Part shown: one piece after another, positions 1 to 64,000 of the stretch
Position numbering within the stretch: the stretch's first letter is position 1
Layout: each line of letters opens with the position of its first letter
Assembly (NCBI GenBank): GCA_009377645.1
Contig: WHTQ01000003.1
Coordinates: 21,528 to 85,527 of the forward strand
Reading direction: 5' to 3'
From: Micromonosporaceae bacterium
GTDB taxonomy: Bacteria; Actinomycetota; Actinomycetes; Mycobacteriales; Micromonosporaceae
Length of the DNA stretch: 64,000 bases
The notes under the pieces: generated by a model
The model's input: the letters and a program-made list of their open reading frames with translations, nothing else
The model's database searches: none
Told to the model about the DNA's origin: nothing
Program-made: the position numbers and the translations under genes

Positions 1-41
1 TAATCGATGTCTATCTGTCTCTCACGTCTTCGGCCGCGTGG

Positions 42-608
42 TCAGACGGCCGGTTGGGGCACCGCCGGCACCGGCGCTCCCCCGCCCCCACCACCGGGCG
101 GCTCGGCCGCGGCCCCACTCCCGCGGCCGCCGCCCCGGTCGCCGTCCCCGGCGCCCCCGCCCTCGCGCAGAGCGCGCAGCGCGGCGATCTCCTGCTCGAA
201 GTCGCCCAGCGACTCGAACGACCGGTAGACACTGGCGAACCGCAGGTACGCCACCTCGTCCAGCTCCTGCAACGGGCCGAGAATCGCCAGCCCGACCTCG
301 TGGCTGGGCACCTCGGCCGACCCGCGGGCCCGGATCGTCTCCTCCACCCGCTGGGCCAGCAGCGCGATCGCGTCCTCATCCACCGGCCGGCCCTGGCACG
401 CCTTGTGCACCCCGGCGATGATCTTCGCCCGACTGAACGGCTCGGTCACACCGCTGCGCTTGACGACGGCCACCACCGCCTCCTCCACGGTGGTGAACCG
501 CTTGCCGCACTCCGGGCACTGTCGGCGACGGCGGATCAACGCACCGTCGTCGGCCTCCCGGGAGTCGACCACCCGGGAGTCGGGATGGCGACAGTACGGA
601 CAACGCAT
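42..608 (-). CDS. nrdR: NrdR transcriptional repressor of ribonucleotide reductase genes
   Basis: ORF 42..629. It has a zinc ribbon (MRCPYCRH...[10 protein letters not shown]) followed by an ATP-cone (VVKRSG...[10 protein letters not shown]). I placed the start at the MRCPYC Met (in frame, 629-21). The C-terminal tail is Gly/Pro-rich. Confidence 0.9.
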
Positions 609-655
609 CATCGCACCTCCCAACCCCAAGTTGTGGACAACTTACACCAGTGTCA

Positions 656-671
656 CCACTACATGTAGGGG
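656..671. promoter_or_regulatory. Candidate NrdR-box-like 16-bp imperfect palindrome upstream of nrdR
   Basis: CCACTACATGTAGGGG contains the perfect 10-bp palindrome CTACATGTAG (659..668), about 50 bp upstream of the nrdR start in an unusually AT-rich patch. I found no clear second box. Confidence 0.3.
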
Positions 672-760
672 TTCGACAGTAGTCCGCCGACTGTGCGATT
701 GCAAGCGTCGACGCCCGGTGTCGTCCGGCCCGCATCGCCCGACCCGCTCCGACCGCCGGG

Positions 761-1150
761 TCACCGCCGGTCGGGCAGGCGCAGCTTCTGCCCGGGGTGG
801 ATGGTGTGCCCCGAGAGGTTGTTGAGGCGCCGGATCTCCTCGATCATGCCGTAGGCATCGCCGCTGGGCACGTGGCGCGAGGCCACCGACCAGAGCGTGT
901 CACCCGGCCGGACGACCGCCACCAACGGCTCGCCGCCGCCCGCCTCGGACGCGGCCGGGTCGGAGCTGGCCGGGTCGGCCGCCTGCGACGGCGGTGTCGC
1001 CACCACCAGCAGGAACCCCACCACCAGCAGGCCACCCAGCAGCAGCCCGAGGCCGACCACCACCCGCCCGCGCCGGGTGAGCCGGACCCGGCCCGGGTGC
1101 CGCACTCCTGACGACCCGTCCGGCCGCCGCCGCCGGTGGCTCCCCGACAT
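761..1150 (-). CDS. LysM-domain membrane protein, ChiZ/Rv2719c-like (positional analogue between nrdR and lexA)
   Basis: Arg-rich N-terminus, one TM segment (VVVGLGLLLGGLLVVGFLLVV), and a C-terminal LysM (VVRPGDTLWSVASRH...IHPGQKLRLP). It is divergent from lexA, as Rv2719c is in M. tuberculosis. Confidence 0.7.
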   Translation of the reverse strand: MSGSHRRRRPDGSSGVRHPGRVRLTRRGRVVVGLGLLLGGLLVVGFLLVVATPPSQAADPASSDPAASEAGGGEPLVAVVRPGDTLWSVASRHVPSGDAYGMIEEIRRLNNLSGHTIHPGQKLRLPDRR

Positions 1151-1255
1151 CCGCCCCTCCCCTTCCGCACAGCAGTTCGACGCACGCCTGTTCTATAGGC
1201 TTAGCAGATCGGACCGCCACCGTCGAGACCTGTCCGGCCGACACGCCGAAGATTC

Positions 1256-1271
1256 TCGTACGGTTGTTTGG
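1256..1271. promoter_or_regulatory. Candidate LexA (SOS) box in the chiZ-like/lexA divergent intergenic region
   Basis: TCGTACGGTTGTTTGG closely resembles the recA-upstream box TCGTACGCGCGTTCGG (minus strand, 19829..19844) and the actinobacterial consensus TCGAAC-N4-GTTCGA. Confidence 0.4.
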
Positions 1272-1320
1272 GAAAATGTCACACCCGTGCGATACGGTCA
1301 GGCGAAGCAGAGCCGAGATC

Positions 1321-1334
1321 TGAGCGCTGGAGCG
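1321..1334 (+). repeat. 14-nt motif TGAGCGCTGGAGCG in the lexA leader, identical to the core of the recA-upstream 26-bp repeat
   Basis: Exact match to the minus-strand reading of each of the three repeat units at 19883..19960. It has the same orientation relative to lexA as the repeats have relative to recA. Confidence 0.85.
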
Positions 1335-1360
1335 GCAACTACTAGGAGGACGGGACGGAC

Positions 1361-2107
1361 ATGGGCCGGCAACCGAAGAAGGAAGACCTGACCCGCGAGC
1401 GGCAGCGGGTCCGGCCGCGGGGCGGCGCGCCGGAGCTGCGGGCGGTCACTGCGGTGGTCAGCGCGATGCCGGAGATGTTCACCCCCGACCTGTCTCCCCG
1501 CCAGCGCCGGATCATGGAGTTCCTGCGCGACTGGGGCGAGCAGCATGGCTACCCCCCGAGCGTGCGGGAGATCGGCGAGGCGGTCGGCCTGGTGTCGCCG
1601 TCCAGCGTCGCCTACCAGCTCAAGGCGCTGGAGCGGAAGGGTTACCTGCGGCGCGACCCGAACCGTCCCCGGGCGGTCGACGTGCGCCCGGCCAGCGAGC
1701 TGGTCGAGGAGGAGGCCGACGTCCGCCGCCCCGCGCCGACCTACGTGCCGGTGCTGGGCAGCATCGCGGCCGGCGGGCCGATCCTCGCCGAGGAGATGAT
1801 CGAGGACGTCTTCCCGCTGCCCCGGGAGCTGGTCGGCGAAGGCACCCTGTTCCTGTTGCAGGTCAAGGGCGACTCGATGATCGACGCCGCGATCTGTGAC
1901 GGCGACTGGGTGGCGGTCCGGCAGCAGCCGGACGCGGAGAACGGCGAGATCGTGGCCGCGCTGATCGACGGCGAGGCGACCGTGAAGTCCTGCCAGCGCC
2001 GGGACGGGCACCTGTGGCTGCTCCCGCAGAACCCGGCGTTCGAGCCGATCCCCGGCGACCGGGCCACCATCATGGGCAAGGTGGTGGCGGTGATGCGCCG
2101 GGTCTGA
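1361..2107 (+). CDS. lexA: LexA SOS repressor
   Basis: Winged-helix N-terminus ([15 protein letters not shown]...[15 protein letters not shown]), then the Ala-Gly cleavage region ([10 protein letters not shown]) and an S24 peptidase domain (VKGDSM...ATVK). The start could be an internal Met. AGGAGGA lies 10 nt upstream of 1361. Confidence 0.9.
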
Positions 2108-2130
2108 GACCGGCTGCGGGGCCCCCGCGG

Positions 2131-3924
2131 TCAGCGGTCCCGCCCCCGAAACTCGTACGGGTAGTCCGGGTCGTCCGAGTAGTATCCCGGGTCGTTCGAG
2201 GAGTAATAGTCGGCCCCACCCGGCTGCTGTCCGGTGTGGCCGTTCGGCAAGTCCTGATGGTCGTAGCCGCCCTCCGGGCCGTACTGATGCCCTCCGGCGG
2301 ATCTGGTCTGGCCGTGGCCGGCCGGGCCATACTCGGCCGGGCCATACTCGGCCGGCCCGTACCCGGCCTGCCCGCCGCGCTCGACCGGCCCGTAGTCGGT
2401 GCCGCCGTATCCCGGGTCGCGGTAGTTCGCCCCGCCGTACCCGCCCTGGTCGTACCCGCCGGCCGGATACCCGGTGCCGTCTGGCTCCGGGCCGCCGTAA
2501 CCGTCCGGATAGCCGCCGCCCCCGCCGTACTCCGTCCCCCGGTACTCCCCGCCGGGTGCCCGGGCGGCGCTGGACGTGTACACCCCCGGCGGAGGGCTGG
2601 CCGGCTGGTCGGGTCCGGCCCCGGGCGGCCCGGGCGGTGGCCCCGGCGGGCCCGGCGGCCCCGGGTGCCCGGGCGGCGCGAACCCCGGCAGCCGGGCACG
2701 CCCGGTCACCGGGGCGTTCTCGGCGGCCGCGGCACCGGCACCGCCGGCCGGCCGGGGGGTGCCGCCCGGCCCGCCGCGACGGGCCCGGATGATCCCGAAC
2801 ACGCCGGCCCCCACCAGCACCAGCCCGATGACGCCGACCGCCGCGATCACGTTGATGAAGTCCTGCAAGTCGTTGAACAGCCCACCCCCGCCCCCACCGC
2901 CGGCGGCCGGCGGCGCCTCGGTAGCGGTGGGCTCCGGCTCCGGTGCCGCCACCGGGGCGTAGCTCAGCAGGAGCGGGGTGTAGCCGGTGTCGTCCTCCTC
3001 CGGCACCTCCGAGACGGTCAGGAACTGCTGCCCCTCCGGTAGGTACGTGATCGCCTCGCCCTGCGGCTCGTCCGGCAGCGGCGTGATCCGGGGCTCCGCG
3101 GTGGTGAGGGCCCCGACCACGTCGCCGTCGGCCACGTCGAACTCGAACGCGTCGGTGTAGCTGCGCAGCACCACCGCGCTGCCGTCCGGAGCGTTCGCCC
3201 CTCCGGTGATCAGCTGCCGGGCGACCGCCCCGAGCCGGTGCTGGACCTCGGTCTCCGGCTCCGGCAGGCTCACCTCGCCGACCGCCTCCAGCGGCACCGT
3301 GTCATCCGGTCCGCTACTTGGGCGCAGCTCACCCGGCACGAACAGTTCGGCGACGCCGATCGTCCTGGTGACGATGATCGGCGTGCCCTCGCCGTCGAGC
3401 AGCAGCGCCTCGGCGTCGCGAGGACCGTCCGGGTAGCTGAACCGGTGGATCACCGGGGTGCGGTCGCCATCCAGGTCGATCCGCCACAGCGCCGCGCTGG
3501 GCCGGGGCTCCTGGCCGGTGAGCTCGAAGTTGTCGCCGGTGTCGCCGACCCACAGCACGTTGCTCTCCCGGTCCCAGGCCAGGTCCTCCGGGTCCAGCGG
3601 CGGGCTGGGGTAGCCAATCTGGTCGGTCACCTGGCAGCCCTGGTCCAGCAGGAAGACCCCCACCCGGTCAGCGCTCAGGGAGCTGTCGTTGACGACCGCG
3701 TAGCCGTCCTCAAAGGCCACCAGGCCGGACAGCTCGACCAGCCGCGAGTCGGTGACCGCGCACACCTCTTCGCCCGGCACCGCCTCCGGCGGGGCCGCCT
3801 CCGGAGTGGGGCTGGGCTGGGCGGCGGCGGCGCTCCCGGCGCCGGCCGCCCCGACCGCCGGCACGGCGACCAGCCACGCCACGGCCACCGCCGCCACCGT
3901 GAACCGCGTACTCAACCGACGCAT
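2131..3924 (-). CDS. Hypothetical single-pass membrane protein: signal peptide, ~330-aa extracytoplasmic domain, TM helix, Pro/Gly/Tyr-rich cytoplasmic tail
   Basis: ORF 2131..3981, with the start placed at MRRLSTRFTVAAVAVAWLVAV. The TM segment is VIAAVGVIGLVLVGAGVFGII. The tail carries GYGG and EYGPA repeats, encoded by a 15-bp tandem repeat near 2300-2350. Confidence 0.6.
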   Translation of the reverse strand: MRRLSTRFTVAAVAVAWLVAVPAVGAAGAGSAAAAQPSPTPEAAPPEAVPGEEVCAVTDSRLVELSGLVAFEDGYAVVNDSSLSADRVGVFLLDQGCQVTDQIGYPSPPLDPEDLAWDRESNVLWVGDTGDNFELTGQEPRPSAALWRIDLDGDRTPVIHRFSYPDGPRDAEALLLDGEGTPIIVTRTIGVAELFVPGELRPSSGPDDTVPLEAVGEVSLPEPETEVQHRLGAVARQLITGGANAPDGSAVVLRSYTDAFEFDVADGDVVGALTTAEPRITPLPDEPQGEAITYLPEGQQFLTVSEVPEEDDTGYTPLLLSYAPVAAPEPEPTATEAPPAAGGGGGGGLFNDLQDFINVIAAVGVIGLVLVGAGVFGIIRARRGGPGGTPRPAGGAGAAAAENAPVTGRARLPGFAPPGHPGPPGPPGPPPGPPGAGPDQPASPPPGVYTSSAARAPGGEYRGTEYGGGGGYPDGYGGPEPDGTGYPAGGYDQGGYGGANYRDPGYGGTDYGPVERGGQAGYGPAEYGPAEYGPAGHGQTRSAGGHQYGPEGGYDHQDLPNGHTGQQPGGADYYSSNDPGYYSDDPDYPYEFRGRDR

Positions 3925-4061
3925 CGGGTCAGTTTCGCACGCCCGAAGTGGCCAGAGCCAGTACCGCTGCGTGGCTGGCACCGCCCCAACCAGCCCCGCG
4001 GCGGCCGGGCACGGCCCAATCAGGCAGCCGAGCCACCGGTCAGGGGCCGCCGGCCACCCGG

Positions 4062-5504
4062 TCAGACAGCCGAGCCACCGGCCACCCGGTACGGAGCGAG
4101 CGCCGCGGCCAGGGCGCCGTCGACCCGGGCCACCACCCGGGTACCGGCGGCGGTGTGGCCGACCTCGTGCACCTGCCCCCGCTCGTGGACCCGGGCCACC
4201 AGGTCACCCCGGTCGTAGGGCACCACCGCGTCGACCTCCACCTCCGGGCGGGGCAGCGCCGCTTCGACCACCGCCCGCAGCTCGTCGATGCCGGCCCCGC
4301 TGTGCGCGGAGACGAACACCGCGTCCGGCCAGTCCCGCTTCAGCCGCAGCAGCGTCTCCTCGTCCGCGGTGTCGGTCTTGTTCACCGCCAGCAGCTCCGG
4401 CACCCGGTCGGCGCCGATCTCCGCCAGCACCTCCCGGACCGCCCGGACCTGCGCCTCCGGGTCCGGATGGGCGCTGTCCACCACGTGCAGCACCAGGTCC
4501 GCGGCGGCGACCTCCTCCAGGGTGGAGCGGAACGCCTCCACCAACTCGTGCGGCAGGTGCCGCACGAAGCCGACCGTGTCAGACAGCGTGTACGTCCGGC
4601 CGTCGGCGGTCCGGGCCTGCCGGGTGGTCGGGTCGAGGGTGGCGAACAGCGCGTCCTCGACCAGCACCCCGGCCCCGGTGAGCTGGTTCAGCAGGCTGGA
4701 CTTGCCGGCGTTCGTGTAGCCGGCGATCGCCACGCTCGGCACCGCGTGCCGGCGCCGGGAGGCGCGCTGCACGTCCCGGGCGGTCCGCATCCCGCTGATC
4801 TCGCGCTTCAGCCGGGAGATCCGGGTCCGGATCCGCCGCCGGTCGGTCTCCAGCTTGGTCTCGCCAGGTCCGCGCAGCCCGACCCCGCCGCCGGTACCAC
4901 CGGCCCGGCCGCCGGCCTGCCGGGACAGCGCCTCGCCCCAGCCCCGCAGCCGGGGCACCAGATATTGCAGCTGGGCCAGCTCGACCTGCGCCTTGCCCTC
5001 CCGGCTGCGGGCGTGCTGGGCGAAGATGTCCAGGATCAGCGCGGTCCGGTCGATGACCTTGACCTTGACCTCCTGCTCCAGGTTGCGCAGCTGGCTCGGG
5101 GACAGCTCACCGTCGCAGATCACCGTGTCGGCACCGGTGGCGACCACCACCTCGCGGACCTCACCGACCTTGCCCCGCCCGACGTAGGTGGCCGGGTCCG
5201 GGCGCCCCCGCCGCTGGATCAGCCCCTCCAGGATGGCCGACCCGGCGGTGGTCGCCAGTGCCGCCAGCTCGGTCAGCGAGTTCTCCGCGTCGACCACGGT
5301 GCCGTCGGTCCACACCCCGACCAGCACCACCCGCTCCAGCCGGAGCTGCCGATACTCCACCTCGGTGATGTCGGCCAGCTCGGTGGACAACCCGGCGACC
5401 CGCCGTAGCGCCTGCCGGTCCGCCAGCTCCAGCTCTCCGGTCGACGGTTGCTCGTCGGCCACCATCCCCCGGGCCGCCCCGGCGCGCTCGTTCGGGTTCT
5501 GCAA
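4062..5504 (-). CDS. hflX: GTPase HflX
   Basis: G1 motif GYTNAGKSSLLN, plus DTVGF and NKTD motifs, and an HflX N-terminal domain. Start uncertain (Met14 is possible). Confidence 0.9.
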   Translation of the reverse strand: MQNPNERAGAARGMVADEQPSTGELELADRQALRRVAGLSTELADITEVEYRQLRLERVVLVGVWTDGTVVDAENSLTELAALATTAGSAILEGLIQRRGRPDPATYVGRGKVGEVREVVVATGADTVICDGELSPSQLRNLEQEVKVKVIDRTALILDIFAQHARSREGKAQVELAQLQYLVPRLRGWGEALSRQAGGRAGGTGGGVGLRGPGETKLETDRRRIRTRISRLKREISGMRTARDVQRASRRRHAVPSVAIAGYTNAGKSSLLNQLTGAGVLVEDALFATLDPTTRQARTADGRTYTLSDTVGFVRHLPHELVEAFRSTLEEVAAADLVLHVVDSAHPDPEAQVRAVREVLAEIGADRVPELLAVNKTDTADEETLLRLKRDWPDAVFVSAHSGAGIDELRAVVEAALPRPEVEVDAVVPYDRGDLVARVHERGQVHEVGHTAAGTRVVARVDGALAAALAPYRVAGGSAV

Positions 5505-5674
5505 GCTTGTTCACCTCGGGTCGCTCGTCGGCTCGTACCGGTCAATCCTGACACGATGGCTCGGCCAGCGCACCTTGGTTCCCCCGCCAACCGGCGAACC
5601 GGCACAAAGCGCCATGGTACGGGTGAGCCGATGCTCGCCGCCGGCGCTTGACACGATGCTGGAAAATACCTCCC

Positions 5675-7255
5675 ATGCACGCGCGTGATGCACGCCTGCT
5701 GGCTCGGCTGAGCCGATCTCCCCGGGAGATCGTGTTCCTCAACGACGACCATCTGCGGGTGCTCTCCGAAGCGGGCGAGCCGCCCAGGGAGGCATTACGT
5801 GTGGCTGCGCTCGACGGCGACGCCGAGGACCGGATCCCCGCCGTGGTCGCGCTCGCCCGCATGGGTGACGAACGGGCACGCGAGGCGCTTGCCGGGCTGC
5901 TTGCCGAAGCGGCTCTTGCCGGGCGGGTCGCCGCGGAGCTGGAAAGTCTCGGGCACGCCTACGGCGGACTCGCGGACCTCGCCGAGCCTTGGCTGATCGG
6001 TGCCCTGGCGTCGGATGATGAGCGGACCCGGAGGAGCGCGGCGCAGACCTGCGGCCGGCTTCGCGTGGCCGGCGCGGGCCCCGCGCTGGTGGCCCTGGCG
6101 GGTAGCGAGCCCTCGGACCGATTCGCCGCCAGATGCGCGCTGGCCGCCGCACGGGCGTCGCCGAGGCGCGAGGTGCTCGTCGAGGTGGACCGGCAATGGA
6201 AGTCCGGGCGCGAGCGGGGGAGCCTGAGCCTGGCGCTCGTGGAACTCGCCGCGCGCGGGCCGGCGGGCGTTTACGAGCAGTCCCTGCGCCGATGTGCGGA
6301 CCTGCTTGCAGAGCGTTCCCACGACGGGAGCCTCCCCCGGGCGCTGGTGGGCGTTCTGACGGCGCGGGGGGCCGAGAGCCAGCCACTGCTGGACAAGGTC
6401 GTCCGGCGGTCCCGGCACAGCGAGGCCGTGGCGCTCGCCCTCGAGGCACTCGTCGCGATCGATCCCGAACTCGCCGAGCGCCGGGCGCGGAAGGTGTGGC
6501 GCAAGTCCCCGCACGGAGCCATCGCGGTCTGGGCGAAACGATACGCAGGCACCGGCGACGCGGGCGCCATCGACTGGGTACGACGCGCGGGTGATCACCG
6601 CTCCGGATCGGTCCGGCGCGATGCCGTCGTGGCGCTCGTTGGCATCGGCGGGCAGGCGGCCGCGGAGGCGGCGGCCGAGCTGGCCGCAGGCACCGGCGAC
6701 GCGGACCTCGCCCGGCTGGCGCGGGAGGCAGTACGCCCGGATCTTCCGCGCGACGTCACTGCCGCGATGGTGCGCCTGGGGTTGGCGGACCGGGACGCCG
6801 CCGCAGCAGCGATCGCTGCCCTTGACCACCCGGCGACCGCCTCGCAGGTCGTCACGCGGGTCTTCGAGCACGCCGGACGGCTGCTGTGGTTCGACACCGA
6901 AGGCGGCCAGGTACCCCCGCCGTACGACCGGCTTATCACCGAGCTCACCGAGATCAGTGGGGCACCTGTCGCCGATGTCAGGCAGGTCGCCACGCCGGAG
7001 GGCGCGACGGTCTCCTGCACTGTTGACGGCAGTCGCTACGAGTGGACACCGCAGGACCAGGGCGACTGGTACGACATGGATGTCGTGTGCGACATCGCCG
7101 ACACCCTGTCGCCCGCCTCACCCGATCCGTGCTCCTTCATCGTGCTCGGCGACGACGGCGGCCAGGCCGTCGCCCTCGTGCTCGCCGATCCGGATGCGCT
7201 TGAGCGGCTCGCCGAGGAAACTGGCACCCGCCTGGGAGGGCGGCTGGGCGCGTAA
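5675..7255 (+). CDS. Hypothetical protein with HEAT/PBS-lyase-like Ala/Leu/Arg-rich repeats and a distinct acidic C-terminal domain
   Basis: ORF 5648..7255 (TTG); the Met at 5675 is preferred. Helical repeats recur (AVVALARMGDERAREALAGLL, RRSAAQTCGRLRVAGAGPALVAL). Third-position GC is consistent with coding. Confidence 0.5.
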   Translation: MHARDARLLARLSRSPREIVFLNDDHLRVLSEAGEPPREALRVAALDGDAEDRIPAVVALARMGDERAREALAGLLAEAALAGRVAAELESLGHAYGGLADLAEPWLIGALASDDERTRRSAAQTCGRLRVAGAGPALVALAGSEPSDRFAARCALAAARASPRREVLVEVDRQWKSGRERGSLSLALVELAARGPAGVYEQSLRRCADLLAERSHDGSLPRALVGVLTARGAESQPLLDKVVRRSRHSEAVALALEALVAIDPELAERRARKVWRKSPHGAIAVWAKRYAGTGDAGAIDWVRRAGDHRSGSVRRDAVVALVGIGGQAAAEAAAELAAGTGDADLARLAREAVRPDLPRDVTAAMVRLGLADRDAAAAAIAALDHPATASQVVTRVFEHAGRLLWFDTEGGQVPPPYDRLITELTEISGAPVADVRQVATPEGATVSCTVDGSRYEWTPQDQGDWYDMDVVCDIADTLSPASPDPCSFIVLGDDGGQAVALVLADPDALERLAEETGTRLGGRLGA

Positions 7256-7276
7256 CCGGACTGGGTTACCGTGCGG

Positions 7277-8404
7277 TCAGCGGACGTAGCGACGCGGCAC
7301 CCGCCCGCGGATGCCGGAGATCACGTCGTAGCTGTTGGTTCCCCAGCGCTCGGCCAGATCGTCGGCGGTCAGGACGGCGTCGCCGTCCTGACCCAGCAGC
7401 ACGGCCGGGTCTCCGACCTGAGCCGGCACCGACTCCGGAACCCGCACTAGGCACTGGTCCATGAAGACGCTCCCCACCACCGGGCAGCGGGCTCCGTGCA
7501 GCAGCACGACGTTGACCCCCAGGGGATGCCGATGGAAGCCATCGGCATAACCGATGGCGAGTGTCGCGACTCGCTGATGGGTGTCCGCGACGTATCGCCA
7601 GGCGTACCCGACACCGTGCCCTGGCGCGACCTCGGTGATGTTGGTGATGTGGGCCTTCCACTCCAGAACCGGCCGCACCCCGTCCGGCAGCGGCGTGTGC
7701 TCCGACGGCGGGATGCCGTAGGCGGCGATGCCGAGCCGCACCAGACCCAGGTGGCTGTCGGGAAGCCGGATCGTCCCGGGCGAATTGGCGATGTGCACGA
7801 TCGGGCGTAGGTCGTATTTGGCGGCAACCGTCACGGATTGCTGGAACGCGTCGAGCTGCTGGCGGGCCGACCCGGTCGTTTCCAGGTCAGCGCCGAAGAA
7901 ATGGCTGGCCAGGCCGACGATCGAGGCATGATCGTCGGTGGAAAGCGAATCGAGCAGGTGGGCGAGGTCGGCCGGCGCTACCCCGGATCGCGCCATGCCG
8001 GTGTCGATCTCGACGTGAATCCGAGGGCGGCGCCCGGTGCGTTCCGCGGCGTGCGCCGCCCACCCGAACTGCTCCGGCCGCCAGGCCAGGAAGTGGATCT
8101 CGTGTTCAACGGCAAGCTCGATCTCGCGCCGGTCCAGCGCGCACATGATCAGGATCGGGGTCGGTATCCGGGCTGCCAGCAGAGCGTCCGCCTCACCGAT
8201 GGTGGCGACACCGAGCATGTCGATGCCGGCGGCGGCAGCCTCCGCCGCGATCTGGGTCAGGCCGTGGCCGTAGGCGTTGGCCTTGACGACGAGCAGGGCC
8301 ATGGTCGGCGGACCGGGGCGCAGGCGGTCGAGATTTGTCCGGAACGCGGTCAGGTCGATGTCGCACCACGAAGACCGGTAGACGGGTTCCACGGGGCCCA
8401 TCAT
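7277..8404 (-). CDS. alr: PLP-dependent alanine racemase family protein
   Basis: VVKANAYGHG PLP-lysine motif, plus IDTGMARSG, GYADG and VSMD-like VFMDQ motifs. Start at MMGPVEP. Its ATG overlaps the miaA stop (ATGATGA at 8398..8404). The 92-codon upstream extension of ORF 7277..8680 overlaps miaA and was rejected. Confidence 0.85.
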   Translation of the reverse strand: MMGPVEPVYRSSWCDIDLTAFRTNLDRLRPGPPTMALLVVKANAYGHGLTQIAAEAAAAGIDMLGVATIGEADALLAARIPTPILIMCALDRREIELAVEHEIHFLAWRPEQFGWAAHAAERTGRRPRIHVEIDTGMARSGVAPADLAHLLDSLSTDDHASIVGLASHFFGADLETTGSARQQLDAFQQSVTVAAKYDLRPIVHIANSPGTIRLPDSHLGLVRLGIAAYGIPPSEHTPLPDGVRPVLEWKAHITNITEVAPGHGVGYAWRYVADTHQRVATLAIGYADGFHRHPLGVNVVLLHGARCPVVGSVFMDQCLVRVPESVPAQVGDPAVLLGQDGDAVLTADDLAERWGTNSYDVISGIRGRVPRRYVR

Positions 8405-9324
8405 CCCCCGGCGGCCACCGCGGCCAGCGCCGCCCCGACCAGGTCCGGGCGGGCCGCGTCCAGCCAGACCGGCCGCGGGTCGCGCCGGAACCAGGACCGC
8501 TGCCGGCGTACGAACCGGCGGGTGGCCCGCACCGTCGCCGCGTACGCCTCGGCCTCGGTGGTCTGCCCGGCCAGGTGCGCCAGCACCTGCTGGTAGCCGA
8601 GCGCGGCCCGGGCGGTCCGGCCTTCCCGCAGCCCCTGCCCGACCAGCCCCCGCACCTCGTCGACCAGCCCGGCGGCCCACATCCGCTGCACCCGGGCGGC
8701 CACCCGGGCGGAAAGCTCCGCCGGGTCCCGGTCCACCCCGAGCCAGACCGCCCGGTACGCCGGGCGGGGCGCGGCCGGCAGCCGGGCGGTGAACGGCGCC
8801 CCGGTGAGCGCGATCACCTCCAGCGCGCGGACGATCCGCCGGCCGTTGCCGGGCAGGATCGCGGCCGCCGCGGCCGGGTCGGCGGCCCGCAGCCGCTCGT
8901 ACAGCGGACCCGGGCCGGACCGGGCCAGCTCCGCCTCCAGCTCCCCCCGCACCGCCGGGTCGGTGCCCGGGAAGTCCAGCTGGTCCAGCACCGCCCGCAC
9001 GTACAGTCCGGACCCGCCAACCAGCAACGGCACCCGGCCGCGGGCCAGGATGCCGTCGACCGCGGCCCGGGCCAGCCGCTGGTACTCGGCGACGCTGGCG
9101 GTCCGGCTGACCTCCCAGATGTCGAGCAGGTGGTGCGGCACGCCCGCCCGCTGGGCCGGGGCAAGCTTGGCGGTGCCGATGTCCATCCCCCGGTAGAGCT
9201 GCATCGAGTCGGCATTGACCACCTCGGCGCCGCCATCGCCGGCGAGCCGGTGGGCCAGCGCCAGACTGAGCGCCGTCTTGCCCGCGGCGGTCGGCCCGAC
9301 GACCGCCACCACCAGCTCTTCCAC
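8401..9324 (-). CDS. miaA: tRNA dimethylallyltransferase MiaA
   Basis: P-loop VVGPTAAGKTALS, DSMQLYRGMDIGTAK, and IPT family features throughout. Confidence 0.9.
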   Translation of the reverse strand: MEELVVAVVGPTAAGKTALSLALAHRLAGDGGAEVVNADSMQLYRGMDIGTAKLAPAQRAGVPHHLLDIWEVSRTASVAEYQRLARAAVDGILARGRVPLLVGGSGLYVRAVLDQLDFPGTDPAVRGELEAELARSGPGPLYERLRAADPAAAAAILPGNGRRIVRALEVIALTGAPFTARLPAAPRPAYRAVWLGVDRDPAELSARVAARVQRMWAAGLVDEVRGLVGQGLREGRTARAALGYQQVLAHLAGQTTEAEAYAATVRATRRFVRRQRSWFRRDPRPVWLDAARPDLVGAALAAVAAGG

Positions 9325-9557
9325 CTGCCCGACCCTAGTCTCCGCGGCCGGGCCGGCCCCTCCGGTTGCCCGCCGGCCAAGGACACCGTATGGTCACGGT
9401 CTGCCACAGACTCTCGACTTCCCCCGGGGGGCACCTGTGAGAATGCCTGTGGGGGGCCGACGCATCGCGGGCGGGCGGCGGCTGGCCGGCCGTGGCTGGA
9501 TGGGCCGGCGGGACACTGAGGTGGGGCCGGCGACGCCGGGTAGGAACGGACGGACAG

Positions 9558-10766
9558 ATGAGCGACTGGACCAGCTACGGCCGGATCGACACCGACGGGA
9601 CGGTGTACGTCCAGACCGCCGAGGGCGAGCGGGCGGTCGGCTCCTGGCAGGCGGGCACACCGGACGAGGGCCTGGCCCACTTCGCCCGCCGGTTCGCCGA
9701 TCTGGTCACCGAGGTCGACCTGATCGAGGCCCGGTTGGCCACCGGTGCGGCCGACCCGTCCCAGGCGGTGTCGAGCATCCGGCGGCTGCGCGGCTCGCTG
9801 CCCGAGGCGCATGCGGTCGGCGACTTCGACGGCCTGGCCGCCCGGCTGGACAAGCTGGCCACGGTCGCCGACGAGCGCGCAGCCGCGGCCCGGGCTGCCC
9901 GGGTGGCCGCCCGGGAGGAGGCGGTGGCGCGCAAGACCGCGCTGGCCGAGGAGGCCGAGCAGATCGCCGCCGACCCGACCGGCTGGAAGGTCGCGGGCGA
10001 CCGGCTGCGGGAGATCGTGGACGAGTGGCGCACGATCCGGGGGATCGACAAGAAGACCGACGGGGAGCTGTGGAAGCGGTACGCGGCCGCCCGGGACTCG
10101 TTCGCCCGCCGCCGCGGCGCCCACTTCGCCTCGCTGGACGCGGCCCGCAAGGAGGCGCAGACGACCAAGGAGGAGCTGGTCACCGAGGCCGAGGCGCTGG
10201 CCGACTCGACCGACTGGACCGGCACCGCCAACCAGCTCAAGGACCTGATGGCGCGCTGGAAGGCGGCCCCGCGCGCCTCCAAGGAGGCCGAGCAGCGGCT
10301 GTGGACCCGGTTCCGGGCCGCCCAGGACGCCTTCTTCAGCCGGCGCAGCGAGGTCTACACCGCCCGCGACGCGGAGCAGAAGGAGGCCGCGGCCCGCCGG
10401 ACCGAGCTGGTGGCCGCCGCCGAAGCGCTCGACGTCGACACCGACCCGCGCGCCGCCCAGACCGCATTGCGGGACATCCAGGCGAAGTGGCAGGCCGCCG
10501 GCCGGCTCCGCCGGGAGTCCGCCACCTCCCTGGACCGCCGCCTGCGCGCCGTCGAGGACAAGGTACGCGCGGCGATGGAGACCGGCTGGCGGCGCACCGC
10601 GCCGTCCGCCAACCCGCTGCTGACCCAGATCCGGGAGCAGGTCGCCGAGGCCGAGGAGCGGCTGCAGCGGGCGCGCACGGCCGGGGACAGCAAGCGGATC
10701 GCCGAGGCCGAGCAGGCGCTGGCCAGCAAGCGCCAGGTGCTCGACCTAGCCGAACGCTCCAGCTGA
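9558..10766 (+). CDS. DUF349 domain-containing protein
   Basis: The MSDWTSYGRIDTDGTVYV N-terminus and repeated WK...R..F helical modules (ELWKRYAAARDSF, RLWTRFRAAQDAFF) are typical of DUF349. The Met at 9558 follows AGGAACGGA. Confidence 0.8.
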   Translation: MSDWTSYGRIDTDGTVYVQTAEGERAVGSWQAGTPDEGLAHFARRFADLVTEVDLIEARLATGAADPSQAVSSIRRLRGSLPEAHAVGDFDGLAARLDKLATVADERAAAARAARVAAREEAVARKTALAEEAEQIAADPTGWKVAGDRLREIVDEWRTIRGIDKKTDGELWKRYAAARDSFARRRGAHFASLDAARKEAQTTKEELVTEAEALADSTDWTGTANQLKDLMARWKAAPRASKEAEQRLWTRFRAAQDAFFSRRSEVYTARDAEQKEAAARRTELVAAAEALDVDTDPRAAQTALRDIQAKWQAAGRLRRESATSLDRRLRAVEDKVRAAMETGWRRTAPSANPLLTQIREQVAEAEERLQRARTAGDSKRIAEAEQALASKRQVLDLAERSS

Positions 10767-10824
10767 GCCGTCAGCTGAGGAGGGCGCCCCGGATCATGCT
10801 CAAGCCGGGTCAGGGGTCCCTTCC

Positions 10825-12255
10825 TCAGCCCGGCGCGCCGACCGCAGGCATCCCCAGGTTCACCCCGGCGGTACGCGGGGTGCGGCCGGCCTTGAACGCG
10901 TCGCCGGCCCGGGTGCGCCGGTGAGACAGCGGCGGCCGGTCGGCGACCAGGTGGTGCGGGGCGGCACCGGTGATGACGGTCTCTACCAGGTCGCCGGGCC
11001 GGACCCCGTCAGCCCGGAGGTGCACCAGCCGGCCGTCCCGGGCCCGGCCGGAGCGCCGGCCGGTGGCGTGGTCCTTGCGACCCTCCCCGACCGCGACCAG
11101 CACCTCCACCGGCCGCCCGACCAGGGCCGCGTTCCCGGCCAGCGTCACCTCCTCGACCAGCGCCACCAGCCGCTCGTACCGCTCCTGCACCACCGGCTTC
11201 GGCACCTGGCCGGGCAGGGCGGCGGCCGGGGTGCCGGGGCGGGGCGAGTACTGGAACGTGAAGGCGCCGGCGAACCGGGCCGCCCGTACCACCTCCAGGG
11301 TGGCCTGGAAGTCCGCCTCGGTCTCGCCCGGGAACCCGACGATGATGTCGGTGGTGACCGCCGCGTCCGGCATCGCCGCCCGCACCCGCTCCAGGATGCC
11401 CAGGTAGCGCTGCGCCCGGTAGGAGCGGCGCATCGCCTTCAGCACCCGGTCCGAGCCGGACTGCAGCGGCATGTGCAGCTGGTGGCAGACGTTCGGGGTC
11501 TGCGCCATCGCCTCGATCACGTCGTCGGTGAAGTCCTTCGGGTGCGGGCTGGTGAACCGGACCCGCTCCAGCCCGTCGACCCCGCCGCAGGCCCGCAACA
11601 GCTTCCCGAACGCGCCCCGGTCGCCGAACTCGACCCCGTAGGAGTTGACGTTCTGGCCGAGCAGGGTCACCTCCAGCACGCCCTCGGCGGCCAGCGCCGC
11701 CACCTCGGCCAGGATCTCGCCCGGCCGCCGGTCCCGCTCCTTGCCGCGCAGGCTGGGCACGATGCAGAAGGTGCAGGTGTTGTTGCAGCCAACCGAGATC
11801 GACACCCACCCCGCGTACCCGGACTCGCGGCGGGCCGGCAGCGTGGAGGGGAAGGTCTCCAGCGCCTCGAGGATCTCCACCTGGGCGGCCTGGTTGTGCC
11901 GGGCCCGGTCCAGCAGCGCCGGCAGCGAGCCCAGGTTGTGGGTGCCGAACACCACGTCCACCCACGGCGCCCGGGCGACGATCTCGCCCCGGTCCTTCTG
12001 GGCCAGGCAGCCGCCGACCGCGATCTGCATCTGCGGGCGGGCGGCCTTGACCGGGCGGAGCAGGCCGAGGTTGCCGTAGAGCCGGTTGTCGGCGTTCTCC
12101 CGGACCGCGCAGGTGTTGAACACCACCAGGTCCGGGTCGCCACCGCCCTCCGAACGGACGTAGCCGGCGGACTCCAGCAGCCCGGCCAGCCGCTCCGAGT
12201 CGTGCACGTTCATCTGGCAGCCGAAGGTGCGGATCTGGTACGTCGGAGCAGTCAT
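10825..12255 (-). CDS. miaB: tRNA-i6A37 methylthiotransferase MiaB (radical SAM)
   Basis: [12 protein letters not shown] (UPF0004 cluster), radical-SAM CNNTCTFC motif, and a TRAM C-terminus. Confidence 0.92.
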
Positions 12256-12256
12256 C

Positions 12257-12853
12257 TCAGCGCTCCAGGGTACGCGGCGGGCCGACGCCGTTCTCCAGGG
12301 TGTGGATGACGGCGGCGGTGGCGGCGTGCCGGTGCATCCGGCCGCTAGCCACCTCCTCGCAGCCGGTGTACACCAGCGCCCACAGCACGTGCCGGACCCA
12401 GCCCGGGCTGACCCGCGGGTCGAGCACGCCGGCGGCCTGCCCGCGCGCGATCAGGTCGAGCACCGCCGGGGAGGCGTCCGGCACCCGCCGGGCATCGAAC
12501 CCGTCCCGCACCCGCGGGTCGCCGAACAGGAACAGCAGCCGGTCCCCGGTGTCCATGGTCGCCGCCACCAGCCGGCGGACCGCGTCGGCCGGCGGGCCCC
12601 GGTCCAGCGCCGCTTGCTGCACCGACTCGGCGAGCACCTGGAACGAGTCGGCCACCACCGCGCGTACCAGCTCCTCCCGGTCCGGGAAGTAGCGGTGCAG
12701 GGTGCTGCGGCCGACCTCGGCCGCATCGGCGACCTCGGCCAGGGTGGCGGTGCGGTCGCGCGCCAGCACGGTCGCGGCCGCGGCCAGGATGGCGCGGCGG
12801 GTGCGGCTACGCGCCGGCGAGTCGATGGTACGCGACGGTATGACGCTGGTCAC
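12257..12853 (-). CDS. TetR family transcriptional regulator
   Basis: [42 protein letters not shown] prefer the GTG at 12853, because the ORF Met at 12961 lies inside a terminator-like hairpin. Confidence 0.8.
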
Positions 12854-12913
12854 AGCGCGGATCGTACCACTCGCGCCCCGGACTGGGACATCGACGTCCC
12901 ACGGGCGGACAGT

Positions 12914-12966
12914 GGGGGATGGGTTTGGTGGCTGGCGCCGGGCTGGCGCCACCAAACCCATCCCCC
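12914..12966 (-). terminator. Perfect 19-bp stem hairpin (15-nt loop) downstream of the 12985..13359 ORF
   Basis: GGGGGATGGGTTTGGTGGC (12914..12932) pairs with GCCACCAAACCCATCCCCC (12948..12966). There is no U-tract, as is usual for high-GC actinomycetes. Confidence 0.5.
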
Positions 12967-12984
12967 ACCTGTGCCGTCAAGCCG

Positions 12985-13359
12985 TCAGTGCGCCCCGCCG
13001 GGGGCGGTCACCGACCGGTCGCGCACCTCGAACGCGTCCCGGGTGACCTGCTCGATCCGGTTCCCGTCCACGTCCCACGCCTCGACCCTGAGGCTGACCT
13101 GATCGGAAGCGCGACGGCCCGCCAGCAGATGCACCAGCGTGGCCACGAACCGGCCCTCACCCACAGCGCGCACCGGCACCGGCTGCCACTGCTCGCCGTC
13201 ATAGCTCGCCCACAGCTTCCACCCGGCGATCTCCGGCATCGGCAACGGCGACGGGTGGTGGTAGGCGTGCACGTCGAACCGCTGCGCGCCCGGCGCCCGG
13301 ACCGTGTTGTCCATCGCCAGGCTGTCCCCCAGGTCATAGCTGACGAACACCACCGGCAC
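12985..13359 (-). CDS. Hypothetical 124-aa protein, possibly a C-terminal remnant of a larger gene
   Basis: GTG start 9 nt after the rny stop, with no RBS. The sequence begins mid-beta-strand-like (VPVVFVSYDLGD). I recognise no motif. Confidence 0.35.
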   Translation of the reverse strand: MPVVFVSYDLGDSLAMDNTVRAPGAQRFDVHAYHHPSPLPMPEIAGWKLWASYDGEQWQPVPVRAVGEGRFVATLVHLLAGRRASDQVSLRVEAWDVDGNRIEQVTRDAFEVRDRSVTAPGGAH

Positions 13360-13368
13360 CTGCCCGGG

Positions 13369-15228
13369 TCAGCGGGCGGTCTCGGTGGCCCGCAGCTCCC
13401 GGATCACCGTGACCCGGATCTGCCCCGGGTAGGTCAGCTCCTCCTCGACCTGCTTGGCCACGTCCCGGGCCAGCACCGCGGCGCCGATGTCGTCCACCTG
13501 GTCCGGGCACACCATCACCCGTACCTCCCGGCCGGCCTGCATCGCGTACGCCTTCTCCACCCCCGGCTTGCCGGCGGCGATCTGCTCGATCCGCTCCAGC
13601 CGCTTCACGTACGCCTCCAGCCCCTCCCGGCGGGCGCCCGGCCGGCCGCCGGAGCAGGCGTCCGCGGCCTGGGTGAGCACCGCCTCGATGGTCTGCGGCG
13701 TCACCTCGTGGTGGTGCGCCTCGATCGCGTGCACCACCTGGTCCGGCTCGCCGTACCGGCGGGCCACCTCCGCCCCGACCCGGGCGTGCGAACCCTCGGC
13801 CTCGTGGGTGAGCGCCTTGCCGATGTCGTGCAGGAACGCCCCGCGCTTGGTCACCCGCGCCTGCGCCGGGTCCAGCCGCAGCTCGCCGGCCATCAGCCCG
13901 GCCAGGTGCGCGCTCTCCACCAGGTGCCGCAGCACGTTCTGCCCGTAGCTGGTGCGGTAGCGCAGCCGGCCCAGCAGGGTCACCAGCTCCGGGTGCAGGT
14001 CGGTGATCCCGACCTGCACCAGCGCGTCCTCCGCCGCGCGCTGGCACAGCCCGGCCACCTCCTGCTGGGCGGACTCGAAGACCTCCTCGATCCGGTGCGG
14101 GTGGATCCGGCCGTCGGCGACCAGCCGCTCCAGCGTGACCCGGCCGGTCTCCCGGCGCACCGGGTCGAAACAGGACAGCAGCACCGCCTCCGGGGTGTCG
14201 TCGACGATCAGGTTGACGCCGGTCACCGACTCGAACGCCCGGATGTTGCGGCCCTCCCGGCCGATGATCCGGCCCTTCATCTCGTCCGAGGGCAGGTGCA
14301 GGACGCTGACCGCGCTCTCGGTGGTCTGCTCGCTCGCGACCCGCTGGATCGCGTCCACCACGATGTGCCGCGCCCGCTGCTCGCCGGTACGCCGGGCGTC
14401 GGCCTCCAGGTTCCGTACCAGCACCGCCGCTTCCCGTTTCGCCTGGTCCTCGATCGCCGCGACCAGCTCGGCCCGGGCCGCCTCGCCGCTCAACCCGGCC
14501 ACCCGTTCCAGCTCCCGGAGCCGGTGCCGCTCCGACTCGGCCAGCTCGGCCCGCTGCTCGGCGACCGTCGCCGCCTGCGCCGCCAGCTCGGTCTCGGCGG
14601 CGGCCAGCCGCCGCTCCCGTTCCGCCAGCCGCTCCACCTCCGCGGCGTGCCGCCGCTCCCGCTCGTCGTCCCACTTCTCGCGGCGGTCCAGCTCGTGCTC
14701 CCGGCGGTCCAGCTCGGCGGCGTGCTCCCGGGCTGCGGCGGTCAGCGTCGCCGCCTCCCGCTCGCCGGCGCGGTGGGCCGCCACCCGAGCCTGCTCCAGC
14801 TCCCCCTCGGCCTGCCGGTGGGCGCGCTCCAGCACCGTGTCGGCGTCCGCCCGGGCCACCGCCAGCACCCGGGTGGCCTCGGACCGGGCGGTGTCGAGGA
14901 CCCGGGACGCCTCGGCCCGGGCGGCGGCCGCCTCGGCCTGCGCGGCGGCGGCGTCGGTACGGGCGGCGGTGGCGGCCGTGCGGGTCTGCTCGACCGCCGC
15001 GGTCGCCTCGTCGGCGGCGGCCCGCAGCGCGGCGAGCGTCCGTTCCTGGTGCTCCTGCTCGGCGGTGATGGGGCGGTCGGGCTGGCCGGCGGTCCCGGTC
15101 CCGGTGGCCGGGCCGTTCAACCGCTCGGCCAGCCGCCGGATGGTCCGGGCACCCCAGACCACACCCACCGCGGTGACCGCGGTCAGTGCCGTCACGATTG
15201 CGATCAACGCCCACACCGGCCCGGTCAT
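13369..15228 (-). CDS. rny: Ribonuclease Y
   Basis: N-terminal TM (VWALIAIVTALTAVTAVGVVW), a long coiled coil, a KH domain (MKGRIIGREGRNIRAFE), and an HD domain (LHDIGKA...). Start at the Met at 15228, preceded by GGAGGGAG. Confidence 0.9.
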   Translation of the reverse strand: MTGPVWALIAIVTALTAVTAVGVVWGARTIRRLAERLNGPATGTGTAGQPDRPITAEQEHQERTLAALRAAADEATAAVEQTRTAATAARTDAAAAQAEAAAARAEASRVLDTARSEATRVLAVARADADTVLERAHRQAEGELEQARVAAHRAGEREAATLTAAAREHAAELDRREHELDRREKWDDERERRHAAEVERLAERERRLAAAETELAAQAATVAEQRAELAESERHRLRELERVAGLSGEAARAELVAAIEDQAKREAAVLVRNLEADARRTGEQRARHIVVDAIQRVASEQTTESAVSVLHLPSDEMKGRIIGREGRNIRAFESVTGVNLIVDDTPEAVLLSCFDPVRRETGRVTLERLVADGRIHPHRIEEVFESAQQEVAGLCQRAAEDALVQVGITDLHPELVTLLGRLRYRTSYGQNVLRHLVESAHLAGLMAGELRLDPAQARVTKRGAFLHDIGKALTHEAEGSHARVGAEVARRYGEPDQVVHAIEAHHHEVTPQTIEAVLTQAADACSGGRPGARREGLEAYVKRLERIEQIAAGKPGVEKAYAMQAGREVRVMVCPDQVDDIGAAVLARDVAKQVEEELTYPGQIRVTVIRELRATETAR

Positions 15229-15518
15229 GGCCGTCTCCCTCCACCCGTGGCGCGTGGTGACGCGCTGGTCAGTCGCGGGAGCCGCCGCCCGACCCGGACG
15301 GGCAACCGGGATAACGCCGCCCGGCCGGCGCACCGGCTGACCGGGCGTGGGTACACAACGCCGCCGTCGGCTGGGCTCAGCCGGCGACGGCTGTTCTGCC
15401 GCGGAGGATGTGTGCCGCGGCGCGCACTATCGGTAGCTAAGAAGTGTTGCCGTACTGTTACCTGTCTGATCTTGTGCGGTAAGCCCTGTTGTGGTCGGTC
15501 GTACTCCGTGTACTGGCG

Positions 15519-15547
15519 AGATTAAGCCGAGATAACGATTTGGTCAA
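15519..15547 (-). promoter_or_regulatory. Candidate sigma-70-type promoter for rny (TTGACC-N17-TAATCT)
   Basis: Minus strand: TTGACC (15547..15542), a 17-nt spacer, then TAATCT (15524..15519). It lies in a locally AT-rich tract just after the recX stop and implies a ~280-nt leader. Confidence 0.4.
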
Positions 15548-15552
15548 GAGGC

Positions 15553-16245
15553 CTATCGGCCGGCATCGGCTGGCTCGTCCGGACCGGTGGCGTCGGCCAA
15601 GGCGTCCGGACCGGTGGCGTCGGCCAGGGCGTCCGGGTCGAGCTGGTCGGCCACCGCGGCGGTGCGCTGGTCGGCGGCCAGCGCCTCCTTCACCACCCGG
15701 TAGGCCAGCCCGGCCGGGTAGCCCTTGCGCGCCAGCATCCCCACCAGCCGGCGCACGATCGCCTCGGGCGGGCCGGTGGCGGTACGCAGCCGCCGCTCGA
15801 CCAGCGCCCGGGCGGTCTCGGCCTCGGTCTCGTCGTCGAGCTGGCCGAGCGCCTCGCCGACCGCGTCCGCCGCCACACCGCGCTGGCGCAGCTCGCTGCC
15901 GAGCGCCCGGCGGGCCAGCCCGCGGCCCTGGTGCCGGCTGCTCACCCAGGCCCGCGCGAACGCCGCGTCGTCGATCAGGCCGACCTCGTCGTAGCGGTCG
16001 AGCACCTCAGCCGCTACCCGGTCGTCCACCCCCCGCCGGCGTAGCGCGGTGGCGAGGTCGGCCCGGGTGCGGGGCCGGACCGCGAGCTGCCGCAGGCAGA
16101 TCTCCCGGGCCAGCTCGGCCGGGTCGGGCGGGGGCGACTCGGCCGGGTTCGTGACTGGACCGGCCGGGCGGGCCGGGGCGCGCCGGGCCCGGGGCGGGGC
16201 GGCATCCCAGCCCCGCCCGGTGCGCCCGCGCCGCCGGCCCGCCAT
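15553..16245 (-). CDS. recX: RecA regulator RecX
   Basis: Three-helix repeat architecture (CLRQLAVRPRTRADLATALRRRGV..., AAFARAWVSSRH, LRQRGV...), immediately downstream of recA. Confidence 0.85.
   Translation of the reverse strand: MAGRRRGRTGRGWDAAPPRARRAPARPAGPVTNPAESPPPDPAELAREICLRQLAVRPRTRADLATALRRRGVDDRVAAEVLDRYDEVGLIDDAAFARAWVSSRHQGRGLARRALGSELRQRGVAADAVGEALGQLDDETEAETARALVERRLRTATGPPEAIVRRLVGMLARKGYPAGLAYRVVKEALAADQRTAAVADQLDPDALADATGPDALADATGPDEPADAGR
15577..15630. repeat. 27-bp in-frame tandem duplication in the recX 3' end
   Basis: GTCCGGACCGGTGGCGTCGGCCAAGGC x2 with one mismatch, plus a partial third copy. It encodes the repeated PDALADATG. Confidence 0.9.
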
Positions 16246-16263
16246 CGCCTCAGCCCGGCCCGG

Positions 16264-19200
16264 TCAGAAGTCCACCGGCGGGAGCTGCTGCCCGCCGGCC
16301 TCATCGCTGTTGGCCTGGCCCACGCCCAGCTTCTCCAGGATCTTCTTCTCGACCTCCGCGGCGACGTCCGGGTTGTCCCGCAGGAACGAGCGGACGTTCT
16401 CCTTGCCCTGCCCGAGCTGGTCCCCGTCGTAGGTGTACCAGGCGCCGGACTTGCGGACGATTCCCTGCTCGACCCCCACGTCGATGAGCGACCCCTCGCG
16501 CGAGATGCCCTTTCCGTAGAGAATGTCCATCTCGGCTTGCTTGAACGGGGCCGAAACCTTGTTCTTGACGACCTTCACCCTGGTCCGGTTGCCAACGACA
16601 TCCACCCCGTCCTTCAGGCCCTCGATCCGGCGGACATCCAGGCGGACCGACGAGTAGAACTTCAGCGCCCGCCCCCCACTGGTGGTCTCCGGGCTGTTAT
16701 GCACCATCACGCCGTCGACGAAGTAGCTGTGGTTGCCTTCGACCTCGATGTCGAACCGACGCATCGAGCGGGTCCTCGGCTTGACGTGGATGTCGAGAAT
16801 CTGTGCCGGCACTGGGCGCAGCTCCGTGTTCACGAACTCCGACTCCACGGCGCACCGGCCCCGGAACCCCGGCAGCAGCTTGTACTCCATGGCGGAGGGC
16901 ACATAGGGCGCCACGAGCTTCTGGAACCTGGTCGTAGCTGCGGTCGTGAACTGGAGGACCACCTTCTGCCTCTGCCCGCGCCGGGTCAGCTTGACATCGA
17001 GGTCGTGGGTGTCGCGCAGATACTGGACGAGGCGCTCGCGCGAGCCGGTGCTCATCGCTTCGACGCAGATATCGATCCGCCCGGTGCCGCCCCGGGTACG
17101 CTCCTGCACCCCCCTGGAGCGCACGGTGAAGCAGCCATCGTCCATATACCACACCGCGAGCGCCAGCGGCGTCAGTGCCTTGAGATAGTCCCAGCTGAGG
17201 TGCTTGCGCCCGTCGCCGAGGTAGACCGCCTGGCGCAGCTCGTTCAGCTCGGGCAGTGGCGTGAAGTCGGCGAAGGTCGCGCCCCTGGCGTTCGTGCTGA
17301 TGGTGTGGTCGATGTTTCCCAGCAGCGAGACTTTCCAGTCCAGATAGGGGACTTGCGCGGCACCGTGGCCCATCCGGAAGCGAACCCCGGACCGGCCATG
17401 GGGGTTGGGTGAGATGGCGCCGTCACCCATGAGCGAGCCGAGGATGACTTGCCACTGCTGGTCGCTGAGCCGTCGCGGCTCGGCCAGCATCACCCGATCG
17501 CCGGCGATCAGCTCCCCTGCCTCCCGCCAGCCTCCGGGCGTTCGGACGAGGTGGTTGGCGGTTGCGGCGAACTGTGCCCTGCCGTTGCCGCCGGCCTTCG
17601 CCACCGTGAACTGCAGGAACCGGTCGGCGTTGCCGTTGTCGAACCAGTTGACGATCGGCCGGGGCTCGATCCGGTCCGTCTCCGGGTTGTACGACAGGAC
17701 CTCGACCGCCATTCGCTGGTTGACGATCTTGCCAATCTTCTCCTGACTACCGTCTGCTAGTGTGACCCGCGTGCTGTAAGACATGCACCCGAACATCACA
17801 CCGATCTTCTCCCGGAGTTGGTTGATGAAGATCGCGGTGGTGCCTGAGTTGTTCAGGGCGCCGGTGATCTTCCGCAGCGCTTGGCTCATCAGCCGTGCCT
17901 GCAGGCCGACGTGGGCGTCCCCCATCTCGCCCTCGATCTCGGCGCGCGGCACCAGCGCGGCCACCGAGTCGATGACGATGACGTCCAGCGCACCGGACCG
18001 GACCAGCATGTCCGCGATCTCCAGCGCCTGCTCGCCGGTGTCCGGTTGCGAGACCAGCAGTGCGTCGGTGTCCACCCCGATCGCCTTCGCGTACTCCGGG
18101 TCCAGCGCGTGCTCGGCATCGATGAACGCCGCAATGCCGCCGCTCTTCTGAGCGCTGGCCACCGCGTGCAACGCCAGGGTGGTGTTGTGGGAGAGGATCC
18201 CGTTGGCCAGGAAGCTGTGGGTCTGCGGCACCATCACGTCGAAGGTGGGCTGCTTTCCCACGTCCTCGACGGCGACGACCTCTTCATACGTGTACTCCTG
18301 GGTGGCGAGTGACCGCAGGTGCATGAGGATGCACCGCCCAGAGACCGACAGCGCTCCTAGCCGCCTCTCCCCCCATTCCACGATCTTCGCGAGCCGGGCC
18401 CGGGAGCACGCCAGGTTGAGGTCGGAGCGGAAGAGGTCACCTGCGATCCGGTCGAACTCCCGATCTCCCCCGCAGTCGTCCCGCAGATCCCGGATCAGGT
18501 CCGCCAGGTGCGGGATGTTCTCGAACCGGGCATCGAACCGGCTGCGCCGGAAGTTTCGGTCGACCTGCGCCCGGCGGCGCGCCGACCGGAACCCGACCTC
18601 ATCCAGGAAGCGATGGGCGACGGCCTGGTTTATGGCGACGCTCCAGTAGTAGCGCTGGTAGTCCTCGTTCCACTTCGAAGCGACCGTTACCGGCAGGCCC
18701 AAGCCGTACAACATGAGCTGGACCTCGCGTGCAAGCTGCTCGGAGGCGGTGCCCAGACCGATCTTCGAGCTGGGGTCGATCCACCCGTCGCCCTCGAACA
18801 GTGCCGACAGGAACGCCCGCTGCGCCTTGTGCCCGGCCGTACGCACCCGATAGGGCACCGTCTTGCCGTGCGCGGTCACGTAGTCGAGCCCATACTCGGT
18901 CGCGAACCGCTCCCGGAGCCGCACGCTGTGAACGGCAAACTCCTTGTTGTCGTAGTTACGGACGTCCACCCCAAACAGCTGCTCCATCAAGCGGCAGTAC
19001 TCGCCGCTGACTTCCGGATCCCAGTTGGTGAAGCGGACGGCCGTCTTCGACGACAGCGAGCCCTCGGCGACGAGGTAACCCAGCAGCACCGCCTCGTCCT
19101 CGGAGAGGCCGTCGCCGGCCGCCGCTTCCACCGCACCGAACCGGGCGGAGACGACGAAGTCACCGGGTCGGATCTCACCCACCGTGCGCCAGGCGATGTG

Positions 19201-19692
19201 ACCGCGCTCGGTCATCACCCGCAGCGGGTGGTTGCTGGTCGCGGTGACCGTGCGTCCGGAGCGGAGCGTCAGCCTGGTCACGGGCTTGCGGTTGTTGTGG
19301 GTCAGCGCGGCGACCGGCTCCAGCTCTCCCCGCTCGTTCACCACCCGAACCCCGAGCTCAGAGACATCGGTGATCCGGCTGGTGCAACTCGCCGGCTGGC
19401 CGCACCGTGCGAACAGCTCCGCCACCGTCTCCAGACCACGATCTGTCCACAGATAGCTATCCGCTGTTAGGCACTTTCCCCCAGCCTCAGGTCCGTATAT
19501 CTCCACCACCCGGCCGCGCGGCAGGCCGCCCACCCCGAGGGCGATGTCGAGCGCGATCGAGCCGGTGGGGATCACCCGCATCTGCACCGCCGGCCGCTCG
19601 CCCAGCCGCATGATGGAGCCCTTGCCGTACTGCTTGTCGATCTGCGCCAGCGCGAGCTCTAGCGCCTTCTCCTTGTCGGGCACTGCTGCCAT
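16264..19692 (-). CDS. recA: RecA recombinase precursor interrupted by two inteins (spliced product ~348 aa from Met 19692, or 366 aa from GTG 19746)
   Basis: The exteins are colinear with RecA: [25 protein letters not shown]...GPEAGGK | [12 protein letters not shown]...[12 protein letters not shown] | [23 protein letters not shown].... The ATG at 19692 follows GGAGCAGGAGCGG and gives a canonical N-terminus. Confidence 0.95.
16696..17787 (-). mobile_element. Intein 2 (364 aa) with LAGLIDADG homing-endonuclease domain, at the GVMFG|SPETT (RecA-b type) site
   Basis: Cys1 ([14 protein letters not shown]), block [19 protein letters not shown] motifs [11 protein letters not shown] and [12 protein letters not shown]-terminal [10 protein letters not shown], and Ser at +1. 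As far as I remember it, it closely resembles the M. leprae RecA intein. Confidence 0.92.
18184..19473 (-). mobile_element. Intein 1 (430 aa) with LAGLIDADG homing-endonuclease domain, inserted in the RecA Walker A loop between Lys and Thr
   Basis: Cys1 (CLTADSYLW), block [19 protein letters not shown] motifs [11 protein letters not shown] and [13 protein letters not shown]-terminal [10 protein letters not shown], and Thr at +1. The codons were checked in the sequence (TGC at 19473..19471, AAC at 18186..18184). Confidence 0.9.
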
Positions 19693-19752
19693 GGTCGCCG
19701 CTCCTGCTCCTGCCGCACTCTTGGTCGTCGTCGGTTTCTTCGCCACGCGGAC

Positions 19753-19775
19753 ACGGTAGGCGCCCGGTCCGACAA
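19753..19775 (-). promoter_or_regulatory. Candidate RecA/LexA-independent DNA-damage promoter (RecA-NDp / PafBC-type) proximal to recA
   Basis: Minus strand TTGTCGGAC-N8-TACCGT fits tTGTCRgtg-N8-TAnnnT. Its position argues that the GTG at 19746 is not the start codon. Confidence 0.4.
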
Positions 19776-19828
19776 ACGACAGCCGGCGTGCCGCCGCCTG
19801 TGGATAAGCACCGCCCTGTGGACAATAG

Positions 19829-19844
19829 CCGAACGCGCGTACGA
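19829..19844 (-). promoter_or_regulatory. LexA (SOS) box upstream of recA, adjacent to a TATTGT -10 element
   Basis: Minus strand TCGTACGCGCGTTCGG, with TATTGT at 19827..19822. Compare the consensus TCGAAC-N4-GTTCGA. Confidence 0.6.
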
Positions 19845-19882
19845 GAAGGGGGCGACGCGCCGGAGACCTGAACCCGGCTCAG

Positions 19883-19960
19883 TGCCGCCGGTTCGCTCCA
19901 GCGCTCACTGCCGCCGGTTCGCTCCAGCGCTCACTGCCGCCGGTTCGCTCCAGCGCTCAC
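19883..19960. repeat. 26-bp perfect tandem repeat x3 spanning the DUF3046 stop codon, upstream of the recA promoters
   Basis: The unit TGCCGCCGGTTCGCTCCAGCGCTCAC starts at 19883, 19909 and 19935. A diverged partial copy follows inside the gene end. On the minus strand each unit starts with TGA. Confidence 0.95.
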
Positions 19961-20157
19961 TGCAGCCGGGCCGGCACCCGGTCCGGGTAGGCGGCGACCA
20001 CCGCCTGCCAGACCTTCCTGGTGGCTACCCCGGCGGCCAGCGCCTCGGTGATGGTCCGGCCGCCCAGCTGCGACAGGACCTGGTCCCGGGCCACGCTGGC
20101 GGCGTACCCCGGACCGAAGACCTGCTCCAGCCGGGCCCAGAAGTCGGTGCTCCTCAC
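19957..20157 (-). CDS. DUF3046 domain-containing protein (conserved recA-upstream gene, Rv2738c-like)
   Basis: 66 aa, TDFWARLEQVFGPGYAASVARDQVLSQLGGRT. The GTG start overlaps the MFS stop (GTGA). Confidence 0.8.
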   Translation of the reverse strand: MRSTDFWARLEQVFGPGYAASVARDQVLSQLGGRTITEALAAGVATRKVWQAVVAAYPDRVPARLQ

Positions 20158-21509
20158 GCGTACACCCTTTCACGCACCGGCCGGAGCGCCAGCGCCACCA
20201 GCGGCACGGTCGCGACCGCGGCCAGCAGGTTCAGCGTCGGGTAGCCGCTCCACGACACGACCAGCCCGGACACCGCCCCGGCCGACGCCCCGGCCAGGCC
20301 CATCACCAGGTCGGACAGGCCCTGCGCGGACGGGCGCACCGGCTCCGGCACCGACTCGCTCAGCAGCGTGGAGCCGGCCACCATGGTGGCCGACCAGCCC
20401 AGCCCGAGCAGGAACAGCCCGATCGAGAGCTGCCCCGAGTGGTGCCCGGCGGTGCCGGCGACCGCGCACGCCGCCAGCAGCAGCGCCACCCCTCCCAGGA
20501 TCACCGGACGCCGGCCGAGCCGGTCGGTGAGCCAGCCGGTGACCAGCGCGAACGCGAACATCCCGGCGATGTGGAGGCTGAGCACCACCCCCACGATCCG
20601 CAGGGTGTGCGCCGCGTCGTGCCCGGCACCGAGGATGTGCACTGGGGTCATCGCCATCACCCCGACCATCACCACGTGGCCGACCGCCATCGCGGCCACC
20701 CCGAGCCGGGCCGCCGGCCGGGCGGCCACCGCCGCCAGCCCCGCCCGCATCCCGAGCCGGCGCTGGTCGCCGGGCTCCGGTGCGCCCGCCCGCCCGCGCG
20801 CCACCAGCAGCGGGTCCGGCCGCAGCAGCAGCCCCAGCACCAGCGCCGCCGCCCCGAACAGCACGATCGAGAAAGCGAACGGCGCGGCCAGGGTCGGCAC
20901 GTCCCGGCCACCCAGCCGGATCCCGCCCAGCGCGGTGCCGGCCAGCGGCGCCAGGTTCGGCCCGGCGACCGCGCCGACCGTGGTCGCCCAGACCACCAGT
21001 GACAGGTGCTGTCCGCGCCGGGCCGCCGGGGCCAGGTCGACGGCGGCGTAGCGGGCCTGCATGTTGGCGGTGGTGCCGCCCCCGAACAGGAACAGCCCGG
21101 CGAACAGCAGCGGCACCGAGCCGAGCACCGCCGCGGCGACCACGCCGAGACCGCCCAGCGCGGCGGCCGCGTACGCGGCGAGCATGCCCGGCCGCCGCCC
21201 GTACTGCCGCATGATCCGCACCACCGGCACCGCCAGCAGCGCCGAGCCGACCACCGCCGCGCTCTGCGCCACTCCGGACAGGCTGACCCCGGCCATGTCG
21301 GCGGCCAGCAGTGCGCCCACCGCCAGCCCGATCGCCACCCCCACCCCGCCCACCACCTGGGTGGAGAACAGCAGCGCCAGGGTGCGCCGCTGCACCCTGG
21401 CCAGGTCGTACGCGGGCACGGTGGGCTCAGGCGGGGCGGGCGCCACGGTCGGCTCGACAGCCACCGGGCAGCTCCCTTCGATCCGGGGCACGGCAGTGCC
21501 TCCCATCAT
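20154..21509 (-). CDS. MFS transporter
   Basis: About 12 predicted TM helices and an MFS loop motif (DRLGRRP). The start was moved to the Met at 21509, because the ORF Met at 21614 would leave 5 bp to the divergent cellulase gene. Confidence 0.8.
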   Translation of the reverse strand: MMGGTAVPRIEGSCPVAVEPTVAPAPPEPTVPAYDLARVQRRTLALLFSTQVVGGVGVAIGLAVGALLAADMAGVSLSGVAQSAAVVGSALLAVPVVRIMRQYGRRPGMLAAYAAAALGGLGVVAAAVLGSVPLLFAGLFLFGGGTTANMQARYAAVDLAPAARRGQHLSLVVWATTVGAVAGPNLAPLAGTALGGIRLGGRDVPTLAAPFAFSIVLFGAAALVLGLLLRPDPLLVARGRAGAPEPGDQRRLGMRAGLAAVAARPAARLGVAAMAVGHVVMVGVMAMTPVHILGAGHDAAHTLRIVGVVLSLHIAGMFAFALVTGWLTDRLGRRPVILGGVALLLAACAVAGTAGHHSGQLSIGLFLLGLGWSATMVAGSTLLSESVPEPVRPSAQGLSDLVMGLAGASAGAVSGLVVSWSGYPTLNLLAAVATVPLVALALRPVRERVYA

Positions 21510-21619
21510 CGCCGATCGGGCCCGGTCCTGGCGATGTGATCTGACGCTCAGGAAGGGATTGACAAACTCCACCACCGGCGGCAGCAAGCACTCTCCCCCA
21601 CCCGAAGGAGCCACCCACC

Positions 21620-23233
21620 ATGTCCCCCACCCGATGGACCGCCGCCGGCGCGGCGCTGGCCGCCGGCCTGCTGGCGGCGGCCGCCAGCCTGACCGTCACC
21701 ACCCTGGCCGCGGCTCCGGCCAGCGCCCAGACCGCCGGTACGGGCACCGGCTACCTGCACACCGACGGCAACCGGATCGTCGACGTCACCGGCGCGACGG
21801 TGCGCCTGACCGGCCTCAACTGGTTCGGCATGGAGACCGACAACCACACCTTCCACGGCCTGTGGGCCAACCCGCCGGCCAGCTGGCGGGGGCAGGTCGA
21901 GCGAATGGCCGAGCTCGGCTTCAACACCATCCGGATCCCGTACACCGGCGACTCGCTGCGCCCGGACGCCGAGGCCACCAGCATCAACTCGTTCACCAAC
22001 CCGGATCTGGTCGGGCTGCACCCGCTGGAGATCCTGGACCGGGTGATCGGGCACGCCGGCAGCCTCGGGATGCGGGTGATCCTGGACCGGCACCGGCCGA
22101 CCGCGTCCGGCCAGAGCGCCCTGTGGTACACCCCGCAGGCCAGCGAGCAGAGCATGATCGACGACTGGCTGCTGCTGGCCCAGCGGTACGCGGGCAACCC
22201 GACCGTGGTCGGGGCGGACCTGTTCAACGAGCCGCACGCCGAGGGCACCCTGCCCAACGCCACCGGTGCCTGCTGGGGCTGCGGTGACCCGGCCCGGGAC
22301 TGGCGGCTGGCCGCCGAACGGATCGGCAACACGATCCAGGCCGTGCAGCCGGACTGGCTGATCATCGTGGAGGGAGTCAGCTGCCCCAGCGGCGGGCTGC
22401 CGAACCCGTCCGACGGTGACCCGGCCACCGACGACGACTGCACCTGGTGGGGCGGCAACCTGCTGGCCGCCGGCGCCTTCCCGGTCCGGCTGGACGTGCC
22501 GGACCGGCTGGTCTACTCGGCCCACGACTACGCGATCTCGGTCTTCGACCGGCAGCCGTGGTTCAACGACCCGAGCTTCCCGGCGAACCTACCGGGGGTG
22601 TGGGACCACTACTGGGGCTACCTGCACCACCAGCAGGTCGCGCCGGTGTTCGTGGGCGAGTTCGGCACCACCCTGCAGCACCCGTTGGACCAGCAGTGGC
22701 TGCCGGCGCTGATGAGCTACCTGAGCGGCAACCAGCTGTCGTTCACGTTCTGGTCCTGGAACCCGAACTCCGGTGACACCGGCGGGATCGTGCTGGACGA
22801 CTGGTGGACCGTCAACCAGCCCAAGTACGACATCCTGGCGCCGCACCTGGTACCGCCGACCGGCGGGGGCGGCCCAACCGACCCGCCGACCAGCCCGCCG
22901 CCCACCACGCCTCCGCCGGCCGGGGACTGCCAGGTCTCGTACGCGGTCACCAACAGCTGGCCCGGCAACTTCCAGGCCGACGTGACCGTCACCAACCCCG
23001 GCCCGGGCAGCCTCAGCGGCTGGGAGGTGAGCTGGACCTACGCCGGCAACCAGGCGCTGTTCCACTGGTGGGGCGCGCAGGTCGAACAGTCCGGGCCGCA
23101 GGTGAGCGCCGGCAACGTCGACTACAACGGCACCGTCGGCGCCGGGCAGAGCGTGACGTTCGGCACCCAGGGCACGGTCACCGGCGCCAACCCCGTACCG
23201 TCGCCGATCGCCTGCACCGCCACCACCGGATAG
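21620..23233 (+). CDS. Secreted endoglucanase, GH5 catalytic domain + Pro/Thr linker + CBM2
   Basis: Signal peptide ending APASAQT. GH5 acid/base LFNEPH and nucleophile VGEFG. Linker GGGGPTDPPTSPPPTTPPPAG. CBM2 CQVSYAVTNSWPGNFQADVTVTN...IACTAT. RBS GAAGGAG. Confidence 0.85.
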   Translation: MSPTRWTAAGAALAAGLLAAAASLTVTTLAAAPASAQTAGTGTGYLHTDGNRIVDVTGATVRLTGLNWFGMETDNHTFHGLWANPPASWRGQVERMAELGFNTIRIPYTGDSLRPDAEATSINSFTNPDLVGLHPLEILDRVIGHAGSLGMRVILDRHRPTASGQSALWYTPQASEQSMIDDWLLLAQRYAGNPTVVGADLFNEPHAEGTLPNATGACWGCGDPARDWRLAAERIGNTIQAVQPDWLIIVEGVSCPSGGLPNPSDGDPATDDDCTWWGGNLLAAGAFPVRLDVPDRLVYSAHDYAISVFDRQPWFNDPSFPANLPGVWDHYWGYLHHQQVAPVFVGEFGTTLQHPLDQQWLPALMSYLSGNQLSFTFWSWNPNSGDTGGIVLDDWWTVNQPKYDILAPHLVPPTGGGGPTDPPTSPPPTTPPPAGDCQVSYAVTNSWPGNFQADVTVTNPGPGSLSGWEVSWTYAGNQALFHWWGAQVEQSGPQVSAGNVDYNGTVGAGQSVTFGTQGTVTGANPVPSPIACTATTG

Positions 23234-23259
23234 AATCTGGAGCAGTTGCTCTAGATTCT
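23232..23259. promoter_or_regulatory. Candidate TetR operator: AT-rich 13-bp inverted repeat upstream of the SMR-TetR pair
   Basis: AGAATCTGGAGCA-GT-TGCTCTAGATTCT (one mismatch), 13 bp upstream of the SMR start. Confidence 0.45.
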
Positions 23260-23271
23260 GGGGAGGCTCCG

Positions 23272-23595
23272 ATGGCCTGGCTCCTGCTCGCCGCCGCGAT
23301 CGCCCTGGAGGTGCTCGCCACCACATTCCTGAAGTTCTCCGAGGGGTTCACCCGGCCGGCGCCGTCGGTCGTCGTGGTCGCCGGCTACGTCAGCGCCTTC
23401 TACCTGCTCTCCCGGGTGCTCGCCCGGGGAATGCCGATCGGCATCGCGTACGGCGTCTGGGCGGCGGTCGGGGTGGCGCTGGTGGCGATCGTCGGCGCGG
23501 TCTTCCTCCAGGAGGGAATGACCTGGCTGCAGGTCGGCGGGATCGGGCTGGTGATGGCCGGAGTGCTGGCGCTGGAGCTGGGCGGGCGGCACTGA
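23272..23595 (+). CDS. SMR family multidrug efflux protein (EmrE/QacE-like)
   Basis: 107 aa with four TM helices and the conserved membrane Glu (AIALEVLATTFLK). RBS GGGGAGG. Confidence 0.85.
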   Translation: MAWLLLAAAIALEVLATTFLKFSEGFTRPAPSVVVVAGYVSAFYLLSRVLARGMPIGIAYGVWAAVGVALVAIVGAVFLQEGMTWLQVGGIGLVMAGVLALELGGRH

Positions 23596-23596
23596 C

Positions 23597-24190
23597 ATGC
23601 CCATCGGGACGGCGCCGGAGCCGGTCCAGGACGGCCGGCGGCGCAAGGGCCTACGGCGCCGGCAGCAGCTGCTGGCGGCCACCATGCGGGTGATCGCGGC
23701 CGACGGCGTGGCCGCGGTATCCCAGCGAGCGGTCGCCCGGGCGGCCGGGCTGCCGCCGAGCGCGGTCACCTATTATTTCCCCACAGTGGACAGCTTGCTG
23801 GTGGCCACCCTGCGCGCCTGCAACGACAGCTACCTGCAGCGGCTGGCCGGGTTCGCCGACGACCACACCCGGGCGCTGGCCCAGCTGGCCGAGCTGATCG
23901 CCGGCAGCGCCGACCCGGACCGGGCCCGGGTGGCCGCCGAGTACGAGCTGTACCTACTGGCCGCCCGCCGGCCCGACCTGCGTGCCGAGCTGGACCGGTG
24001 GACCCGGGCGCTGGACGGTTTCGTGGCCCGGTTCGTCACCGACCCGGTGCGGCGGGCCGGGGTGACTGCCGCCGTCGACGGCCTGTTCCTGCGCTGCTTC
24101 TGCGCCGCCCGGCCGCCGGACGCCGCCGAGGTGCTCGGCATCCTCCGGGCCCTGACCGGGCTGGCCGTCGCCGATCGTGATCCTGGGTAG
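23597..24190 (+). CDS. TetR family transcriptional regulator
   Basis: HTH LLAATMRVIAADGVAAVSQRAVARAAGLPPSAVTYYF. It starts 1 nt after the SMR stop. Confidence 0.85.
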   Translation: MPIGTAPEPVQDGRRRKGLRRRQQLLAATMRVIAADGVAAVSQRAVARAAGLPPSAVTYYFPTVDSLLVATLRACNDSYLQRLAGFADDHTRALAQLAELIAGSADPDRARVAAEYELYLLAARRPDLRAELDRWTRALDGFVARFVTDPVRRAGVTAAVDGLFLRCFCAARPPDAAEVLGILRALTGLAVADRDPG

Positions 24191-24998
24191 GACTGGATAC
24201 GATCGGCCGGTAAACAGTGCCGCGGTAGCCGCGTACCTGGACCGGATCGGGGCGGCGCGGCCGGCCCACCCGGACGTCGATGCGCTGCGCGAGCTGCAGC
24301 TGCGTCACCTGCACACGGTGCCGTTCGAGAACCTCAGCATCCACCTCGGCGAGGAAATCGTGCTGGTGGAGAAGGCACTGCTGGAGAAGGTGGTCACGCG
24401 GCGGCGCGGCGGCTTCTGCTATGAGCTCAACGGCGCGTTCGCTGCCCTGCTGTCCGCCCTCGGGTACGAGGTCACGATGCTGGCCGCCCGGGTGTTCACG
24501 CCGAACGGGCTCGGGCCGCTGTTCGACCACCTGGTCCTGCGGGTCGACCTGGCGCAACCGTGGCTGGTCGACGTCGGCTTCGGCAGCTTCTGCCACCACC
24601 CGCTGCGGCTCGACCTCCACACCGACCAGCCGGACCCGGCCGGGGTGGCCCGGGTGGTGGCGCTGGACCACGGCGACCTCGACGTGCTGATCGACGGGCA
24701 GGGTGAGTACCGGATCGAGGCCCGCCCCCGGGTGCTGGCCGACTTCGAGCCGACCTGCTGGTGGCACCGCACCTCGCCGAAGTCCCACTTCACCCGGTCG
24801 CTGACCTGCTCCCGGCTCACCGACACCGGGCGGGTCACGCTCAGCGAGCGCCGGCTGATCCGGACCGGCGCCGGTGGCCGGGACGAGCAGGTGCTCGGCG
24901 ACGACGCCGCGGTGCTCTCCGCGTACCGCAGCGAGTTCGGGATCGTGCTCGACCGGGTGCCGACGCTGGCCCGGCCGGCTACCGCAGCTGCCGGCTGA
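24177..24998 (+). CDS. nat: Arylamine N-acetyltransferase
   Basis: YLDRIG...LRELQLRHLHTVPFENL and the catalytic Cys motif RGGFCYELN. GTG start. Confidence 0.85.
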   Translation: MILGRTGYDRPVNSAAVAAYLDRIGAARPAHPDVDALRELQLRHLHTVPFENLSIHLGEEIVLVEKALLEKVVTRRRGGFCYELNGAFAALLSALGYEVTMLAARVFTPNGLGPLFDHLVLRVDLAQPWLVDVGFGSFCHHPLRLDLHTDQPDPAGVARVVALDHGDLDVLIDGQGEYRIEARPRVLADFEPTCWWHRTSPKSHFTRSLTCSRLTDTGRVTLSERRLIRTGAGGRDEQVLGDDAAVLSAYRSEFGIVLDRVPTLARPATAAAG

Positions 24999-25060
24999 CC
25001 ACCGTCAACGCCCCGTCGTGCTCCGGGGAGTCGCCGGGCGGGTGGGCGCTGGCGGTGGTG

Positions 25061-25711
25061 CTACCGCGTGTCGAGCTCCCGCTTGACCACCCGCAGGTCG
25101 TCGACGAGCGCAGCGTAGGCGATCTCCCGGTTATCGGCGCGCAGCACCGCCGACGGGTGCGTGGTGGCGACCAGGAACGCGTGGTCGTGCTCCGGGAACT
25201 CTTCGGGCACCTCGGCGCTGGCTGGCCACGGAAAGACCTGCCCGCGCGACCGGGTGATCCGGAAGTCCGGGCCCAGCAGCGCCCTCGCCGCGGTGGCGCC
25301 GAGCACGACCACGCCCTTGGGCCGCAGCTGGGCGAACTCGGCGACCAGCCACGGCCGGCAGGCGACGACGTGCGACCGGTCTGGGGTCTGGTGCAGCCGT
25401 CGCTTGCCGGTGCGGGTGTGACGAAAGTGCTTCACCGCGTTGGTGATAAACAGGTCGGGCACGGCCAGGCCGGCCTCGTCGACCGCCCGCCGCAGCAGGT
25501 GTCCGGCCGGCCCCACGAACGGCAGCCCACGCTGGTCCTCCACATCGCCCGGCTGCTCCCCCACCAGCACCACCCGGGCACCGGCCGAGCCCCGACCGAA
25601 CACGGTCTGGGTAGCATCCCGGTACAGGTCGCAGCCGCGGCAGCCGGCCGCCGCCTCCCGCAGCCGGTCCATGCCGGCTCCGGCCGGCACGAACTCGCGC
25701 GCGCTGGTCAT
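25061..25711 (-). CDS. Family-4-like uracil-DNA glycosylase of the UdgX type
   Basis: CRGCDLY, GEQPGDVED, LPFVGPAG, and NAVKHFRHTRTGKRRLHQTPDRSHVVACRPW, which corresponds to the UdgX-specific KRRIH loop. Start at MTSAREFVP, colinear with M. smegmatis UdgX as I recall it. Confidence 0.8.
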   Translation of the reverse strand: MTSAREFVPAGAGMDRLREAAAGCRGCDLYRDATQTVFGRGSAGARVVLVGEQPGDVEDQRGLPFVGPAGHLLRRAVDEAGLAVPDLFITNAVKHFRHTRTGKRRLHQTPDRSHVVACRPWLVAEFAQLRPKGVVVLGATAARALLGPDFRITRSRGQVFPWPASAEVPEEFPEHDHAFLVATTHPSAVLRADNREIAYAALVDDLRVVKRELDTR

Positions 25712-25933
25712 AGTGATTAGTTCTACCCCGGCCAGCGGCAGCTCACCCACCCGGACCCCGGTCGCGGCAGCGACCGCGTTGGCCTCCGGTACGAGGCTGC
25801 TGGCTAGTCCGCCGCCGCTGGTAGCTGGTCGGCGCGGTAGACGTTCCACAGTAGTGTCGCGAGCAGGATCACCACCACGGCCGGGACCAACCAGCTGCGC
25901 ACGGCGGTGGCTGGCCACCGATCGAAGCCGAGG

Positions 25934-26830
25934 CTACCTCCCGCTGAGCCTCGTCCAGCCGGCGTAGTGCTGGGGCGTCACGGGAAAAGCACTTCGGCGG
26001 CGGGCGCGTACCGCCTTCCCTATGCCATCCGCGGCGTGCGCGACCGTGTCCAGGCGCAGACGCCGCAACCTCGGGGTGGTCATCGACACCGAGATCGCAG
26101 CGATGGCCGCGCCCGCCTCGTCGAGGATTGGGGCGGCGACACAGGCCACCCCCGGCACCGCCTCTTCCATGTCGTATGCCAGCTTGGTCTTGCGGATATT
26201 CCGGAGCTGACTGACCAGCATGCCCGGAGCTGTGACCGTACGTCGGGACAGCGGAGTCAGACCGCGCGAAACCACCGCGCGAAACGAGTCGGGGGACGAG
26301 AACGCCAGCATCGCCTTGCCGAGTGCGGTGCAGTAGGCGGGCATTCGGCCGCCTGGGAAAGTCGGGAGCACAATACCGTCGTGGCCGCGGACCCGATCGA
26401 TGTAGAGCACTTCCTCGGCATCAAACCAGGCGAGCTGAATGGTTTCCTTGGTAACGCTGTAGAGGTCTTGCATGTATGGCATGGCGAGGTCGCGAAGCAC
26501 CCGCTGCGCCCACACGGCGCCGGACAGCTCGAACAGGCACAGGCCCAACCGATAACGCTTGCCGCTGCGCTCGAGTGCCCCGACTGCCATCAGCTGGGCG
26601 GCGAGCCGGTGCACGGTGCCCTTCGGCAGTCCGGTCCGCTTGACTAGATCGGCGAGGGCGAGCTCTTCGGAGTCGCGGATGAAGCAAGCTAGGAGCACGA
26701 AGGCGCGGGCGATGACCGAGGTCTCCACCTCAACCATGGATTGCCCCGCCTGTGAATCGAGGTCGGGTGCGGGCCGGACATTGGCACTTGACGTCCGGAC
26801 AGACATCGCGCCACCCCCTACGGTGAGCAA
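25934..26830 (-). CDS. IclR family transcriptional regulator
   Basis: wHTH (LALADLVKRTGLPKGTVHRLAAQLMAVGALER) plus an IclR effector domain. Start uncertain (Met9 or Met32 possible). Confidence 0.85.
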   Translation of the reverse strand: MLTVGGGAMSVRTSSANVRPAPDLDSQAGQSMVEVETSVIARAFVLLACFIRDSEELALADLVKRTGLPKGTVHRLAAQLMAVGALERSGKRYRLGLCLFELSGAVWAQRVLRDLAMPYMQDLYSVTKETIQLAWFDAEEVLYIDRVRGHDGIVLPTFPGGRMPAYCTALGKAMLAFSSPDSFRAVVSRGLTPLSRRTVTAPGMLVSQLRNIRKTKLAYDMEEAVPGVACVAAPILDEAGAAIAAISVSMTTPRLRRLRLDTVAHAADGIGKAVRARRRSAFPVTPQHYAGWTRLSGR

Positions 26831-26998
26831 CTAGCCCAGTACTCGACGTCCGATGACGACACCGTTGATCTGTGATCTTAGCTTGGCGGAGCCAATCACA
26901 CTAGCCACCCGAATGGCTGGATCGGATGACTCAGACGTCTTGAGCCGGTCAGGCGGGCACCCACATGGCGAAAAGGTCGCGGATCAGATCGTCGCGGA

Positions 26999-27994
26999 TC
27001 AGATCAAGGCGGTTACCGCGGGGTTGCGTACCGGTTCGGCGTAGAGATCCTCGAAGATCCCGGCGTTGTCGAGCTCTCGTAGCAGGCTGAGGTCCCACGG
27101 CTCCAGCGGATCGATCCGGCTCGCCTCCGGGTCCTTCGCCACGTCGAGGCGGTAGACGTTCCAGATCGCGAGCGGGTGCGGATATGGCTTGACGTTCAGC
27201 AGCCCGGCCCAGGCGCTCTGTAGATAGGCGATGTCCTCGTCCTGGGTGATCCCTATGGCCGGCGCGACATTGGCGGCCAAGATCTCGCGGACCCGCTCCG
27301 GCTGGGTCTTGAAGAAGTGGACCGCTTCCACCATCGACCACAGGAACGAGCGTGTCAGTTCGCGGTTCTCGTCGACCCAGTCGATCCGGGAGCAGATCGT
27401 CACGTTGTGGATAACAGGAACCGGGGGAAGCTCCAGGACGGACAGCCCTCGGCGACGTGCGACGTTATCGAACGGCAGGTCCACTGCGGCGCCAACCGCC
27501 GCACCGCTCTCGACTGCATCGATCGCCCAGCCGAACGACTCGGAGCGGGGACGGTCGCCGCCGGAGAAGTCGATAGCCTCAACGCGGGCGCCCGCAATCC
27601 GCAGCGCCTCGCGGAGGTTTCCGACCACGCACGGCGCCTGGCTCGACACCACGACCTTTCCGCCCTCCAGCTGGCGCGGGTCGGTGATCCCGGCGGCCAC
27701 GACAAGCCGGTCGTCCCAGTCGTTCTGCGCCTGGGCGAGGTAGACAAAGCCCTTGTCCCCGCTGGCACGCGACGTATAGGGCTCGTGGTGTAGTCCGCTG
27801 AGAAAGGCGTAGGCGCCGCTGCGCAGTAGTTCGGCGCGGTCCTGCATACGCCGCGCCTCGCGTCCGTTCAGCGTCCACTCCGCGACGTCGATGTCCAGCT
27901 TGATGCCGTGCCGCTCGGCGGCACCAGAGTCTCGCCACACCGACCACAACGGCATGTGCGACATTGCGCTGACCAGGACTCTCACAGTCTCCAT
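26999..27994 (-). CDS. NMT1/THI5-like (SsuA/TauA-fold) protein without signal peptide
   Basis: 331 aa, periplasmic-binding-protein type 2 fold-like, with no leader or lipobox. This contrasts with the paralogous lipoprotein at 49999..51003. Confidence 0.6.
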   Translation of the reverse strand: METVRVLVSAMSHMPLWSVWRDSGAAERHGIKLDIDVAEWTLNGREARRMQDRAELLRSGAYAFLSGLHHEPYTSRASGDKGFVYLAQAQNDWDDRLVVAAGITDPRQLEGGKVVVSSQAPCVVGNLREALRIAGARVEAIDFSGGDRPRSESFGWAIDAVESGAAVGAAVDLPFDNVARRRGLSVLELPPVPVIHNVTICSRIDWVDENRELTRSFLWSMVEAVHFFKTQPERVREILAANVAPAIGITQDEDIAYLQSAWAGLLNVKPYPHPLAIWNVYRLDVAKDPEASRIDPLEPWDLSLLRELDNAGIFEDLYAEPVRNPAVTALI

Positions 27995-28012
27995 CGGATC
28001 TCCTATACGTCG

Positions 28013-28966
28013 TCACTCGAAGGAGGGCAGCTTCTTGCCGTCCAGGTGCTGTTCGATCAGGTTGGCCGCAGCCGTTGCGAACGCCTCATATGACCGGTCA
28101 GTGATCCAGCCGATGTGCGGAGTGAGCACTACGTTCGCCCGACGCAGTGGATGCGACCGGGGAAGCGGCTCTCGATCGAACACGTCCAGCCCAGCACCAG
28201 CAAGCTGCCCGGACGTGAGCGCTGCCAGCAGCGCATCCTCGTCAACGACCGGGCCGCGGGCGCTGTTGAGCAGGTACGACCCTCGTGGCATCGCCGCGAT
28301 AAGGTCACGATCGACTAGACCTCGAGTCTCGTCCGTCAGCGCGCAATGCACCGAGAGCACATCGGAGCTGGCCGCCAGCTCGGGCAGGGGCAGGACCTTC
28401 ACTCCCTCGGCGGCGCGGCGGCCGGCGAGCAGCGACGGGCTCCATGCGGCGACCGACATGCCGAACGCTGTCGCGAGCCTGCCGACCTCCCGGGCGACCG
28501 CTCCGAAGCCGACCAGGCCCAACCGCATCCCGGATAGCGTGCGCCCCATCGGCTTGGGCCAGTTGCCGGCGCGGATGTCGGCGTCCAGCCGTGTGATCAA
28601 GCGGGTGGCCGCGATCAGCAGCCCGATGGTTAGCTCCGCGGTGCTCTGTGCCGAGGCTCCCTCGGCCCGGGCTACTGTGATCCCGAGGTCCCGGGCGGCC
28701 GCGAGGTCGACGTGGTATGCCTTGCTGCCGGTCTGCACGATCAGCTTCACCCGGTCGAGCCGGCGCAGGAAGTCGGCGGGGAACTGGGTCCGCTCCCGGG
28801 TCGCGACCAGCACGTCGAAGCCGGCCAGCCGCTCGGGGTCCTCGACGTGCCGGTCGAGCACCGTCACCGACTCGACCCCGGCCAGGCCCCGCAGCGCAGC
28901 CACCCCGGCCGACCGCTCGTACACGCGGTGAACGTCGTCGAGGAACGCGATCCGCAGGCCGCTCAC
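28013..28966 (-). CDS. D-isomer-specific 2-hydroxyacid dehydrogenase (NAD-binding)
   Basis: GLVGFGAVAREVG dinucleotide fold, NSARGPVVDE, and TPHIGW. The GTG at 28966 overlaps the amidase stop (GTGA). Confidence 0.85.
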   Translation of the reverse strand: MSGLRIAFLDDVHRVYERSAGVAALRGLAGVESVTVLDRHVEDPERLAGFDVLVATRERTQFPADFLRRLDRVKLIVQTGSKAYHVDLAAARDLGITVARAEGASAQSTAELTIGLLIAATRLITRLDADIRAGNWPKPMGRTLSGMRLGLVGFGAVAREVGRLATAFGMSVAAWSPSLLAGRRAAEGVKVLPLPELAASSDVLSVHCALTDETRGLVDRDLIAAMPRGSYLLNSARGPVVDEDALLAALTSGQLAGAGLDVFDREPLPRSHPLRRANVVLTPHIGWITDRSYEAFATAAANLIEQHLDGKKLPSFE

Positions 28967-30354
28967 GACGCGACCCCCGAAACCGGCGAGGACAACCGGC
29001 CGGCCCAATCGTCCGCACGGGTCACCCGCGCCGCGACCGCGAGAGTCAGCTCGTCGCACCTGGGCGCAGCGACCAGCTGTGCGCCGATCGGGAGCCCCAC
29101 AACCGACCGGCCGGACGGAATGCTGACCGCGGGCAGGCCGAGCAGGCTGGCCGGAATTTGCAGGCTGCGATCACCGGTTGTCTCCCGCGTCGGGGCGACG
29201 CCAGCGACGCTGGGCAGCAACCAGACGTCCACTTCGGAGAATGCGGCGAGCACCTCGGCAGCCAGCCGCCGCCGCAGGCGCTGCGCGTCCAGGTAGTCGC
29301 GACCGCGCACTTCCCGCCCCGCTAACACCGCCTGGGCGATCTTTGTGCGGTAGTGAGTGGGGTGTTCCGCATACCCGCGGGCGTGCACCGCGCTGATCTC
29401 GGCGCTCATCGTGACCTGGTGCACGGCCGCGATGTCCGCCAGCCGGCCCAGCCGGACGGAGACCAGCTCGGCGCCGCCGGCCGCCAGGATCCGCCCCAGG
29501 CCGGCGACGCTGTCGGCGACCTCATCGGTGGCCAGTTCGAACGCGTCTTCCACCAGACCGACCCGGATCCGCGCATCCCGGGTGGCTGCCGCTACCGCGC
29601 CGCCCGCAGCGACCTGGAAGACGTCGACGCAGGTTTCGACCGTGTCCGCGAGGATGCCCACTTCATCGATCGACCAGGCGAGCGGGAAGACTCCGCCCAG
29701 CGGCAGTCGGCCACGGCTCGGCTTGAAACCCACGATCCCGGTGTACGCGGCCGGCCGGATCGTCGATCCAGAGGTCTGGGTGCCTAGCGCGGCCGGGACA
29801 TGGCCGACGGCGACGGCGACCGCCGAGCCGCTGCTGGAGCCGCCGGGGGTGCACTCGACGTTCCAAGGGTTGACCGATGCGGCCGGGTCAGAGAACGCGA
29901 ACTGCGTGGTGACGGTCTTGCCGACCACGATCGCACCGGCCGTGACCAGCCGGTCCACCACCGGGGCGTGTCCGGTCGGCACCTGGTTGGCGAACGGCGC
30001 GAAGCCGGCCGTGCATGGCATCCCGGCGACGTCGATGACATCCTTCACCCCGATCGGCAGCCCCTCCAGCCGACCCGCCGGTCGCCCCCCGGCCAGCTCC
30101 GTCTCCGCCACCTCGGCCCGCGCCAACGCGCCCGCCCGGTCCACATAGGTCCAGGCACGCCACCGCTGATCGGACTTCTCGATCGCGGCCAACGCTCGCG
30201 CGACCGCCCCGGGTCCTGGACTCGCGTTGCCGCCGGAGCGGGTAGGCGCCGCCACGATCTCGAGACAGTCCGATGCCGCGGGGTCGGGCGTGGGTCGGTC
30301 AGACGGTCCAAGCCTAGCGGTGCGGACCAGGCGGACCGCCTCGGCGAGCGACAT
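28963..30354 (-). CDS. Amidase-signature (AS) family amidase
   Basis: GGSSSGSAVAVA...GTQTSGSTIRPAAYTGIVGFKPS signature. Start uncertain (Met at 30354, or a codon up to 30405). Confidence 0.85.
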   Translation of the reverse strand: MSLAEAVRLVRTARLGPSDRPTPDPAASDCLEIVAAPTRSGGNASPGPGAVARALAAIEKSDQRWRAWTYVDRAGALARAEVAETELAGGRPAGRLEGLPIGVKDVIDVAGMPCTAGFAPFANQVPTGHAPVVDRLVTAGAIVVGKTVTTQFAFSDPAASVNPWNVECTPGGSSSGSAVAVAVGHVPAALGTQTSGSTIRPAAYTGIVGFKPSRGRLPLGGVFPLAWSIDEVGILADTVETCVDVFQVAAGGAVAAATRDARIRVGLVEDAFELATDEVADSVAGLGRILAAGGAELVSVRLGRLADIAAVHQVTMSAEISAVHARGYAEHPTHYRTKIAQAVLAGREVRGRDYLDAQRLRRRLAAEVLAAFSEVDVWLLPSVAGVAPTRETTGDRSLQIPASLLGLPAVSIPSGRSVVGLPIGAQLVAAPRCDELTLAVAARVTRADDWAGRLSSPVSGVAS

Positions 30355-30421
30355 CGCCCCCGGCGAGAGCGGGTCGCCGGGTCGCGCCTCGGTCGGCCCG
30401 CTCACGAGGCCGACTTTCGCA

Positions 30422-31807
30422 CTAGGCTGCACCCCCGGGGAGCAGGCGCCACAAGTCCCGCACATCGGCCAGGTCTTCCAGCGAGCGGACCGTGGCGATC
30501 ACCCGCTGGGCAGTGTCCGAGTCGACCGGGACCGCGCCCTGCCGGAGCGCGTCGAGGAACTTGTCCTCGACATCACCGGTAGGTAGCGGCTGCCCGGGCG
30601 ACCCGCGCGGCTTGGCCGGGCGCAGCAGCCGCTCGGTGCCGTCGGCCAACCGCACGGCGATCTCCTCGACTCCGTCTCCGGCGTCGTCCACCTCATCGAA
30701 GTCGATGCGGTCGGCCAGCTCCCGGGCCACCGGGTCCGCGATCCCCGTCGGAGTAAGGTCGCTGAGCCGTACCGTACCGGCGGTGAAAGCCTTGGCGAGA
30801 GCGTATTGCAGGCTGTTGCTCGCGGCGGCGCCGTTCGCCGGGCGGCGGCGGGCCTCCTGCGGTGTGGCCCACGGGCGCAGCCACTCCGGGCCGCGCACTG
30901 TCACTCGCGCGATCTCGGCGGCCGGAGAACCCGCCCGCCATTGCACGACCGCCTCTATGAACGGATGCAGCAGGCCGCTGGTTGGCCACAACTTGAACCG
31001 TGACTCCAGCAGGCGGTACTCCGTGCCCAGCCCGTTGACCAGAGCAGAGTTGTCGGTCAGCGAGCCCCCGTAGTAGTACGGGTAGACGCCCGCCTTCCCG
31101 CCGAAGACGTCCATGTTGGCCCGCAGCCCGGCCCTGGCCAGCGAGGCGGCGAGCAGACCCCCGTGGTTCGCAAAGCCACCGTATGCCGCCTTTGCGGGGA
31201 CGTCGCCACCGAGCACCACCTCCATGGTCCCGGCGGCCTGCATGAGTGCAAGCCCGATGGCGTCGTGTACGCCGTCGGCGTCCAGGCCCAGCACCGCCGC
31301 ACTGGCCGCCGCCGCGCCGAAGTACCCGAGCAGCTGCCCTTCCAGCAGCCGCGGGTGAACGCCGCCGACCCCACTGGCCGCGTCCCGGGCCGCGGCAGCC
31401 ATCCGGCTCATCAGCTCAGCACCGGCGGTGACCGCCGCGATGTACTCCTCGCCGCTGACCTTGCCGCGTAACTCGGCCGCCGCCGACGGGGCGGCGAAGG
31501 TGACCACGCCGAGGTGTGCCCCGAACGGGCCTACCATGTCGAAGTTGAGCGCGTGGCTGGTGGCGCCGTTGACCAGCGCCGCGCCGAGTGGGCTCAGCCC
31601 CACCCCGAATCCGGCAGCTGGCATGCTCCCTGCGCCCCCGGCCTCCCTGCCCGCGCGCAGCACGGCGGCTGCCCCATCGCCGAGGCTGCTACCCGCCACA
31701 GCCGTGCAGAGGGAGTCCAGGATGGATAGCTTGACTCGCTCCCGAGCCTCGATCGGGATGTCCGGATAGGAGAGGTCGGCGACGAACTCGTACAGCGGGT
31801 GGCTCAT
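30422..31807 (-). CDS. MmgE/PrpD family protein (paralog 1)
   Basis: 461 aa with the typical N-terminus (FVADLSYPDIPIEARERVKLSILDSLCTAVAGS). Its ATG overlaps the stop of the upstream paralog (ATGA). Confidence 0.85.
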   Translation of the reverse strand: MSHPLYEFVADLSYPDIPIEARERVKLSILDSLCTAVAGSSLGDGAAAVLRAGREAGGAGSMPAAGFGVGLSPLGAALVNGATSHALNFDMVGPFGAHLGVVTFAAPSAAAELRGKVSGEEYIAAVTAGAELMSRMAAAARDAASGVGGVHPRLLEGQLLGYFGAAAASAAVLGLDADGVHDAIGLALMQAAGTMEVVLGGDVPAKAAYGGFANHGGLLAASLARAGLRANMDVFGGKAGVYPYYYGGSLTDNSALVNGLGTEYRLLESRFKLWPTSGLLHPFIEAVVQWRAGSPAAEIARVTVRGPEWLRPWATPQEARRRPANGAAASNSLQYALAKAFTAGTVRLSDLTPTGIADPVARELADRIDFDEVDDAGDGVEEIAVRLADGTERLLRPAKPRGSPGQPLPTGDVEDKFLDALRQGAVPVDSDTAQRVIATVRSLEDLADVRDLWRLLPGGAA

Positions 31808-33162
31808 TGCGCGAACACCCTGGTTCCAGTGAATACGGAGACATCGGGGAGGGTCTCGACGTCCCGGAGCCGGCCGAAGGCCAGGGCGGCCTGCTCGGGA
31901 CTGATGCCCCGGGCGGCTATCAGGCGGGTGAACTTGTCCCGCAGAACCTCCCAGCTGATCGGGTCGGCTGGGCTGCCGGGCGTGGTCTCGACCTTCTCCA
32001 CCGCCCGGGTGCCGTCCTTGCGGGTGATCGTGACGACAGCCTGGTCGGTGCCGAGCCGGTCGCTGGCCGTGACGCTGATCCGCCCGAACAGCTCCCGTAC
32101 CTCCGGTCTGGACCTGACGAACTCAGCCGAGTAGGCGGTCACGTCGCGGCCGTGGCCCTGGCAGGTAAGGGCGACAAGCGTACGGATGCTGAACTTTACG
32201 TCGTGGTCGGAGTGCAAGCTGTCCTTACCGGTCAGCTCGACCACCAGCGGATGCACCAGCAGCTCAACACTGTCGATATCGGACGCCAGCGTGCCGTTTC
32301 CAAGCAGCCGCTCGGTGCCGGCGAGCGCAGGGTGCGACACGACCCCGCACGGGTACGGCTTGATCCCGTTGCCCAGCATCTCCCAGGTCGAGCCCAGCCC
32401 GTCGACCAGCGCCCCGGGCTCGGGAACATCACACATGACCCGCCAGAACCCGACCCGGCCCTCGATTCCGGCTGGGTCCGCGTCGAAGCCCTGCTGGGCG
32501 AGGAGCGCGGCGACCAGGCCGTTGCGACCGGCGTTGCCGGAGTTGACCGGCTTGGCGTTCGAGCCGAAGTGCTGCCGGTGCCCGCTGCCGGTGTTCGCGG
32601 CATGTGCCACGGCCATCGTCAGCGTGGGAGCGTCGGACTCGAGCAGCCGGGACGCCGCGACCGCAGCGCCGATCCCGCCGGTCGAGCCGGTGATGTGCCA
32701 GCCCCGGCTGTAGTGTTCGGTCGGCATCGATCTGGCGACCCGGGCGGCCACCTCGAAGCCGGCCAGGTACGCGGTCAGCAGCTTCTCACCCGTGACCGCA
32801 CCTGAGCCGTCCGCGACCGCGAGCGCCGCCGCGAGGGTCGGGTTGGAACCGTGCAGAATCGTCACCCAGTGGGTGTCGTCGTAGTCGAGCGCGTGCCCGG
32901 AGATGCCGGACAGCCACGCTGCCGACGCCCACGAGACCGCCCGGTCGATGCCGACCGGCCGCACGACGCCGGTGCCCTCGGTACGGGCCACCACCGCCTG
33001 CGCCCGGACCGACGGGTCGGAGTCGACCCCGCCAAGCATCACCCCGACGGTGTCCACCACGCCCTGGATGGTGCGTTCGCGCACCGGCGTCGGCACGTCA
33101 GACCAACGCAGCTCCCGCGCGAACCGCAGCAGCCCCGCCACCGCGCCACGTTCATCTAACAC
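31804..33162 (-). CDS. MmgE/PrpD family protein (paralog 2)
   Basis: GLLRFARELRWSDVPTPVRERTIQGVVDTVGVMLGG. I chose the GTG at 33162 (RBS GGGGAA), because the longer ORF overlaps the LigB gene. Confidence 0.8.
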   Translation of the reverse strand: MLDERGAVAGLLRFARELRWSDVPTPVRERTIQGVVDTVGVMLGGVDSDPSVRAQAVVARTEGTGVVRPVGIDRAVSWASAAWLSGISGHALDYDDTHWVTILHGSNPTLAAALAVADGSGAVTGEKLLTAYLAGFEVAARVARSMPTEHYSRGWHITGSTGGIGAAVAASRLLESDAPTLTMAVAHAANTGSGHRQHFGSNAKPVNSGNAGRNGLVAALLAQQGFDADPAGIEGRVGFWRVMCDVPEPGALVDGLGSTWEMLGNGIKPYPCGVVSHPALAGTERLLGNGTLASDIDSVELLVHPLVVELTGKDSLHSDHDVKFSIRTLVALTCQGHGRDVTAYSAEFVRSRPEVRELFGRISVTASDRLGTDQAVVTITRKDGTRAVEKVETTPGSPADPISWEVLRDKFTRLIAARGISPEQAALAFGRLRDVETLPDVSVFTGTRVFAQ

Positions 33163-33181
33163 GATGTGTTCCCCAATCCAC

Positions 33182-34066
33182 TTAGGTAAACGAGACGATC
33201 GCCGAGCCGGTAAGCCACTGCCCGACCTGCTCGTAGGAGAGGACCTGTGCCCGCCACCGCGGGACGGCCGCCGCGACCAGCAACCAGTTGCGGATCTCCT
33301 GGGCGCCGTTGCCAGCCTCCGCCTCGATCCGTTCCTCGGGCCAGTCGGCGGCGAACTGGGCGGCTCGCCCGTCGCGCAGCGCCGAGAGGAGCTCGTTGTC
33401 GAACTCGCCGTTGATCGGGCCGGTGTCCGGCAGGACCATCGCGTGCTTGTCGGCGTCCCGCCAGCGGGTGCCGGCCGGCCGGCGAAGGAACTCCCGCCGA
33501 GCCGGGTCACCCACCCAGTGCGACAGCCCGCCCGTGCCGATCAGGACCACCCGTTGCGGCAGCGCCTCCAGCGTCTCCCCGATCACCTGGCCGATCCGCA
33601 AGTAGCGGACCGGGCTCGGGATTGGCGGCGCGTTGCAGTTGCTCATCAGCGGGACGATCGGTATCGACTTGTCGAGGCCCATCAGCAGCATCGGGGTGAC
33701 GAACGAGTGGTCGATCCGCATGACCTCGGAATAGGACATGTCGATGTTCTGGGTCAGCGCGCCCGTGAGCACTGCCCGGGCCACGTCGCCATGCATCGGC
33801 CAGGTCACCTCGGGAGTGCCGGCCTCGCCGATCCCCTGGGCCTGGTCGCCGACGCCGAGCACGAACGACGGGACGAGGTCCCACGTGTAGATCCGCCCGT
33901 GGTCGGTGCCGATGATCAACACGGCATCCGGCTCCAGCGCGGCGATCTCGGCACCGACTCGGGCGAACGCGCTGTAGATCGAGTCGCGCTGGCGCCGTGG
34001 CGCGTCGGCTTCGCGGGTCATCATTATCGCGCCGTGCGAGCCGCAGTAGGCACCGACCACAGTCAT
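33182..34066 (-). CDS. Class III extradiol ring-cleavage dioxygenase (LigB family)
   Basis: GSHG..., IIGTDHG, IDHSF, and GTGGLSHW motifs typical of LigB/MhpB-type enzymes. Confidence 0.8.
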   Translation of the reverse strand: MTVVGAYCGSHGAIMMTREADAPRRQRDSIYSAFARVGAEIAALEPDAVLIIGTDHGRIYTWDLVPSFVLGVGDQAQGIGEAGTPEVTWPMHGDVARAVLTGALTQNIDMSYSEVMRIDHSFVTPMLLMGLDKSIPIVPLMSNCNAPPIPSPVRYLRIGQVIGETLEALPQRVVLIGTGGLSHWVGDPARREFLRRPAGTRWRDADKHAMVLPDTGPINGEFDNELLSALRDGRAAQFAADWPEERIEAEAGNGAQEIRNWLLVAAAVPRWRAQVLSYEQVGQWLTGSAIVSFT

Positions 34067-34078
34067 CTGGACACCCCC

Positions 34079-34903
34079 TTAGGACTCCTTGCGGGAGAAG
34101 AACTCCCCCACCACGCGGTTGAACTCGTAGGCCCGTTCCACCTGGGCCCAGTGGCCGGTCTTGCCGAAGATGTGCAGCTCGGCGTTGGCGAAGGCGCGGG
34201 CCATCTGCAGCCCGACATCGAGTGGTCCGGCCCGGTCGTCCAACCCCCAGATGATCAGGGTCGGTGCCTTCACGCGGTCGAGCTCAGCCGACAGGTCTTG
34301 GCGGTGGGGAGCGGGATGCTTCTTCAGCTGCAGCAGGTCGGGCTCGATGCTGGCTTGGTAGCGGCTATCGACGACCTCGTCGGTGACGTAGTCGGGGTCG
34401 TAGACCAGCGTCTGGAGGATGGTGCGCATCTTCTCCCGGGTCGGCCCCTCCCCCTTGTAGTACTCGGCGATCCGCTTGACCCCCTCGACTGGCATCGGGC
34501 TGAAGATGCTCCGCGCCACCGGGTTGCTGCCGATCACTACCAGCCGGTCGATCGAATCCGGATAGTCGATCGCGAACTTGATCGCCGTCTGCCCACCGAA
34601 CGAGTTGCCGATGAACGACGCCCTGGGTATCCCCAGCTCGTTCAGCGCCGCGTGCAGGTGCGTGGCGTTGCGGGAAAGCACGTTGTCCACGATCACCGGC
34701 TTGTCAGACTTGCCGAACTGCGGCAGGTCGACCAGCAACGTCCGGTGTCGCTCGGCCAAGGCGCCGACGTTAGAGCGGAAGTTGCTGCGGCTGTCAGCAC
34801 CGGGCCCGCCGCCGTGCAGGCAGACGACCGGCGGGCCCTCGCCGTACTCCTCGTAGTACAGCTTCAGATCGCCGACCTGGACATACCCACCAACTGCGGT
34901 CAC
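34079..34903 (-). CDS. Alpha/beta hydrolase, meta-cleavage-product C-C hydrolase type (BphD/MhpC-like)
   Basis: HGGGPG oxyanion region, nucleophile elbow GNSFGG, and C-terminal GHWAQVERAYEFN. Confidence 0.85.
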   Translation of the reverse strand: MTAVGGYVQVGDLKLYYEEYGEGPPVVCLHGGGPGADSRSNFRSNVGALAERHRTLLVDLPQFGKSDKPVIVDNVLSRNATHLHAALNELGIPRASFIGNSFGGQTAIKFAIDYPDSIDRLVVIGSNPVARSIFSPMPVEGVKRIAEYYKGEGPTREKMRTILQTLVYDPDYVTDEVVDSRYQASIEPDLLQLKKHPAPHRQDLSAELDRVKAPTLIIWGLDDRAGPLDVGLQMARAFANAELHIFGKTGHWAQVERAYEFNRVVGEFFSRKES

Positions 34904-35148
34904 GAACTGCCTCCCTCTCCGCCGCCTAGCTCCGCAGGGGCGTCTATCCGGATGTGATTGAGGATTTCTTCCAGGGTCGACTCGGGGAGCCGGGCCAGGG
35001 CCTCGACCTGCAGCGGGTCGAGGAACAGCTCCAAACCCGCCGGCTCGCAGAACAGCCGCAGCCGGTCGCCGTTGCCGTCGCTATCCACGCTGGCCCTGAT
35101 CACCGCGAACTCGCCGCGTAGGTGGAGCACTGGCTGATAGGTACTCAT
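34900..35148 (-). CDS. Hypothetical 82-aa protein
   Basis: It lies between the dioxygenase beta subunit and the hydrolase, with a 4-nt overlap with the hydrolase start. I recognise no family. Confidence 0.5.
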   Translation of the reverse strand: MSTYQPVLHLRGEFAVIRASVDSDGNGDRLRLFCEPAGLELFLDPLQVEALARLPESTLEEILNHIRIDAPAELGGGEGGSS

Positions 35149-35154
35149 AGGTCC

Positions 35155-35664
35155 TCAGAAGATGAAGGAGAGGTTCCGGACCGGCAGGTCGTGGGTGAGG
35201 AGCTCGACCGTCTTCTTTGCGATCAACCAGCTGTCACTGGCGCGAACCAGGTCGTACCGAGCCCGCCCCTCGATCGTGCGGACCTGGCCGATGCTGACCT
35301 GGCCCGGGTCGCCCGGTCGTACCTCGTGGACTACGGTCACCGCGTATGCCGCGACGGTCTCGTCGGCGTTCTGCCACACCTCGATGTTGGTCACCTGGTG
35401 CAGCGTGCGGGAGGCGGGAATCTGCGCGTAGTGGGGCGTGTGCAGCAGCTGGTAGACCCGCTGCGCCCGGGTGCCGGCAGTGTCGAACAGCACCGACGGC
35501 TCGCGAACCGGGTCGCTGCTGCCGAACATCGGCATGAAGTAGATGCCGTCGGGCGTAAACAGCGTCAGCCACTCCTCCAACGCGCGCTCGTCGAGCAGCC
35601 GCGCCTCGCGGTACAGGAACTGCTCGACGGAGTGCGTCAGGGTCTCCGTCGGGTGGGTCATCAC
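35155..35664 (-). CDS. Aromatic ring-hydroxylating dioxygenase beta subunit
   Basis: NTF2-like, with FLYREARLLDERALEEWLTLFTPDGIYFMP. Confidence 0.85.
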   Translation of the reverse strand: MMTHPTETLTHSVEQFLYREARLLDERALEEWLTLFTPDGIYFMPMFGSSDPVREPSVLFDTAGTRAQRVYQLLHTPHYAQIPASRTLHQVTNIEVWQNADETVAAYAVTVVHEVRPGDPGQVSIGQVRTIEGRARYDLVRASDSWLIAKKTVELLTHDLPVRNLSFIF

Positions 35665-36917
35665 AAGCTCCTATCGGATGGATAGGCGAGGACCCGACGG
35701 GCCCACTCGCGGTAGATGGCCCGCTGTGGCGTCTCGTCGGAGGGCAGCGCCATCAGCTCGCCGTCGCCGAGGTCCTCCTCGCGGCCGAGCCCGCGGGACA
35801 TCACCATCCAGCGCAGCGAGCGGGAGCGCGAGCCGGTCTGGACCGCCGCGAACGTCTCCAAGTCGTCCGGTCCGATGAAGCCGGTGGTGCCGAGCCGCCG
35901 CTGCAGGTCGGACAGCCGCTCCTCGTTGATCGCCGGGTCGACCCCTCGCAGCTCCATGAAGTAGGACCGTACCTCGGTGCGGTCCACCGACCGGGGCAGG
36001 ATGGTGCGGATGTTGCCATCCATCAGATAGACGTTCGGGAAGATAAAGATATGCCGGCGTAGCAATATCTGCTGGACTCGTTCCTCGTCGTGCCGCTCGC
36101 GCAGCGCCCGCTGGTAGGAGGCCAGCAGCTTCGGGTTGAGCCGGGCGACCGGCCCGCCCTCCAGGATCGCGTGCCCCTCCTTGAACCCACGTACTTTGCC
36201 GACCTTCAGCATTTCGTTGCTCAGCGCGCGGGAGCGGACGCCGAAGTGGTCGAGGGTCTCAAACGCCGACTGGTGCAGTACCGCCGGATGGTAGCCGTCC
36301 GCCCCGTTCTCGGCCTGCATCTTCCAGTTGCCGCCGTACTCGAAGCGGTGCGGTGGGAGCAGCCGGCCCTCGGGCTCCGGGGACATGTCGGCCCACAGGT
36401 CGACGTATCTACGCACGGTGCCGAGGTGCTCGATCAGAGTCGGCGCCTGGGGATCGAACGTGCAGAAGATCAAACCGCGGTACGACTCGACCTTCGCGGC
36501 CCGGAGCAGGCCGTCGACGTTGCGCAGCGCGCCGTCGAGGTATGCGCCGACCCGCTGGGCGACGCCGATCAGGTCGCCGTTGTTGCGGTAGGCCCAACCG
36601 TGGTACGGACAGCGAAACGCCTTCGAGTTGCCCCGTTCCTCGCGGCAGACCACCGCGGCTCGATGTCGGCACGCGTTGACCAGCACGTTGATCTTGCCCG
36701 TGTCGTCGCGAGAGACGATCACTGGCTCCTCGCCGACATGCGTGGTGAGGTAGTCGCCCGGCTTGGTCAGCTCGGACTCATGTGCGACGTACACCCAGGA
36801 GGTCCGGAAGACTTGCTCCATCTCTCGGCGGTACAGCTCCTGGTCCGTGTAGACCCGGGGGCTGATCCAGAAGTCGGTGCCGTTGTCGACGACGAAGTCG
36901 GTGACATTCATGAGCAC
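35661..36917 (-). CDS. Rieske aromatic ring-hydroxylating dioxygenase alpha subunit
   Basis: Rieske motif CRHRAAVVC...CPYHGW and mononuclear iron motif ENGADGYHPAVLH. Confidence 0.9.
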   Translation of the reverse strand: MLMNVTDFVVDNGTDFWISPRVYTDQELYRREMEQVFRTSWVYVAHESELTKPGDYLTTHVGEEPVIVSRDDTGKINVLVNACRHRAAVVCREERGNSKAFRCPYHGWAYRNNGDLIGVAQRVGAYLDGALRNVDGLLRAAKVESYRGLIFCTFDPQAPTLIEHLGTVRRYVDLWADMSPEPEGRLLPPHRFEYGGNWKMQAENGADGYHPAVLHQSAFETLDHFGVRSRALSNEMLKVGKVRGFKEGHAILEGGPVARLNPKLLASYQRALRERHDEERVQQILLRRHIFIFPNVYLMDGNIRTILPRSVDRTEVRSYFMELRGVDPAINEERLSDLQRRLGTTGFIGPDDLETFAAVQTGSRSRSLRWMVMSRGLGREEDLGDGELMALPSDETPQRAIYREWARRVLAYPSDRSL

Positions 36918-37031
36918 AGAACCTCTCCACTAGCCAGCCGTACGGCCGCCTACCGCTGACCTCATCATCGCGACTGGCGCGGTTCGAGATCCATGAAAAG
37001 TCCCGGCCACCGGAACGTTGTGCTGCCGATT

Positions 37032-38231
37032 TCAGTCGCCGTCCGCCGGCGGCAGCATCCCGGCTGCCCAGACTTTGGCGGCTTCGAAGCTGCTGCCCTG
37101 GGTGAGCAGCCGGCGGCCCATGGCCAGCACCCGCGGCGCCGAGATCGACAGCACGCCCTCCAGCTCGTCGTGGCCGAAGATCACCACCGCGCGCCGGCCG
37201 CGTTCCACGATATGGTGCCGGGCACGCGGGTCGCAGTGCCCCACGAACTGCACCTTCGCATCGAACAGATCCGACCAGAAGTACGGCGGCGTCGCCCACC
37301 CCGCGTCTGAGCCTCCGAGCATCGCATCGGCCACGACCGTGCCCTGGTCGCGGGCCGCCTGCCACTGCTCGACGCGGTCATGCCGCCCGGTTACCGCGTT
37401 GGGCCAGCGGGCGACGTCGCCGACCGCCCAAACCCCCGGCAGCGAGGCCCGGCCGGCCGCGTCACAGACCACGCCGTTGTCGACCATCACTCCGGACCCG
37501 CGCAACCACTCGGTGTTCGGGGCCGCACCGATACCCACCACCACCGCGTCCGCCGGGATGTCGGTGCCGTCGTCGAGCCGTACCCCCTCGACTGTCGTGT
37601 CACCGGTCAGCGACGTGACACTGGCCCCGCACCGCAGCTCGACTCCTTCCCGCAGGTGGGACCGCACGCAGAGCCGGCCCACGTCGGCGCCGAGCACCCG
37701 GGCCAGCGGCGACTCCGCACGCTCCAGGACGATCACCTGCCAGCCCCGGCGGGCCGCCGCAGCGGACACCTCCAGGCCGATGAAGCCGGCACCCAGCACG
37801 ACCATCCGCCCCGGTGAGCCGAGCGCCGCCGCCAGCCGGACCGCGTCGTCAAGCTCACGGAGCTGGTACAGGCCCGGCCGGCCGACGACCCCGGGCAGCG
37901 TCCGGGCCCGGGCGCCGGTGGCGATCACCACCTGGTCGGCCTCGACCCGTTCGCCGCCGGCCACGACGGCGAACGGGTCGGTCCTCAGCTCGGTGGCGGC
38001 CACGCCGAGGCGAAGTTCCACTTCTTGCTCCGCGTACCACTCGGCCGGCTTGAGCAGGGTGGGGGTCGCGTCGGCCAGAAACTGCTTGGACAGCGGCGGC
38101 CGGTCGTAGGGCAGGTGGATCTCCGCCCCGATCAGCGTGATCCGCTGCCGGCCGCCGCGTCGGCGCAGCCGGTCGATGAATGACACTGCGCCCAGTGAGG
38201 CCCCGACCACCACGATCCGTTCGGGGCTCAC
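37032..38231 (-). CDS. FAD-dependent ferredoxin-NAD(P)+ reductase (glutathione-reductase type)
   Basis: IVVVGASLGA (FAD), VVLGAGFIGLEV (NAD), and VWAVGDV. Confidence 0.85.
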   Translation of the reverse strand: MSPERIVVVGASLGAVSFIDRLRRRGGRQRITLIGAEIHLPYDRPPLSKQFLADATPTLLKPAEWYAEQEVELRLGVAATELRTDPFAVVAGGERVEADQVVIATGARARTLPGVVGRPGLYQLRELDDAVRLAAALGSPGRMVVLGAGFIGLEVSAAAARRGWQVIVLERAESPLARVLGADVGRLCVRSHLREGVELRCGASVTSLTGDTTVEGVRLDDGTDIPADAVVVGIGAAPNTEWLRGSGVMVDNGVVCDAAGRASLPGVWAVGDVARWPNAVTGRHDRVEQWQAARDQGTVVADAMLGGSDAGWATPPYFWSDLFDAKVQFVGHCDPRARHHIVERGRRAVVIFGHDELEGVLSISAPRVLAMGRRLLTQGSSFEAAKVWAAGMLPPADGD

Positions 38232-38234
38232 GGG

Positions 38235-38462
38235 CTAGCCGTCGCGCTGGACGAGCCCATCGGCTCCGGCCCCGTCGACAATCACGGCTTCGACCGGGCA
38301 GGAGCGCGCGGCCTCCTCCACCGCCGACTCATATTCGGGGCCCGGGTTCTCGAGGACCACGAACGCCTTGCCGGTCACCTCGTCGACGTCCAGCACCTCG
38401 GGCGCGGCGACCACGCAGTTGGCGTAGCCGGTACACTTCCCGACGTCGATCGACACCCTCAT
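38235..38462 (-). CDS. Small single-cluster ferredoxin (CxxYxxC...CP, 3Fe-4S/4Fe-4S type)
   Basis: 75 aa, MRVSIDVGKCTGYANCVVAAP...SCPVEAV. Its ATG overlaps the UbiD stop (ATGA). The rest of ORF 38235..39395 is an artefact. Confidence 0.8.
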   Translation of the reverse strand: MRVSIDVGKCTGYANCVVAAPEVLDVDEVTGKAFVVLENPGPEYESAVEEAARSCPVEAVIVDGAGADGLVQRDG

Positions 38463-39958
38463 TTCGTCTTGACCCCCTCCGACTCGTGCAGCACGGCGCC
38501 GCCAGCCGCCTGGCCGTCTTCGAAGGCGTAGACCTGGGGGACGGGGCCGTCGAAGCCGAGAGTGGACCAGCGGGCGCTGACCTTGTCGTACATCTCTCGG
38601 GTCATCCGCGTGCGCTTGGAGAAGACCGGCAGGTGCCGGTGCTCCATGCATGCGTTGATGAGCGCTTTCGACCCGTACGGCCGCTCCTCGGGCGGGTTCT
38701 GCGTCGGGTCGAGCCAGCTCGACCAGGTCTGGCGCAGGATGTCGATGTCCTCGACCGGGTTGCAGCGGGTGCCCATCGCCCATTGGACCTGGACATTGTC
38801 GGTGGGGTCCACGTCGTGGTCGACCACCACGAACCACTTGGCGAAGTACGCCCCGCTGGCCGACTGAGCGGCCAGTGCCAGCACCTGTGCGGCGTGACCG
38901 GCGTACTGCTGTTCGATGCTGACTACGACCAGGCCGCGGGATGGGCTGGGGTGCCAGACGCCCTTGACTCCGGGGACGCCCATGGTTTCCAGATCGTTCC
39001 AGACGCCGGCCGACCGGGCGATCGCGCTGTAGGTGAGCGGGTTGTCCGACATCAGCGCGTTCATGATGATCGGCCGGGTCCGGCGCATGATCGAGGTCAC
39101 CTCGATCACCGGACAGGTCGCCTCGGGGCGCCCGTAGTAGCCGGTGAACTCGCCGAACGGGCCCTCCATCTCGGTGGCGTCCGGGTGGATCACGCCCTCG
39201 ACGACCAGCTCGGCGTGTGCCGGGATCAGCAGCTCGGTGGTGGCGCCTTCGACCAGCTCGACCGGACGCCCGCGCAGGCCGCCCATGTACTCGTACTCGG
39301 AGACGTCGTGCGGCAGGGCTAGCGTGCTCAGCATGAAGATGCTTGGCTCGGCGCCCATCACGGCGGCCACCTGCAGCGACTCGCCGCGCTTCCAAGCCCG
39401 GGCGATGTGCAGCCGGGCGTCCTTGCCGGGCGAGAGATACAGCCCGATCCGCTTGGAGTCGTGCACCATCATTCGGTACGTGCCGCAGTTGAGGTAGCCG
39501 GAGTCGGGGTCGCGGGTGATCACCGCGTCGGCCGTGCCGAGGTAGCGCCCGCCGTCCAACGGCCAGTGCTTGGGTGCCGGCAGCTCCAGGAGGTTGATGT
39601 CATCGCCGGTGAGCACGTTGGCATAGATGGGCGCGGCGGTGGGCTCGATGGTGACCGGGGGGATCCGGTTGCGTAGCCGGTTCTTCACCTCGCGGATGAT
39701 GTCGAGCACCGACCCGGCCGGGTCTGCCCCGGCGGTGAGCGCCACCCGCGACGGGCTCTCCAGCGCGTTCCACAACAGCTGTCCCGCCTCGGCCGGGTAG
39801 CCCTTGACGTTCTCGAACAGGACGGCCGGGTTTCCCTTGGTTTTGCCGGCCAGGTAGCTGATCGCGCCTGCCTCCTGGTCCCAGTCGACCGGCTCGCTCA
39901 CCCGCACGAGCTCGCCCATGGCCTCGACCTTGTCGAGCCAATCACGAAGGCTGTCCAT
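38459..39958 (-). CDS. UbiD family (prFMN-dependent) decarboxylase, copy 1
   Basis: 499 aa of UbiD fold, with MDSLRDWLDKVEAMGELVRV... and the central FGEFTGYY-type motif. Confidence 0.9.
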   Translation of the reverse strand: MDSLRDWLDKVEAMGELVRVSEPVDWDQEAGAISYLAGKTKGNPAVLFENVKGYPAEAGQLLWNALESPSRVALTAGADPAGSVLDIIREVKNRLRNRIPPVTIEPTAAPIYANVLTGDDINLLELPAPKHWPLDGGRYLGTADAVITRDPDSGYLNCGTYRMMVHDSKRIGLYLSPGKDARLHIARAWKRGESLQVAAVMGAEPSIFMLSTLALPHDVSEYEYMGGLRGRPVELVEGATTELLIPAHAELVVEGVIHPDATEMEGPFGEFTGYYGRPEATCPVIEVTSIMRRTRPIIMNALMSDNPLTYSAIARSAGVWNDLETMGVPGVKGVWHPSPSRGLVVVSIEQQYAGHAAQVLALAAQSASGAYFAKWFVVVDHDVDPTDNVQVQWAMGTRCNPVEDIDILRQTWSSWLDPTQNPPEERPYGSKALINACMEHRHLPVFSKRTRMTREMYDKVSARWSTLGFDGPVPQVYAFEDGQAAGGAVLHESEGVKTK

Positions 39959-39981
39959 TGTGCCGTCCTCTCGTGAAGGGG

Positions 39982-40584
39982 TCAGTAGCCGAGCGGGCCG
40001 AGGACCCTGATGCCGTGTTCGTTCTGCAGGTACCGGGCGAACCGGTACTTGATCTCGGGACCTTCATACCTTGCGAGCGGCTTCGGACCACCGGGTCCCT
40101 TCCGCTCGACCTCCATCACAGTGAACGCGAAGCCGGGTGTGGCGATGAGCTCCTTAGCCGCCTCGAGCTCGTCCAGTGAGGACACGTTGACGGCGCGCTC
40201 GACGCCTGCCGCCTTCGCCACCGCGGCGTAGTCGGTCGCGGCGGCGTTTGGCAGGTTGGGGCCGTCGATGGTGCCATAGACCCGGTTGGAGGTGAGGAAG
40301 TACTTCAGGTTGGGCCGGCTTAGTTCGGCCATCGTGAGGATCGAGCCAAAGCTCAGGGTCAGTGAGCCGTCCCCGTCGATCACCCACACAGTGTGCTGCG
40401 GGCACGCCACCGCCAGACCCAGGCCGAACGAGGCGGCCAGCCCCATCGTGTGCATATGGAACGACTGGTCGTCGGCTGGTCCCCAGATCCGGTGCCATTC
40501 CTGGGTGGACGTGCCCAGGCCGAGCACCACCAGCTCGTCACTGTGTTGTCGGCTGAGCCACCCGAGCGCCGCGTCGGCTCTCAC
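39982..40584 (-). CDS. TPP-dependent decarboxylase, beta subunit (sulfopyruvate/phosphonopyruvate decarboxylase-like, PP-binding domain)
   Basis: TPP motif VIDGDGSLTLSFGSILTMAE...NRVYG. The GTG overlaps the alpha-subunit stop (GTGA). Confidence 0.8.
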   Translation of the reverse strand: MRADAALGWLSRQHSDELVVLGLGTSTQEWHRIWGPADDQSFHMHTMGLAASFGLGLAVACPQHTVWVIDGDGSLTLSFGSILTMAELSRPNLKYFLTSNRVYGTIDGPNLPNAAATDYAAVAKAAGVERAVNVSSLDELEAAKELIATPGFAFTVMEVERKGPGGPKPLARYEGPEIKYRFARYLQNEHGIRVLGPLGY

Positions 40585-41090
40585 GTCGGGCCTCCCTTGG
40601 TGATGAGCAGGTGCTTGGCGAGGAAGGTGACGAACGGGCGCTTCAGCAGCAGCGCGCGGGTGTAGGCGGCCGGCAGCTGGTCCAGCTGCGCGGGGTCGCT
40701 GATGGTGATGTGCGGGATGCCCAGCGCATCCAGGTACGGCTTGCCGACCAGCCCTTGCCCTACCTGGTACGTCAGCTGGTCGTCGATGCCACCCCGCAGG
40801 CTGGCCACGACCAGCAGCGGGATCTGATGGGCGAGGTTCAGCGTCACGAGCTCGTGCGCGCTGGCCAGCAGCCCGGCAATGCCCATCGCCGCGGCGGCCC
40901 GGGCACCGCCGAACCAGGCACCGGCACAGACCCCGATCGCCTCGCTCTCCCTGGCGACGGGGATGTAGGTGATCTCGGAGTCGTTGTCAATCAGCGTGAG
41001 CAGCGGGACAATCCAGTCGTCGGGCAAACCTGACACCACGGTGATGCCGGCCGCCTTGAGCTGCTCGTACACCCGGACCGAATCCTCCAC
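40581..41090 (-). CDS. TPP-dependent decarboxylase, alpha subunit (PYR domain)
   Basis: ITVVSGLPDDW...ITYIPVARESEAIGVCAGAWFGG, with the catalytic Glu context. I chose the GTG at 41090 with RBS GAAAGGA. Confidence 0.75.
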   Translation of the reverse strand: MEDSVRVYEQLKAAGITVVSGLPDDWIVPLLTLIDNDSEITYIPVARESEAIGVCAGAWFGGARAAAAMGIAGLLASAHELVTLNLAHQIPLLVVASLRGGIDDQLTYQVGQGLVGKPYLDALGIPHITISDPAQLDQLPAAYTRALLLKRPFVTFLAKHLLITKGGPT

Positions 41091-41110
41091 GGCCCATCCT
41101 TTCCGGTTGT

Positions 41111-41710
41111 TCACAGCTGTCCCCAGAGCAGCCCGTCGGCGACCCGCAGGCCGGCGTAGGTCTGGAGAACCCAGACGACCAGTCCGACGCCCGCCGCCAT
41201 GAGAGCGGCTGGCCGCCACCCCTCCCGCCGACCCAACGTCATGTAGGCGAACGTCAGCACGACACCCGCTACCAGGAAACCGAGGAGGTAGAGGGCGCCC
41301 GTGTAGGCCGCCAGCCAGACGACCATGATCAAGGTCGCCTTGAGGTCGAAGCTGGGCTCGTTACCCAGGCCGGTGGCCCGTGCCTGGGCCTGGGTCACCA
41401 CCACGGGCGCCGGCGCGGTCGTCTCACCCCCTTCGGGCGACTTCTCTGGGGTCGGGTTCTCTGGGATCGGGCCAGGTGCCGCCGTTGTCGCGGACGGCGG
41501 CCCGGGCTCAGGCGCGGGGTCGAGTGCCGGCCTTGGCCGCCGGACCAGAACGTTGACTATCTCCGCCGCCGCAAAGGTAGCCAGCGCGAGGGTGGCGATC
41601 ATCGGGAAGAGCCGGGTGCGGAACCCCCAGTCCATGCTCATGTTGAGGCCGATCAGGGCCAGCGCGAGCAGGAAACCTGGGAAGACTAGGTCTCGGAGTC
41701 GCTCCTTCAC
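41111..41710 (-). CDS. tctB: TctB-like small permease of a tripartite tricarboxylate transporter, with a Pro-rich loop insertion
   Basis: Four TM segments flank ~70 aa of PALDPAPEPGPPSATTAAPGPIPENPTPEKSPEGGETTAPAP. The GTG at 41710 overlaps the tctA stop. Confidence 0.6.
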   Translation of the reverse strand: MKERLRDLVFPGFLLALALIGLNMSMDWGFRTRLFPMIATLALATFAAAEIVNVLVRRPRPALDPAPEPGPPSATTAAPGPIPENPTPEKSPEGGETTAPAPVVVTQAQARATGLGNEPSFDLKATLIMVVWLAAYTGALYLLGFLVAGVVLTFAYMTLGRREGWRPAALMAAGVGLVVWVLQTYAGLRVADGLLWGQL

Positions 41711-43230
41711 ACATGCTCCTTTCCGGAGGACACTGCTGCGGCAACCGGGCGGCGGGCCGACCGGCGGCGGTGCCAGAGGCCCCGCAGGGGAGGGACAGTG
41801 GCCGAAAGCACCGACACCGCGATGATCACCAAGACGAGCGGGTGGGTCAGCCAGGACATGTCGTAGCGGGACACCGAGAGGAACAGGTAGTTCTCGGCGA
41901 GCCCACCCAGCACCAAGCCGAGCACGAGCGGCGCCCGGGGCCAGTCCAGCTTGACCATCGCCAGGCCGAGCAGGCCGAAGGCCAGCATCACGAAGACGCT
42001 GGACATCGAGGTTCGCTCCGAGTAGGCGCCGATGAAGATGAGCAGCAGCAGCGGTGGCAGGATCAGGCCACTGCGCACGGTGGTGATCTTGGCAATCGGC
42101 TTGACCGCAGCGAGCGCCACCGGGACTGCGATCACGTTGGCGATCACGATCATCCAGACGAACGACATCGTCAGGTCGAGATGGGTGGTGAGCATCTCCG
42201 CACCCGGCTGGATGCCCTGGATGAGGAAGGCGCCGAGCAGGATCGCCATCGTAAGGCTGCCCGGGATGCCAAAGGCGACCGTCGGAACGAGCCCACCGCC
42301 CTCCTTGGAGTTGTTCACCGTGGCTGGGGCGATCACGCCCTCGATCGCGCCCTTGCCGAACCGCGACGGGTCCTTCGACGTCTGCGCGGCGTGCCCATAC
42401 GCCACCCACTGCGCAACCGAGCCGCCCAGGCCGGGTAGGACTCCGACGAAGACGCCGATGAGGCTGGCCCTGATCAGCAACCAGCGGTGGCGGATGACGT
42501 CAAGAATGCCCTCCTTGACTCCGGAGACCTTGTCCGTGGCCTGGCTAGCGATGCCGCCTCGGCGCCTGGCAAGGTCGATCACCTCGGGCAAGCCGAACAG
42601 GCCGATCGCGACTGCGACCAGACCGACTCCGTCCCACAGCTGCAGGCTGCCGAACGTGAACCGCGGGATGCCCGACTGCGGATCCAAACCCACGGTAGAC
42701 AGAAGAAGGCCAAATGCCGCGGCGGCAAGGCTCCGCAGCATCTTGCCGCGGCCGAGCGTGGCGATGAAGGTCAGCCCCAGAATTATCAGCGCGAAGAACT
42801 CAGGTGACCCGAACGACAACACCAATGGACGGACCACCGGGATCGCCGCCACCAGAGCGACGGCGCCGATCACCGCACCGAGCAGGGATGCGAACAGGGC
42901 GGCGCCGAGCGCCCGCCCGGCCTGACCCTGCTTACTAAGGGCATGGCCATCCAGCACCAGCGCGGCCGATGTGGACTCGCCTGGTATTCCGAACAGGATC
43001 GACGTCATGTCACCCGTGGTAGCGGTGACCGAGAGCATGCCAAGCAGGAACGCGAACGCGTGGGTCGGTTCCATGTCGAACGTGAACGGGAGCATGAGCG
43101 CCAGGGTTACGGCGCCGCCGAGGCCCGGCAGGATGCCCACGGTGAACCCGACCGCCATCCCGACAAGCAGGAAGCCGAAAGCCGGCCAGCCAAGTGTCGC
43201 TACCAGCCCGTCAAGGAGTGACTGCAGCAT
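41707..43230 (-). CDS. tctA: TctA family large permease
   Basis: 507 aa, polytopic, with GILPGLGGAVTLALMLPFTF and VLPGLGGSVAQW repeats. Confidence 0.9.
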   Translation of the reverse strand: MLQSLLDGLVATLGWPAFGFLLVGMAVGFTVGILPGLGGAVTLALMLPFTFDMEPTHAFAFLLGMLSVTATTGDMTSILFGIPGESTSAALVLDGHALSKQGQAGRALGAALFASLLGAVIGAVALVAAIPVVRPLVLSFGSPEFFALIILGLTFIATLGRGKMLRSLAAAAFGLLLSTVGLDPQSGIPRFTFGSLQLWDGVGLVAVAIGLFGLPEVIDLARRRGGIASQATDKVSGVKEGILDVIRHRWLLIRASLIGVFVGVLPGLGGSVAQWVAYGHAAQTSKDPSRFGKGAIEGVIAPATVNNSKEGGGLVPTVAFGIPGSLTMAILLGAFLIQGIQPGAEMLTTHLDLTMSFVWMIVIANVIAVPVALAAVKPIAKITTVRSGLILPPLLLLIFIGAYSERTSMSSVFVMLAFGLLGLAMVKLDWPRAPLVLGLVLGGLAENYLFLSVSRYDMSWLTHPLVLVIIAVSVLSATVPPLRGLWHRRRSARRPVAAAVSSGKEHV

Positions 43231-43311
43231 GGAGAACGTTCCGTCCTTTCAGGTCGGGCGAGCGGGGTGGCACCGGGCGGCGGTCCGGTGCCCACCCACT
43301 CATCCAGCCGG

Positions 43312-44394
43312 CTAGCTCTCCCCGCCGATCAGAGTCTTGAGCTGGTCGCTGACGTCTGTCGGCATACTGAACAGATCGTCGAAGCCCTCCTTCACCTGCG
43401 CCCCGGTGAGCGGGTCGATGAGCAGACTGGCCTGCTCGCTCTCGGCGAGGAAGTCCGGGTCCTGCATCGTGTCGTCGAACGCTTGCTGCATCGCCGCGAC
43501 CCGTTCCTCCGGCACGTCCGGCGGCAAGAAGTAGATCCGGGTCAGACCACGCGGTGTGCCGGTGCCAAAGAACATCAGGTCCTCTTGCACCTTGTCCTGG
43601 GTGAACTCGTAGACTGTCGGCACATCCGGGATGATCTCCTCGATGGTCGGATCTGGCTCGCGGTCGCTCTGGACGAGAGTCGTCCACTCACCGGACTCGA
43701 ACTTGTCGCGGGTCGTGGCAAGCTCGGTGTGCCAGCTGGTCACGAAGCCGTCGATCTCGCCGGACTCGATAGCGAGCTGGATCGCTGAGCTGCCGTCGTA
43801 CCCCGGGACGATCCTGATGTTGGCCCCGAGGACCTCCTTCATCAGGACGGCCGGGTCGGTCTGCATCGAACCGGGCGACTGCACGCCAACAACCAGTTCC
43901 GGACCGCCCGGGGTCAGCAGTTCCTGGAAGCTCTTCGCCGCGGCGTCGGTGCGCGCGACCAGCACTGTGTTGCCTGGCGGGTCAGGCTGGCCGAGGTAGT
44001 TGTACTTGGTCATGTCGAACTGCACCCGTTCCGAGCCGAACAGCTGCTGGATTGCGAGCCCGCCGGTCGCGTTCCCGATGACCGTGCCGTCCTTCGGCGC
44101 CTGGTTGTAGACGTAGTTCATGGCGACCATGTGACCGGCACCCGGCATGTTCTCGACGATGACGTTCGGCTGGCCGGGGATGTGCTCACGGATGTGCTTG
44201 GCAATCATTCGGGCATAGGTGTCGAAGCCACCGCCGGGGGCGGACGCCACGATCAGCCGCACGGTGTTGCCTTCGTAGAATTCCTCCGCGGAGCCCGAGC
44301 TGTCGCCGCCTCCGTCCTCGGAGCTGTTGCCACACGCCGCGACGGCCAGCAATGCGAGCACTCCCGCGAAGGCGCCTAGTTTGCGTACGATCAT
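43312..44394 (-). CDS. tctC: TctC/Bug family extracytoplasmic solute receptor (lipoprotein)
   Basis: Lipobox LLAVAAC and the Bug motif IVASAPGGGFDTYARMIAKHI. Confidence 0.9.
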   Translation of the reverse strand: MIVRKLGAFAGVLALLAVAACGNSSEDGGGDSSGSAEEFYEGNTVRLIVASAPGGGFDTYARMIAKHIREHIPGQPNVIVENMPGAGHMVAMNYVYNQAPKDGTVIGNATGGLAIQQLFGSERVQFDMTKYNYLGQPDPPGNTVLVARTDAAAKSFQELLTPGGPELVVGVQSPGSMQTDPAVLMKEVLGANIRIVPGYDGSSAIQLAIESGEIDGFVTSWHTELATTRDKFESGEWTTLVQSDREPDPTIEEIIPDVPTVYEFTQDKVQEDLMFFGTGTPRGLTRIYFLPPDVPEERVAAMQQAFDDTMQDPDFLAESEQASLLIDPLTGAQVKEGFDDLFSMPTDVSDQLKTLIGGES

Positions 44395-44812
44395 CTGAGT
44401 TCCTCGTTCTATCGCTCTTCAATGGAACATCTGGGCTTGGACCCGTAGGCTCCGGCGCCCTCCACCAACCGGCTGCCGAGAGATTGGCAACGACACCGCT
44501 CCCATGGCGTCGACTCCGGCGTCGGGCCATGCACAAGGGTCCCGACCTGTCCGATCGGTATTCGTCTCTAGGTACGGGGCCCATAGGGCATACTCCGCTT
44601 TGACGGGCCGCCTGGACGGGCGGGCCGCAGCGTCGCATATGCTGCCATCAGGCTAGGACCGCGCTTCGCTATACATGAAGAGCGGCGTACCGATCAGTGG
44701 AACTAAAAGCAGCCCGCCTGCGCCGGCCGGATCCCGCTAACTGAGAATGCCCGGTGATCGACCAGGCTGTGACCAACAGCGCCCGCAGGACCGGTAGGAG
44801 ACACGCAAGAGC

Positions 44813-45451
44813 TCACTCCTGCGGTGTCCCGATCTCTTGTGCGCCGTCCTGACGGAGGCCTCCCCACTGCCTGACCGGAACGTCGGCCCGCAGGCCGAGC
44901 ATCGCGAGCGCCCTGGCCACGGTGTGCCGGACGATGTCGTCGAGCGTCTCGGGCTTGGTGTAGAAAGCCGGCACCGGCGGCGCGATCACCGCGCCAGCCT
45001 CCGCGGCCGAAGCCATCAGCCGCAGATGGCCAAGGTGCAGCGGGGTCTCTCGGACCAGGAGCACCAGCGGACGGCGTTCCTTGAGGGTCACGTCGGCGGC
45101 CCGGCTGATCAGGTTGTCCGAGTACGAGTGGGCGATCGCTGAGAGTGTCTTGATCGAGCAGGGCGCGACCAGCATTCCCCGGACCGGGAAGGAGCCTGAG
45201 GCGATCGATGCGCCGATATTGTTGACGCTGTGCACGACATCCGCGTGCGCGGCCACCACCCGCCGGTCCAGGCCGGTCTCGTGTTTGAGCGTAACCAGGG
45301 CCGACGCCGAAGCCACCAGGTGCACCTCGATCCGGTCCAGCTCGCGTAGCAGCTGCAGCGCCCGCAGCCCATAGATCGCCCCGCTGGCACCGGTTATCGC
45401 CACGATAACCCGCTCCGGCGCGGGCCGTCCGTTGCTGGGCACCGCGCTCAT
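44813..45451 (-). CDS. ubiX: Flavin prenyltransferase UbiX (prFMN synthase)
   Basis: VAITGASGAIYGLRAL..., PCSIKTLSAIAHSYSDNLISRAADV. Its ATG overlaps the UbiD copy-2 stop (ATGA). Confidence 0.9.
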   Translation of the reverse strand: MSAVPSNGRPAPERVIVAITGASGAIYGLRALQLLRELDRIEVHLVASASALVTLKHETGLDRRVVAAHADVVHSVNNIGASIASGSFPVRGMLVAPCSIKTLSAIAHSYSDNLISRAADVTLKERRPLVLLVRETPLHLGHLRLMASAAEAGAVIAPPVPAFYTKPETLDDIVRHTVARALAMLGLRADVPVRQWGGLRQDGAQEIGTPQE

Positions 45452-46941
45452 CGGGACGCATTCTCTGCGCCCGGGTGGCCTCCGCCTGGCCCGACCTGCC
45501 GTTGGCCGGTACCGAAGCCCCGCAACAGCTCATCCCACCGCTGTGCCACCCGCAGCCGCGCCTGCGGGGGGAACACGTTGCTGTGCGGAAAGTCCTCCCG
45601 CCAGTGGAATGGCCGGCACGCATCCACCAGCAGCCGCCCCATCGTATGGTCGCCGGCCGCCAGCTGCTGCGGCGACAGCCGCGGGTCGAGGGTGGTGGTC
45701 CATGCGCCCCGAATCACGTCGATCGACGTGGCCGGGTCAGCGCGGGTACACATCGCCCAGACCACCTGCTCCAAACTGGTCACGTCGATGTCGTCGTCGA
45801 CCGCCACGTAGTAGCGGTACATGCTGGCGCCACTGCGAAAACCTGACGCGGCGAGCAGGGCCTGCTTGGCATGGCCGGCGTACCGCTGCTTGACGCTGAC
45901 CACGATCATCAGCGTCTTGCAGAACCCCCACACCCCGGTCACGTCGGTGATCCCGGAGCGGTCCAGGTGGTCCCAGAGCTCAAGCGTGAACGACGGGATC
46001 GCCACACTGTCGCTGTCGCCGAGCGGGCGCAGCGGCGGCGTGCCGAGCAAGATCGGCCGTTCCCGGTGATAGATCGTGTCCACGGTCATCACCGGCTCGT
46101 TCCCTTCATGCGAGTAGTAGCCGGGCCACTCGCCGAACGGCCCCTCGTACGCGGTGTCCAGCTCCGGCGACGGGATTCGCCCCTCCAGCACGATCTCGGC
46201 GTGCGCGGGCACCGGAAGGCCACTCGCCGGCAGGTTCACCACCTCTAGCGGGCTGCCCCGGAAGGCGCCGGCCAGCTCGTACTCGGAGGTGCCGAAGGGG
46301 GCTGCCATCGCGGCCGTCATCCAGGTCGCCGGGTCGCAGCCCAGTACCACCGCGATCGGGGCTTCCCGGCCGGCGGCCCAATGCTTCTCCAGGATCATCC
46401 GGCCGTGCTTGGCGGCCAGGATCCACAGGCTCATCCGGTTGCGCCCTTGGATCATGCCTCGGTAGACGCCGACATTGACCCAGCCCCGATCCGGATCCCG
46501 CAGCACGACCATGTCGGCGGTGCCGATGTACCGGCCGCCGTCCCGCTCATGCCACTTTGGCGTCGGAAACGCGTCCAGGTCGACCTCGTCGCCTACCTGC
46601 CGGCTAGCGAGGACGGGACCGTCGGAGGCCACCGCGGGAGGCAGCGGCCCGCTGAGCTGCCGACGCCGTACTCGCCACTGGGCCAGCATGTCCAGCGGGT
46701 GGGCGTCGAGCGGCAGATCGAAGGCAACGCCGAACCGCCGGGTAGTGCGCAGCGGGTTGGCCGCGACCCGGTGCCCCTCCGGGAGGCCATCGAACCGGTC
46801 GAATACCAGCATCGGGCCGCGCGCCTCGGCGGCCAGCTCGGTCAGCACGCCGACCTCCTCGTCCAGCGAGGCGCCGTCGACGAACGCCGCCTCACCGACC
46901 TCGGCGCAGGCGCCGATGAACGCTTCAAGCGAGTCCTGCAT
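45448..46941 (-). CDS. UbiD family (prFMN-dependent) decarboxylase, copy 2
   Basis: UbiD fold, with FGEWPGYY. I prefer the start at MQDSLEAF (46941, RBS GGGGGAGA). The Met at 46974, which overlaps the MFS stop, is the alternative. Confidence 0.85.
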   Translation of the reverse strand: MQDSLEAFIGACAEVGEAAFVDGASLDEEVGVLTELAAEARGPMLVFDRFDGLPEGHRVAANPLRTTRRFGVAFDLPLDAHPLDMLAQWRVRRRQLSGPLPPAVASDGPVLASRQVGDEVDLDAFPTPKWHERDGGRYIGTADMVVLRDPDRGWVNVGVYRGMIQGRNRMSLWILAAKHGRMILEKHWAAGREAPIAVVLGCDPATWMTAAMAAPFGTSEYELAGAFRGSPLEVVNLPASGLPVPAHAEIVLEGRIPSPELDTAYEGPFGEWPGYYSHEGNEPVMTVDTIYHRERPILLGTPPLRPLGDSDSVAIPSFTLELWDHLDRSGITDVTGVWGFCKTLMIVVSVKQRYAGHAKQALLAASGFRSGASMYRYYVAVDDDIDVTSLEQVVWAMCTRADPATSIDVIRGAWTTTLDPRLSPQQLAAGDHTMGRLLVDACRPFHWREDFPHSNVFPPQARLRVAQRWDELLRGFGTGQRQVGPGGGHPGAENASR

Positions 46942-46970
46942 GGTCTCCCCCAGTAGTTGCACCCGAGACT

Positions 46971-48299
46971 TCATGATCGCTTTCCGGTCCGCGGATCGGC
47001 TCGGACCCGGCGGCCGGACCGCTCGCGGGTGGCTCTCGCCACCGCCAAGGCCGCCGCTGCCACGACCACCCCTGTGCCGACCAGCGCCCAGGTAAGCGTG
47101 GTGACGCTGGCCAACGTGGAGTCGACCAGGGCGGCCAGCGGACGGGAGCCGAGGAAGAAGACGCCCCACAGTGCCATCACCCGCCCGCGCAGGTGCTCCG
47201 GCACATCGAGCTGCATCGAGGTGGTCAGCGCGGTGATCGCGAAGAAGTAGCCGACACCACCGACGGCCAGAGCGGCGCTGCCGGTCAGCAGCTCCGGCGC
47301 AACGCCGAGCACACCGATCATCAGTGCAAGCGTGGTCAGGCCAAGCACGCCAGTAGCGCGGTAGCCGATCCGGACGTTGACCCGGCGGACGAACAGCATC
47401 GCCAGCACCGCCCCGCCGCCGTACGCGCCGGCGAGGATGCCGACCGCGAGCTCAACGTTGTCGACCTTGAGCGGACCGCCGCCGGCCATCAGATCGTGGG
47501 CGAGCAGTGGCACCAGCGTGATCACCGGGTCACTGCCGTACCCGGCGGCGGCGATGCCGACCAGCATCGCGAGCATCCGCTTGTGCGCCCAGACGTAGCG
47601 GATGCCGGCGGTGAAGCCGCGGTGGGCGACCCCCGCCCTGGCACCGGCGCCATGCGGCCCGCTGTCCGGCTCGGCCCGGAGCGGCTTGATCACCGCCAGC
47701 GCGGCGACGAACAGCAGGTAGGAGGCGGCGACTGCCACGAAGACAGCGATCGGCCCCAGCGAAAGCAGGAGCAGGCCGCTCAGTGCGGGTCCGAGGGTCC
47801 GCCCGAGGTTGAACGTCACCGTGTTGAGCGCCACGGCCTGACCCAGGTCGGCGGTGGGCACCAGGGCGGCGACCAACGCGTGCCGGGCCGGGTCGGTGAC
47901 CGCCAGCGCTATGCCGAAGCCGAGCGACATCAGCAGTACCGGCCATGGGTTGGTGATCCGGTCCTGGCCGACCAGTGCTCCCCATGCCGCCAACCCCGAA
48001 ACCGCCACCCCAGCGCAGGCCAGCGCAACCATCATCAGCTTACGTCGATCGAACCGGTCGGCCAGCGCGCCCCCCACGGGGGCGAGCACGACCGGGGCGG
48101 TGAACTGCATGATGGTGACCAGCCCGACGTAGAAGGCGGATCCGGTGATCTGGAAGATCAGCACGACTGCGCCGACGTTGTAGGCCCAGACGCCGGTGTT
48201 CGAGACGACGTTGCCCCAGAAGTACGGCCCGAAGTTCCGGTCAAGCAGCAGCGCCCAGGAGCTACGCGACCCGCTGACCGTGCCCACCAACCGACCCAC
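46971..48299 (-). CDS. MFS transporter (MFS_3/EntS-like)
   Basis: About 12 TM helices, with LLDRNFGPYFWGNVVSNTGVW typical of this subfamily. Start uncertain (GTG 48299, TTG 48290 or GTG 48287). Confidence 0.75.
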   Translation of the reverse strand: MGRLVGTVSGSRSSWALLLDRNFGPYFWGNVVSNTGVWAYNVGAVVLIFQITGSAFYVGLVTIMQFTAPVVLAPVGGALADRFDRRKLMMVALACAGVAVSGLAAWGALVGQDRITNPWPVLLMSLGFGIALAVTDPARHALVAALVPTADLGQAVALNTVTFNLGRTLGPALSGLLLLSLGPIAVFVAVAASYLLFVAALAVIKPLRAEPDSGPHGAGARAGVAHRGFTAGIRYVWAHKRMLAMLVGIAAAGYGSDPVITLVPLLAHDLMAGGGPLKVDNVELAVGILAGAYGGGAVLAMLFVRRVNVRIGYRATGVLGLTTLALMIGVLGVAPELLTGSAALAVGGVGYFFAITALTTSMQLDVPEHLRGRVMALWGVFFLGSRPLAALVDSTLASVTTLTWALVGTGVVVAAAALAVARATRERSGRRVRADPRTGKRS

Positions 48300-48304
48300 C
48301 CACC

Positions 48305-49093
48305 CTAGGTGAGATAGCCACGAGCCTGGAACAGCCCGTGAATCTGCGAAACGTACGCGTTGAACTCGGGGGTCACCTGCAGTCCCGGCGATCTTGGGTG
48401 GGGCAGGTCGATGTCGACGATCCGCTCGATTCGTCCCGGCCGCGGGGTCATCACCGCCACCCGGTCGCTGAGGAACACCGCCTCGGCGATCGAGTGTGTG
48501 ATGAACAGGACCGACTTGCGCTGCTCGTACCACAGCCGGTGCAGATCCAGCATGAGCTGCTCGCGCGTCATCGTGTCGAGCGCCCCAAACGGCTCGTCCA
48601 GCAACAGGATGCTCGGATCGTGTACGAGCGCCCGGCAGATCGAGACCCGTTGCTTCATGCCACCGCTGAGCTGGCGAGGATAGGCGTTCTCGAAGCCGGT
48701 CAGCCCCACCCGGCGGAGCAGATCCCCGGCCCGCGCCCGATGCGCGTCGTCGAGCAGCTTGCGCCCCTCAAGCTGGATCAGCACGTTGCCCATCACCGTG
48801 CGCCAGTCGAGCAGCAGCGCGTCTTGGAACGCGACGCCGGGGAGGGTCTGCGGTCCCCGGACCGGCGTACCCTCGACCAGCACCTCGCCGCCGGTGCTCG
48901 TCAGCAGCCCGGAGGCGATCATCAACATTGTGGACTTACCGCAGCCGGAGGGGCCGACAAGCGAGACGAACTCCCCGTCCCGGATGTCCAATGACACGCC
49001 GCAGAGCGCCTCGACTATCCGCTCGGGGGACCGGTAGACCTGCGAGACGTCCCGGAACGAGATGGCGTCGGGCGTTTCCGATGCAGTAGTCAC
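48305..49093 (-). CDS. ABC transporter ATP-binding protein (NitT/TauT family)
   Basis: Walker A GPSGCGKST, signature LSGGMKQR, Walker B LLLDEPFGALD. The GTG at 49093 overlaps the permease stop (GTGA). Confidence 0.9.
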   Translation of the reverse strand: MTTASETPDAISFRDVSQVYRSPERIVEALCGVSLDIRDGEFVSLVGPSGCGKSTMLMIASGLLTSTGGEVLVEGTPVRGPQTLPGVAFQDALLLDWRTVMGNVLIQLEGRKLLDDAHRARAGDLLRRVGLTGFENAYPRQLSGGMKQRVSICRALVHDPSILLLDEPFGALDTMTREQLMLDLHRLWYEQRKSVLFITHSIAEAVFLSDRVAVMTPRPGRIERIVDIDLPHPRSPGLQVTPEFNAYVSQIHGLFQARGYLT

Positions 49094-49929
49094 AGCAACT
49101 TCTCCCGTTCCCGCGCCTGGGTCTCGTGCCACGGAATGGAGAACCGCTCGACCACCTCGATGAGCCAGAAGAGCAGGACGCCGATCAGGGCGATGATGAT
49201 GATCGCGCTGAACGTGGTCGGGGTGTTCAGCGCGCTCGTGCTGATCAGGATCAGTGCGCCGAGGCCGGCTTCGGCACCGATGAACTCGCCCACGACCGCG
49301 CCGATCACGGCGAGCGTCATACCGACCTTGAGCCCGCCGAACACCGACGGCAGCGAGCTCGGAAATCGGATCTTGATGAACAGCTGGACCCAGGACAGGC
49401 CCATCACCCGACCAAGGTTGATCATGTTCTGCCCGATCCCCTGCAGCCCCACGATCGTGGCGACGGTGATCGGAAAGAACGCGATCAGCGCGGTGGTCGC
49501 GATGATCGGGGCGACCCCGAAGCCGAGCCAGACCACCAGCAGCGGGGCGATCGCCACCTTCGGGATTGCCTGCAGCATGACGATGATCGGATAGATCGCC
49601 CGCTCGATCGCCCGGCTGGAGACCATCGCGACGGCCAGCGTCAAGCCGAACCCGACGGCGATCGAATAGCCCACCGCCACCTCCGTCACGGTGGCCCGAG
49701 CATGCACCAGCAAGTCACGCCAGTCTTCGACCAGCGTCTCGGCGACCGCCCCGGGGCCGGGAAGGAGGAACTCTTCGATGTCGAGAACCGTCACGACGGA
49801 GTGCCAGATCAAGACCAACCCGGCGAACTCGAGCAGGATGAACAGGCTCCGGCGCAGCCGGGCGCCCCGGAACCGAACCTTGGTCGACCGGGCCAGAGAT
49901 GACGGAGCCTCTGCCACGTCGGTCGTCAC
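49090..49929 (-). CDS. ABC transporter permease (NitT/TauT family)
   Basis: Six TM helices and an EAA-like loop, adjacent to the cognate ATPase and SBP. Confidence 0.85.
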   Translation of the reverse strand: MTTDVAEAPSSLARSTKVRFRGARLRRSLFILLEFAGLVLIWHSVVTVLDIEEFLLPGPGAVAETLVEDWRDLLVHARATVTEVAVGYSIAVGFGLTLAVAMVSSRAIERAIYPIIVMLQAIPKVAIAPLLVVWLGFGVAPIIATTALIAFFPITVATIVGLQGIGQNMINLGRVMGLSWVQLFIKIRFPSSLPSVFGGLKVGMTLAVIGAVVGEFIGAEAGLGALILISTSALNTPTTFSAIIIIALIGVLLFWLIEVVERFSIPWHETQAREREKLL

Positions 49930-49998
49930 GGCTTCCTCCCGAAGCGTTGAAGGGTCGAGCGTCCGCCGGGCTGGCCGCGCCGGACGGGCGGCGCGGAC

Positions 49999-51003
49999 TC
50001 AGTCAACCGGTTCGATGAACTCGTTGGTGTAGTAAACGTCGAGCGGCTGCGGAGACTCGAGGTCGCCGGACTGCACCAGCACGTCGACCGTGGCCTGCCA
50101 GACCTCATCGGACATCTGGCCGAGCGGTTTCCCCACCATCTCGTTGACCGTGGTGATCACCTTGATGGGATCCTGGTAGGCGGATATACCGTCGGGGAAG
50201 TACTTCTCTACCGAGTCGACCGCGAACTGGTGCTCGGTCAGCGAGTCGTTGAGCCCGCGCAGGAAGGCGCGGACGATGCCCCGCACCTCGTCGGGGCTCT
50301 CCTCGATCTTGCTCTCCGTGGTGACCAGACCGGAGCCGATGGTTCCTACGCCGTAGTCGGCGTAGGCCAGCCAACCCGCGTCGGGCATGTCCTCGCGGAC
50401 CCGCACCAGGTTGGTGTAGGACGCTCCGGAGGCCGCGTCCACGTCGCCGCTGAGCAACGCGGTCACAGTCGCCCGGCCAGACACTGACACTATCTCCACC
50501 TTGGACTCATCGATGCCGTTGAGGCTTACGAATGGGCTCCAGAGCAGGCGCGACGCGCCGGCCGACGGCAGGGCAAGCTGCTTGCCCTCCAGGTCCTTCG
50601 GCGTGCTTATACCGCTGTCCGGGGCAGTCATGATCCCGAACGCGTTGACCTGCCGGTTCGCCGCGACCGCGCGCAGCCCCAGGCCCTCCTGCGCCGCCAG
50701 CGGCACGTCGTCCATGGATCCGAACAGATAGTCGTTCTGGCCAGTGGCCACAAGTACAGTGGGTTCGACGTTGCCGCCCTGGACGATCTCCACGTCGTAC
50801 CCCTCGTCGCGGAAGTAGCCCTTCTCCAAAGCCACGAAGGCCGGGGAGTACTCAGGGCTGGCGGTAAAGCCGAGCACGATGCTGACCTTCGTCAGCTCCC
50901 CGCTCGCCGGATCGTTCTCCGCGTCACCCCCGCCACCGCACGCGGCGGCGAGGAGGGAAGCAGCTGCCATACTCGCAGCGAAGCGCAATGGACGTTTCCT
51001 CAT
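49999..51003 (-). CDS. ABC substrate-binding lipoprotein (NMT1/SsuA/TauA-like)
   Basis: Lipobox LLAAAC and an NMT1-like fold. Confidence 0.85.
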   Translation of the reverse strand: MRKRPLRFAASMAAASLLAAACGGGGDAENDPASGELTKVSIVLGFTASPEYSPAFVALEKGYFRDEGYDVEIVQGGNVEPTVLVATGQNDYLFGSMDDVPLAAQEGLGLRAVAANRQVNAFGIMTAPDSGISTPKDLEGKQLALPSAGASRLLWSPFVSLNGIDESKVEIVSVSGRATVTALLSGDVDAASGASYTNLVRVREDMPDAGWLAYADYGVGTIGSGLVTTESKIEESPDEVRGIVRAFLRGLNDSLTEHQFAVDSVEKYFPDGISAYQDPIKVITTVNEMVGKPLGQMSDEVWQATVDVLVQSGDLESPQPLDVYYTNEFIEPVD

Positions 51004-51012
51004 ACCGGACTC

Positions 51013-52104
51013 CTATGTCTGACCCGGTCGACGGGCATCCCCACGGACGCCCGTTTCTTGTTCCTCTAGCAGCTCCAGGGCCACGGAGACGATCATGTCC
51101 TCCTGCCCACCGACGTATCCCTCCTCGCCGACCCGGGTGAGGATCTTGTGCGCCGGCACGCCGTACCGCTCGGCGGCGCGTTCGGCGTGCAGCAGGAACG
51201 AGGAGTAGACCCCGGCGTAGCCCTGCACGATCGAGGGCCGATCCATGACCGGCATCCGGGGAATGTACGGACGTACGACCTCCTCGGCGGCGGCGAGGGT
51301 ACGTTGCACATCGACACCGGTTGGCACACCGAGCCGGTCGAACACCGCGGCCAGTACCTCGGTGGGCGAGTTGCCCGCGCCCGCGCCCAGCGCGCAGAGT
51401 GCTCCGTCGAGTTGGCGCGCTCCCGCCTCGTAGGCGAGCACGGAGTTGGCCACCCCGAGCGACATGTTCTGGTGGCCATGGAAGCCAACCTCAGCGTCCC
51501 GGCCGACTTCGGCGACCAGCGCCTGCACCCGCTCTTGGGTGTCTGAAAGCATCAGCGCACCGGCCGAGTCCACAACGTAGACACATTGGGCGCCGGCGTC
51601 CACCATGATCCGGGCCTGCTTGGCCAGAGTCGACGGGCTCGCCCGGTGACTCAACATCAGGAAACCCACCGTCTCCAGACCCAGGTCCCGCGCCACCCCG
51701 AAGTGCTGGACCGAGATGTCCGCCTCAGTGCAATGGGTCGCGATACGCACCACCGACATCCCGGCATCGGCCGCGCCGCGCATGTCCTCGACCGTGCCGA
51801 CACCTGGAAGCAGCAGGCATGCGATCCGAGCCGAGTGCGCCTCCTCCCGGGCGGCGCTAATCAACAGCAGCTCGTCCTGCCGGGAGAAGCCATAGTTGAA
51901 ACTTGACCCACCCAACCCGTCGCCGTGGGTCACTTCGACCAGCTCCACGCCGGCCGCGTCCAGCGCGTGCACCGTCGAGCGGACCTGCTCCTCAGTGAAC
52001 TGGTGCGCCATCGCGTGGCTGCCGTCACGCAGGGTCGAGTCGGTGATTCGCAGCGACGGACGGGAAGGCCCGGAACCGACGTCGCCCGTCACATCCCCAC
52101 TCAT
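51013..52104 (-). CDS. 4-hydroxy-2-oxovalerate aldolase (DmpG/MhpE/BphI type)
   Basis: [17 protein letters not shown] and [13 protein letters not shown]. It overlaps the upstream gene stop by 4 nt. Confidence 0.9.
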
Positions 52105-53003
52105 CCCACCGTCCCCCGCTTCCGTTTCGCGAGCATGTCACCCACCCGAGCTGCCGCCGCGGTCATGATGTCAAGATTGCCGGCATAGGTCGGCAGGTGG
52201 TCCCCATTGCCACGGACCTCGAGAAACACCGCCACCCGGGCATCGCCGTTCCATCGTGGATCCGGATCGTCGAACTGCGGCTCAGCCCGCAGCATGTAGC
52301 CCGGGACATACTCCCGCACTGCCTCCACCATGGCCAGGACGCTCTTCGCGATAGCCTCCCGGTCGTGCTCTGCGGGCAAAGAACAGTAAACCGTGTCACG
52401 CATGATGACCGGCGGCTCCGCCGGGTTCAGTATGATCACCGCCTTGCCCCAACGAGCACCGCCCACCACTTCGATCCCCCGCGCGGTGGTCGCCGTGAAC
52501 TCATCGATGTTCGCCCGCGTACCGGGACCCGCCGAACGGGAAGCGATCGACGCGACGATCTCGGCATACTTGACCTCAGCCACGCGGCTGACCGCCGCCA
52601 CAACTGGAATGGTCGCCTGACCCCCGCAGGTGATCATATTTAGGTTCGGCTGGTCCTGGTACTCATCCAGGTTCACCACCGGCACTACAAACGGGCCCAC
52701 CGCCGCAGGAGTCAGGTCAACCACCTGGATACCCGCCCGCCGGTAGCGAGGCGCGTTCGCCGCATGCGCCTGCGCACTCGTCGCCTCAAACACCAACTCG
52801 GGCAGCTCATCCTGACCCAACAGCCAGTCCAACCCGCCCGCGGACGCCTCGACACCGAGTGCGGCAGCCCTACGCAGGCCGTCGGAATCCGGATCGACTC
52901 CCACCATCCACCGAGGCTCGACCCACTCGCTGCGCCGCAGCTTTACCAGCAGGTCCGTACCTATGTTGCCGGGGCCGACAATCGCGGCCCTCACTTTCCC
53001 CAT
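52101..53003 (-). CDS. Acetaldehyde dehydrogenase (acetylating) (DmpF/MhpF/BphJ type)
   Basis: [17 protein letters not shown] and the catalytic [11 protein letters not shown]. Start at the Met at 53003 after GGGAG. Confidence 0.9.
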
Positions 53004-53252
53004 CCCGAGGCTCCCGCAAATCAATGCAAACACGACGATACGAGACGACCCGTCCGCGGGAGCCGCCTGACCGAGAGACCGACTCGATACCCGCAGATTC
53101 TGCAAAAGGCCACGTACCGACGACAAGGGCTTGGTTCCGGTGACCGAGACGCGCCTCGCAGCTAGCGGGTGTAGTGGTCACCCGGCTGGAAGCCCGTCGT
53201 TGTTACGGGACTCGCCGGCGATCCGTCCCGCGCCGGGCCTAGCCTGGCAAGC

Positions 53253-53420
53253 ATGCGGTTCGAGCAGCGGTTGCGGGACGGGATCGCGGACGGGTCGGTG
53301 ACGGTCATGTTCCGCCGGTGGCGGCGCACCCAGGCGGTGGCCGGGCACCGGTACCGGACCGGCCGCTCGATGATCGAGGTCCGGGCGGTCGTCGGCGCCG
53401 GCCACGAAGCCATCCAGTGA
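53253..53420 (+). pseudogene. N-terminal stub of an ASCH-like gene (55 codons)
   Basis: MRFEQRLRDGIADGSVTVMFRRWRRTQAVAGHRYRTG... resembles the N-termini of small actinobacterial ASCH-domain proteins as I recall them. It is truncated where it runs into the antisense stub. Confidence 0.35.
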
Positions 53421-53450
53421 CATCGACATTGCCGTGAGGATTCTGGTCAT
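53380..53450 (-). pseudogene. N-terminal stub of a RibD_C/dihydrofolate-reductase-family gene (~23 codons)
   Basis: GGGAGTGGGACGA then ATG, reading MTRILTAMSMSLDGFVAGADDRP, the characteristic N-terminus of this family. Similarity is lost beyond that. The rest of ORF 53178..54536 is an artefact. Confidence 0.35.
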
Positions 53451-53579
53451 TCGTCCCACTCCCTGATCGGGGTGCCCCGGTGGGCACCGCTGGGACGATG
53501 ACGAAGCCGCCGGCCGGAACTCGACCCAACCGCGTACTGTCGCAGTCGGCAGATGTCGCCGGCACCAGGGAGCCCGTCG

Positions 53580-54239
53580 ATGACCGACACCTACCAACCG
53601 ACCGAGCGGACCACCGCCAGCCGGGAGCGGCAGCGGATGTCCTACGACAGCGCGGCGGTGCACGCGGTGCTGGACGAGGCGTACCACTGCCACCTGTCGT
53701 TCGTGGTCGACGGCCAGCCGCGCGTACTGCCCACCCTGCAGGTGCGGATCGGGGAGACGGTGTTCGTGCACGGCTCCACCGGCAGCCGGCCGCTGCTGGC
53801 CGCCAGCGGCCCCGCCGGCTTGCCGGTGTGCCTGGCGGTGACCCTGCTGGACGGGCTGGTCTTCGCCCGCTCGCAGTTCCACCACTCGGCCAACTACCGG
53901 TCGGTGGTGGTGCACGGCACCGCCCGGCTGGTCGAGGGCGACGACACCAAGCGGGAGGTGCTGGCCGCGCTGCTGGACAAGTTCGCCCCCGGCAGGTCCA
54001 CCGACACCCGCCCGCCGACCCGCAAGGAGCTGGCCGAGACCGCGCTGCTGGCGGTGCCGCTGGCCGAGGCGTCGCTGCGGTCCCGGACCGGTGGGGTGGT
54101 GGAGGAACCGGAGGACCTGACCCTGCCGCACTGGGCCGGAGTGGTGCCGCTGCGGCTGACCCCGGGCGCCCCGCAGCCGGAGCCGGATGTGGCCACCCCC
54201 ACCCCGGCGTATCTGCCAGGAGCGCCGGCCCGCCGCTAG
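53580..54239 (+). CDS. Pyridoxamine 5'-phosphate oxidase-like FMN-binding protein
   Basis: SYDSAAVHAVLDEAYHCHLSFVVDGQPRVLPTL...VHGSTGSR. I prefer the Met at 53580 (RBS AGGGAG). Confidence 0.8.
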   Translation: MTDTYQPTERTTASRERQRMSYDSAAVHAVLDEAYHCHLSFVVDGQPRVLPTLQVRIGETVFVHGSTGSRPLLAASGPAGLPVCLAVTLLDGLVFARSQFHHSANYRSVVVHGTARLVEGDDTKREVLAALLDKFAPGRSTDTRPPTRKELAETALLAVPLAEASLRSRTGGVVEEPEDLTLPHWAGVVPLRLTPGAPQPEPDVATPTPAYLPGAPARR

Positions 54240-54248
54240 GGTCGGGGG

Positions 54249-54671
54249 ATGGAGCCGTTTCGGGTACGGATCGGAGTACGCGGCTACGAGCTCGACCCGC
54301 AGGGGCACGTGAACCAGGCCGTCTACCTGCAGTACGCCGAGCACGCCCGGTGGGAGTTTCTGCGAGCCGCCGGGATCGGCCCGGACACGCTGCTGGCCGC
54401 CGGCGTCGGCCCGGCCGCGCTGGAGAACACCATCCGCTACCGGGCGGAGCTGCGCGGCGGGGACGAGGTGGACGTGAGCTGCGAGTTCACCTGGCCCACC
54501 AGCGGCCGGACGTTCCGGATCGCCCAGCAGTACCACCGGCCGGACGGCACCCTGGTGGCCGAGCTGACCGCGGTGGCGGGGATGCTGGATCTGGCCCAGC
54601 GCAAGCTGGTGGCCGACCCGGCCGAGCAGCTCCGGGCGCTGGCCGGCGCCCCAGAGGTGCTCGGGCTCTGA
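54249..54671 (+). CDS. Acyl-CoA thioesterase (hotdog, 4HBT/YbgC-like)
   Basis: RVRIGVRGYELDPQGHVNQAVYLQYAEHARWEFL. Confidence 0.8.
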   Translation: MEPFRVRIGVRGYELDPQGHVNQAVYLQYAEHARWEFLRAAGIGPDTLLAAGVGPAALENTIRYRAELRGGDEVDVSCEFTWPTSGRTFRIAQQYHRPDGTLVAELTAVAGMLDLAQRKLVADPAEQLRALAGAPEVLGL

Positions 54672-54746
54672 GCGCCGGCTACCGGGTGCGGCCGCTTACT
54701 TGACGCAGCCCCTGCCCGCCCCGGTCCGCCCCGGTCCGGCACCGGG

Positions 54747-57700
54747 ATGTCGTACCGGGTGGGCATGATGGGAGCCGTGGACACAACAGGCTTCGGGGCG
54801 GCGACGCGGGCGTGGTTCGATGCGGCGTTCGCCGAGCCCACGGCCGCCCAGACCGGGGCCTGGCGGGCGGTCAGCGCCGGGCGGCACGTGCTGGTGGTGG
54901 CGCCGACCGGCTCCGGCAAGACGCTGGCGGCGTTCCTCTGGTCGCTGGACCGGCTGGCCACCCATCCTGCGCCGGCTGAGCGGCTGCACCGGTGCCGGGT
55001 GCTCTACGTCAGCCCGCTCAAGGCGCTCGCCGTGGACGTGGAGCGCAACCTGCGGGCCCCGCTGACCGGGATCCGGCAGGCCGCCGCCCGGCTCGGCGAG
55101 CCGGTGCCGGAGATCTCGGTCGGGATGCGCACCGGCGACACCCCGACCGAGGCCCGCCGGGCGTTCGCCCGCCGGCCGCCGGACATCCTGATCACCACCC
55201 CCGAGTCGCTGTTCCTGCTGCTCACCTCGTCGGCCCGGGAGGCGCTGCGGGGGGTGGAGACGGTGATCGTCGACGAGGTGCACGCGGTCGCCGCCAGCAA
55301 GCGGGGCGCCCACCTGGCGCTGTCGCTGGAGCGGCTGGATGCGCTGCTGCCCCGGCCGGCGCAACGGGTCGGGCTGTCCGCGACGGTCCGCCCGGTCGAG
55401 GAGGTGGCCCGGTTCCTGGGTGGGGCGGCGCCGGTCGAGGTGGTGCTCCCGCCGTCGGCCAAGACCATCGACGTGAGCGTGCAGGTGCCGGTCGAGGACA
55501 TGACCGCCCCGGAGGTCCCGGCCGGCGACGGCGGCGGCAACGGCGGCGATCCGGGCGACGACGAGCAGCCCCGACGGCCGTCGATCTGGCCGGCGGTCGA
55601 GCAGCGGGTCTTCGAGCTGGTCCGGGCGCACCGGTCGACGATCGTGTTCACCAACGGCCGCCGGGCGGCCGAGCGGCTGTGCGCCCGGCTGAACGAGATC
55701 GCGGCCGGCAGCCCGCCGCCGGAGACCGTGCCGGCCGAGATCATGGCGCAGTCCGGGGCCGCGGCCGGCTCACCGCCGGTGATCGCCCGGGCCCACCACG
55801 GCAGCGTGTCCAAGGAGGAGCGCAAGCAGATCGAGGAGGCGCTCAAGTCCGGCACCCTGCCGGCGGTGGTCGCCACCAGCTCGCTGGAGCTGGGCATCGA
55901 CATGGGCGCGGTCGACCTGGTGGTGCAGGTGGAGGCGCCGCCGTCGGTGGCCGCCGGGCTGCAGCGGATCGGCCGGGCCGGGCACCAGGTGGGTGCGGTC
56001 TCCTCCGGGGTGGTCTTCCCGAAGCACCGCGGCGACCTGCTCTCGTGCGCGGTGGTGGCGCAGCGGATGACCGACGGCCAGATCGAGGAGCTGCGCTATC
56101 CGCGCAACCCGCTGGACGTGCTGGCCCAGCAGGTGGTGGCGATGGTCGCGCTCGACTCGTGGCCGGTGGCCGACCTCGCGGCCCTGCTGCGCCGGGCGGC
56201 GCCGTTTGCGGAGCTGCCCGACTCGGCGCTGTACGCGGTGCTGGACATGCTCTCCGGCCGCTACCCGTCCACCGCGTTCGCGGAGCTGCGGCCCCGGCTG
56301 GTGTGGGACCGCGACACCGACCTGCTCACCGGTCGCCGCGGGGCCCAGCACCTGGCGGTCACCAGCGGCGGCACGATCCCGGACCGCGGGTTGTTCGGGG
56401 TCTTCCTGGCCGGCGCGGACAAACCTGTCCGGGTCGGCGAGCTGGATGAGGAGATGGTCTACGAGTCGCGGGTCGGCGACGTGTTCCTGCTCGGCTCCAC
56501 CTCCTGGCGGATCGAGGACATCACCCCCGACCGGGTGCTGGTCACCCCGGCTCCCGGCCAGCCGGCCCGGATGCCGTTCTGGAAGGGGGACGCCCCCGGC
56601 CGGCCGCTGGAGCTGGGCCGCGCGCTCGGCGCCCGGCTGCGGGAGCTGTCCACGCTGGACCGCGAGTCCGCCGCCGCACAGCTGCGGGCCGGCGGGCTGG
56701 ACGGCTGGGCCACCGGCAACCTGCTGACCTACCTGGCCGACCAGCGGGAAGCGGTCCGGGCACTGCCGGACGACCGCACCGTGGTGGTGGAGCGATTCCG
56801 GGACGAGCTGGGCGACTGGCGGATGGCCGTCCACTGTGTGCTCGGTGCGAAGGTGAACGGGCCGTGGGCACTGGCGGTGGGGCAGCGCCTGCAGGAGCGG
56901 TACGGGGTGGACGCGCAGGTGGTGCCGTCCGACGACGGGATCGTGGTGCGGCTGCCGGACCTGCTCGACGAGCCGCCCAGCGCCGACCTGGTCGCCTTCG
57001 ACCCGGACGAGATCGGCCCGGTGGTGGAGGCGGCGGTGGGCGGCTCGGCGCTGTTCGCGTCCCGGTTCCGGGAGTGCGCGGCCCGGGCGCTGCTGCTGCC
57101 CCGCCGCGACCCGCGCCGCCGGCAGCCGCTGTGGCAGCAGCGCCAGCGGGCCGCCCAGCTGCTGGACGTGGCCCGGGAGTTCGCCGACTTCCCGATCACC
57201 CTGGAGGCGGCCCGGGAGTGCCTGCGGGACGTGTTCGACCTGCCCGGGCTGGTCACCCTGATGCGGGAGCTGGCCGGCCGGAAGGTCCGGCTGGTGGAGG
57301 TGGAGACCCCGAAGCCGTCGCCGTTCGCGCGCTCGCTGCTGTTCGGCTATGTGGGAGCCTTCCTGTACGAGGGGGACGCGCCGCTGGCCGAGCGGCGGGC
57401 GGCCGCACTGGCGCTGGACTCGACCCTGCTCGGCGAGCTGCTCGGCCGGGTGGACCTGCGGGAGCTGCTGGATCCGGCGGTGGTCGCCGAGACCGAGCGG
57501 CAGCTGCAGTGGTTGCACGAGACCCGGCGGGTGCGGGACGCCGAGGACGCGGCCGAGCTGCTGCGGGTGCTCGGCGACCTGTCCACCGCCGAGTGCGCGC
57601 AGCGGGGCGCGGAACCGGGCTGGCTGGACGAGCTAGCCGCGGCCCGGCGGGCGATCCCGGTGCGGATCGCCGGTCAGGAGCGCTGGATGGGGGTGGAGGA

Positions 57701-59375
57701 CGCCGGGCGTTATGCCCAGGCGCTGGGGGTGGCGCTGCCGGTCGGGGTGCCGGAGGCGCACCTGGCCCCGGTCGCCGACCCGCTCGGCGACCTGGTTGCC
57801 CGGTTCGCGCGTACCCATGGCCCGTTCGAGACCGCCACCGTCGCGGCCCGATTCGGCCTCGGCGTGGCGGTGGTCGACCATGCGCTGCACCGGCTGGCCG
57901 CCGCCGGCCGGCTGGTGGCCGGCGAGCTGTCCCCGGAGGCGGCCGGGGTGCAGTGGTGCGACGCCGAGGTGCTGCGGATGCTGCGGCGGCGGTCGCTGGC
58001 CGCGCTACGTCGCGAGATCGAGCCGGTGCCGCCGCAGACGCTCGCCCGCCTCCTGCCGCAGTGGCAGCAGGTCGGCGGGGCGGCCGCCGGGGCGGCGGCG
58101 GTAGCCGCGGCGGTCGAGCAGCTGCAGGGGGTGCCGCTGCCCGGCTCGGCGCTGGAGCGGCTGGTGCTTCCGGCGCGGGTCGCCGACTACTCCCCGGCGT
58201 TCCTAGACGAGCTGTGCGCCAGCGGGGAGGTCACCTGGACCGGGGCCGGTGCGGTCGGGACCGGCGACGGGTGGGTGGTGCTCGCCTACGCCGACACCGC
58301 CGGGCTGCTGCTGCCGCCGCCGGACCAGGCGTTACGCCTGACCCCGCTGCACGCCGCCGTGCTGGCGGCGCTGGCGGACGGGCAGGCGTTGTTCTTCCGG
58401 GGGCTGGCCGACCGGGTGTCGGCGGCCGCCGCCCCGGAGCCGGTGGACGACCCGGCGCTGGTGGCGGCGATCTGGGATCTGGTGTGGGCCGGACACCTGT
58501 CCAACGACACGCTGGCCCCGCTGCGGGCGCTGCTGTCCGGCGGCGGCGGCGCGCACCGGCGGCGGCCGGCACCGGCCCGGTCCCGCTACGTCTCCGGCGA
58601 CCGCCCGGGGCTGGGCGGCAGGTCCGGGCGGGCCGGGCTGGGCCGGTCCGGCCGGGTGGCGCTGCCCTCGCGGACCGGCCCGCCGACGGTGGCCGGCCGG
58701 TGGCACCGGCTGCCGGACCGCGACCCGGACCCGACCCGGCGGGCAGCGGCGCTGGTCGATGTCCTGCTGGAACGGCACGGGGTGCTTACCCGCGGGGCGG
58801 TGGCGGCGGAGGGGCCGACCGGCGGGTTCGCCGGGGTCTATCCGGTGCTGGCGGCGCTGGAGGAGCGCGGGACGGCCCGGCGAGGTTACTTCGTGGAGGG
58901 GCTGGGTGCCGCCCAGTTCGCGGTGCCCGGGGCGGTCGACCGGCTGCGGGCGCTGGCCGAGCCGGACCGGCACCGGCACCGTCCGGCGGCGCCGCTGGTG
59001 CTGGCCGCGACCGACCCGGCCAACCCGTACGGTGCCGCCCTGCCCTGGCCGGAGCGGCCGGTCGACGCCGGCGACGACGCCCGCCCGACCGGACACCGGG
59101 CCGGCCGCAAGGCTGGCGCGCTGGTCGTGATCGTCGCCGGCGAGCTGGCCCTCTACGTGGAGCGGGGCGGCCGGACCGTGCTGTCCTACACCGAGGACCC
59201 GGACGGGTTGGCGGCCGCCGCGAAGGCGCTCGCCGGCGCGGTGCACGCCGGTGCGCTGGGCGCGATCTCGGTGGAGCGCGCCGACGGCGGTGCGGTGCAC
59301 GCCTCCCCGCTGCGGGACGCGCTGACCGCCGCCGGGTTCCGGGTCACCCCCCGCGGCCTGCGGTTGCGCGCCTGA
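54747..59375 (+). CDS. lhr: ATP-dependent helicase Lhr (large helicase-related)
   Basis: 1542 aa. Motif I APTGSGKT, DEVH box, SAT, and helicase C (ARAHHGSVSKEER...ATSSLELGID), plus the long Lhr-specific C-terminal extension. The exact start is uncertain. Confidence 0.9.
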   Translation: MSYRVGMMGAVDTTGFGAATRAWFDAAFAEPTAAQTGAWRAVSAGRHVLVVAPTGSGKTLAAFLWSLDRLATHPAPAERLHRCRVLYVSPLKALAVDVERNLRAPLTGIRQAAARLGEPVPEISVGMRTGDTPTEARRAFARRPPDILITTPESLFLLLTSSAREALRGVETVIVDEVHAVAASKRGAHLALSLERLDALLPRPAQRVGLSATVRPVEEVARFLGGAAPVEVVLPPSAKTIDVSVQVPVEDMTAPEVPAGDGGGNGGDPGDDEQPRRPSIWPAVEQRVFELVRAHRSTIVFTNGRRAAERLCARLNEIAAGSPPPETVPAEIMAQSGAAAGSPPVIARAHHGSVSKEERKQIEEALKSGTLPAVVATSSLELGIDMGAVDLVVQVEAPPSVAAGLQRIGRAGHQVGAVSSGVVFPKHRGDLLSCAVVAQRMTDGQIEELRYPRNPLDVLAQQVVAMVALDSWPVADLAALLRRAAPFAELPDSALYAVLDMLSGRYPSTAFAELRPRLVWDRDTDLLTGRRGAQHLAVTSGGTIPDRGLFGVFLAGADKPVRVGELDEEMVYESRVGDVFLLGSTSWRIEDITPDRVLVTPAPGQPARMPFWKGDAPGRPLELGRALGARLRELSTLDRESAAAQLRAGGLDGWATGNLLTYLADQREAVRALPDDRTVVVERFRDELGDWRMAVHCVLGAKVNGPWALAVGQRLQERYGVDAQVVPSDDGIVVRLPDLLDEPPSADLVAFDPDEIGPVVEAAVGGSALFASRFRECAARALLLPRRDPRRRQPLWQQRQRAAQLLDVAREFADFPITLEAARECLRDVFDLPGLVTLMRELAGRKVRLVEVETPKPSPFARSLLFGYVGAFLYEGDAPLAERRAAALALDSTLLGELLGRVDLRELLDPAVVAETERQLQWLHETRRVRDAEDAAELLRVLGDLSTAECAQRGAEPGWLDELAAARRAIPVRIAGQERWMGVEDAGRYAQALGVALPVGVPEAHLAPVADPLGDLVARFARTHGPFETATVAARFGLGVAVVDHALHRLAAAGRLVAGELSPEAAGVQWCDAEVLRMLRRRSLAALRREIEPVPPQTLARLLPQWQQVGGAAAGAAAVAAAVEQLQGVPLPGSALERLVLPARVADYSPAFLDELCASGEVTWTGAGAVGTGDGWVVLAYADTAGLLLPPPDQALRLTPLHAAVLAALADGQALFFRGLADRVSAAAAPEPVDDPALVAAIWDLVWAGHLSNDTLAPLRALLSGGGGAHRRRPAPARSRYVSGDRPGLGGRSGRAGLGRSGRVALPSRTGPPTVAGRWHRLPDRDPDPTRRAAALVDVLLERHGVLTRGAVAAEGPTGGFAGVYPVLAALEERGTARRGYFVEGLGAAQFAVPGAVDRLRALAEPDRHRHRPAAPLVLAATDPANPYGAALPWPERPVDAGDDARPTGHRAGRKAGALVVIVAGELALYVERGGRTVLSYTEDPDGLAAAAKALAGAVHAGALGAISVERADGGAVHASPLRDALTAAGFRVTPRGLRLRA

Positions 59376-59455
59376 GTGCCATCCACACCGGACTGGCCGG
59401 GCACGCCACCGAGCTGACCCGTTCGCGCTGCGCACCGGCCCGGTCAACTGACCGG

Positions 59456-59902
59456 TCAGCCGCCAGCCATGCCGTCGACCCGGCGCTGGACCTCGGCTGC
59501 GGTAAGGTCCTCGATCTGCTGGGAGATCATCCACTGGTGTCCGAACGGGTCGGCGAGCCGCCCACCCCGCTCCCCGTGCGGCTGGTCGGCCACCGGATAG
59601 ATCACCGTCGCCCCGGCGGCGAGCATGGCGCCGGCTACCGCGTCGGCGTCGTCGACCTGCAGTGCGATGATCACCGGTGTGCCGCCGAGCGTGGCCGGCG
59701 CCAGGTCGCCGTCGCCCTCATCCTTGAGCGCGATCGTGGTGCCGGCGACGTCGAGCTCAGCGTGCACGATCTTCCCGGCCGGGTTGGTGTAGCGGGCCAC
59801 CTCCGTGGCCCCGAGCGCCGCCCGGTAGAAGTCGATCGCCGCCGCGCCTTCCGAGACCACCAGCCGGGCGTAGACCCCGACGATGTGGGAGTTCATTGTC
59901 AT
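59456..59902 (-). CDS. VOC/glyoxalase family protein (PhnB-like)
   Basis: 148 aa, AIDFYRAALGATEVARY...GKIVHAELDV...RLADPFGHQWMI. Confidence 0.8.
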   Translation of the reverse strand: MTMNSHIVGVYARLVVSEGAAAIDFYRAALGATEVARYTNPAGKIVHAELDVAGTTIALKDEGDGDLAPATLGGTPVIIALQVDDADAVAGAMLAAGATVIYPVADQPHGERGGRLADPFGHQWMISQQIEDLTAAEVQRRVDGMAGG

Positions 59903-59971
59903 ACCCTATGGTCCCCCGGACGCCGGCGCCCGGATTGTAGAAATCCCCCCTACAGCGGAGTGTGGTTCTGC

Positions 59972-60154
59972 TCACCGGCCGACCGGGGCGCGTGCCCAGT
60001 CGCGCTCACTGTTCACCAGCAGCTGGGAGTGGCCGGTGGGCAGCGCCCGCTCCCGCGCGTGCGGTAGCCGGGCGCGGTAGTAGCCGATCGCGGAGATCAG
60101 CGGCGCCAGCGCCGACTCCGGCCGGCGTACCACCACCTGTCCCAGAACATCCAT
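59972..60154 (-). pseudogene. Possible N-terminal stub of an AraC-family regulator
   Basis: 60-aa ORF. ...ALAPLISAIGYY...RALPTGHSQLLVN resembles the N-terminal sensor region of AraC-type regulators. No HTH follows. Confidence 0.3.
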
Positions 60155-60446
60155 GTCACCGCCCAGGCTAGCGCGACCCGCCCGCTCACAACCGGGGCGG
60201 AAACTGGTCCCCTATCGGGAGGAGATAGGGGGAAGGACACGCGATGTGACCTGCGAAAACCACTCACCTATCCGGTACTACGATCACCGGAACGACGGAC
60301 GGTTCGGGCGCTCCACGCGCGGGAAGCACACCCGGGGGCGTTCAGCGCGCCCGCATCCACCGGGCCGGGAACATCCCGACCCCCGAACGGGTTCTTGCTT
60401 GAGCAAGTATCTTGGAGAACGACGTCGAGAGAAGAGAGGCACCGCC

Positions 60447-61439
60447 ATGCCGGCCGTAACCGTGGACGACGTTCTCGTCCTCCCTCGGGTCCCCGCGCCC
60501 GACCCCGCCACCACCGCGTACCGGGATGTGCGCCGGATCATCACCGCGCCGGCCGGGTACGAGGGCGAGGGGTTCCCGGTACGGCGGGCGTTCGCCGGCG
60601 TACCGGTGGACGAGCTGGACCCGTTCATCCACCTGGACCAGATGGGTGAGGTGGAGTACGCGCCGGGCGAGCCGAAGGGCACCGCCTGGCACCCGCACCG
60701 GGGGTTCGAGACCGTGACCTACATGATCGACGGGATCTTCGACCACCAGGACTCGAACGGCGGCGGCGGCACGATCACCAACGGCGACACCCAGTGGATG
60801 ACCGCCGGGGCGGGGATCCTGCACATCGAGGCACCGCCGGAGCACCTGGTGGCCAGCGGCGGCCTGTTCCACGGGCTGCAGCTGTGGGTGAACCTGCCCC
60901 GGGCGAAGAAGCTCTCACCGCCGCGGTACCAGGACATCCGGGGCAGCGCCGCCACCCTGCTCACCAACCCGGACGGGGGCGCCCTGATCCGGCTGATCGC
61001 CGGCGAGCTGGCCGGCCACGAAGGCCCCGGCTCGACCCATACCCCGATCACGATCGCGCACGTCACGCTCGAGCCGGGCGGCCGGCTCGACCTGCCCTGG
61101 CGGGCCGACTACAACGCCCTGGTGTACGTGCTCGCCGGCACGGGCACCGTCGGCGCCCGCCGGCACCGGCTGCACACCGGGCAGCTGGCGGTGCACGGAC
61201 CCGGTGCCGCGCTGCGGATCGAGGCCGACCCAACGCAGGACTCGCGTACCCCGAAGTTGGAGCTCTACCTGATGGGCGGTGAGCCGATCCGTGAGCCGGT
61301 CGCCCACTATGGCCCGTTCGTGATGAACACCCGGGCCGAGCTGCTCCAGGCGTTCGAGGACTACCAGGCCGGCCGGCTCGGGACCGTCCCGGCCGAGCGG
61401 GTCCCGCACACCGGCGGCTCGGACGACCCGCCGCGGTAG
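60447..61439 (+). CDS. Pirin family protein
   Basis: GFPVRRAF..., the HPHRGFETVTYMIDG cupin metal motif, and WMTAGAGILHIE. The Met at 60447 follows GAAGAGAGG. Confidence 0.9.
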   Translation: MPAVTVDDVLVLPRVPAPDPATTAYRDVRRIITAPAGYEGEGFPVRRAFAGVPVDELDPFIHLDQMGEVEYAPGEPKGTAWHPHRGFETVTYMIDGIFDHQDSNGGGGTITNGDTQWMTAGAGILHIEAPPEHLVASGGLFHGLQLWVNLPRAKKLSPPRYQDIRGSAATLLTNPDGGALIRLIAGELAGHEGPGSTHTPITIAHVTLEPGGRLDLPWRADYNALVYVLAGTGTVGARRHRLHTGQLAVHGPGAALRIEADPTQDSRTPKLELYLMGGEPIREPVAHYGPFVMNTRAELLQAFEDYQAGRLGTVPAERVPHTGGSDDPPR

Positions 61440-61503
61440 GCGCGCAGGGGCGGCGTCCGATCTGTTCAAGACACCGGCCACCGCCCCGCTTAGTATCAGG
61501 CTC

Positions 61504-61899
61504 ATGAAGCCTCAACTTGACCTCATCGGCATCGTGGTCGCTGACATGGCGGCGTCGCTGGCCTTCTACCGGCGGCTCGGGCTGGACGTTCCCGCGAGCG
61601 CGGACAGCGAGCCACACGTGGAGGCGACCCTGCCCGTCGGGCTCCGGCTGGCCTGGGACACCGAGGAGACCATCCGCTCGTTCGACTCCAGCTGGCAGCC
61701 GCCGGCCGGCGGGCACCGGATCGGCCTGGCGTTCCGGTGCGACGATCCGGCCGCGGTCGACCAGGCGTACGCGGAGCTGGTGGCCGCCGGTTACCAGGGC
61801 GCGCTAGAGCCGTGGGACGCGTTCTGGGGCCAGCGGTACGCCTCCGTGCACGACCCGGACGGCAACGCGGTAGACCTGTTCGCCCCGCTCAGCCAGTGA
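61504..61899 (+). CDS. VOC/glyoxalase family protein
   Basis: 131 aa, LIGIVVADMAASLAFYRRLG...YASVHDPDGNAVDLF. Confidence 0.8.
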   Translation: MKPQLDLIGIVVADMAASLAFYRRLGLDVPASADSEPHVEATLPVGLRLAWDTEETIRSFDSSWQPPAGGHRIGLAFRCDDPAAVDQAYAELVAAGYQGALEPWDAFWGQRYASVHDPDGNAVDLFAPLSQ

Positions 61900-61924
61900 C
61901 TCCGGCTCGGCCGACGGCATCGGC

Positions 61925-62662
61925 TCAGCCGGCGGCATCGGCGCCGGTGAGCACCCGGAGCGGCACGCCGGACAGCGCCCGCACCTCGCGCGCCAGATGC
62001 GCCTGGTCGGCGTAACCGGCCGCGACCGCCACCTCGGCGAACCGGACACCGGCGCGGGCCAGCCCGGCGGCCCGGCGGAACCGGAGGATCCGGGCGAGCA
62101 GCTTCGGGCCGTACCCGAACGCGGCCAGGCAGCGCCGGTGCAGCTGCCGCTCGCTGAGCCCGAGCGCGGCGGCGGTCGCGGCCACCAGGTCACCGGCCCA
62201 CTGCTGGCTCGCGACCGCAGCGACCACCGGGTCGGGCGGGCCGGTGACGGCGAGCCGGTCCCGCACCACCGCCTGGATCGCGGCCGCCCGGTCAGCCGCG
62301 CCGCTGAGCTGCCCAGCCAGCCGCCGGACCTGGCCGGCCGGCCATAGCGCGTCCAGCGGGACCCGCTGGTCCCGCAGCTCTTGGCCGGGCACCCCGAGCA
62401 CGGCCGGGCCGGCGCCGGGCGCGAACCGCACCGCCGCGTACGGCGTGCCGGGCGCGATGGTGGTCAGGTGTGCCCGGGTGTCCGGTCCGGCCACCAGCAG
62501 CCCGCCGGCCGCCCAGATCAGGTCGGTACAGCCGTCCGGGAGGATCCGGTGCACGGCCGCCGGGTGGCCCGACGGCGGGTCGCGGACCCAGACCGCATCC
62601 ACCACCCCGGCCAGCTCCGGTGCCACCGCCAGCTCCCGGTACACCCTTCGAGGGTGGCACAT
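61925..62662 (-). CDS. AraC family transcriptional regulator
   Basis: C-terminal HTH pair (LSERQLHRRCLAAFGYGPKLLARILRF...AGYADQAHLAREVRALSG) and N-terminal ILPDGCTDLIW. Confidence 0.85.
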   Translation of the reverse strand: MCHPRRVYRELAVAPELAGVVDAVWVRDPPSGHPAAVHRILPDGCTDLIWAAGGLLVAGPDTRAHLTTIAPGTPYAAVRFAPGAGPAVLGVPGQELRDQRVPLDALWPAGQVRRLAGQLSGAADRAAAIQAVVRDRLAVTGPPDPVVAAVASQQWAGDLVAATAAALGLSERQLHRRCLAAFGYGPKLLARILRFRRAAGLARAGVRFAEVAVAAGYADQAHLAREVRALSGVPLRVLTGADAAG

Positions 62663-62689
62663 CCGCCCGGCCGGGACGACCCCGGCGGG

Positions 62690-63631
62690 TCAGATCGCCG
62701 GGATTACCTCGGCGGCCAGCAGGTCCAGGTGGTCCAGGTCGGCCAGGTCCAGCACCTGCAGGTAGGCGCGGGAGGCGCCGACCGCCCGGTAGGCGGCGAG
62801 CTGCTCGACCACCTGCTCCGGCGTGCCGGCGAACCCGCCGGCCCCGCGGACCGCGTCCACCGACCGGCCGATCGCCTCCGCCCGGCGCTTCACCTCGGCG
62901 TCGGTGCGGCCGCAGCAGACCGGTCCGGCCATCGAGCACACCAGCGGTGCCCGTCCCGCCCCCGCCCGGTCCAGCTCCTGGCTGGACCGGGCCGCGGCGG
63001 CGAACCGGGCGCCGGCCACCTCCACCGTGGAGAAACCGACGTTGAGCTCGTCGGCGAACCGGGCGGCCAGCCGCGGGGTGCGCCGCGGGCCGGTCCCGCC
63101 GACGATCACCGGTGGGTGCGGTGACTGCACGGGCTTCGGCAGCGCCGGCGAGTCCACCAGCTGGTAGTGCTCACCGCCGAACGAGAAGGTCTCCCCGACC
63201 GGTGTGGTCCACAGTCCAGTGACGATCTGCAGCTGCTCGGTCAGCCGCGCGAACCGCTCGCCGCGCGGCGGGAACGGGATCCCGTACGCGGTGTGCTCCG
63301 CCTCGAACCAGCCGGTGCCCAGCCCCAGCTCGACCCGACCGCCGCTCATCGCGTCGACCTGGGCGACCGAGATCGCCAGCGGTCCAGGCAGCCGGAACGT
63401 GGCCGAGCTGACCAGCGTGCCGAGCCGGATCCGGGACGTCTCCCGGGCCAGCCCGGCCAGGGTCGCCCAGGAGTCAGTCGGCCCGGGCAGCCCGCTGGCC
63501 GAGCCCATCTTCAGGTAGTGGTCGGAGCGGAAGAACCCGTCGAAGCCGGCCTCCTCGGCCCGGCGGGCGACCCGCAGCTGGTCGTCGTAGCCGGCCCCCT
63601 GCTGGGGCTCGATGAACACGCAAAGACGCAT
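62690..63631 (-). CDS. LLM-class (luciferase-like) F420-dependent oxidoreductase
   Basis: MRLCVFIEPQQGAGYDDQLRVARRAEEAGFDGFFRSDHY, typical of the Rv1855c-like subfamily. Confidence 0.85.
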   Translation of the reverse strand: MRLCVFIEPQQGAGYDDQLRVARRAEEAGFDGFFRSDHYLKMGSASGLPGPTDSWATLAGLARETSRIRLGTLVSSATFRLPGPLAISVAQVDAMSGGRVELGLGTGWFEAEHTAYGIPFPPRGERFARLTEQLQIVTGLWTTPVGETFSFGGEHYQLVDSPALPKPVQSPHPPVIVGGTGPRRTPRLAARFADELNVGFSTVEVAGARFAAAARSSQELDRAGAGRAPLVCSMAGPVCCGRTDAEVKRRAEAIGRSVDAVRGAGGFAGTPEQVVEQLAAYRAVGASRAYLQVLDLADLDHLDLLAAEVIPAI

Positions 63632-63679
63632 CCGCCAAGCCTGCCATGGCCCGGCACCGGGCGGGCCGGCGGCGGCGGC

Positions 63680-64000
63680 TCAACCGGAGCTGATCCGTAG
63701 CACCTCCCCGGGTGCCACCCCGAGCACCACCGCCGCCCGGCCACCGTGGACCGCGACCGCCACCCGGTCGGTGGAGTCCACCAGCACCACCAGCCCACCC
63801 GCCGGCGCGTCGGCGAAGGTAGCCCCCCGGACCGCCGGCACGCCACCGACGCTGACCGCGTCCCCCAGCCCGCCCACCCCGGCCAGTGCGGCGCCGGGGG
63901 CCGCGAGCTGCACGTTGCCGAACCGGTCGACGGTCACCACCTCGGCCTCCAGCCACCCTGGTCCGGTGGTCACCACCGGGTCGGGCAGCCGGACCAGCTG
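63680..64000 (-). CDS. SAM hydrolase / SAM-dependent halogenase family protein (DUF62), C-terminal part; gene continues beyond the window
   Basis: EAEVVTVDRFGNVQL...GGLVVLVDSTDRVAVAVHGG. The reading frame stays open to position 64000. Confidence 0.7.
   Translation of the reverse strand, partial: QLVRLPDPVVTTGPGWLEAEVVTVDRFGNVQLAAPGAALAGVGGLGDAVSVGGVPAVRGATFADAPAGGLVVLVDSTDRVAVAVHGGRAAVVLGVAPGEVLRISSG

What the first reader, a model, noticed from the sequence alone, without database searches (positions are those of the whole stretch)
38459..46941. Two divergent UbiD decarboxylases served by a single UbiX inside one operon
Seen:
- UbiD copy 1 (38459..39958) is coupled to the ferredoxin/dioxygenase module.
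- UbiD copy 2 (45448..46941) is coupled to UbiX and follows an MFS transporter.
- Their N-termini are alignable (MDSLRDWLDKVEAMGELVRV versus MQDSLEAFIGACAEVGEAAFV), but the proteins are clearly not recent duplicates.
- There is no small VdcD/LpdD-like subunit next to either copy.

Known: UbiD enzymes need prFMN made by UbiX. Characterised members act on cinnamates, protocatechuate, gallate, vanillate, furan-2,5-dicarboxylate, pyrrole- and indole-carboxylates, phenazine-1-carboxylate and phthaloyl-CoA.

Inference: either two sequential decarboxylations of a polycarboxylated ring, or one decarboxylase paired with one carboxylase.
Basis: partly seen in the sequence, partly recalled or inferred. 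Interest (0 to 1): 0.6.

Follow-up and report, generated by a model that had tools for sequence, protein, structure and literature searches.

The report
Two accessory UbiD decarboxylases, catabolic island

Summary
Two intact UbiD genes (38459-39958 and 45448-46941, 34% identical) and one UbiX (44813-45451) lie on the minus strand of a lower-GC catabolic island (~25.9-53.1 kb).

- **Not quinone enzymes.** Neither is a quinone-biosynthesis UbiD. The genome's menaquinone UbiD/MqnP/UbiX set sits on another contig.
- **UbiD2.** Its stop overlaps the UbiX start (ATGA). Its clade is the well-supported sister of M. fortuitum PhdA (47% identity), the nearest characterised enzyme.
- **UbiD1.** Its stop overlaps a ferredoxin start. 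It belongs to a separate, strongly conserved, uncharacterised clade (54-59% identity across Binatia, Proteobacteria and Chloroflexota MAGs). That clade keeps the Glu-Arg-Glu network but has an invariant Asp where PhdA-like enzymes have the presumed Mn-binding His.
- **"One operon, one UbiX" is overstated.** A variable 418-nt gap separates the two units. The genome has a second UbiX. An 82%-identical metagenome relative has the same gene order without UbiX.
- **Not unusual.** Clusters with several UbiDs are common: the EbN1 plasmid has three, and Binatia genomes have 11-19 paralogs.

Most likely these are two independent decarboxylation steps in (hetero)aromatic-acid catabolism, with substrates unknown. 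It is a new member of a known kind, of moderate interest.

The parts
45448..46941 (-). UbiD2: PhdA-sister-clade prFMN-dependent (de)carboxylase, 497 aa
   Evidence: Has all three UbiD Pfam domains. Best PDB hit is 7PDA (PhdA), 505.6 bits. 47% identical to PhdA. Its clade is sister to the PhdA clade with support 100. N156, R161, H179, E220, E266 and E271 are conserved.
44813..45451 (-). UbiX flavin prenyltransferase (PhdB-like), 212 aa; its ATG overlaps the UbiD2 stop
   Evidence: PF02441, E 4.5e-43. NF004685 scores 260.6 bits, above the 188 cut-off. ATGA overlap. 49% identical to the M. fortuitum-type PhdB region. Absent from the collinear relative L096. Present in ~98%-identical contigs from four runs.
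44395..44812 (.). 418-nt non-coding gap between UbiX and tctC; probable boundary between transcription units or a regulatory region
   Evidence: No credible ORF. No consensus promoter or terminator. Close relatives carry 52-nt and 92-nt deletions here.
38459..39958 (-). UbiD1: member of a large uncharacterised UbiD clade, 499 aa
   Evidence: Has all three UbiD domains. PDB scores: PhdA 268 bits, HmfF 198, VdcC 186, E. coli UbiD 160. Clade supported at 100. Homologues at 54-59% identity in 80 GTDB MAG loci. The AF2 model has a UbiD fold, TM about 0.7. N157, R162, E221, E265 and E270 are kept; K179-D180 is invariant where PhdA has R-H.
38235..38462 (-). 75-aa single-cluster ferredoxin; its ATG overlaps the UbiD1 stop
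   Evidence: ORF frame and sequence. Fer4_13 E 1.1e-11, Fer4_15 E 9.6e-10. ATGA overlap.
39982..41219 (-). Split ComDE-like thiamine-diphosphate decarboxylase: PP-domain subunit 39982-40584 and PYR-domain subunit 40581-~41090 (longest ORF runs to 41219)
   Evidence: TPP_enzyme_C E 4e-16; TPP_enzyme_N E 7e-6 (26.2 bits, just under Pfam's 26.8 cut-off). The sulfopyruvate decarboxylase alpha/beta models are the best NCBIfam hits but fall below cut-off. No close homologue in 400 Actinomycetota.
41111..44394 (-). Tripartite tricarboxylate transporter: TctC 43312-44394, TctA 41707-43230, TctB ~41111-41703
   Evidence: Pfam TctC, TctA and TctB.
46971..48533 (-). MFS_3 / EntS-like (efflux-type) transporter directly upstream of UbiD2; longest ORF given, real start probably near 48.3 kb
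   Evidence: Pfam MFS_3 E 1e-49. NCBIfam H+ antiporter/EntS-type hits below cut-off.
33182..38231 (-). Ring-attack module: ferredoxin reductase 37032-38231, Rieske alpha 35661-36917, beta 35155-35664, 82-aa ORF 34900-35148, C-C hydrolase 34079-34903, LigB/MhpB-like extradiol dioxygenase 33182-34066
   Evidence: Pfam. Best PDB hits: HcaE 195 bits, MhpB 113 bits. HsaD/BphD models are the best NCBIfam hits for the hydrolase.
25934..33174 (-). Distal module: two MmgE/PrpD-like genes (31804-33174, 30422-31807), amidase 28963-30465, D-2-hydroxyacid dehydrogenase 28013-29059, 331-aa NMT1-like-fold ORF 26999-27994, IclR regulator 25934-26830
   Evidence: Pfam. PrpD-like best PDB hits are IDS epimerase and IRG1. 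NCBIfam.
48305..53126 (-). Upstream genes of the UbiD2 unit: acetaldehyde dehydrogenase 52101-53126, 4-hydroxy-2-oxovalerate aldolase 51013-52104, SsuA/NMT1-type SBP 49999-51003, permease 49090-49929, ATPase 48305-49132
   Evidence: Pfam. TIGR03217 scores 477 bits (cut-off 286) and TIGR03215 scores 447 bits (cut-off 282).

Best explanation
The two genes encode independent prFMN-dependent, non-oxidative (de)carboxylases. They work at different points, or on different substrates, of a horizontally acquired aerobic pathway for (hetero)aromatic carboxylic acids.

**Unit 1** is aldolase, acetaldehyde dehydrogenase, an ABC importer, an MFS transporter, UbiD2 and UbiX. It ends in a PhdA/PhdB-like pair. 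UbiX makes prFMNH2. UbiD2 removes the carboxyl group from a polycyclic or N-heteroaromatic acid of the phenazine-1-carboxylate type.

**Unit 2** starts after the 418-nt gap. A TTT transporter imports an aromatic di- or tri-carboxylate or a keto-acid. The split ComDE-like ThDP enzyme and UbiD1 strip carboxyl groups. The translationally coupled ferredoxin, reductase and Rieske oxygenase then hydroxylate the ring. The MhpB-like extradiol dioxygenase and the C-C hydrolase open it. The PrpD-like proteins, amidase and dehydrogenase process the side product.

**Cofactor supply.** Both UbiDs draw prFMN from the cluster UbiX, with the menaquinone-locus UbiX as a possible back-up.

**Shown:**
- Gene content, and the intact catalytic motifs.
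- Clade placement of both enzymes.
- Coupling of UbiD2 to UbiX and of UbiD1 to the ferredoxin.
- Foreign origin of the island.

**Inferred:**
- Direction of the reaction (decarboxylation).
- Substrate classes.
- Order of the steps.
- That the two units are separately transcribed.
For: - **Family membership.** Both have the full UbiD architecture and pass only the generic TIGR00148 model.
- **Catalytic residues.** The Glu-Arg-Glu network defined for Fdc1 (PMC5818171) is conserved in both.
- **UbiD2 placement.** Its clade is sister to PhdA with support 100. PhdA identity was verified through the G111 protein, which scores 1101.7 bits over 479/479 residues against 7PDA.
- **UbiD2-UbiX pairing.** They are ATGA-coupled, like phdA and phdB. 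Streptomyces plasmids carry stand-alone UbiD+UbiX pairs whose UbiD is 48-51% identical to UbiD2; in the trees the one included groups with PhdA (81% identical).
- **Shared genes with the phenazine locus.** The M. fortuitum-type locus shares Rieske alpha, Rieske beta and the 82-aa ORF in the same order, and also a reductase, a hydrolase, an IclR regulator, and an aldolase and acetaldehyde dehydrogenase at 69-71% identity.
- **Amidase parallel.** The amidase recalls the PCN-to-PCA amidase of that locus (PMC4626857).
- **UbiD1 coupling.** UbiD1 is ATGA-coupled to the ferredoxin.
- **Transporters.** TTT, MFS and ABC systems are all documented importers of aromatic dicarboxylates (PMC13040137).
- **UbiD1-clade neighbours.** In Alphaproteobacteria these genes sit with TctC, IclR and UbiX.
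- **Conserved arrangement.** An 82%-identical metagenome contig and ~98%-identical contigs from four studies have the same arrangement.
- **Foreign origin.** The island has lower GC. No close UbiD1, UbiD2 or ComDE homologues were found in 300-400 sampled relatives, apart from PhdA in one genome.
Against: - No substrate is identified for either enzyme. UbiD2 is only 47% identical to PhdA and lies in a sister clade, not the PhdA clade.
- Most other enzymes differ in type from the phenazine locus. The extradiol dioxygenase is LigB-type, not the type annotated there, and Rieske alpha is 32% identical.
- The cluster has no cis-dihydrodiol dehydrogenase and no 2-oxopent-4-enoate hydratase, so the proposed ring-attack sequence is incomplete as encoded.
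- The MFS is of an efflux-like type. That fits detoxification as well as uptake.
- UbiD1-clade genes in Binatia sit among housekeeping genes beside a class II aldolase-like gene. This argues that the clade's core function may not be xenobiotic catabolism.
- UbiD1 lacks the loop His that PhdA-type enzymes have at the presumed Mn site.
- No transcript data exist.
Confidence: 0.55

Rival explanations
1. Sequential decarboxylation of one polycarboxylated ring. For example, a TTT-imported dicarboxylate such as phenazine-1,6-dicarboxylate loses one carboxyl through UbiD1 and the second through the PhdA-like UbiD2.
For: - UbiD2's nearest characterised relative is the phenazine-1-carboxylate decarboxylase.
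- TTT systems carry aromatic dicarboxylates.
- Both genes are kept together in relatives at 82% and ~98% nucleotide identity.
- Tandem pairs of divergent UbiD genes recur elsewhere.
Against: - The genes are 5.5 kb apart in different modules, separated by a 418-nt gap.
- The presumed second-step enzyme is encoded upstream with an efflux-type MFS.
- Each clade mostly occurs without the other. UbiD1-clade loci share no other window genes. PhdA-type pairs stand alone on Streptomyces plasmids.
- No phenazine-specific gene is identifiable.
Confidence: 0.2
2. One decarboxylase plus one carboxylase. One copy would run in the carboxylating direction to activate an unsubstituted ring.
For: - UbiD reactions are reversible in principle.
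- The PpcB carboxylase subunit belongs to the same superclade.
Against: - The pathway is oxygenase-based, with a Rieske dioxygenase and an extradiol dioxygenase.
- Both score below the phenylphosphate carboxylase cut-offs (272 and 263 bits against 469).
- No PpcC/D/G-like, kinase or ATP-dependent partner genes lie in the cluster, in contrast with the Azoarcus ppc locus.
Confidence: 0.05
3. The two proteins form a heteromeric UbiD complex, as PpcA and PpcB do, with one catalytic and one structural or regulatory subunit.
For: Adjacent divergent UbiD pairs are frequent in other loci (L023, L026, L033, L055, L097-L101).
Against: - Here the genes are not adjacent.
- Both keep full catalytic motifs.
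- The UbiD1 clade occurs as a single copy in the Binatia-type context.
- PhdA is described as a hexamer and was studied without any second UbiD subunit (PMC10850782).
Confidence: 0.05
4. UbiD1 is catalytically altered or inactive because the presumed Mn-binding His is replaced. It would then act as a prFMN-independent or non-decarboxylase protein.
For: K179-D180 replaces the R/K-H of PhdA, UbiD2 and EbN1_RS22170, with no His at positions 178-180.
Against: - Asp is a competent Mn ligand.
- K-D and H184 are invariant in 20/20 clade members, mean column identity is 74%, and the Glu-Arg-Glu network is intact.
- UbiX lies within 10 kb in 14 of 80 clade loci.
- Alignment of this loop varies between clades: His aligns to 178 in E. 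coli UbiD and 179 in VdcC. The ligand assignment also rests on my recollection of Fdc1 N168/H191/E233.
Confidence: 0.1

Closest known systems
PhdA/PhdB(/PhdC) phenazine-1-carboxylate decarboxylase system of Mycolicibacterium fortuitum (PDB 7PDA; PMC4626857, PMC10850782, PMC13040415)
   Same: - UbiD2 gets its best PDB hit from PhdA (505.6 bits), and its clade is sister to PhdA's.
- UbiD and UbiX are co-transcribed.
- Both sit in a large aromatic catabolic locus with a Rieske oxygenase, a small 82-aa ORF, a hydrolase, an aldolase, an acetaldehyde dehydrogenase, an IclR regulator and an amidase.
   Different: - Identity is only 47%, and UbiD2 is in a sister clade dominated by Binatia, Deltaproteobacteria and Chloroflexi MAG proteins.
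- No phdC maturase gene lies between UbiD and UbiX, and none was found anywhere in the genome.
- The ring-cleavage enzyme is LigB-type.
- This cluster has a second UbiD, a TTT transporter and a ComDE-like enzyme, none of which I found in the M. fortuitum-type locus.
Aromatoleum aromaticum EbN1 plasmid 2 phthalate cluster (three UbiD genes, two UbiX)
   Same: - Several divergent UbiD paralogs and UbiX sit in one catabolic region with an IclR regulator.
- An SBP/ATPase/permease ABC transporter lies directly beside a UbiD (EBN1_RS22170) that is 38-39% identical to both window copies.
   Different: - It is an anaerobic CoA-dependent pathway, with CoA transferases and PCD-type UbiDs that score only ~50-58 bits against the window proteins.
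- It has no oxygenases.
HmfF/HmfG furan-2,5-dicarboxylate decarboxylase
   Same: - It is the second-best structural and sequence neighbour of UbiD1 (198 bits; Foldseek TM 0.69-0.80).
- It decarboxylates a heteroaromatic dicarboxylate in an aerobic catabolic pathway.
   Different: - Identity is about 32%, and UbiD1 lies in a different clade.
- HmfF has the loop His that UbiD1 lacks.
- No hmf oxidase or furoyl-CoA genes are present here.
VdcBCD / LpdBCD non-oxidative hydroxyarylic acid decarboxylases
   Same: - UbiD and UbiX chemistry.
- The UbiX scores 230 bits on the VdcB model.
   Different: - VdcC model scores are 280 and 234 bits against a cut-off of 650.
- There is no VdcD/LpdD small subunit.
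Ubiquinone UbiD and menaquinone MqnL-type decarboxylases
   Same: Same fold and cofactor.
   Different: - Both window copies score far below the equivalog cut-offs.
- They lie in a different, 100-supported part of the tree.
- The genome's true menaquinone copy is on contig C94 beside MqnP.

Membership tests
UbiD family (prFMN-dependent reversible decarboxylases) | Three-domain architecture UbiD_N / UbiD core / UbiD_C; generic TIGR00148 above cut-off | tested here: met
   Both copies have PF20695, PF01977 and PF20696. UbiD2's UbiD_N scores 23.4 bits, just under the 24.3 cut-off. TIGR00148 scores 285.2 and 264.0 bits, above the 244.85 cut-off. The UbiD1 AF2 model matches UbiD structures at TM ~0.7.
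UbiD family (prFMN-dependent reversible decarboxylases) | [quoted passage not shown] | tested here: met
   UbiD1 has R162, E265 and E270. UbiD2 has R161, E266 and E271. These align with E. coli R180/E285/D290 and PhdA R165/E270/E275.
UbiD family (prFMN-dependent reversible decarboxylases) | Mn2+/phosphate-binding Asn, His and Glu (Fdc1 N168/H191/E233; ligand identity from my own knowledge, not found in the papers searched) | tested here: inconclusive
   UbiD2 has N156, H179 and E220, all present. UbiD1 has N157 and E221, but the His column holds an invariant D180 (K-D in 20/20 clade members); the nearest His is H184. Alignment of this loop differs between clades.
Ubiquinone/menaquinone biosynthetic UbiD | Score above the equivalog cut-offs NF008175 (788) or TIGR03701 (495.9); placement in the clade with E. 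coli UbiD | tested here: not met
   UbiD1 scores 166.3 and 224.2 bits; UbiD2 scores 149.1 and 162.7 bits. The genome's C94 copy scores 619.7 bits on TIGR03701. E. coli UbiD and the C94 copy form a separate clade with support 100.
PhdA (phenazine-1-carboxylate decarboxylase) orthologue: UbiD2 | Falls within the PhdA clade; phdA-phdC-phdB operon; activity on phenazine-1-carboxylate | tested here: inconclusive
   UbiD2's clade is sister to PhdA plus the Streptomyces plasmid protein, not nested within them. Identity is 47%. UbiX is adjacent. PhdC was not found. Activity cannot be tested here.
VdcCD / LpdCD type | VdcC model above cut-off, and an adjacent small D subunit | tested here: not met
   NF041204 scores 280.5 and 233.9 bits against a cut-off of 650. 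The adjacent small ORFs are a ferredoxin or none. A VdcD query found nothing in the genome.
Phenylphosphate carboxylase alpha/beta | TIGR02724/TIGR02723 above cut-off; PpcC/D/G partners | tested here: not met
   Scores are 272 and 263 bits against 469, and 211 and 164 bits against 565. No partner genes lie in the cluster.
UbiX flavin prenyltransferase | NF004685/TIGR00421 above cut-off | tested here: met
   260.6 bits (cut-off 188) and 219.8 bits (cut-off 108.9).

The most novel reading that the evidence does not exclude
UbiD1 may represent a widespread, so far uncharacterised UbiD subfamily. Hundreds of species in Binatia, Proteobacteria, Chloroflexota and Acidobacteriota carry members at 54-59% identity across phyla. 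Its metal/prFMN site would be remodelled, with an invariant Lys-Asp in place of the loop His, and it would act on a substrate class not yet assigned to UbiD enzymes. In this actinomycete lineage it would have been recruited, together with a split ComDE-like ThDP decarboxylase and a TTT importer, into a new route. That route would strip two or three carboxyl groups from a polycarboxylated (hetero)aromatic compound before oxygenolytic ring opening.
Probability: 0.25. Interest if true: 0.6.

Novelty: new member of a known kind. Interest (0 to 1): 0.4.

Why it matters
UbiD enzymes are wanted as reversible (de)carboxylation catalysts, yet only a handful of clades have known substrates. This locus offers two untested clades in a context that can be read.

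- **UbiD2.** It is the closest outgroup of PhdA. Comparing the two could show which residues set specificity for polycyclic N-heteroaromatic acids.
- **UbiD1.** It comes from a very large, strongly conserved clade with an unusual metal-site loop. Its pairing with a ThDP decarboxylase and a TTT importer narrows the substrate search to imported aromatic polycarboxylates or keto-acids.

In itself, the co-occurrence of two UbiDs with one UbiX is ordinary.

Tried and rejected
- **The look-up of encoding contigs.** The contigs of the closest homologues (P0005-P0007, P0125-P0127) could not be read, so co-occurrence of the two clades in nearer relatives is untested beyond L096 and the laid runs.
- **Shared context for the UbiD1 clade.** I looked in 80 GTDB loci. 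None of the window's genes recur there except UbiX (14 loci), Tct components and generic ABC parts. Context therefore gave no substrate.
- **Other characterised UbiDs in the tree.** Sequences of HmfF, Fdc1, AroY, HudA, TtnD, InD and PCD could not be obtained as stored proteins. Their relation rests on PDB bit scores and Foldseek only.
- **Promoter/terminator scan of the 418-nt gap.** It found nothing, which is uninformative for this kind of organism.
- **Literature.** Searches for a characterised UbiD linked to TTT transporters, or for a UbiD family-wide clade map, found nothing relevant. The metal-ligand residues were not found in the papers searched.
- **Sequencing runs.** No RNA holder is listed. 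All holders are contigs with at most 0.49 of the words, and their names are coded, so no habitat or expression statement is made.
- **PhdC and VdcD queries.** They found nothing in the genome. These are short proteins and the genome is 95% complete, so this is weak evidence of absence.
- **Recent duplicates.** Rejected: the copies are 34% identical and sit in different clades.
- **Either copy as the quinone enzyme.** Rejected.
- **Unpublished genome.** One of the weak ComDE-like hits is in the unpublished genome G088. No claim here depends on it.

Full report
**What is there**

The window is about 70-76% GC. A stretch from about 25.9 to 53.1 kb has 66-70% GC and lower third-position GC. All its genes are on the minus strand. 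Read in the direction of transcription:

| Coordinates | Gene |
|---|---|
| 52101-53126 | acetaldehyde dehydrogenase |
| 51013-52104 | 4-hydroxy-2-oxovalerate aldolase |
| 49999-51003 | SsuA/NMT1-type binding protein |
| 49090-49929 | ABC permease |
| 48305-49132 | ABC ATPase |
| 46971-48533 | MFS_3-type transporter |
| 45448-46941 | UbiD2 |
| 44813-45451 | UbiX |
| 44395-44812 | 418-nt gap |
| 43312-44394 | TctC |
| 41707-43230 | TctA |
| ~41111-41703 | TctB |
| 39982-41090 | split ComDE-like ThDP enzyme |
| 38459-39958 | UbiD1 |
| 38235-38462 | 75-aa Fer4_13 ferredoxin |
| 37032-38231 | ferredoxin reductase |
| 35155-36917 | Rieske alpha and beta |
| 34900-35148 | 82-aa ORF |
| 34079-34903 | C-C hydrolase |
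| 33182-34066 | LigB-type extradiol dioxygenase |
| 30422-33174 | two MmgE/PrpD-like genes |
| 28963-30465 | amidase |
| 28013-29059 | D-2-hydroxyacid dehydrogenase |
| 26999-27994 | 331-aa ORF with a faint NMT1 resemblance |
| 25934-26830 | IclR regulator |

**Checking the observation**

- Both UbiD ORFs are intact and full-length, and each carries all three UbiD domains.
- They are 34% identical over 488 residues, and the alignment starts at residue 2/3.
- The UbiD2 stop overlaps the UbiX start (cccgATGAgcg). The UbiD1 stop overlaps the ferredoxin start (gaaATGAggg).
- No small VdcD-type gene flanks either copy. Pantoea VdcD and the M. fortuitum PhdC candidate find nothing in the 95%-complete genome.

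Two points of wording do not hold.

- **"Single UbiX".** The genome has a third UbiD and further flavoprotein genes. The copy on contig C94 scores 619.7 bits on the menaquinone decarboxylase model (cut-off 495.9). It is followed by MqnP and a UbiX-type gene. The cluster UbiX is therefore not the cell's only source of prFMN.
- **"One operon".** The 418-nt gap between UbiX and tctC has no credible ORF. It is the most variable part of the region in near relatives, which carry 52-nt and 92-nt deletions there. One operon is not demonstrated.

**Are they quinone enzymes, and are they catalytically intact?**

- Both pass only the generic UbiD model. They fall far below the cut-offs for ubiquinone UbiD, menaquinone decarboxylase, VdcC, phenylphosphate carboxylase and BagN/FevL.
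- In maximum-likelihood trees, E. coli UbiD and the genome's own C94 copy form a separate clade with support 100.
- An alignment with PhdA, E. coli UbiD, VdcC, PpcB and EbN1 proteins shows the Asn-x-Gly-x-Tyr-Arg motif, the SEYE Glu and the EGPFGE motif in both. This includes the Glu-Arg-Glu/Asp network shown to be essential in Fdc1 (PMC5818171).
- UbiD2 also has His179 where PhdA has His183.
- UbiD1 has Lys179-Asp180 there, invariant in 20 of 20 clade members. It has no His at 178-180, and the nearest is an invariant His184.
- Equating this His with a Mn ligand rests on my memory of Fdc1 (N168/H191/E233). The loop also aligns differently in E. coli UbiD and VdcC. I therefore treat this as an open, clade-specific feature and not as loss of function.
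- An AlphaFold model of UbiD1 (pLDDT 74, pTM 0.79) matches VdcC, HmfF, PhdA and other UbiD structures at TM about 0.7.

**Placing UbiD2**

- Its best solved relative is 7PDA at 505.6 bits, against 173 bits for the next. 7PDA is phenazine-1-carboxylate decarboxylase PhdA of M. fortuitum (PMC10850782).
- A genome of the same order (G111) encodes a 479-aa protein that scores 1101.7 bits over the full length of 7PDA. That gave me PhdA as a stored sequence. UbiD2 is 47% identical to it.
- The large protein database holds many closer relatives: 89% on a metagenome contig, 76-77%, then hundreds at 56-64% from Binatia, Deltaproteobacteria and Chloroflexi MAGs.
- In the tree these form a 25-member clade with UbiD2 (support 99). 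That clade is sister, with support 100, to PhdA plus a Streptomyces plasmid protein.
- PhdA is therefore the nearest characterised enzyme but not a strict orthologue.
- The M. fortuitum operon contains phdC, a prFMN maturase (PMC13040415). The window has no such gene.
- Streptomyces and Kitasatospora linear plasmids carry UbiD2-like (48-51%) plus UbiX as stand-alone two-gene modules. This fits a self-contained decarboxylation or detoxification unit.

**Placing UbiD1**

- Its PDB scores are PhdA 268 bits, HmfF 198, VdcC 186, E. coli UbiD 160, TtnD 159, Fdc about 145, HudA 139 and PCD 58.
- Its own clade (support 100) is large. A scan of one genome per species returned 315 loci. The best 80 are all 54-59% identical and all come from MAGs of Binatia, Delta-, Alpha-, Beta- and Gammaproteobacteria, Chloroflexota, Acidobacteriota and Verrucomicrobiia.
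- Among 400 sampled Actinomycetota the best match is 40%.
- Contexts differ from the window:
  - In Binatia and Deltaproteobacteria the gene follows an LpxL-like acyltransferase and a class II aldolase/adducin-like gene, amid housekeeping genes.
  - In Alphaproteobacteria it sits with a small PNPOx-like flavoprotein, UbiX, IclR, a second divergent UbiD, TctC, an amidohydrolase and a CoA ligase.
- None of the 80 loci has the ComDE-like pair, the Rieske system or the LigB gene.

**How usual is a cluster with several UbiDs?**

- The A. aromaticum EbN1 plasmid 2 phthalate region has three UbiD and two UbiX genes. One of those UbiDs (38-39% identical to both window copies) lies directly after an SBP/ATPase/permease set.
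- The Azoarcus ppc locus has PpcA, PpcB, another UbiD and UbiX.
- Tandem divergent UbiD pairs occur in at least nine of the fetched loci.
- Four Binatia and Thermodesulfobacteriota MAG genomes carry 11-19 UbiD paralogs each, and an alphaproteobacterial MAG carries 3. One Binatia genome has four within 36 kb, next to a hydrolase, a LigB-type dioxygenase, a Rieske protein and an aldolase.
- Two UbiDs sharing one UbiX is therefore not unusual.

**Relatives of the whole island**

- A 9.5-kb metagenome contig (L096, about 82% nucleotide identity) is collinear from the MFS gene to the reductase. Its UbiD2 is 89% and its UbiD1 90% identical. It lacks the roughly 800 bp that hold UbiX.
- Contigs from four public runs in four studies, about 97-98% identical, bridge 38000-46256 including UbiX.
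- The pair of UbiDs is thus stably linked in this lineage, while the cluster UbiX comes and goes. That is consistent with a back-up prFMN supply.
- In 301 genomes of the same order, only the M. fortuitum-like genome has a strong UbiD2 match. The ComDE-like subunit has only partial matches of 40% or less in the phylum sample.
- Together with the GC dip, this points to horizontal acquisition.

**What the surrounding enzymes say**

- Rieske alpha is most like HcaE, and like benzoate and anthranilate dioxygenase models (195 bits to 8K0A).
- The extradiol enzyme is MhpB-like. The hydrolase is HsaD/BphD-like.
- The aldolase and acetaldehyde dehydrogenase pass their equivalog models.
- This gives an hca/mhp-like meta-cleavage skeleton. 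The cluster has no cis-dihydrodiol dehydrogenase and no hydratase.
- The PrpD-like proteins resemble iminodisuccinate epimerase and IRG1-type decarboxylases.
- The M. fortuitum-type phenazine locus shares Rieske alpha (32%), Rieske beta and an 82-aa ORF (35% over 57 residues) in the same order. It also shares a reductase (40%), a hydrolase (31%), IclR (39%), and the aldolase and dehydrogenase (69-71%). That locus also uses an amidase to convert phenazine-1-carboxamide to the acid (PMC4626857).
- TTT, MFS and ABC systems are all documented importers of aromatic dicarboxylates (PMC13040137).

**Conclusion**

The best reading is two independent prFMN-dependent decarboxylation steps in an acquired (hetero)aromatic-acid catabolic island. 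One is a PhdA/PhdB-like unit. The other is a UbiD1 step, embedded with a TTT importer and a ThDP decarboxylase, that feeds a Rieske and meta-cleavage route.

Sequential decarboxylation of one polycarboxylated ring remains possible. A carboxylase role, an obligate heteromer or an inactive copy are unlikely. The substrates cannot be named from sequence.

The finding is real but ordinary in kind. Its value lies in two untested UbiD clades, and in the unusual metal-site loop and gene partners of UbiD1.

This limited the analysis of context in the nearest relatives.

Noticed in passing
window 44703-45505 versus L096 2829-2905: The UbiX gene is an insertion/deletion difference between this island and an 82%-identical, otherwise collinear metagenome contig. 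The ~98% relatives keep it. The UbiD2 C-terminus also differs at this junction.
   Followed up: partly
window 34900-35148; L094 14812-14982: The orphan 82-aa ORF after Rieske beta has a homologue (35% over 57 aa) in the same position after a Rieske beta gene in the M. fortuitum-type phenazine-degradation locus. It may be a conserved oxygenase accessory protein. Neither Pfam nor NCBIfam has a family for it.
   Followed up: partly
L012, L017, L018, L021, L028, L030 and others (38 of 80 loci): In Binatia- and Deltaproteobacteria-type genomes, the UbiD1-clade gene is almost always preceded by a 254-aa class II aldolase/adducin-like gene and an LpxL-like acyltransferase, amid housekeeping genes (IleRS, LspA, GlnA, PII, Amt). 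This is a conserved, unexplained pairing.
   Followed up: partly
L026, L033, L055, L041 (Alphaproteobacteria MAG loci): A 160-aa PNPOx-like split-barrel flavoprotein sits next to UbiX upstream of a UbiD pair. PhdC, the known prFMN maturase, is described as a distant member of the HpaC-like flavin reductases, so this small flavoprotein could be an analogous maturation helper. Not tested.
   Followed up: no
G691-G694 (genomes of L015, L022, L029, L040): Binatia and Thermodesulfobacteriota MAG genomes hold 11-19 UbiD paralogs each. Several matches contain single in-frame TGA or TAG codons, which were not examined.
   Followed up: no
L104 (A. aromaticum EbN1 plasmid 2) 7911-9425: The anaerobic phthalate cluster contains a third UbiD (EBN1_RS22170) that is not of the phthaloyl-CoA decarboxylase type. 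It lies directly after an ABC importer. It belongs to the same superclade as both window copies.
   Followed up: partly
window 26999-27994: A 331-aa ORF at the end of the cluster has only a faint NMT1/THI5 resemblance (E 0.17), while a bona fide NMT1-type binding protein lies at 49999-51003.
   Followed up: partly
window 25061-25918: A uracil-DNA glycosylase superfamily gene sits just outside the island boundary.
   Followed up: no
window 53553-54239: A Pyridox_ox_2 (PNPOx-like) gene lies on the opposite strand immediately beyond the island edge. Its host-like GC3 (0.93) suggests it is probably unrelated to the cluster.
   Followed up: no
window 25900-53200: The whole cluster has lower GC (66-70% against 72-77%) and lower GC3 than its flanks. 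It lacks close homologues in sampled relatives, consistent with horizontal acquisition.
   Followed up: partly

What the first reader, a model, noticed from the sequence alone, without database searches (positions are those of the whole stretch)
39982..41090. Split ComDE-like TPP decarboxylase embedded between a TTT transporter and a UbiD enzyme
Seen: the PYR domain (169 aa) and the PP domain (200 aa, GDGS...N motif) are encoded as separate, overlapping genes. This is the architecture of sulfopyruvate decarboxylase ComDE and its phosphonopyruvate decarboxylase relatives. No PEP mutase gene, and no coenzyme M, xsc or sulfite-exporter genes, are present in the window.

Known: in some bacteria sulfolactate is imported by a TTT system and degraded through sulfopyruvate decarboxylase. 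NitT/TauT ABC systems import sulfonates.

Inference, two readings:
- (a) A 2-oxoacid side-chain decarboxylase for an aryl-2-oxoacid intermediate. The 2-oxoacid could come from the D-2-hydroxyacid dehydrogenase in the same cluster.
- (b) A sulfonate-related step, meaning the substrate is a sulfonated aromatic.

Neither reading is supported beyond gene context.
Basis: partly seen in the sequence, partly recalled or inferred. Interest (0 to 1): 0.6.

Follow-up and report, generated by a model that had tools for sequence, protein, structure and literature searches.

The report
Split thiamine decarboxylase paired with UbiD
Two overlapping genes encode a two-subunit thiamine-dependent decarboxylase that is neither the coenzyme-M nor the phosphonate enzyme it resembles. 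It belongs to a rare catabolic clade that usually sits next to a UbiD decarboxylase, and it most likely removes a carboxyl group from an imported nitrogen-containing aromatic acid.

Summary
On the minus strand, a 169-aa PYR subunit (40581-41090) and a 200-aa PP subunit (39982-40584) overlap by 4 nt. They lie between tctCAB and a UbiD gene inside a 27-kb aromatic-catabolic island of lower GC.

The pair is not ComDE and not Ppd:
- It scores far below both curated cut-offs. Methanogen ComDE scanned the same way passes them.
- The genome has no Xsc or ComA.
- A genuine PEP mutase and a single-chain Ppd sit together on another contig.

In a tree of both subunits, the pair falls in a rare clade. That clade groups (support 100/97) with pairs from lum-type operons, which I take to be LumK/LumL, the TPP-dependent quinoxaline-carboxylate decarboxylase described in 2025. 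Methanogen ComDE lies outside this group.

A UbiD gene lies beside the pair in 5 of 7 independent contexts of its clade. A solute-binding-protein gene is almost always adjacent. The operon's second UbiD, with UbiX, is about 55% identical to phenazine-1-carboxylate decarboxylase PhdA.

Best reading (about 0.48): a LumKL-like decarboxylase for an alpha-imino or alpha-oxo carboxylate of an imported N-heteroaromatic acid, working in tandem with UbiD. The substrate is not identified.

The sulfonate reading is not supported, and the link to the 2-hydroxyacid dehydrogenase is not conserved. Earlier notes of this scan reported similar split TPP pairs on other DNA.

The parts
40581..41090 (-). TPP decarboxylase alpha subunit (PYR domain), 169 aa, GTG start
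   Evidence: TIGR03845 gives 101.4 bits, below the 147.95 cut-off. Pfam TPP_enzyme_N. AF2 model pLDDT 88; Z 23.8 to AzcB and 23.1 to RhiE. The R47-E48 catalytic-Glu motif is invariant in 18 homologues.
39982..40584 (-). TPP decarboxylase beta subunit (PP domain), 200 aa. Its GTG start overlaps the alpha stop by 4 nt.
   Evidence: Pfam TPP_enzyme_C E 4.3e-16. TIGR03846 gives 81.9 bits, below the 221.5 cut-off. GDG-X26-N motif. Clade-specific FHMH.MG motif and a 20-aa C-terminal tail.
38459..39958 (-). UbiD-family (prFMN) decarboxylase no. 1. It starts 23 nt after the beta stop and is the recurrent partner of the TPP pair.
   Evidence: Pfam UbiD_N, UbiD and UbiD_C. 268 bits to PhdA, PDB 7PDA. 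A UbiD gene lies next to the pair in L001-L006, L126, L127 and L142/143.
41111..41710 (-). tctB, small membrane subunit of the TTT transporter. Its GTG start overlaps the tctA stop.
   Evidence: Pfam TctB. Start read from the sequence.
41707..43230 (-). tctA, large membrane subunit of the TTT transporter
   Evidence: Pfam TctA, 440 bits.
43312..44394 (-). tctC, solute-binding protein of the TTT transporter
   Evidence: Pfam TctC. TctC- or NMT1-type binding proteins lie beside the pair in almost all related loci.
44813..45451 (-). UbiX-type flavin prenyltransferase, which makes prFMN for the UbiD enzymes
   Evidence: Pfam Flavoprotein, E 4.5e-43.
45448..46941 (-). UbiD-family decarboxylase no. 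2, PhdA-like
   Evidence: 505.6 bits, E 1.5e-150, aligned over almost the full length to PhdA (7PDA), the phenazine-1-carboxylate decarboxylase of M. fortuitum.

Best explanation
SHOWN
- The two overlapping genes encode the PYR (alpha) and PP (beta) halves of a heteromeric thiamine-diphosphate decarboxylase. The catalytic Glu and the GDG-X26-N cofactor motif are intact.
- The pair is packed tightly between tctCAB and a UbiD gene in one catabolic operon.
- It belongs to a rare, uncharacterised bacterial clade that lies outside ComDE and Ppd.
- That clade groups with a TctC-linked Xanthobacteraceae clade. One node deeper it groups with the clade that holds the pairs from lum-type operons.
- A UbiD gene and a solute-binding-protein gene recur beside the pair.

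INFERRED
- Like LumK/LumL (and the AzcBC 'alpha-imino acid decarboxylase'), the enzyme adds the TPP ylide to a carboxyl-bearing C=N or C=O carbon of an imported N-heteroaromatic acid of the quinoxaline, phenazine or quinoline type, and expels CO2.
- The adjacent prFMN enzyme UbiD removes a second carboxylate on a ring carbon that TPP chemistry cannot reach.
- The stripped ring then enters the Rieske dioxygenase, amidase, LigB extradiol dioxygenase, C-C hydrolase and DmpFG steps encoded in the same island.
- The actual substrate is not identified.
For: 1. Not ComDE or Ppd, by calibrated models. The window pair scores 101.4 and 81.9 bits against cut-offs of 147.95 and 221.5. Methanogen ComD/E score 218/261.5 and 199/226 and pass. 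A pair from a lum-type operon scores 75.5/82.2 and fails in the same way as the window pair.
2. Tree of alpha+beta (57 rows, 365 columns, IQ-TREE).
 - Window clade of 7 rows: 97/93.
 - Window clade plus Xanthobacteraceae clade: 100/100.
 - That group plus the clade with the Lum-type pairs: 100/97.
 - Methanogen ComDE is outside (100/94).
 - Holding window+Xanthobacteraceae with ComDE costs 38.7 lnL, p-AU 0.031.
3. The Lum-type pairs come from an operon in genome G582 whose gene order and sizes match the published LumC..LumU. It has a Rieske alpha, a VOC dioxygenase, an amidohydrolase, a 211-aa isochorismatase, a roughly 1280-aa Fer2/MoCo/FAD oxidase, 176- and 200-aa TPP subunits, a 493-aa amidohydrolase, 4 ABC genes and a 740-aa fused P450 (against PMC12746152).
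4. A UbiD gene lies within a few kb of the pair in 5 of 7 independent contexts of the window clade. These are the window type, L006, L126, L127 and L142/143; in L142 the UbiD gene overlaps the alpha start.
5. N-compound enzymes recur in the clade's contexts:
 - AS amidase in the window and in L008;
 - Mo-hydroxylase in L008;
 - hydantoinase B, isochorismatase and a luciferase-like monooxygenase in L006;
 - M20 peptidase and amidohydrolase-2 in L128.
6. The same operon holds a UbiD+UbiX pair with 505 bits to PhdA, which acts on phenazine and quinoxaline carboxylates.
7. The catalytic residues are present.
Against: - No enzyme of this clade has been assayed.
- Identity to the Lum-type pairs is only 32-34% (alpha) and 29-33% (beta). 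That is no higher than identity to methanogen ComDE, at 34-39% and 28-30%. The link to LumKL therefore rests on tree topology, not on similarity.
- The true N. simplex LumK/L, AzcB/C, RhiE/F and bacterial sulfolactate-pathway ComDE sequences could not be added to the tree.
- The window lacks the Mo-hydroxylase and the pyrimidine-ring hydrolases of the lum pathway.
- Its Rieske alpha is benzoate/anthranilate-like, its LigB is MhpB-like and its hydrolase is BphD/HsaD-like. All of these also fit a purely carbocyclic aromatic acid.
- Two clade contexts (L008, L128) show no UbiD within the available flank.
- The AU group was named after the tree had been seen.
Confidence: 0.48

Rival explanations
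1. A decarboxylase for an ordinary 2-oxoacid: an aryl-glyoxylate side chain, or a 2-oxoacid produced by ring cleavage or by a dehydrogenase in the cluster. It would yield the aldehyde.
For: - TPP decarboxylases classically act on 2-oxoacids.
- After the split enzymes, benzoylformate decarboxylase is the next PDB sequence match to the beta subunit.
- The lower-pathway genes (benzoate/anthranilate-type Rieske, MhpB-like LigB, BphD-like hydrolase, DmpFG) fit carbocyclic aromatics.
- A D-2-hydroxyacid dehydrogenase is in the island.
Against: - The dehydrogenase is 11 kb away and is not beside the pair in other contexts of the clade.
- The conserved neighbours are UbiD and binding proteins.
- The tree groups the pair with the heterocycle decarboxylase lineage.
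- Amide hydrolases and a Mo-hydroxylase recur in the contexts.
Confidence: 0.25
2. Sulfopyruvate decarboxylase (ComDE) acting in sulfolactate or sulfonate catabolism, with the substrate imported by the TTT or NitT/TauT-type systems.
For: - The best NCBIfam hits are TIGR03845 and TIGR03846.
- JGI labels close homologues 'sulfopyruvate decarboxylase'.
- A TTT transporter is adjacent.
Against: - The scores are far below the cut-offs that methanogen ComDE passes.
- The pair lies outside the ComDE clade.
- There is no Xsc above cut-off (best 306 bits against 676) and no ComA in a genome that is 95% complete.
- The operon is aromatic-catabolic.
Confidence: 0.04
3. A split phosphonopyruvate decarboxylase, like RhiEF.
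For: TIGR03297 is the second-best hit for both subunits. The fold match to RhiEF has Z 23.1.
Against: - 58 and 70 bits against a cut-off of 312.5.
- The genome has a genuine single-chain Ppd (434 bits) directly beside a genuine PEP mutase (411 bits) on contig C46.
- No PEP mutase lies near the pair in 96 related loci, apart from one weak hit.
Confidence: 0.02
4. A non-decarboxylating TPP enzyme (a carboligase or C-C lyase), or a structural partner of the UbiD enzyme rather than an independent catalyst.
For: - The tight and recurrent UbiD linkage, with overlapping genes in L142.
- TPP folds also support lyase and ligase chemistry (benzaldehyde lyase and HACL rank high).
Against: - The partner UbiDs belong to different UbiD lineages: 57%, 40%, 39% and 35% identity to UbiD no. 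1. That argues against a fixed complex.
- All four characterised split relatives are decarboxylases.
Confidence: 0.08

Closest known systems
LumK/LumL, the TPP-dependent quinoxaline-2-carboxylate ('heterocycle') decarboxylase of lumichrome catabolism in Nocardioides simplex (Sinha et al. 2025, PMC12746152)
   Same: - Two small subunits (about 20 and 23 kDa) encoded by adjacent genes in an actinobacterial catabolic operon.
- That operon also has a Rieske dioxygenase without a dihydrodiol dehydrogenase, an extradiol dioxygenase, amide hydrolases and NMT1-type ABC genes.
- Both pairs fall in the same well-supported clade (100/97).
   Different: - Only 32-34% and 29-33% identity to the pairs from lum-type operons, and a separate sub-clade.
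- The window clade has its own motifs: beta FHMH.MG, a 20-aa C-terminal tail, and alpha MGIAG in place of QN(S/A)G.
- The window operon has UbiD x2, UbiX and TTT. It lacks the P450, the Mo-oxidase and the pyrimidine-ring hydrolases.
I used pairs from operons that match the published gene order and sizes.
ComDE sulfopyruvate decarboxylase (coenzyme M biosynthesis; TIGR03845/TIGR03846)
   Same: Split PYR/PP architecture. It is the best-scoring curated family. Identity to methanogen ComD/E is 34-39% and 28-30%.
   Different: Below both curated cut-offs, outside the ComDE clade, no CoM or sulfonate genes in the genome, and an aromatic-catabolic context.
AzcB/AzcC, TPP-dependent alpha-imino acid decarboxylase from Streptomyces (PDB 9U8Q/9U8R/9U8S)
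   Same: It is the best PDB match to both subunits by sequence (48 and 34 bits) and to the alpha subunit by fold (Z 23.8, rmsd 2.0 over 164 residues). It is split into two subunits and acts on a C=N acid.
   Different: About 24% identity. I know only the PDB entry title, because no paper is held. It was not in the tree.
RhiEF, the split phosphonopyruvate decarboxylase of rhizocticin biosynthesis (PDB 9IZ3/9IZ4), and single-chain Ppd (TIGR03297)
   Same: Same fold and same split architecture (Z 23.1).
   Different: About 23% identity. No PEP mutase linkage. The genome's real Ppd is elsewhere.

Membership tests
TPP-dependent decarboxylase fold (PYR + PP domains) | PYR domain with the cofactor-activating Glu, and PP domain with the GDG-X(24-27)-N Mg/diphosphate motif | tested here: met
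   Alpha R47-E48 is invariant in 18 homologues. Beta has GDG-X26-N. Pfam PF02776 and PF02775. The AF2 model matches split and fused TPP enzymes at Z 19-24.
ComDE sulfopyruvate decarboxylase | Scores above the curated equivalog cut-offs of TIGR03845 (alpha) and TIGR03846 (beta) | tested here: not met
   101.4 against 147.95, and 81.9 against 221.5. As a control, Methanobacterium and Methanosaeta ComD/E pass (218/261.5 and 199/226) and a Lum-type pair fails.
ComDE sulfopyruvate decarboxylase | Placement inside the ComDE clade | tested here: not met
   Methanogen ComDE forms its own clade (100/94). The window pair lies in a different clade (100/97). The AU test disfavours joining them, p 0.031. 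Bacterial sulfolactate-pathway ComDE was not in the tree.
ComDE sulfopyruvate decarboxylase | Pathway partners in the genome: ComA for CoM biosynthesis, or Xsc for sulfolactate/sulfoacetaldehyde catabolism | tested here: not met
   No ComA match. The best Xsc-model hit is 306 bits against a cut-off of 676. Genome completeness is 95%.
Phosphonopyruvate decarboxylase (Ppd/RhiEF) | Score above the TIGR03297 cut-off, and linkage to PEP mutase | tested here: not met
   58.4 and 70.5 bits against 312.5. PEP mutase (411 bits) sits beside a real Ppd (434 bits) on contig C46, not here. There is no PEP mutase in the related loci.
LumKL-type heterocycle (alpha-imino/oxo acid) decarboxylase | Common ancestry with LumK/LumL to the exclusion of ComDE and Ppd | tested here: met
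   The 33-row clade holding the window clade and the pairs from lum-type operons has support 100/97. Caveat: the Lum-type rows were identified by operon content, not taken from the published strain.
LumKL-type heterocycle (alpha-imino/oxo acid) decarboxylase | Context of N-heterocycle breakdown: ring amide hydrolases, Mo-hydroxylase, ring-opening Rieske dioxygenase | tested here: inconclusive
   The window has an AS amidase and a Rieske system without a dihydrodiol dehydrogenase, but no Mo-hydroxylase or pyrimidine hydrolases. Clade relatives L006, L008 and L128 do carry such genes.
LumKL-type heterocycle (alpha-imino/oxo acid) decarboxylase | Decarboxylation of a heteroaryl 2-carboxylate | not testable with these tools
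   This needs an enzyme assay.

The most novel reading that the evidence does not exclude
The split TPP enzyme and the adjacent UbiD enzyme form a conserved, mobile 'double decarboxylase' module, supplied by a binding-protein-dependent importer. The TPP enzyme removes the carboxylate next to a ring nitrogen and the prFMN enzyme removes a carboxylate on a ring carbon. Together they would define a new route for degrading dicarboxylated N-heteroaromatics such as phenazine- or quinoxaline-derived acids. This clade would then be a new substrate class of the recently discovered TPP-dependent heterocycle decarboxylases.
Probability: 0.3. Interest if true: 0.65.

Novelty: new variant of a known kind. 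Interest (0 to 1): 0.5.

Why it matters
TPP-dependent decarboxylation of a heteroaromatic carboxylate was first reported in 2025, for LumK/LumL. That paper states that two-subunit TPP decarboxylases had previously been identified only in coenzyme M and rhizocticin biosynthesis.

This pair belongs to a separate, rare clade. Only 6 of 1.84 billion cluster representatives match at E <= 1e-30. Automatic annotation mislabels its relatives as 'sulfopyruvate decarboxylase'. The clade is repeatedly wired to prFMN (UbiD) decarboxylases and to high-affinity importers.

If the tandem reading holds, three things follow:
- It gives a testable route for the poorly known breakdown of phenazine- or quinoxaline-type acids by actinobacteria.
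- It corrects a systematic mis-annotation.
- It offers two complementary cofactor-dependent (de)carboxylases for biocatalysis.

Tried and rejected
- Plasmid collection, protein mode, alpha subunit: no match.
- Complex prediction was not used. I do not claim that the TPP pair binds UbiD, and an alpha/beta pass would only reflect likeness to solved split enzymes.
- The PhdA paper (J Bacteriol 2018) and the supplements of Costa et al. 2015 are not held. The published M. fortuitum PCA locus lists VOC-type ring-cleavage dioxygenases. I therefore do not equate the window island with that locus.
- No paper on AzcBC was found. Only the PDB title is known.
- The Lum paper and its SI give no accession numbers. 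I located lum-type operons by searching 401 genomes of the class and 401 of the family.
- The family-level search found no second copy of the window-type pair in 400 other genomes of the family. The next best hits (about 135 bits) are Lum-type pairs.
- The Xanthobacteraceae sister clade (about 43% identity) has TctC directly upstream but variable other neighbours: amidohydrolase-2, an enolase-superfamily protein, M24, VOC. It did not help to name a substrate.
Full report
**Observation**

The window is about 70% GC. Between roughly 26 and 53 kb the GC content drops to 0.66-0.70, against 0.72-0.77 in the flanks. This stretch holds one long minus-strand gene array. I mapped it with ORF listing, a GC3 filter and Pfam/NCBIfam scans. 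In order of transcription it reads:
- an ORF at 52101-53126 (taken to be the DmpF-type dehydrogenase; not scanned here) and a DmpG-type aldolase;
- an NMT1-type ABC importer and an MFS transporter;
- UbiD no. 2 and UbiX;
- tctC, tctA and tctB;
- the two TPP genes;
- UbiD no. 1;
- a ferredoxin reductase and Rieske alpha and beta subunits;
- a C-C hydrolase and a LigB-type extradiol dioxygenase;
- two MmgE/PrpD proteins;
- an amidase-signature amidase;
- a D-2-hydroxyacid dehydrogenase.

The reported genes are exactly where stated. The PP subunit is at 39982-40584 (200 aa, GDG-X26-N). The PYR subunit is at 40581-41090 (169 aa). They overlap by GTGA.

The 169-aa start is the right one for three reasons:
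- It has a ribosome-binding site.
- It follows the tctB stop by 20 nt.
- It matches the N-termini of the homologues.

tctB itself starts with a GTG that overlaps the tctA stop. UbiD no. 1 starts 23 nt after the beta stop. These genes therefore form one tightly packed transcription unit.

**What the pair is not**

NCBIfam ranks the sulfopyruvate decarboxylase subunit models first and the Ppd model second. All scores are far below the curated cut-offs:

| Subunit | Model | Score (bits) | Cut-off (bits) |
|---|---|---|---|
| alpha | TIGR03845 (ComD) | 101.4 | 147.95 |
| beta | TIGR03846 (ComE) | 81.9 | 221.5 |
| alpha | TIGR03297 (Ppd) | 58.4 | 312.5 |
| beta | TIGR03297 (Ppd) | 70.5 | 312.5 |

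(All.)

I calibrated these cut-offs. ComD/E of Methanobacterium and Methanosaeta pass both. A pair from a lum-type operon, a Xanthobacteraceae pair and a 53%-identical relative of the window pair all fail, as the window pair does.

In the window's own genome (95% complete):
- There is no ComA, and no Xsc above cut-off.
- A genuine PEP mutase (411 bits) sits directly beside a genuine single-chain Ppd (434 bits) on contig C46. The phosphonate function is therefore already covered by another gene.
- Among 96 loci that carry related pairs (1.54 Mb in all), only one has even a weak PEP-mutase-superfamily hit.

**What is known about split TPP decarboxylases**

Literature and PDB searches gave four characterised two-subunit enzymes:
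- ComDE.
- RhiEF, PDB 9IZ3/9IZ4.
- LumK/LumL of the Nocardioides simplex lumichrome operon. [quoted passage not shown]
- AzcB/AzcC, whose PDB title reads 'TPP-dependent alpha-imino acid decarboxylase'.

AzcBC and RhiEF are the best PDB matches, but only at about 24% identity.

**Finding Lum-type pairs**

The Lum paper gives no accession numbers. I therefore searched 401 genomes of the window's family and 401 of its class with a profile of the alpha subunit.

Genome G582 carries an operon whose order and sizes match the published LumC..LumU:
- Rieske alpha;
- VOC dioxygenase;
- amidohydrolase;
- 211-aa isochorismatase;
- a Fer2, MoCo and FAD oxidase of about 1280 aa;
- TPP subunits of 176 and 200 aa;
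- 493-aa amidohydrolase;
- two permeases, an ATPase and an NMT1 binding protein;
- a 740-aa P450 fused to a reductase and a ferredoxin.

The same H-I-J-K-L-M block occurs in two genomes of the window's own family, G283 and G129.

**Phylogeny**

[quoted passage not shown] The genome's own Ppd served as outgroup. The results were:
- Methanogen ComDE forms a clade: 100/94.
- The window pair sits in a 7-row clade: 97/93.
- That clade is sister to a Xanthobacteraceae clade: 100/100.
- Together they are sister to the clade holding the Lum-type pairs: 100/100 for that clade, 100/97 for the union.
- Forcing window+Xanthobacteraceae to join ComDE costs 38.7 log-likelihood units, p-AU 0.031. The group was named after the tree had been seen.

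Raw identity does not discriminate:

| Compared with | alpha identity | beta identity |
|---|---|---|
| Lum-type pairs | 32-34% | 29-33% |
| Methanogen ComDE | 34-39% | 28-30% |

 The pair is therefore a distinct lineage, not a LumKL orthologue.

Clade-specific features are:
- beta F(H/Y)MH.MG, just before the Met-Gly that aligns with the residue supporting the cofactor's V-conformation (inference);
- a 20-residue beta C-terminal tail;
- alpha MGIAG in place of QN(S/A)G.

The lineage is rare:
- HMMER against 1.84 billion cluster representatives gives 6 hits at E <= 1e-30 and 288 at E <= 1e-10. The best hit is 54% identical.
- Within 400 other genomes of the family there is no other window-type pair.

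**Context**

Metagenomic contigs with pairs about 75% identical carry the same operon in the same order (L001-L005).

More distant members of the clade (52-63% identity) sit in different surroundings:

| Locus | Genes around the pair | UbiD beside the pair |
|---|---|---|
| L006 | TPPab, UbiD, tctC, isochorismatase, tctAB; upstream hydantoinase B, FAD and luciferase-like monooxygenases, Rieske, MBL hydrolase | yes |
| L126 | tctC, TPPab, then divergently tctC and UbiD | yes |
| L127 | TPPab, then divergently NMT1, UbiD (57% to UbiD no. 1), NMT1 | yes |
| L142/143 | UbiD, then a second UbiD that overlaps TPPa, TPPb, cupin | yes |
| L008 | Rieske alpha/beta and AS amidase, then divergently TPPab, NMT1, ADH, NMT1, Mo-hydroxylase | no, within the flank |
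| L128 | amidohydrolase-2, M20, tctC, TPPab | no, within the flank |

Counting the window-type operon as one context, UbiD lies beside the pair in 5 of 7 independent contexts. A genome has only a handful of UbiD genes, so this is far more than chance. The partner UbiDs are of different lineages (57, 40, 39 and 35% identity to UbiD no. 1). That fits a functional pairing of two decarboxylation chemistries better than a fixed complex.

A TctC- or NMT1-type binding protein is adjacent almost everywhere, including in the Xanthobacteraceae sister clade.

**The rest of the operon**

- UbiD no. 2 with UbiX scores 505.6 bits, over nearly the full length, against PhdA, the phenazine-1-carboxylate decarboxylase. 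PhdA also turns over a quinoxaline-5-carboxylate. UbiD no. 1 scores 268 bits against the same enzyme.
- The Rieske alpha is benzoate/anthranilate-1,2-dioxygenase-like. No dihydrodiol dehydrogenase is present.
- The LigB is MhpB-like and the hydrolase is BphD/HsaD-like.

**Mechanism proposed**

Shown:
- a catalytically intact split TPP decarboxylase;
- co-transcribed with a TTT importer and a UbiD gene;
- in a clade related to the LumKL lineage and outside ComDE and Ppd.

Inferred:
- The enzyme removes the carboxylate attached to a C=N or C=O carbon of an imported N-heteroaromatic (di)carboxylate.
- UbiD removes a ring-carbon carboxylate.
- The product goes through the Rieske dioxygenase (with spontaneous re-aromatisation or ring opening, as in LumABCD), then the amidase, LigB, the hydrolase and DmpFG.
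- One concrete but unproven possibility is a quinoxaline dicarboxylate derived from a phenazine carboxylate. Its 2-carboxylate would suit TPP chemistry and its 5-carboxylate would suit a PhdA-like UbiD.

**Limits**

- Nothing in this clade has been assayed.
- The authentic LumKL, AzcBC, RhiEF and bacterial sulfolactate-pathway ComDE sequences are not in the tree.
- The related loci were gathered with a pattern derived from the query's own family, which biases the sampling.
- The lower-pathway enzymes would also fit a carbocyclic substrate.

Earlier notes of this scan on other genomes describe similar split TPP pairs in N-heterocycle clusters, one of them with a UbiD. I found the LumKL precedent independently. 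I treat those notes as leads only.

**Verdict**

This is a new variant of the recently recognised split TPP heterocycle/alpha-imino-acid decarboxylases. It is notable for its recurrent coupling to UbiD. Interest is moderate.

Noticed in passing
window 44813-46941 (-): UbiD no. 2 plus UbiX looks like a PhdA/PhdB pair. It scores 505.6 bits (E 1.5e-150), roughly 55% identical over the full length, against phenazine-1-carboxylate decarboxylase PhdA (PDB 7PDA). The island may degrade phenazine- or quinoxaline-type carboxylates.
   Followed up: partly
own genome, contig C46:15193-17165 (loci L116, L119): A genuine PEP mutase (411 bits, above cut-off) lies directly beside a genuine single-chain phosphonopyruvate decarboxylase (434 bits, above cut-off). 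The organism probably makes a phosphonate, independently of the window's TPP pair.
   Followed up: partly
L139/L135/L140 (G582:C1:128600-174500); L136 (G283); L137 (G129): A complete lum-type (lumichrome catabolism) operon is present in one genome of another family. The H-I-J-K-L-M core block is also present in two large genomes of the window's own family. The operon is therefore not confined to Nocardioides.
   Followed up: partly
L142:2950-5658 and L143: In a metagenomic relative (52% identity), a 533-aa UbiD gene overlaps the start of the TPP alpha gene. A second UbiD lies upstream and a bicupin lies downstream. This is the tightest UbiD-TPP coupling that I saw.
   Followed up: no
window 26000-53500: The whole catabolic array has lower GC (0.66-0.70) than its flanks (0.72-0.77). 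Its TPP pair has no counterpart in 9 other genomes of the genus or in 400 of the family. This is consistent with a horizontally acquired island.
   Followed up: partly
L047:9272-11104: In one alphaproteobacterial MAG the alpha and beta reading frames run together in a single 610-aa ORF. This is either a natural fusion or an assembly error.
   Followed up: no
L040, L066, L068, L072, L080, L085: Several soil MAGs (Binatia, Eisenbacteria, Verrucomicrobiia, Myxococcota) carry two or three paralogous split TPP pairs within 10 kb. This points to a large, unexplored radiation of these enzymes.
   Followed up: no
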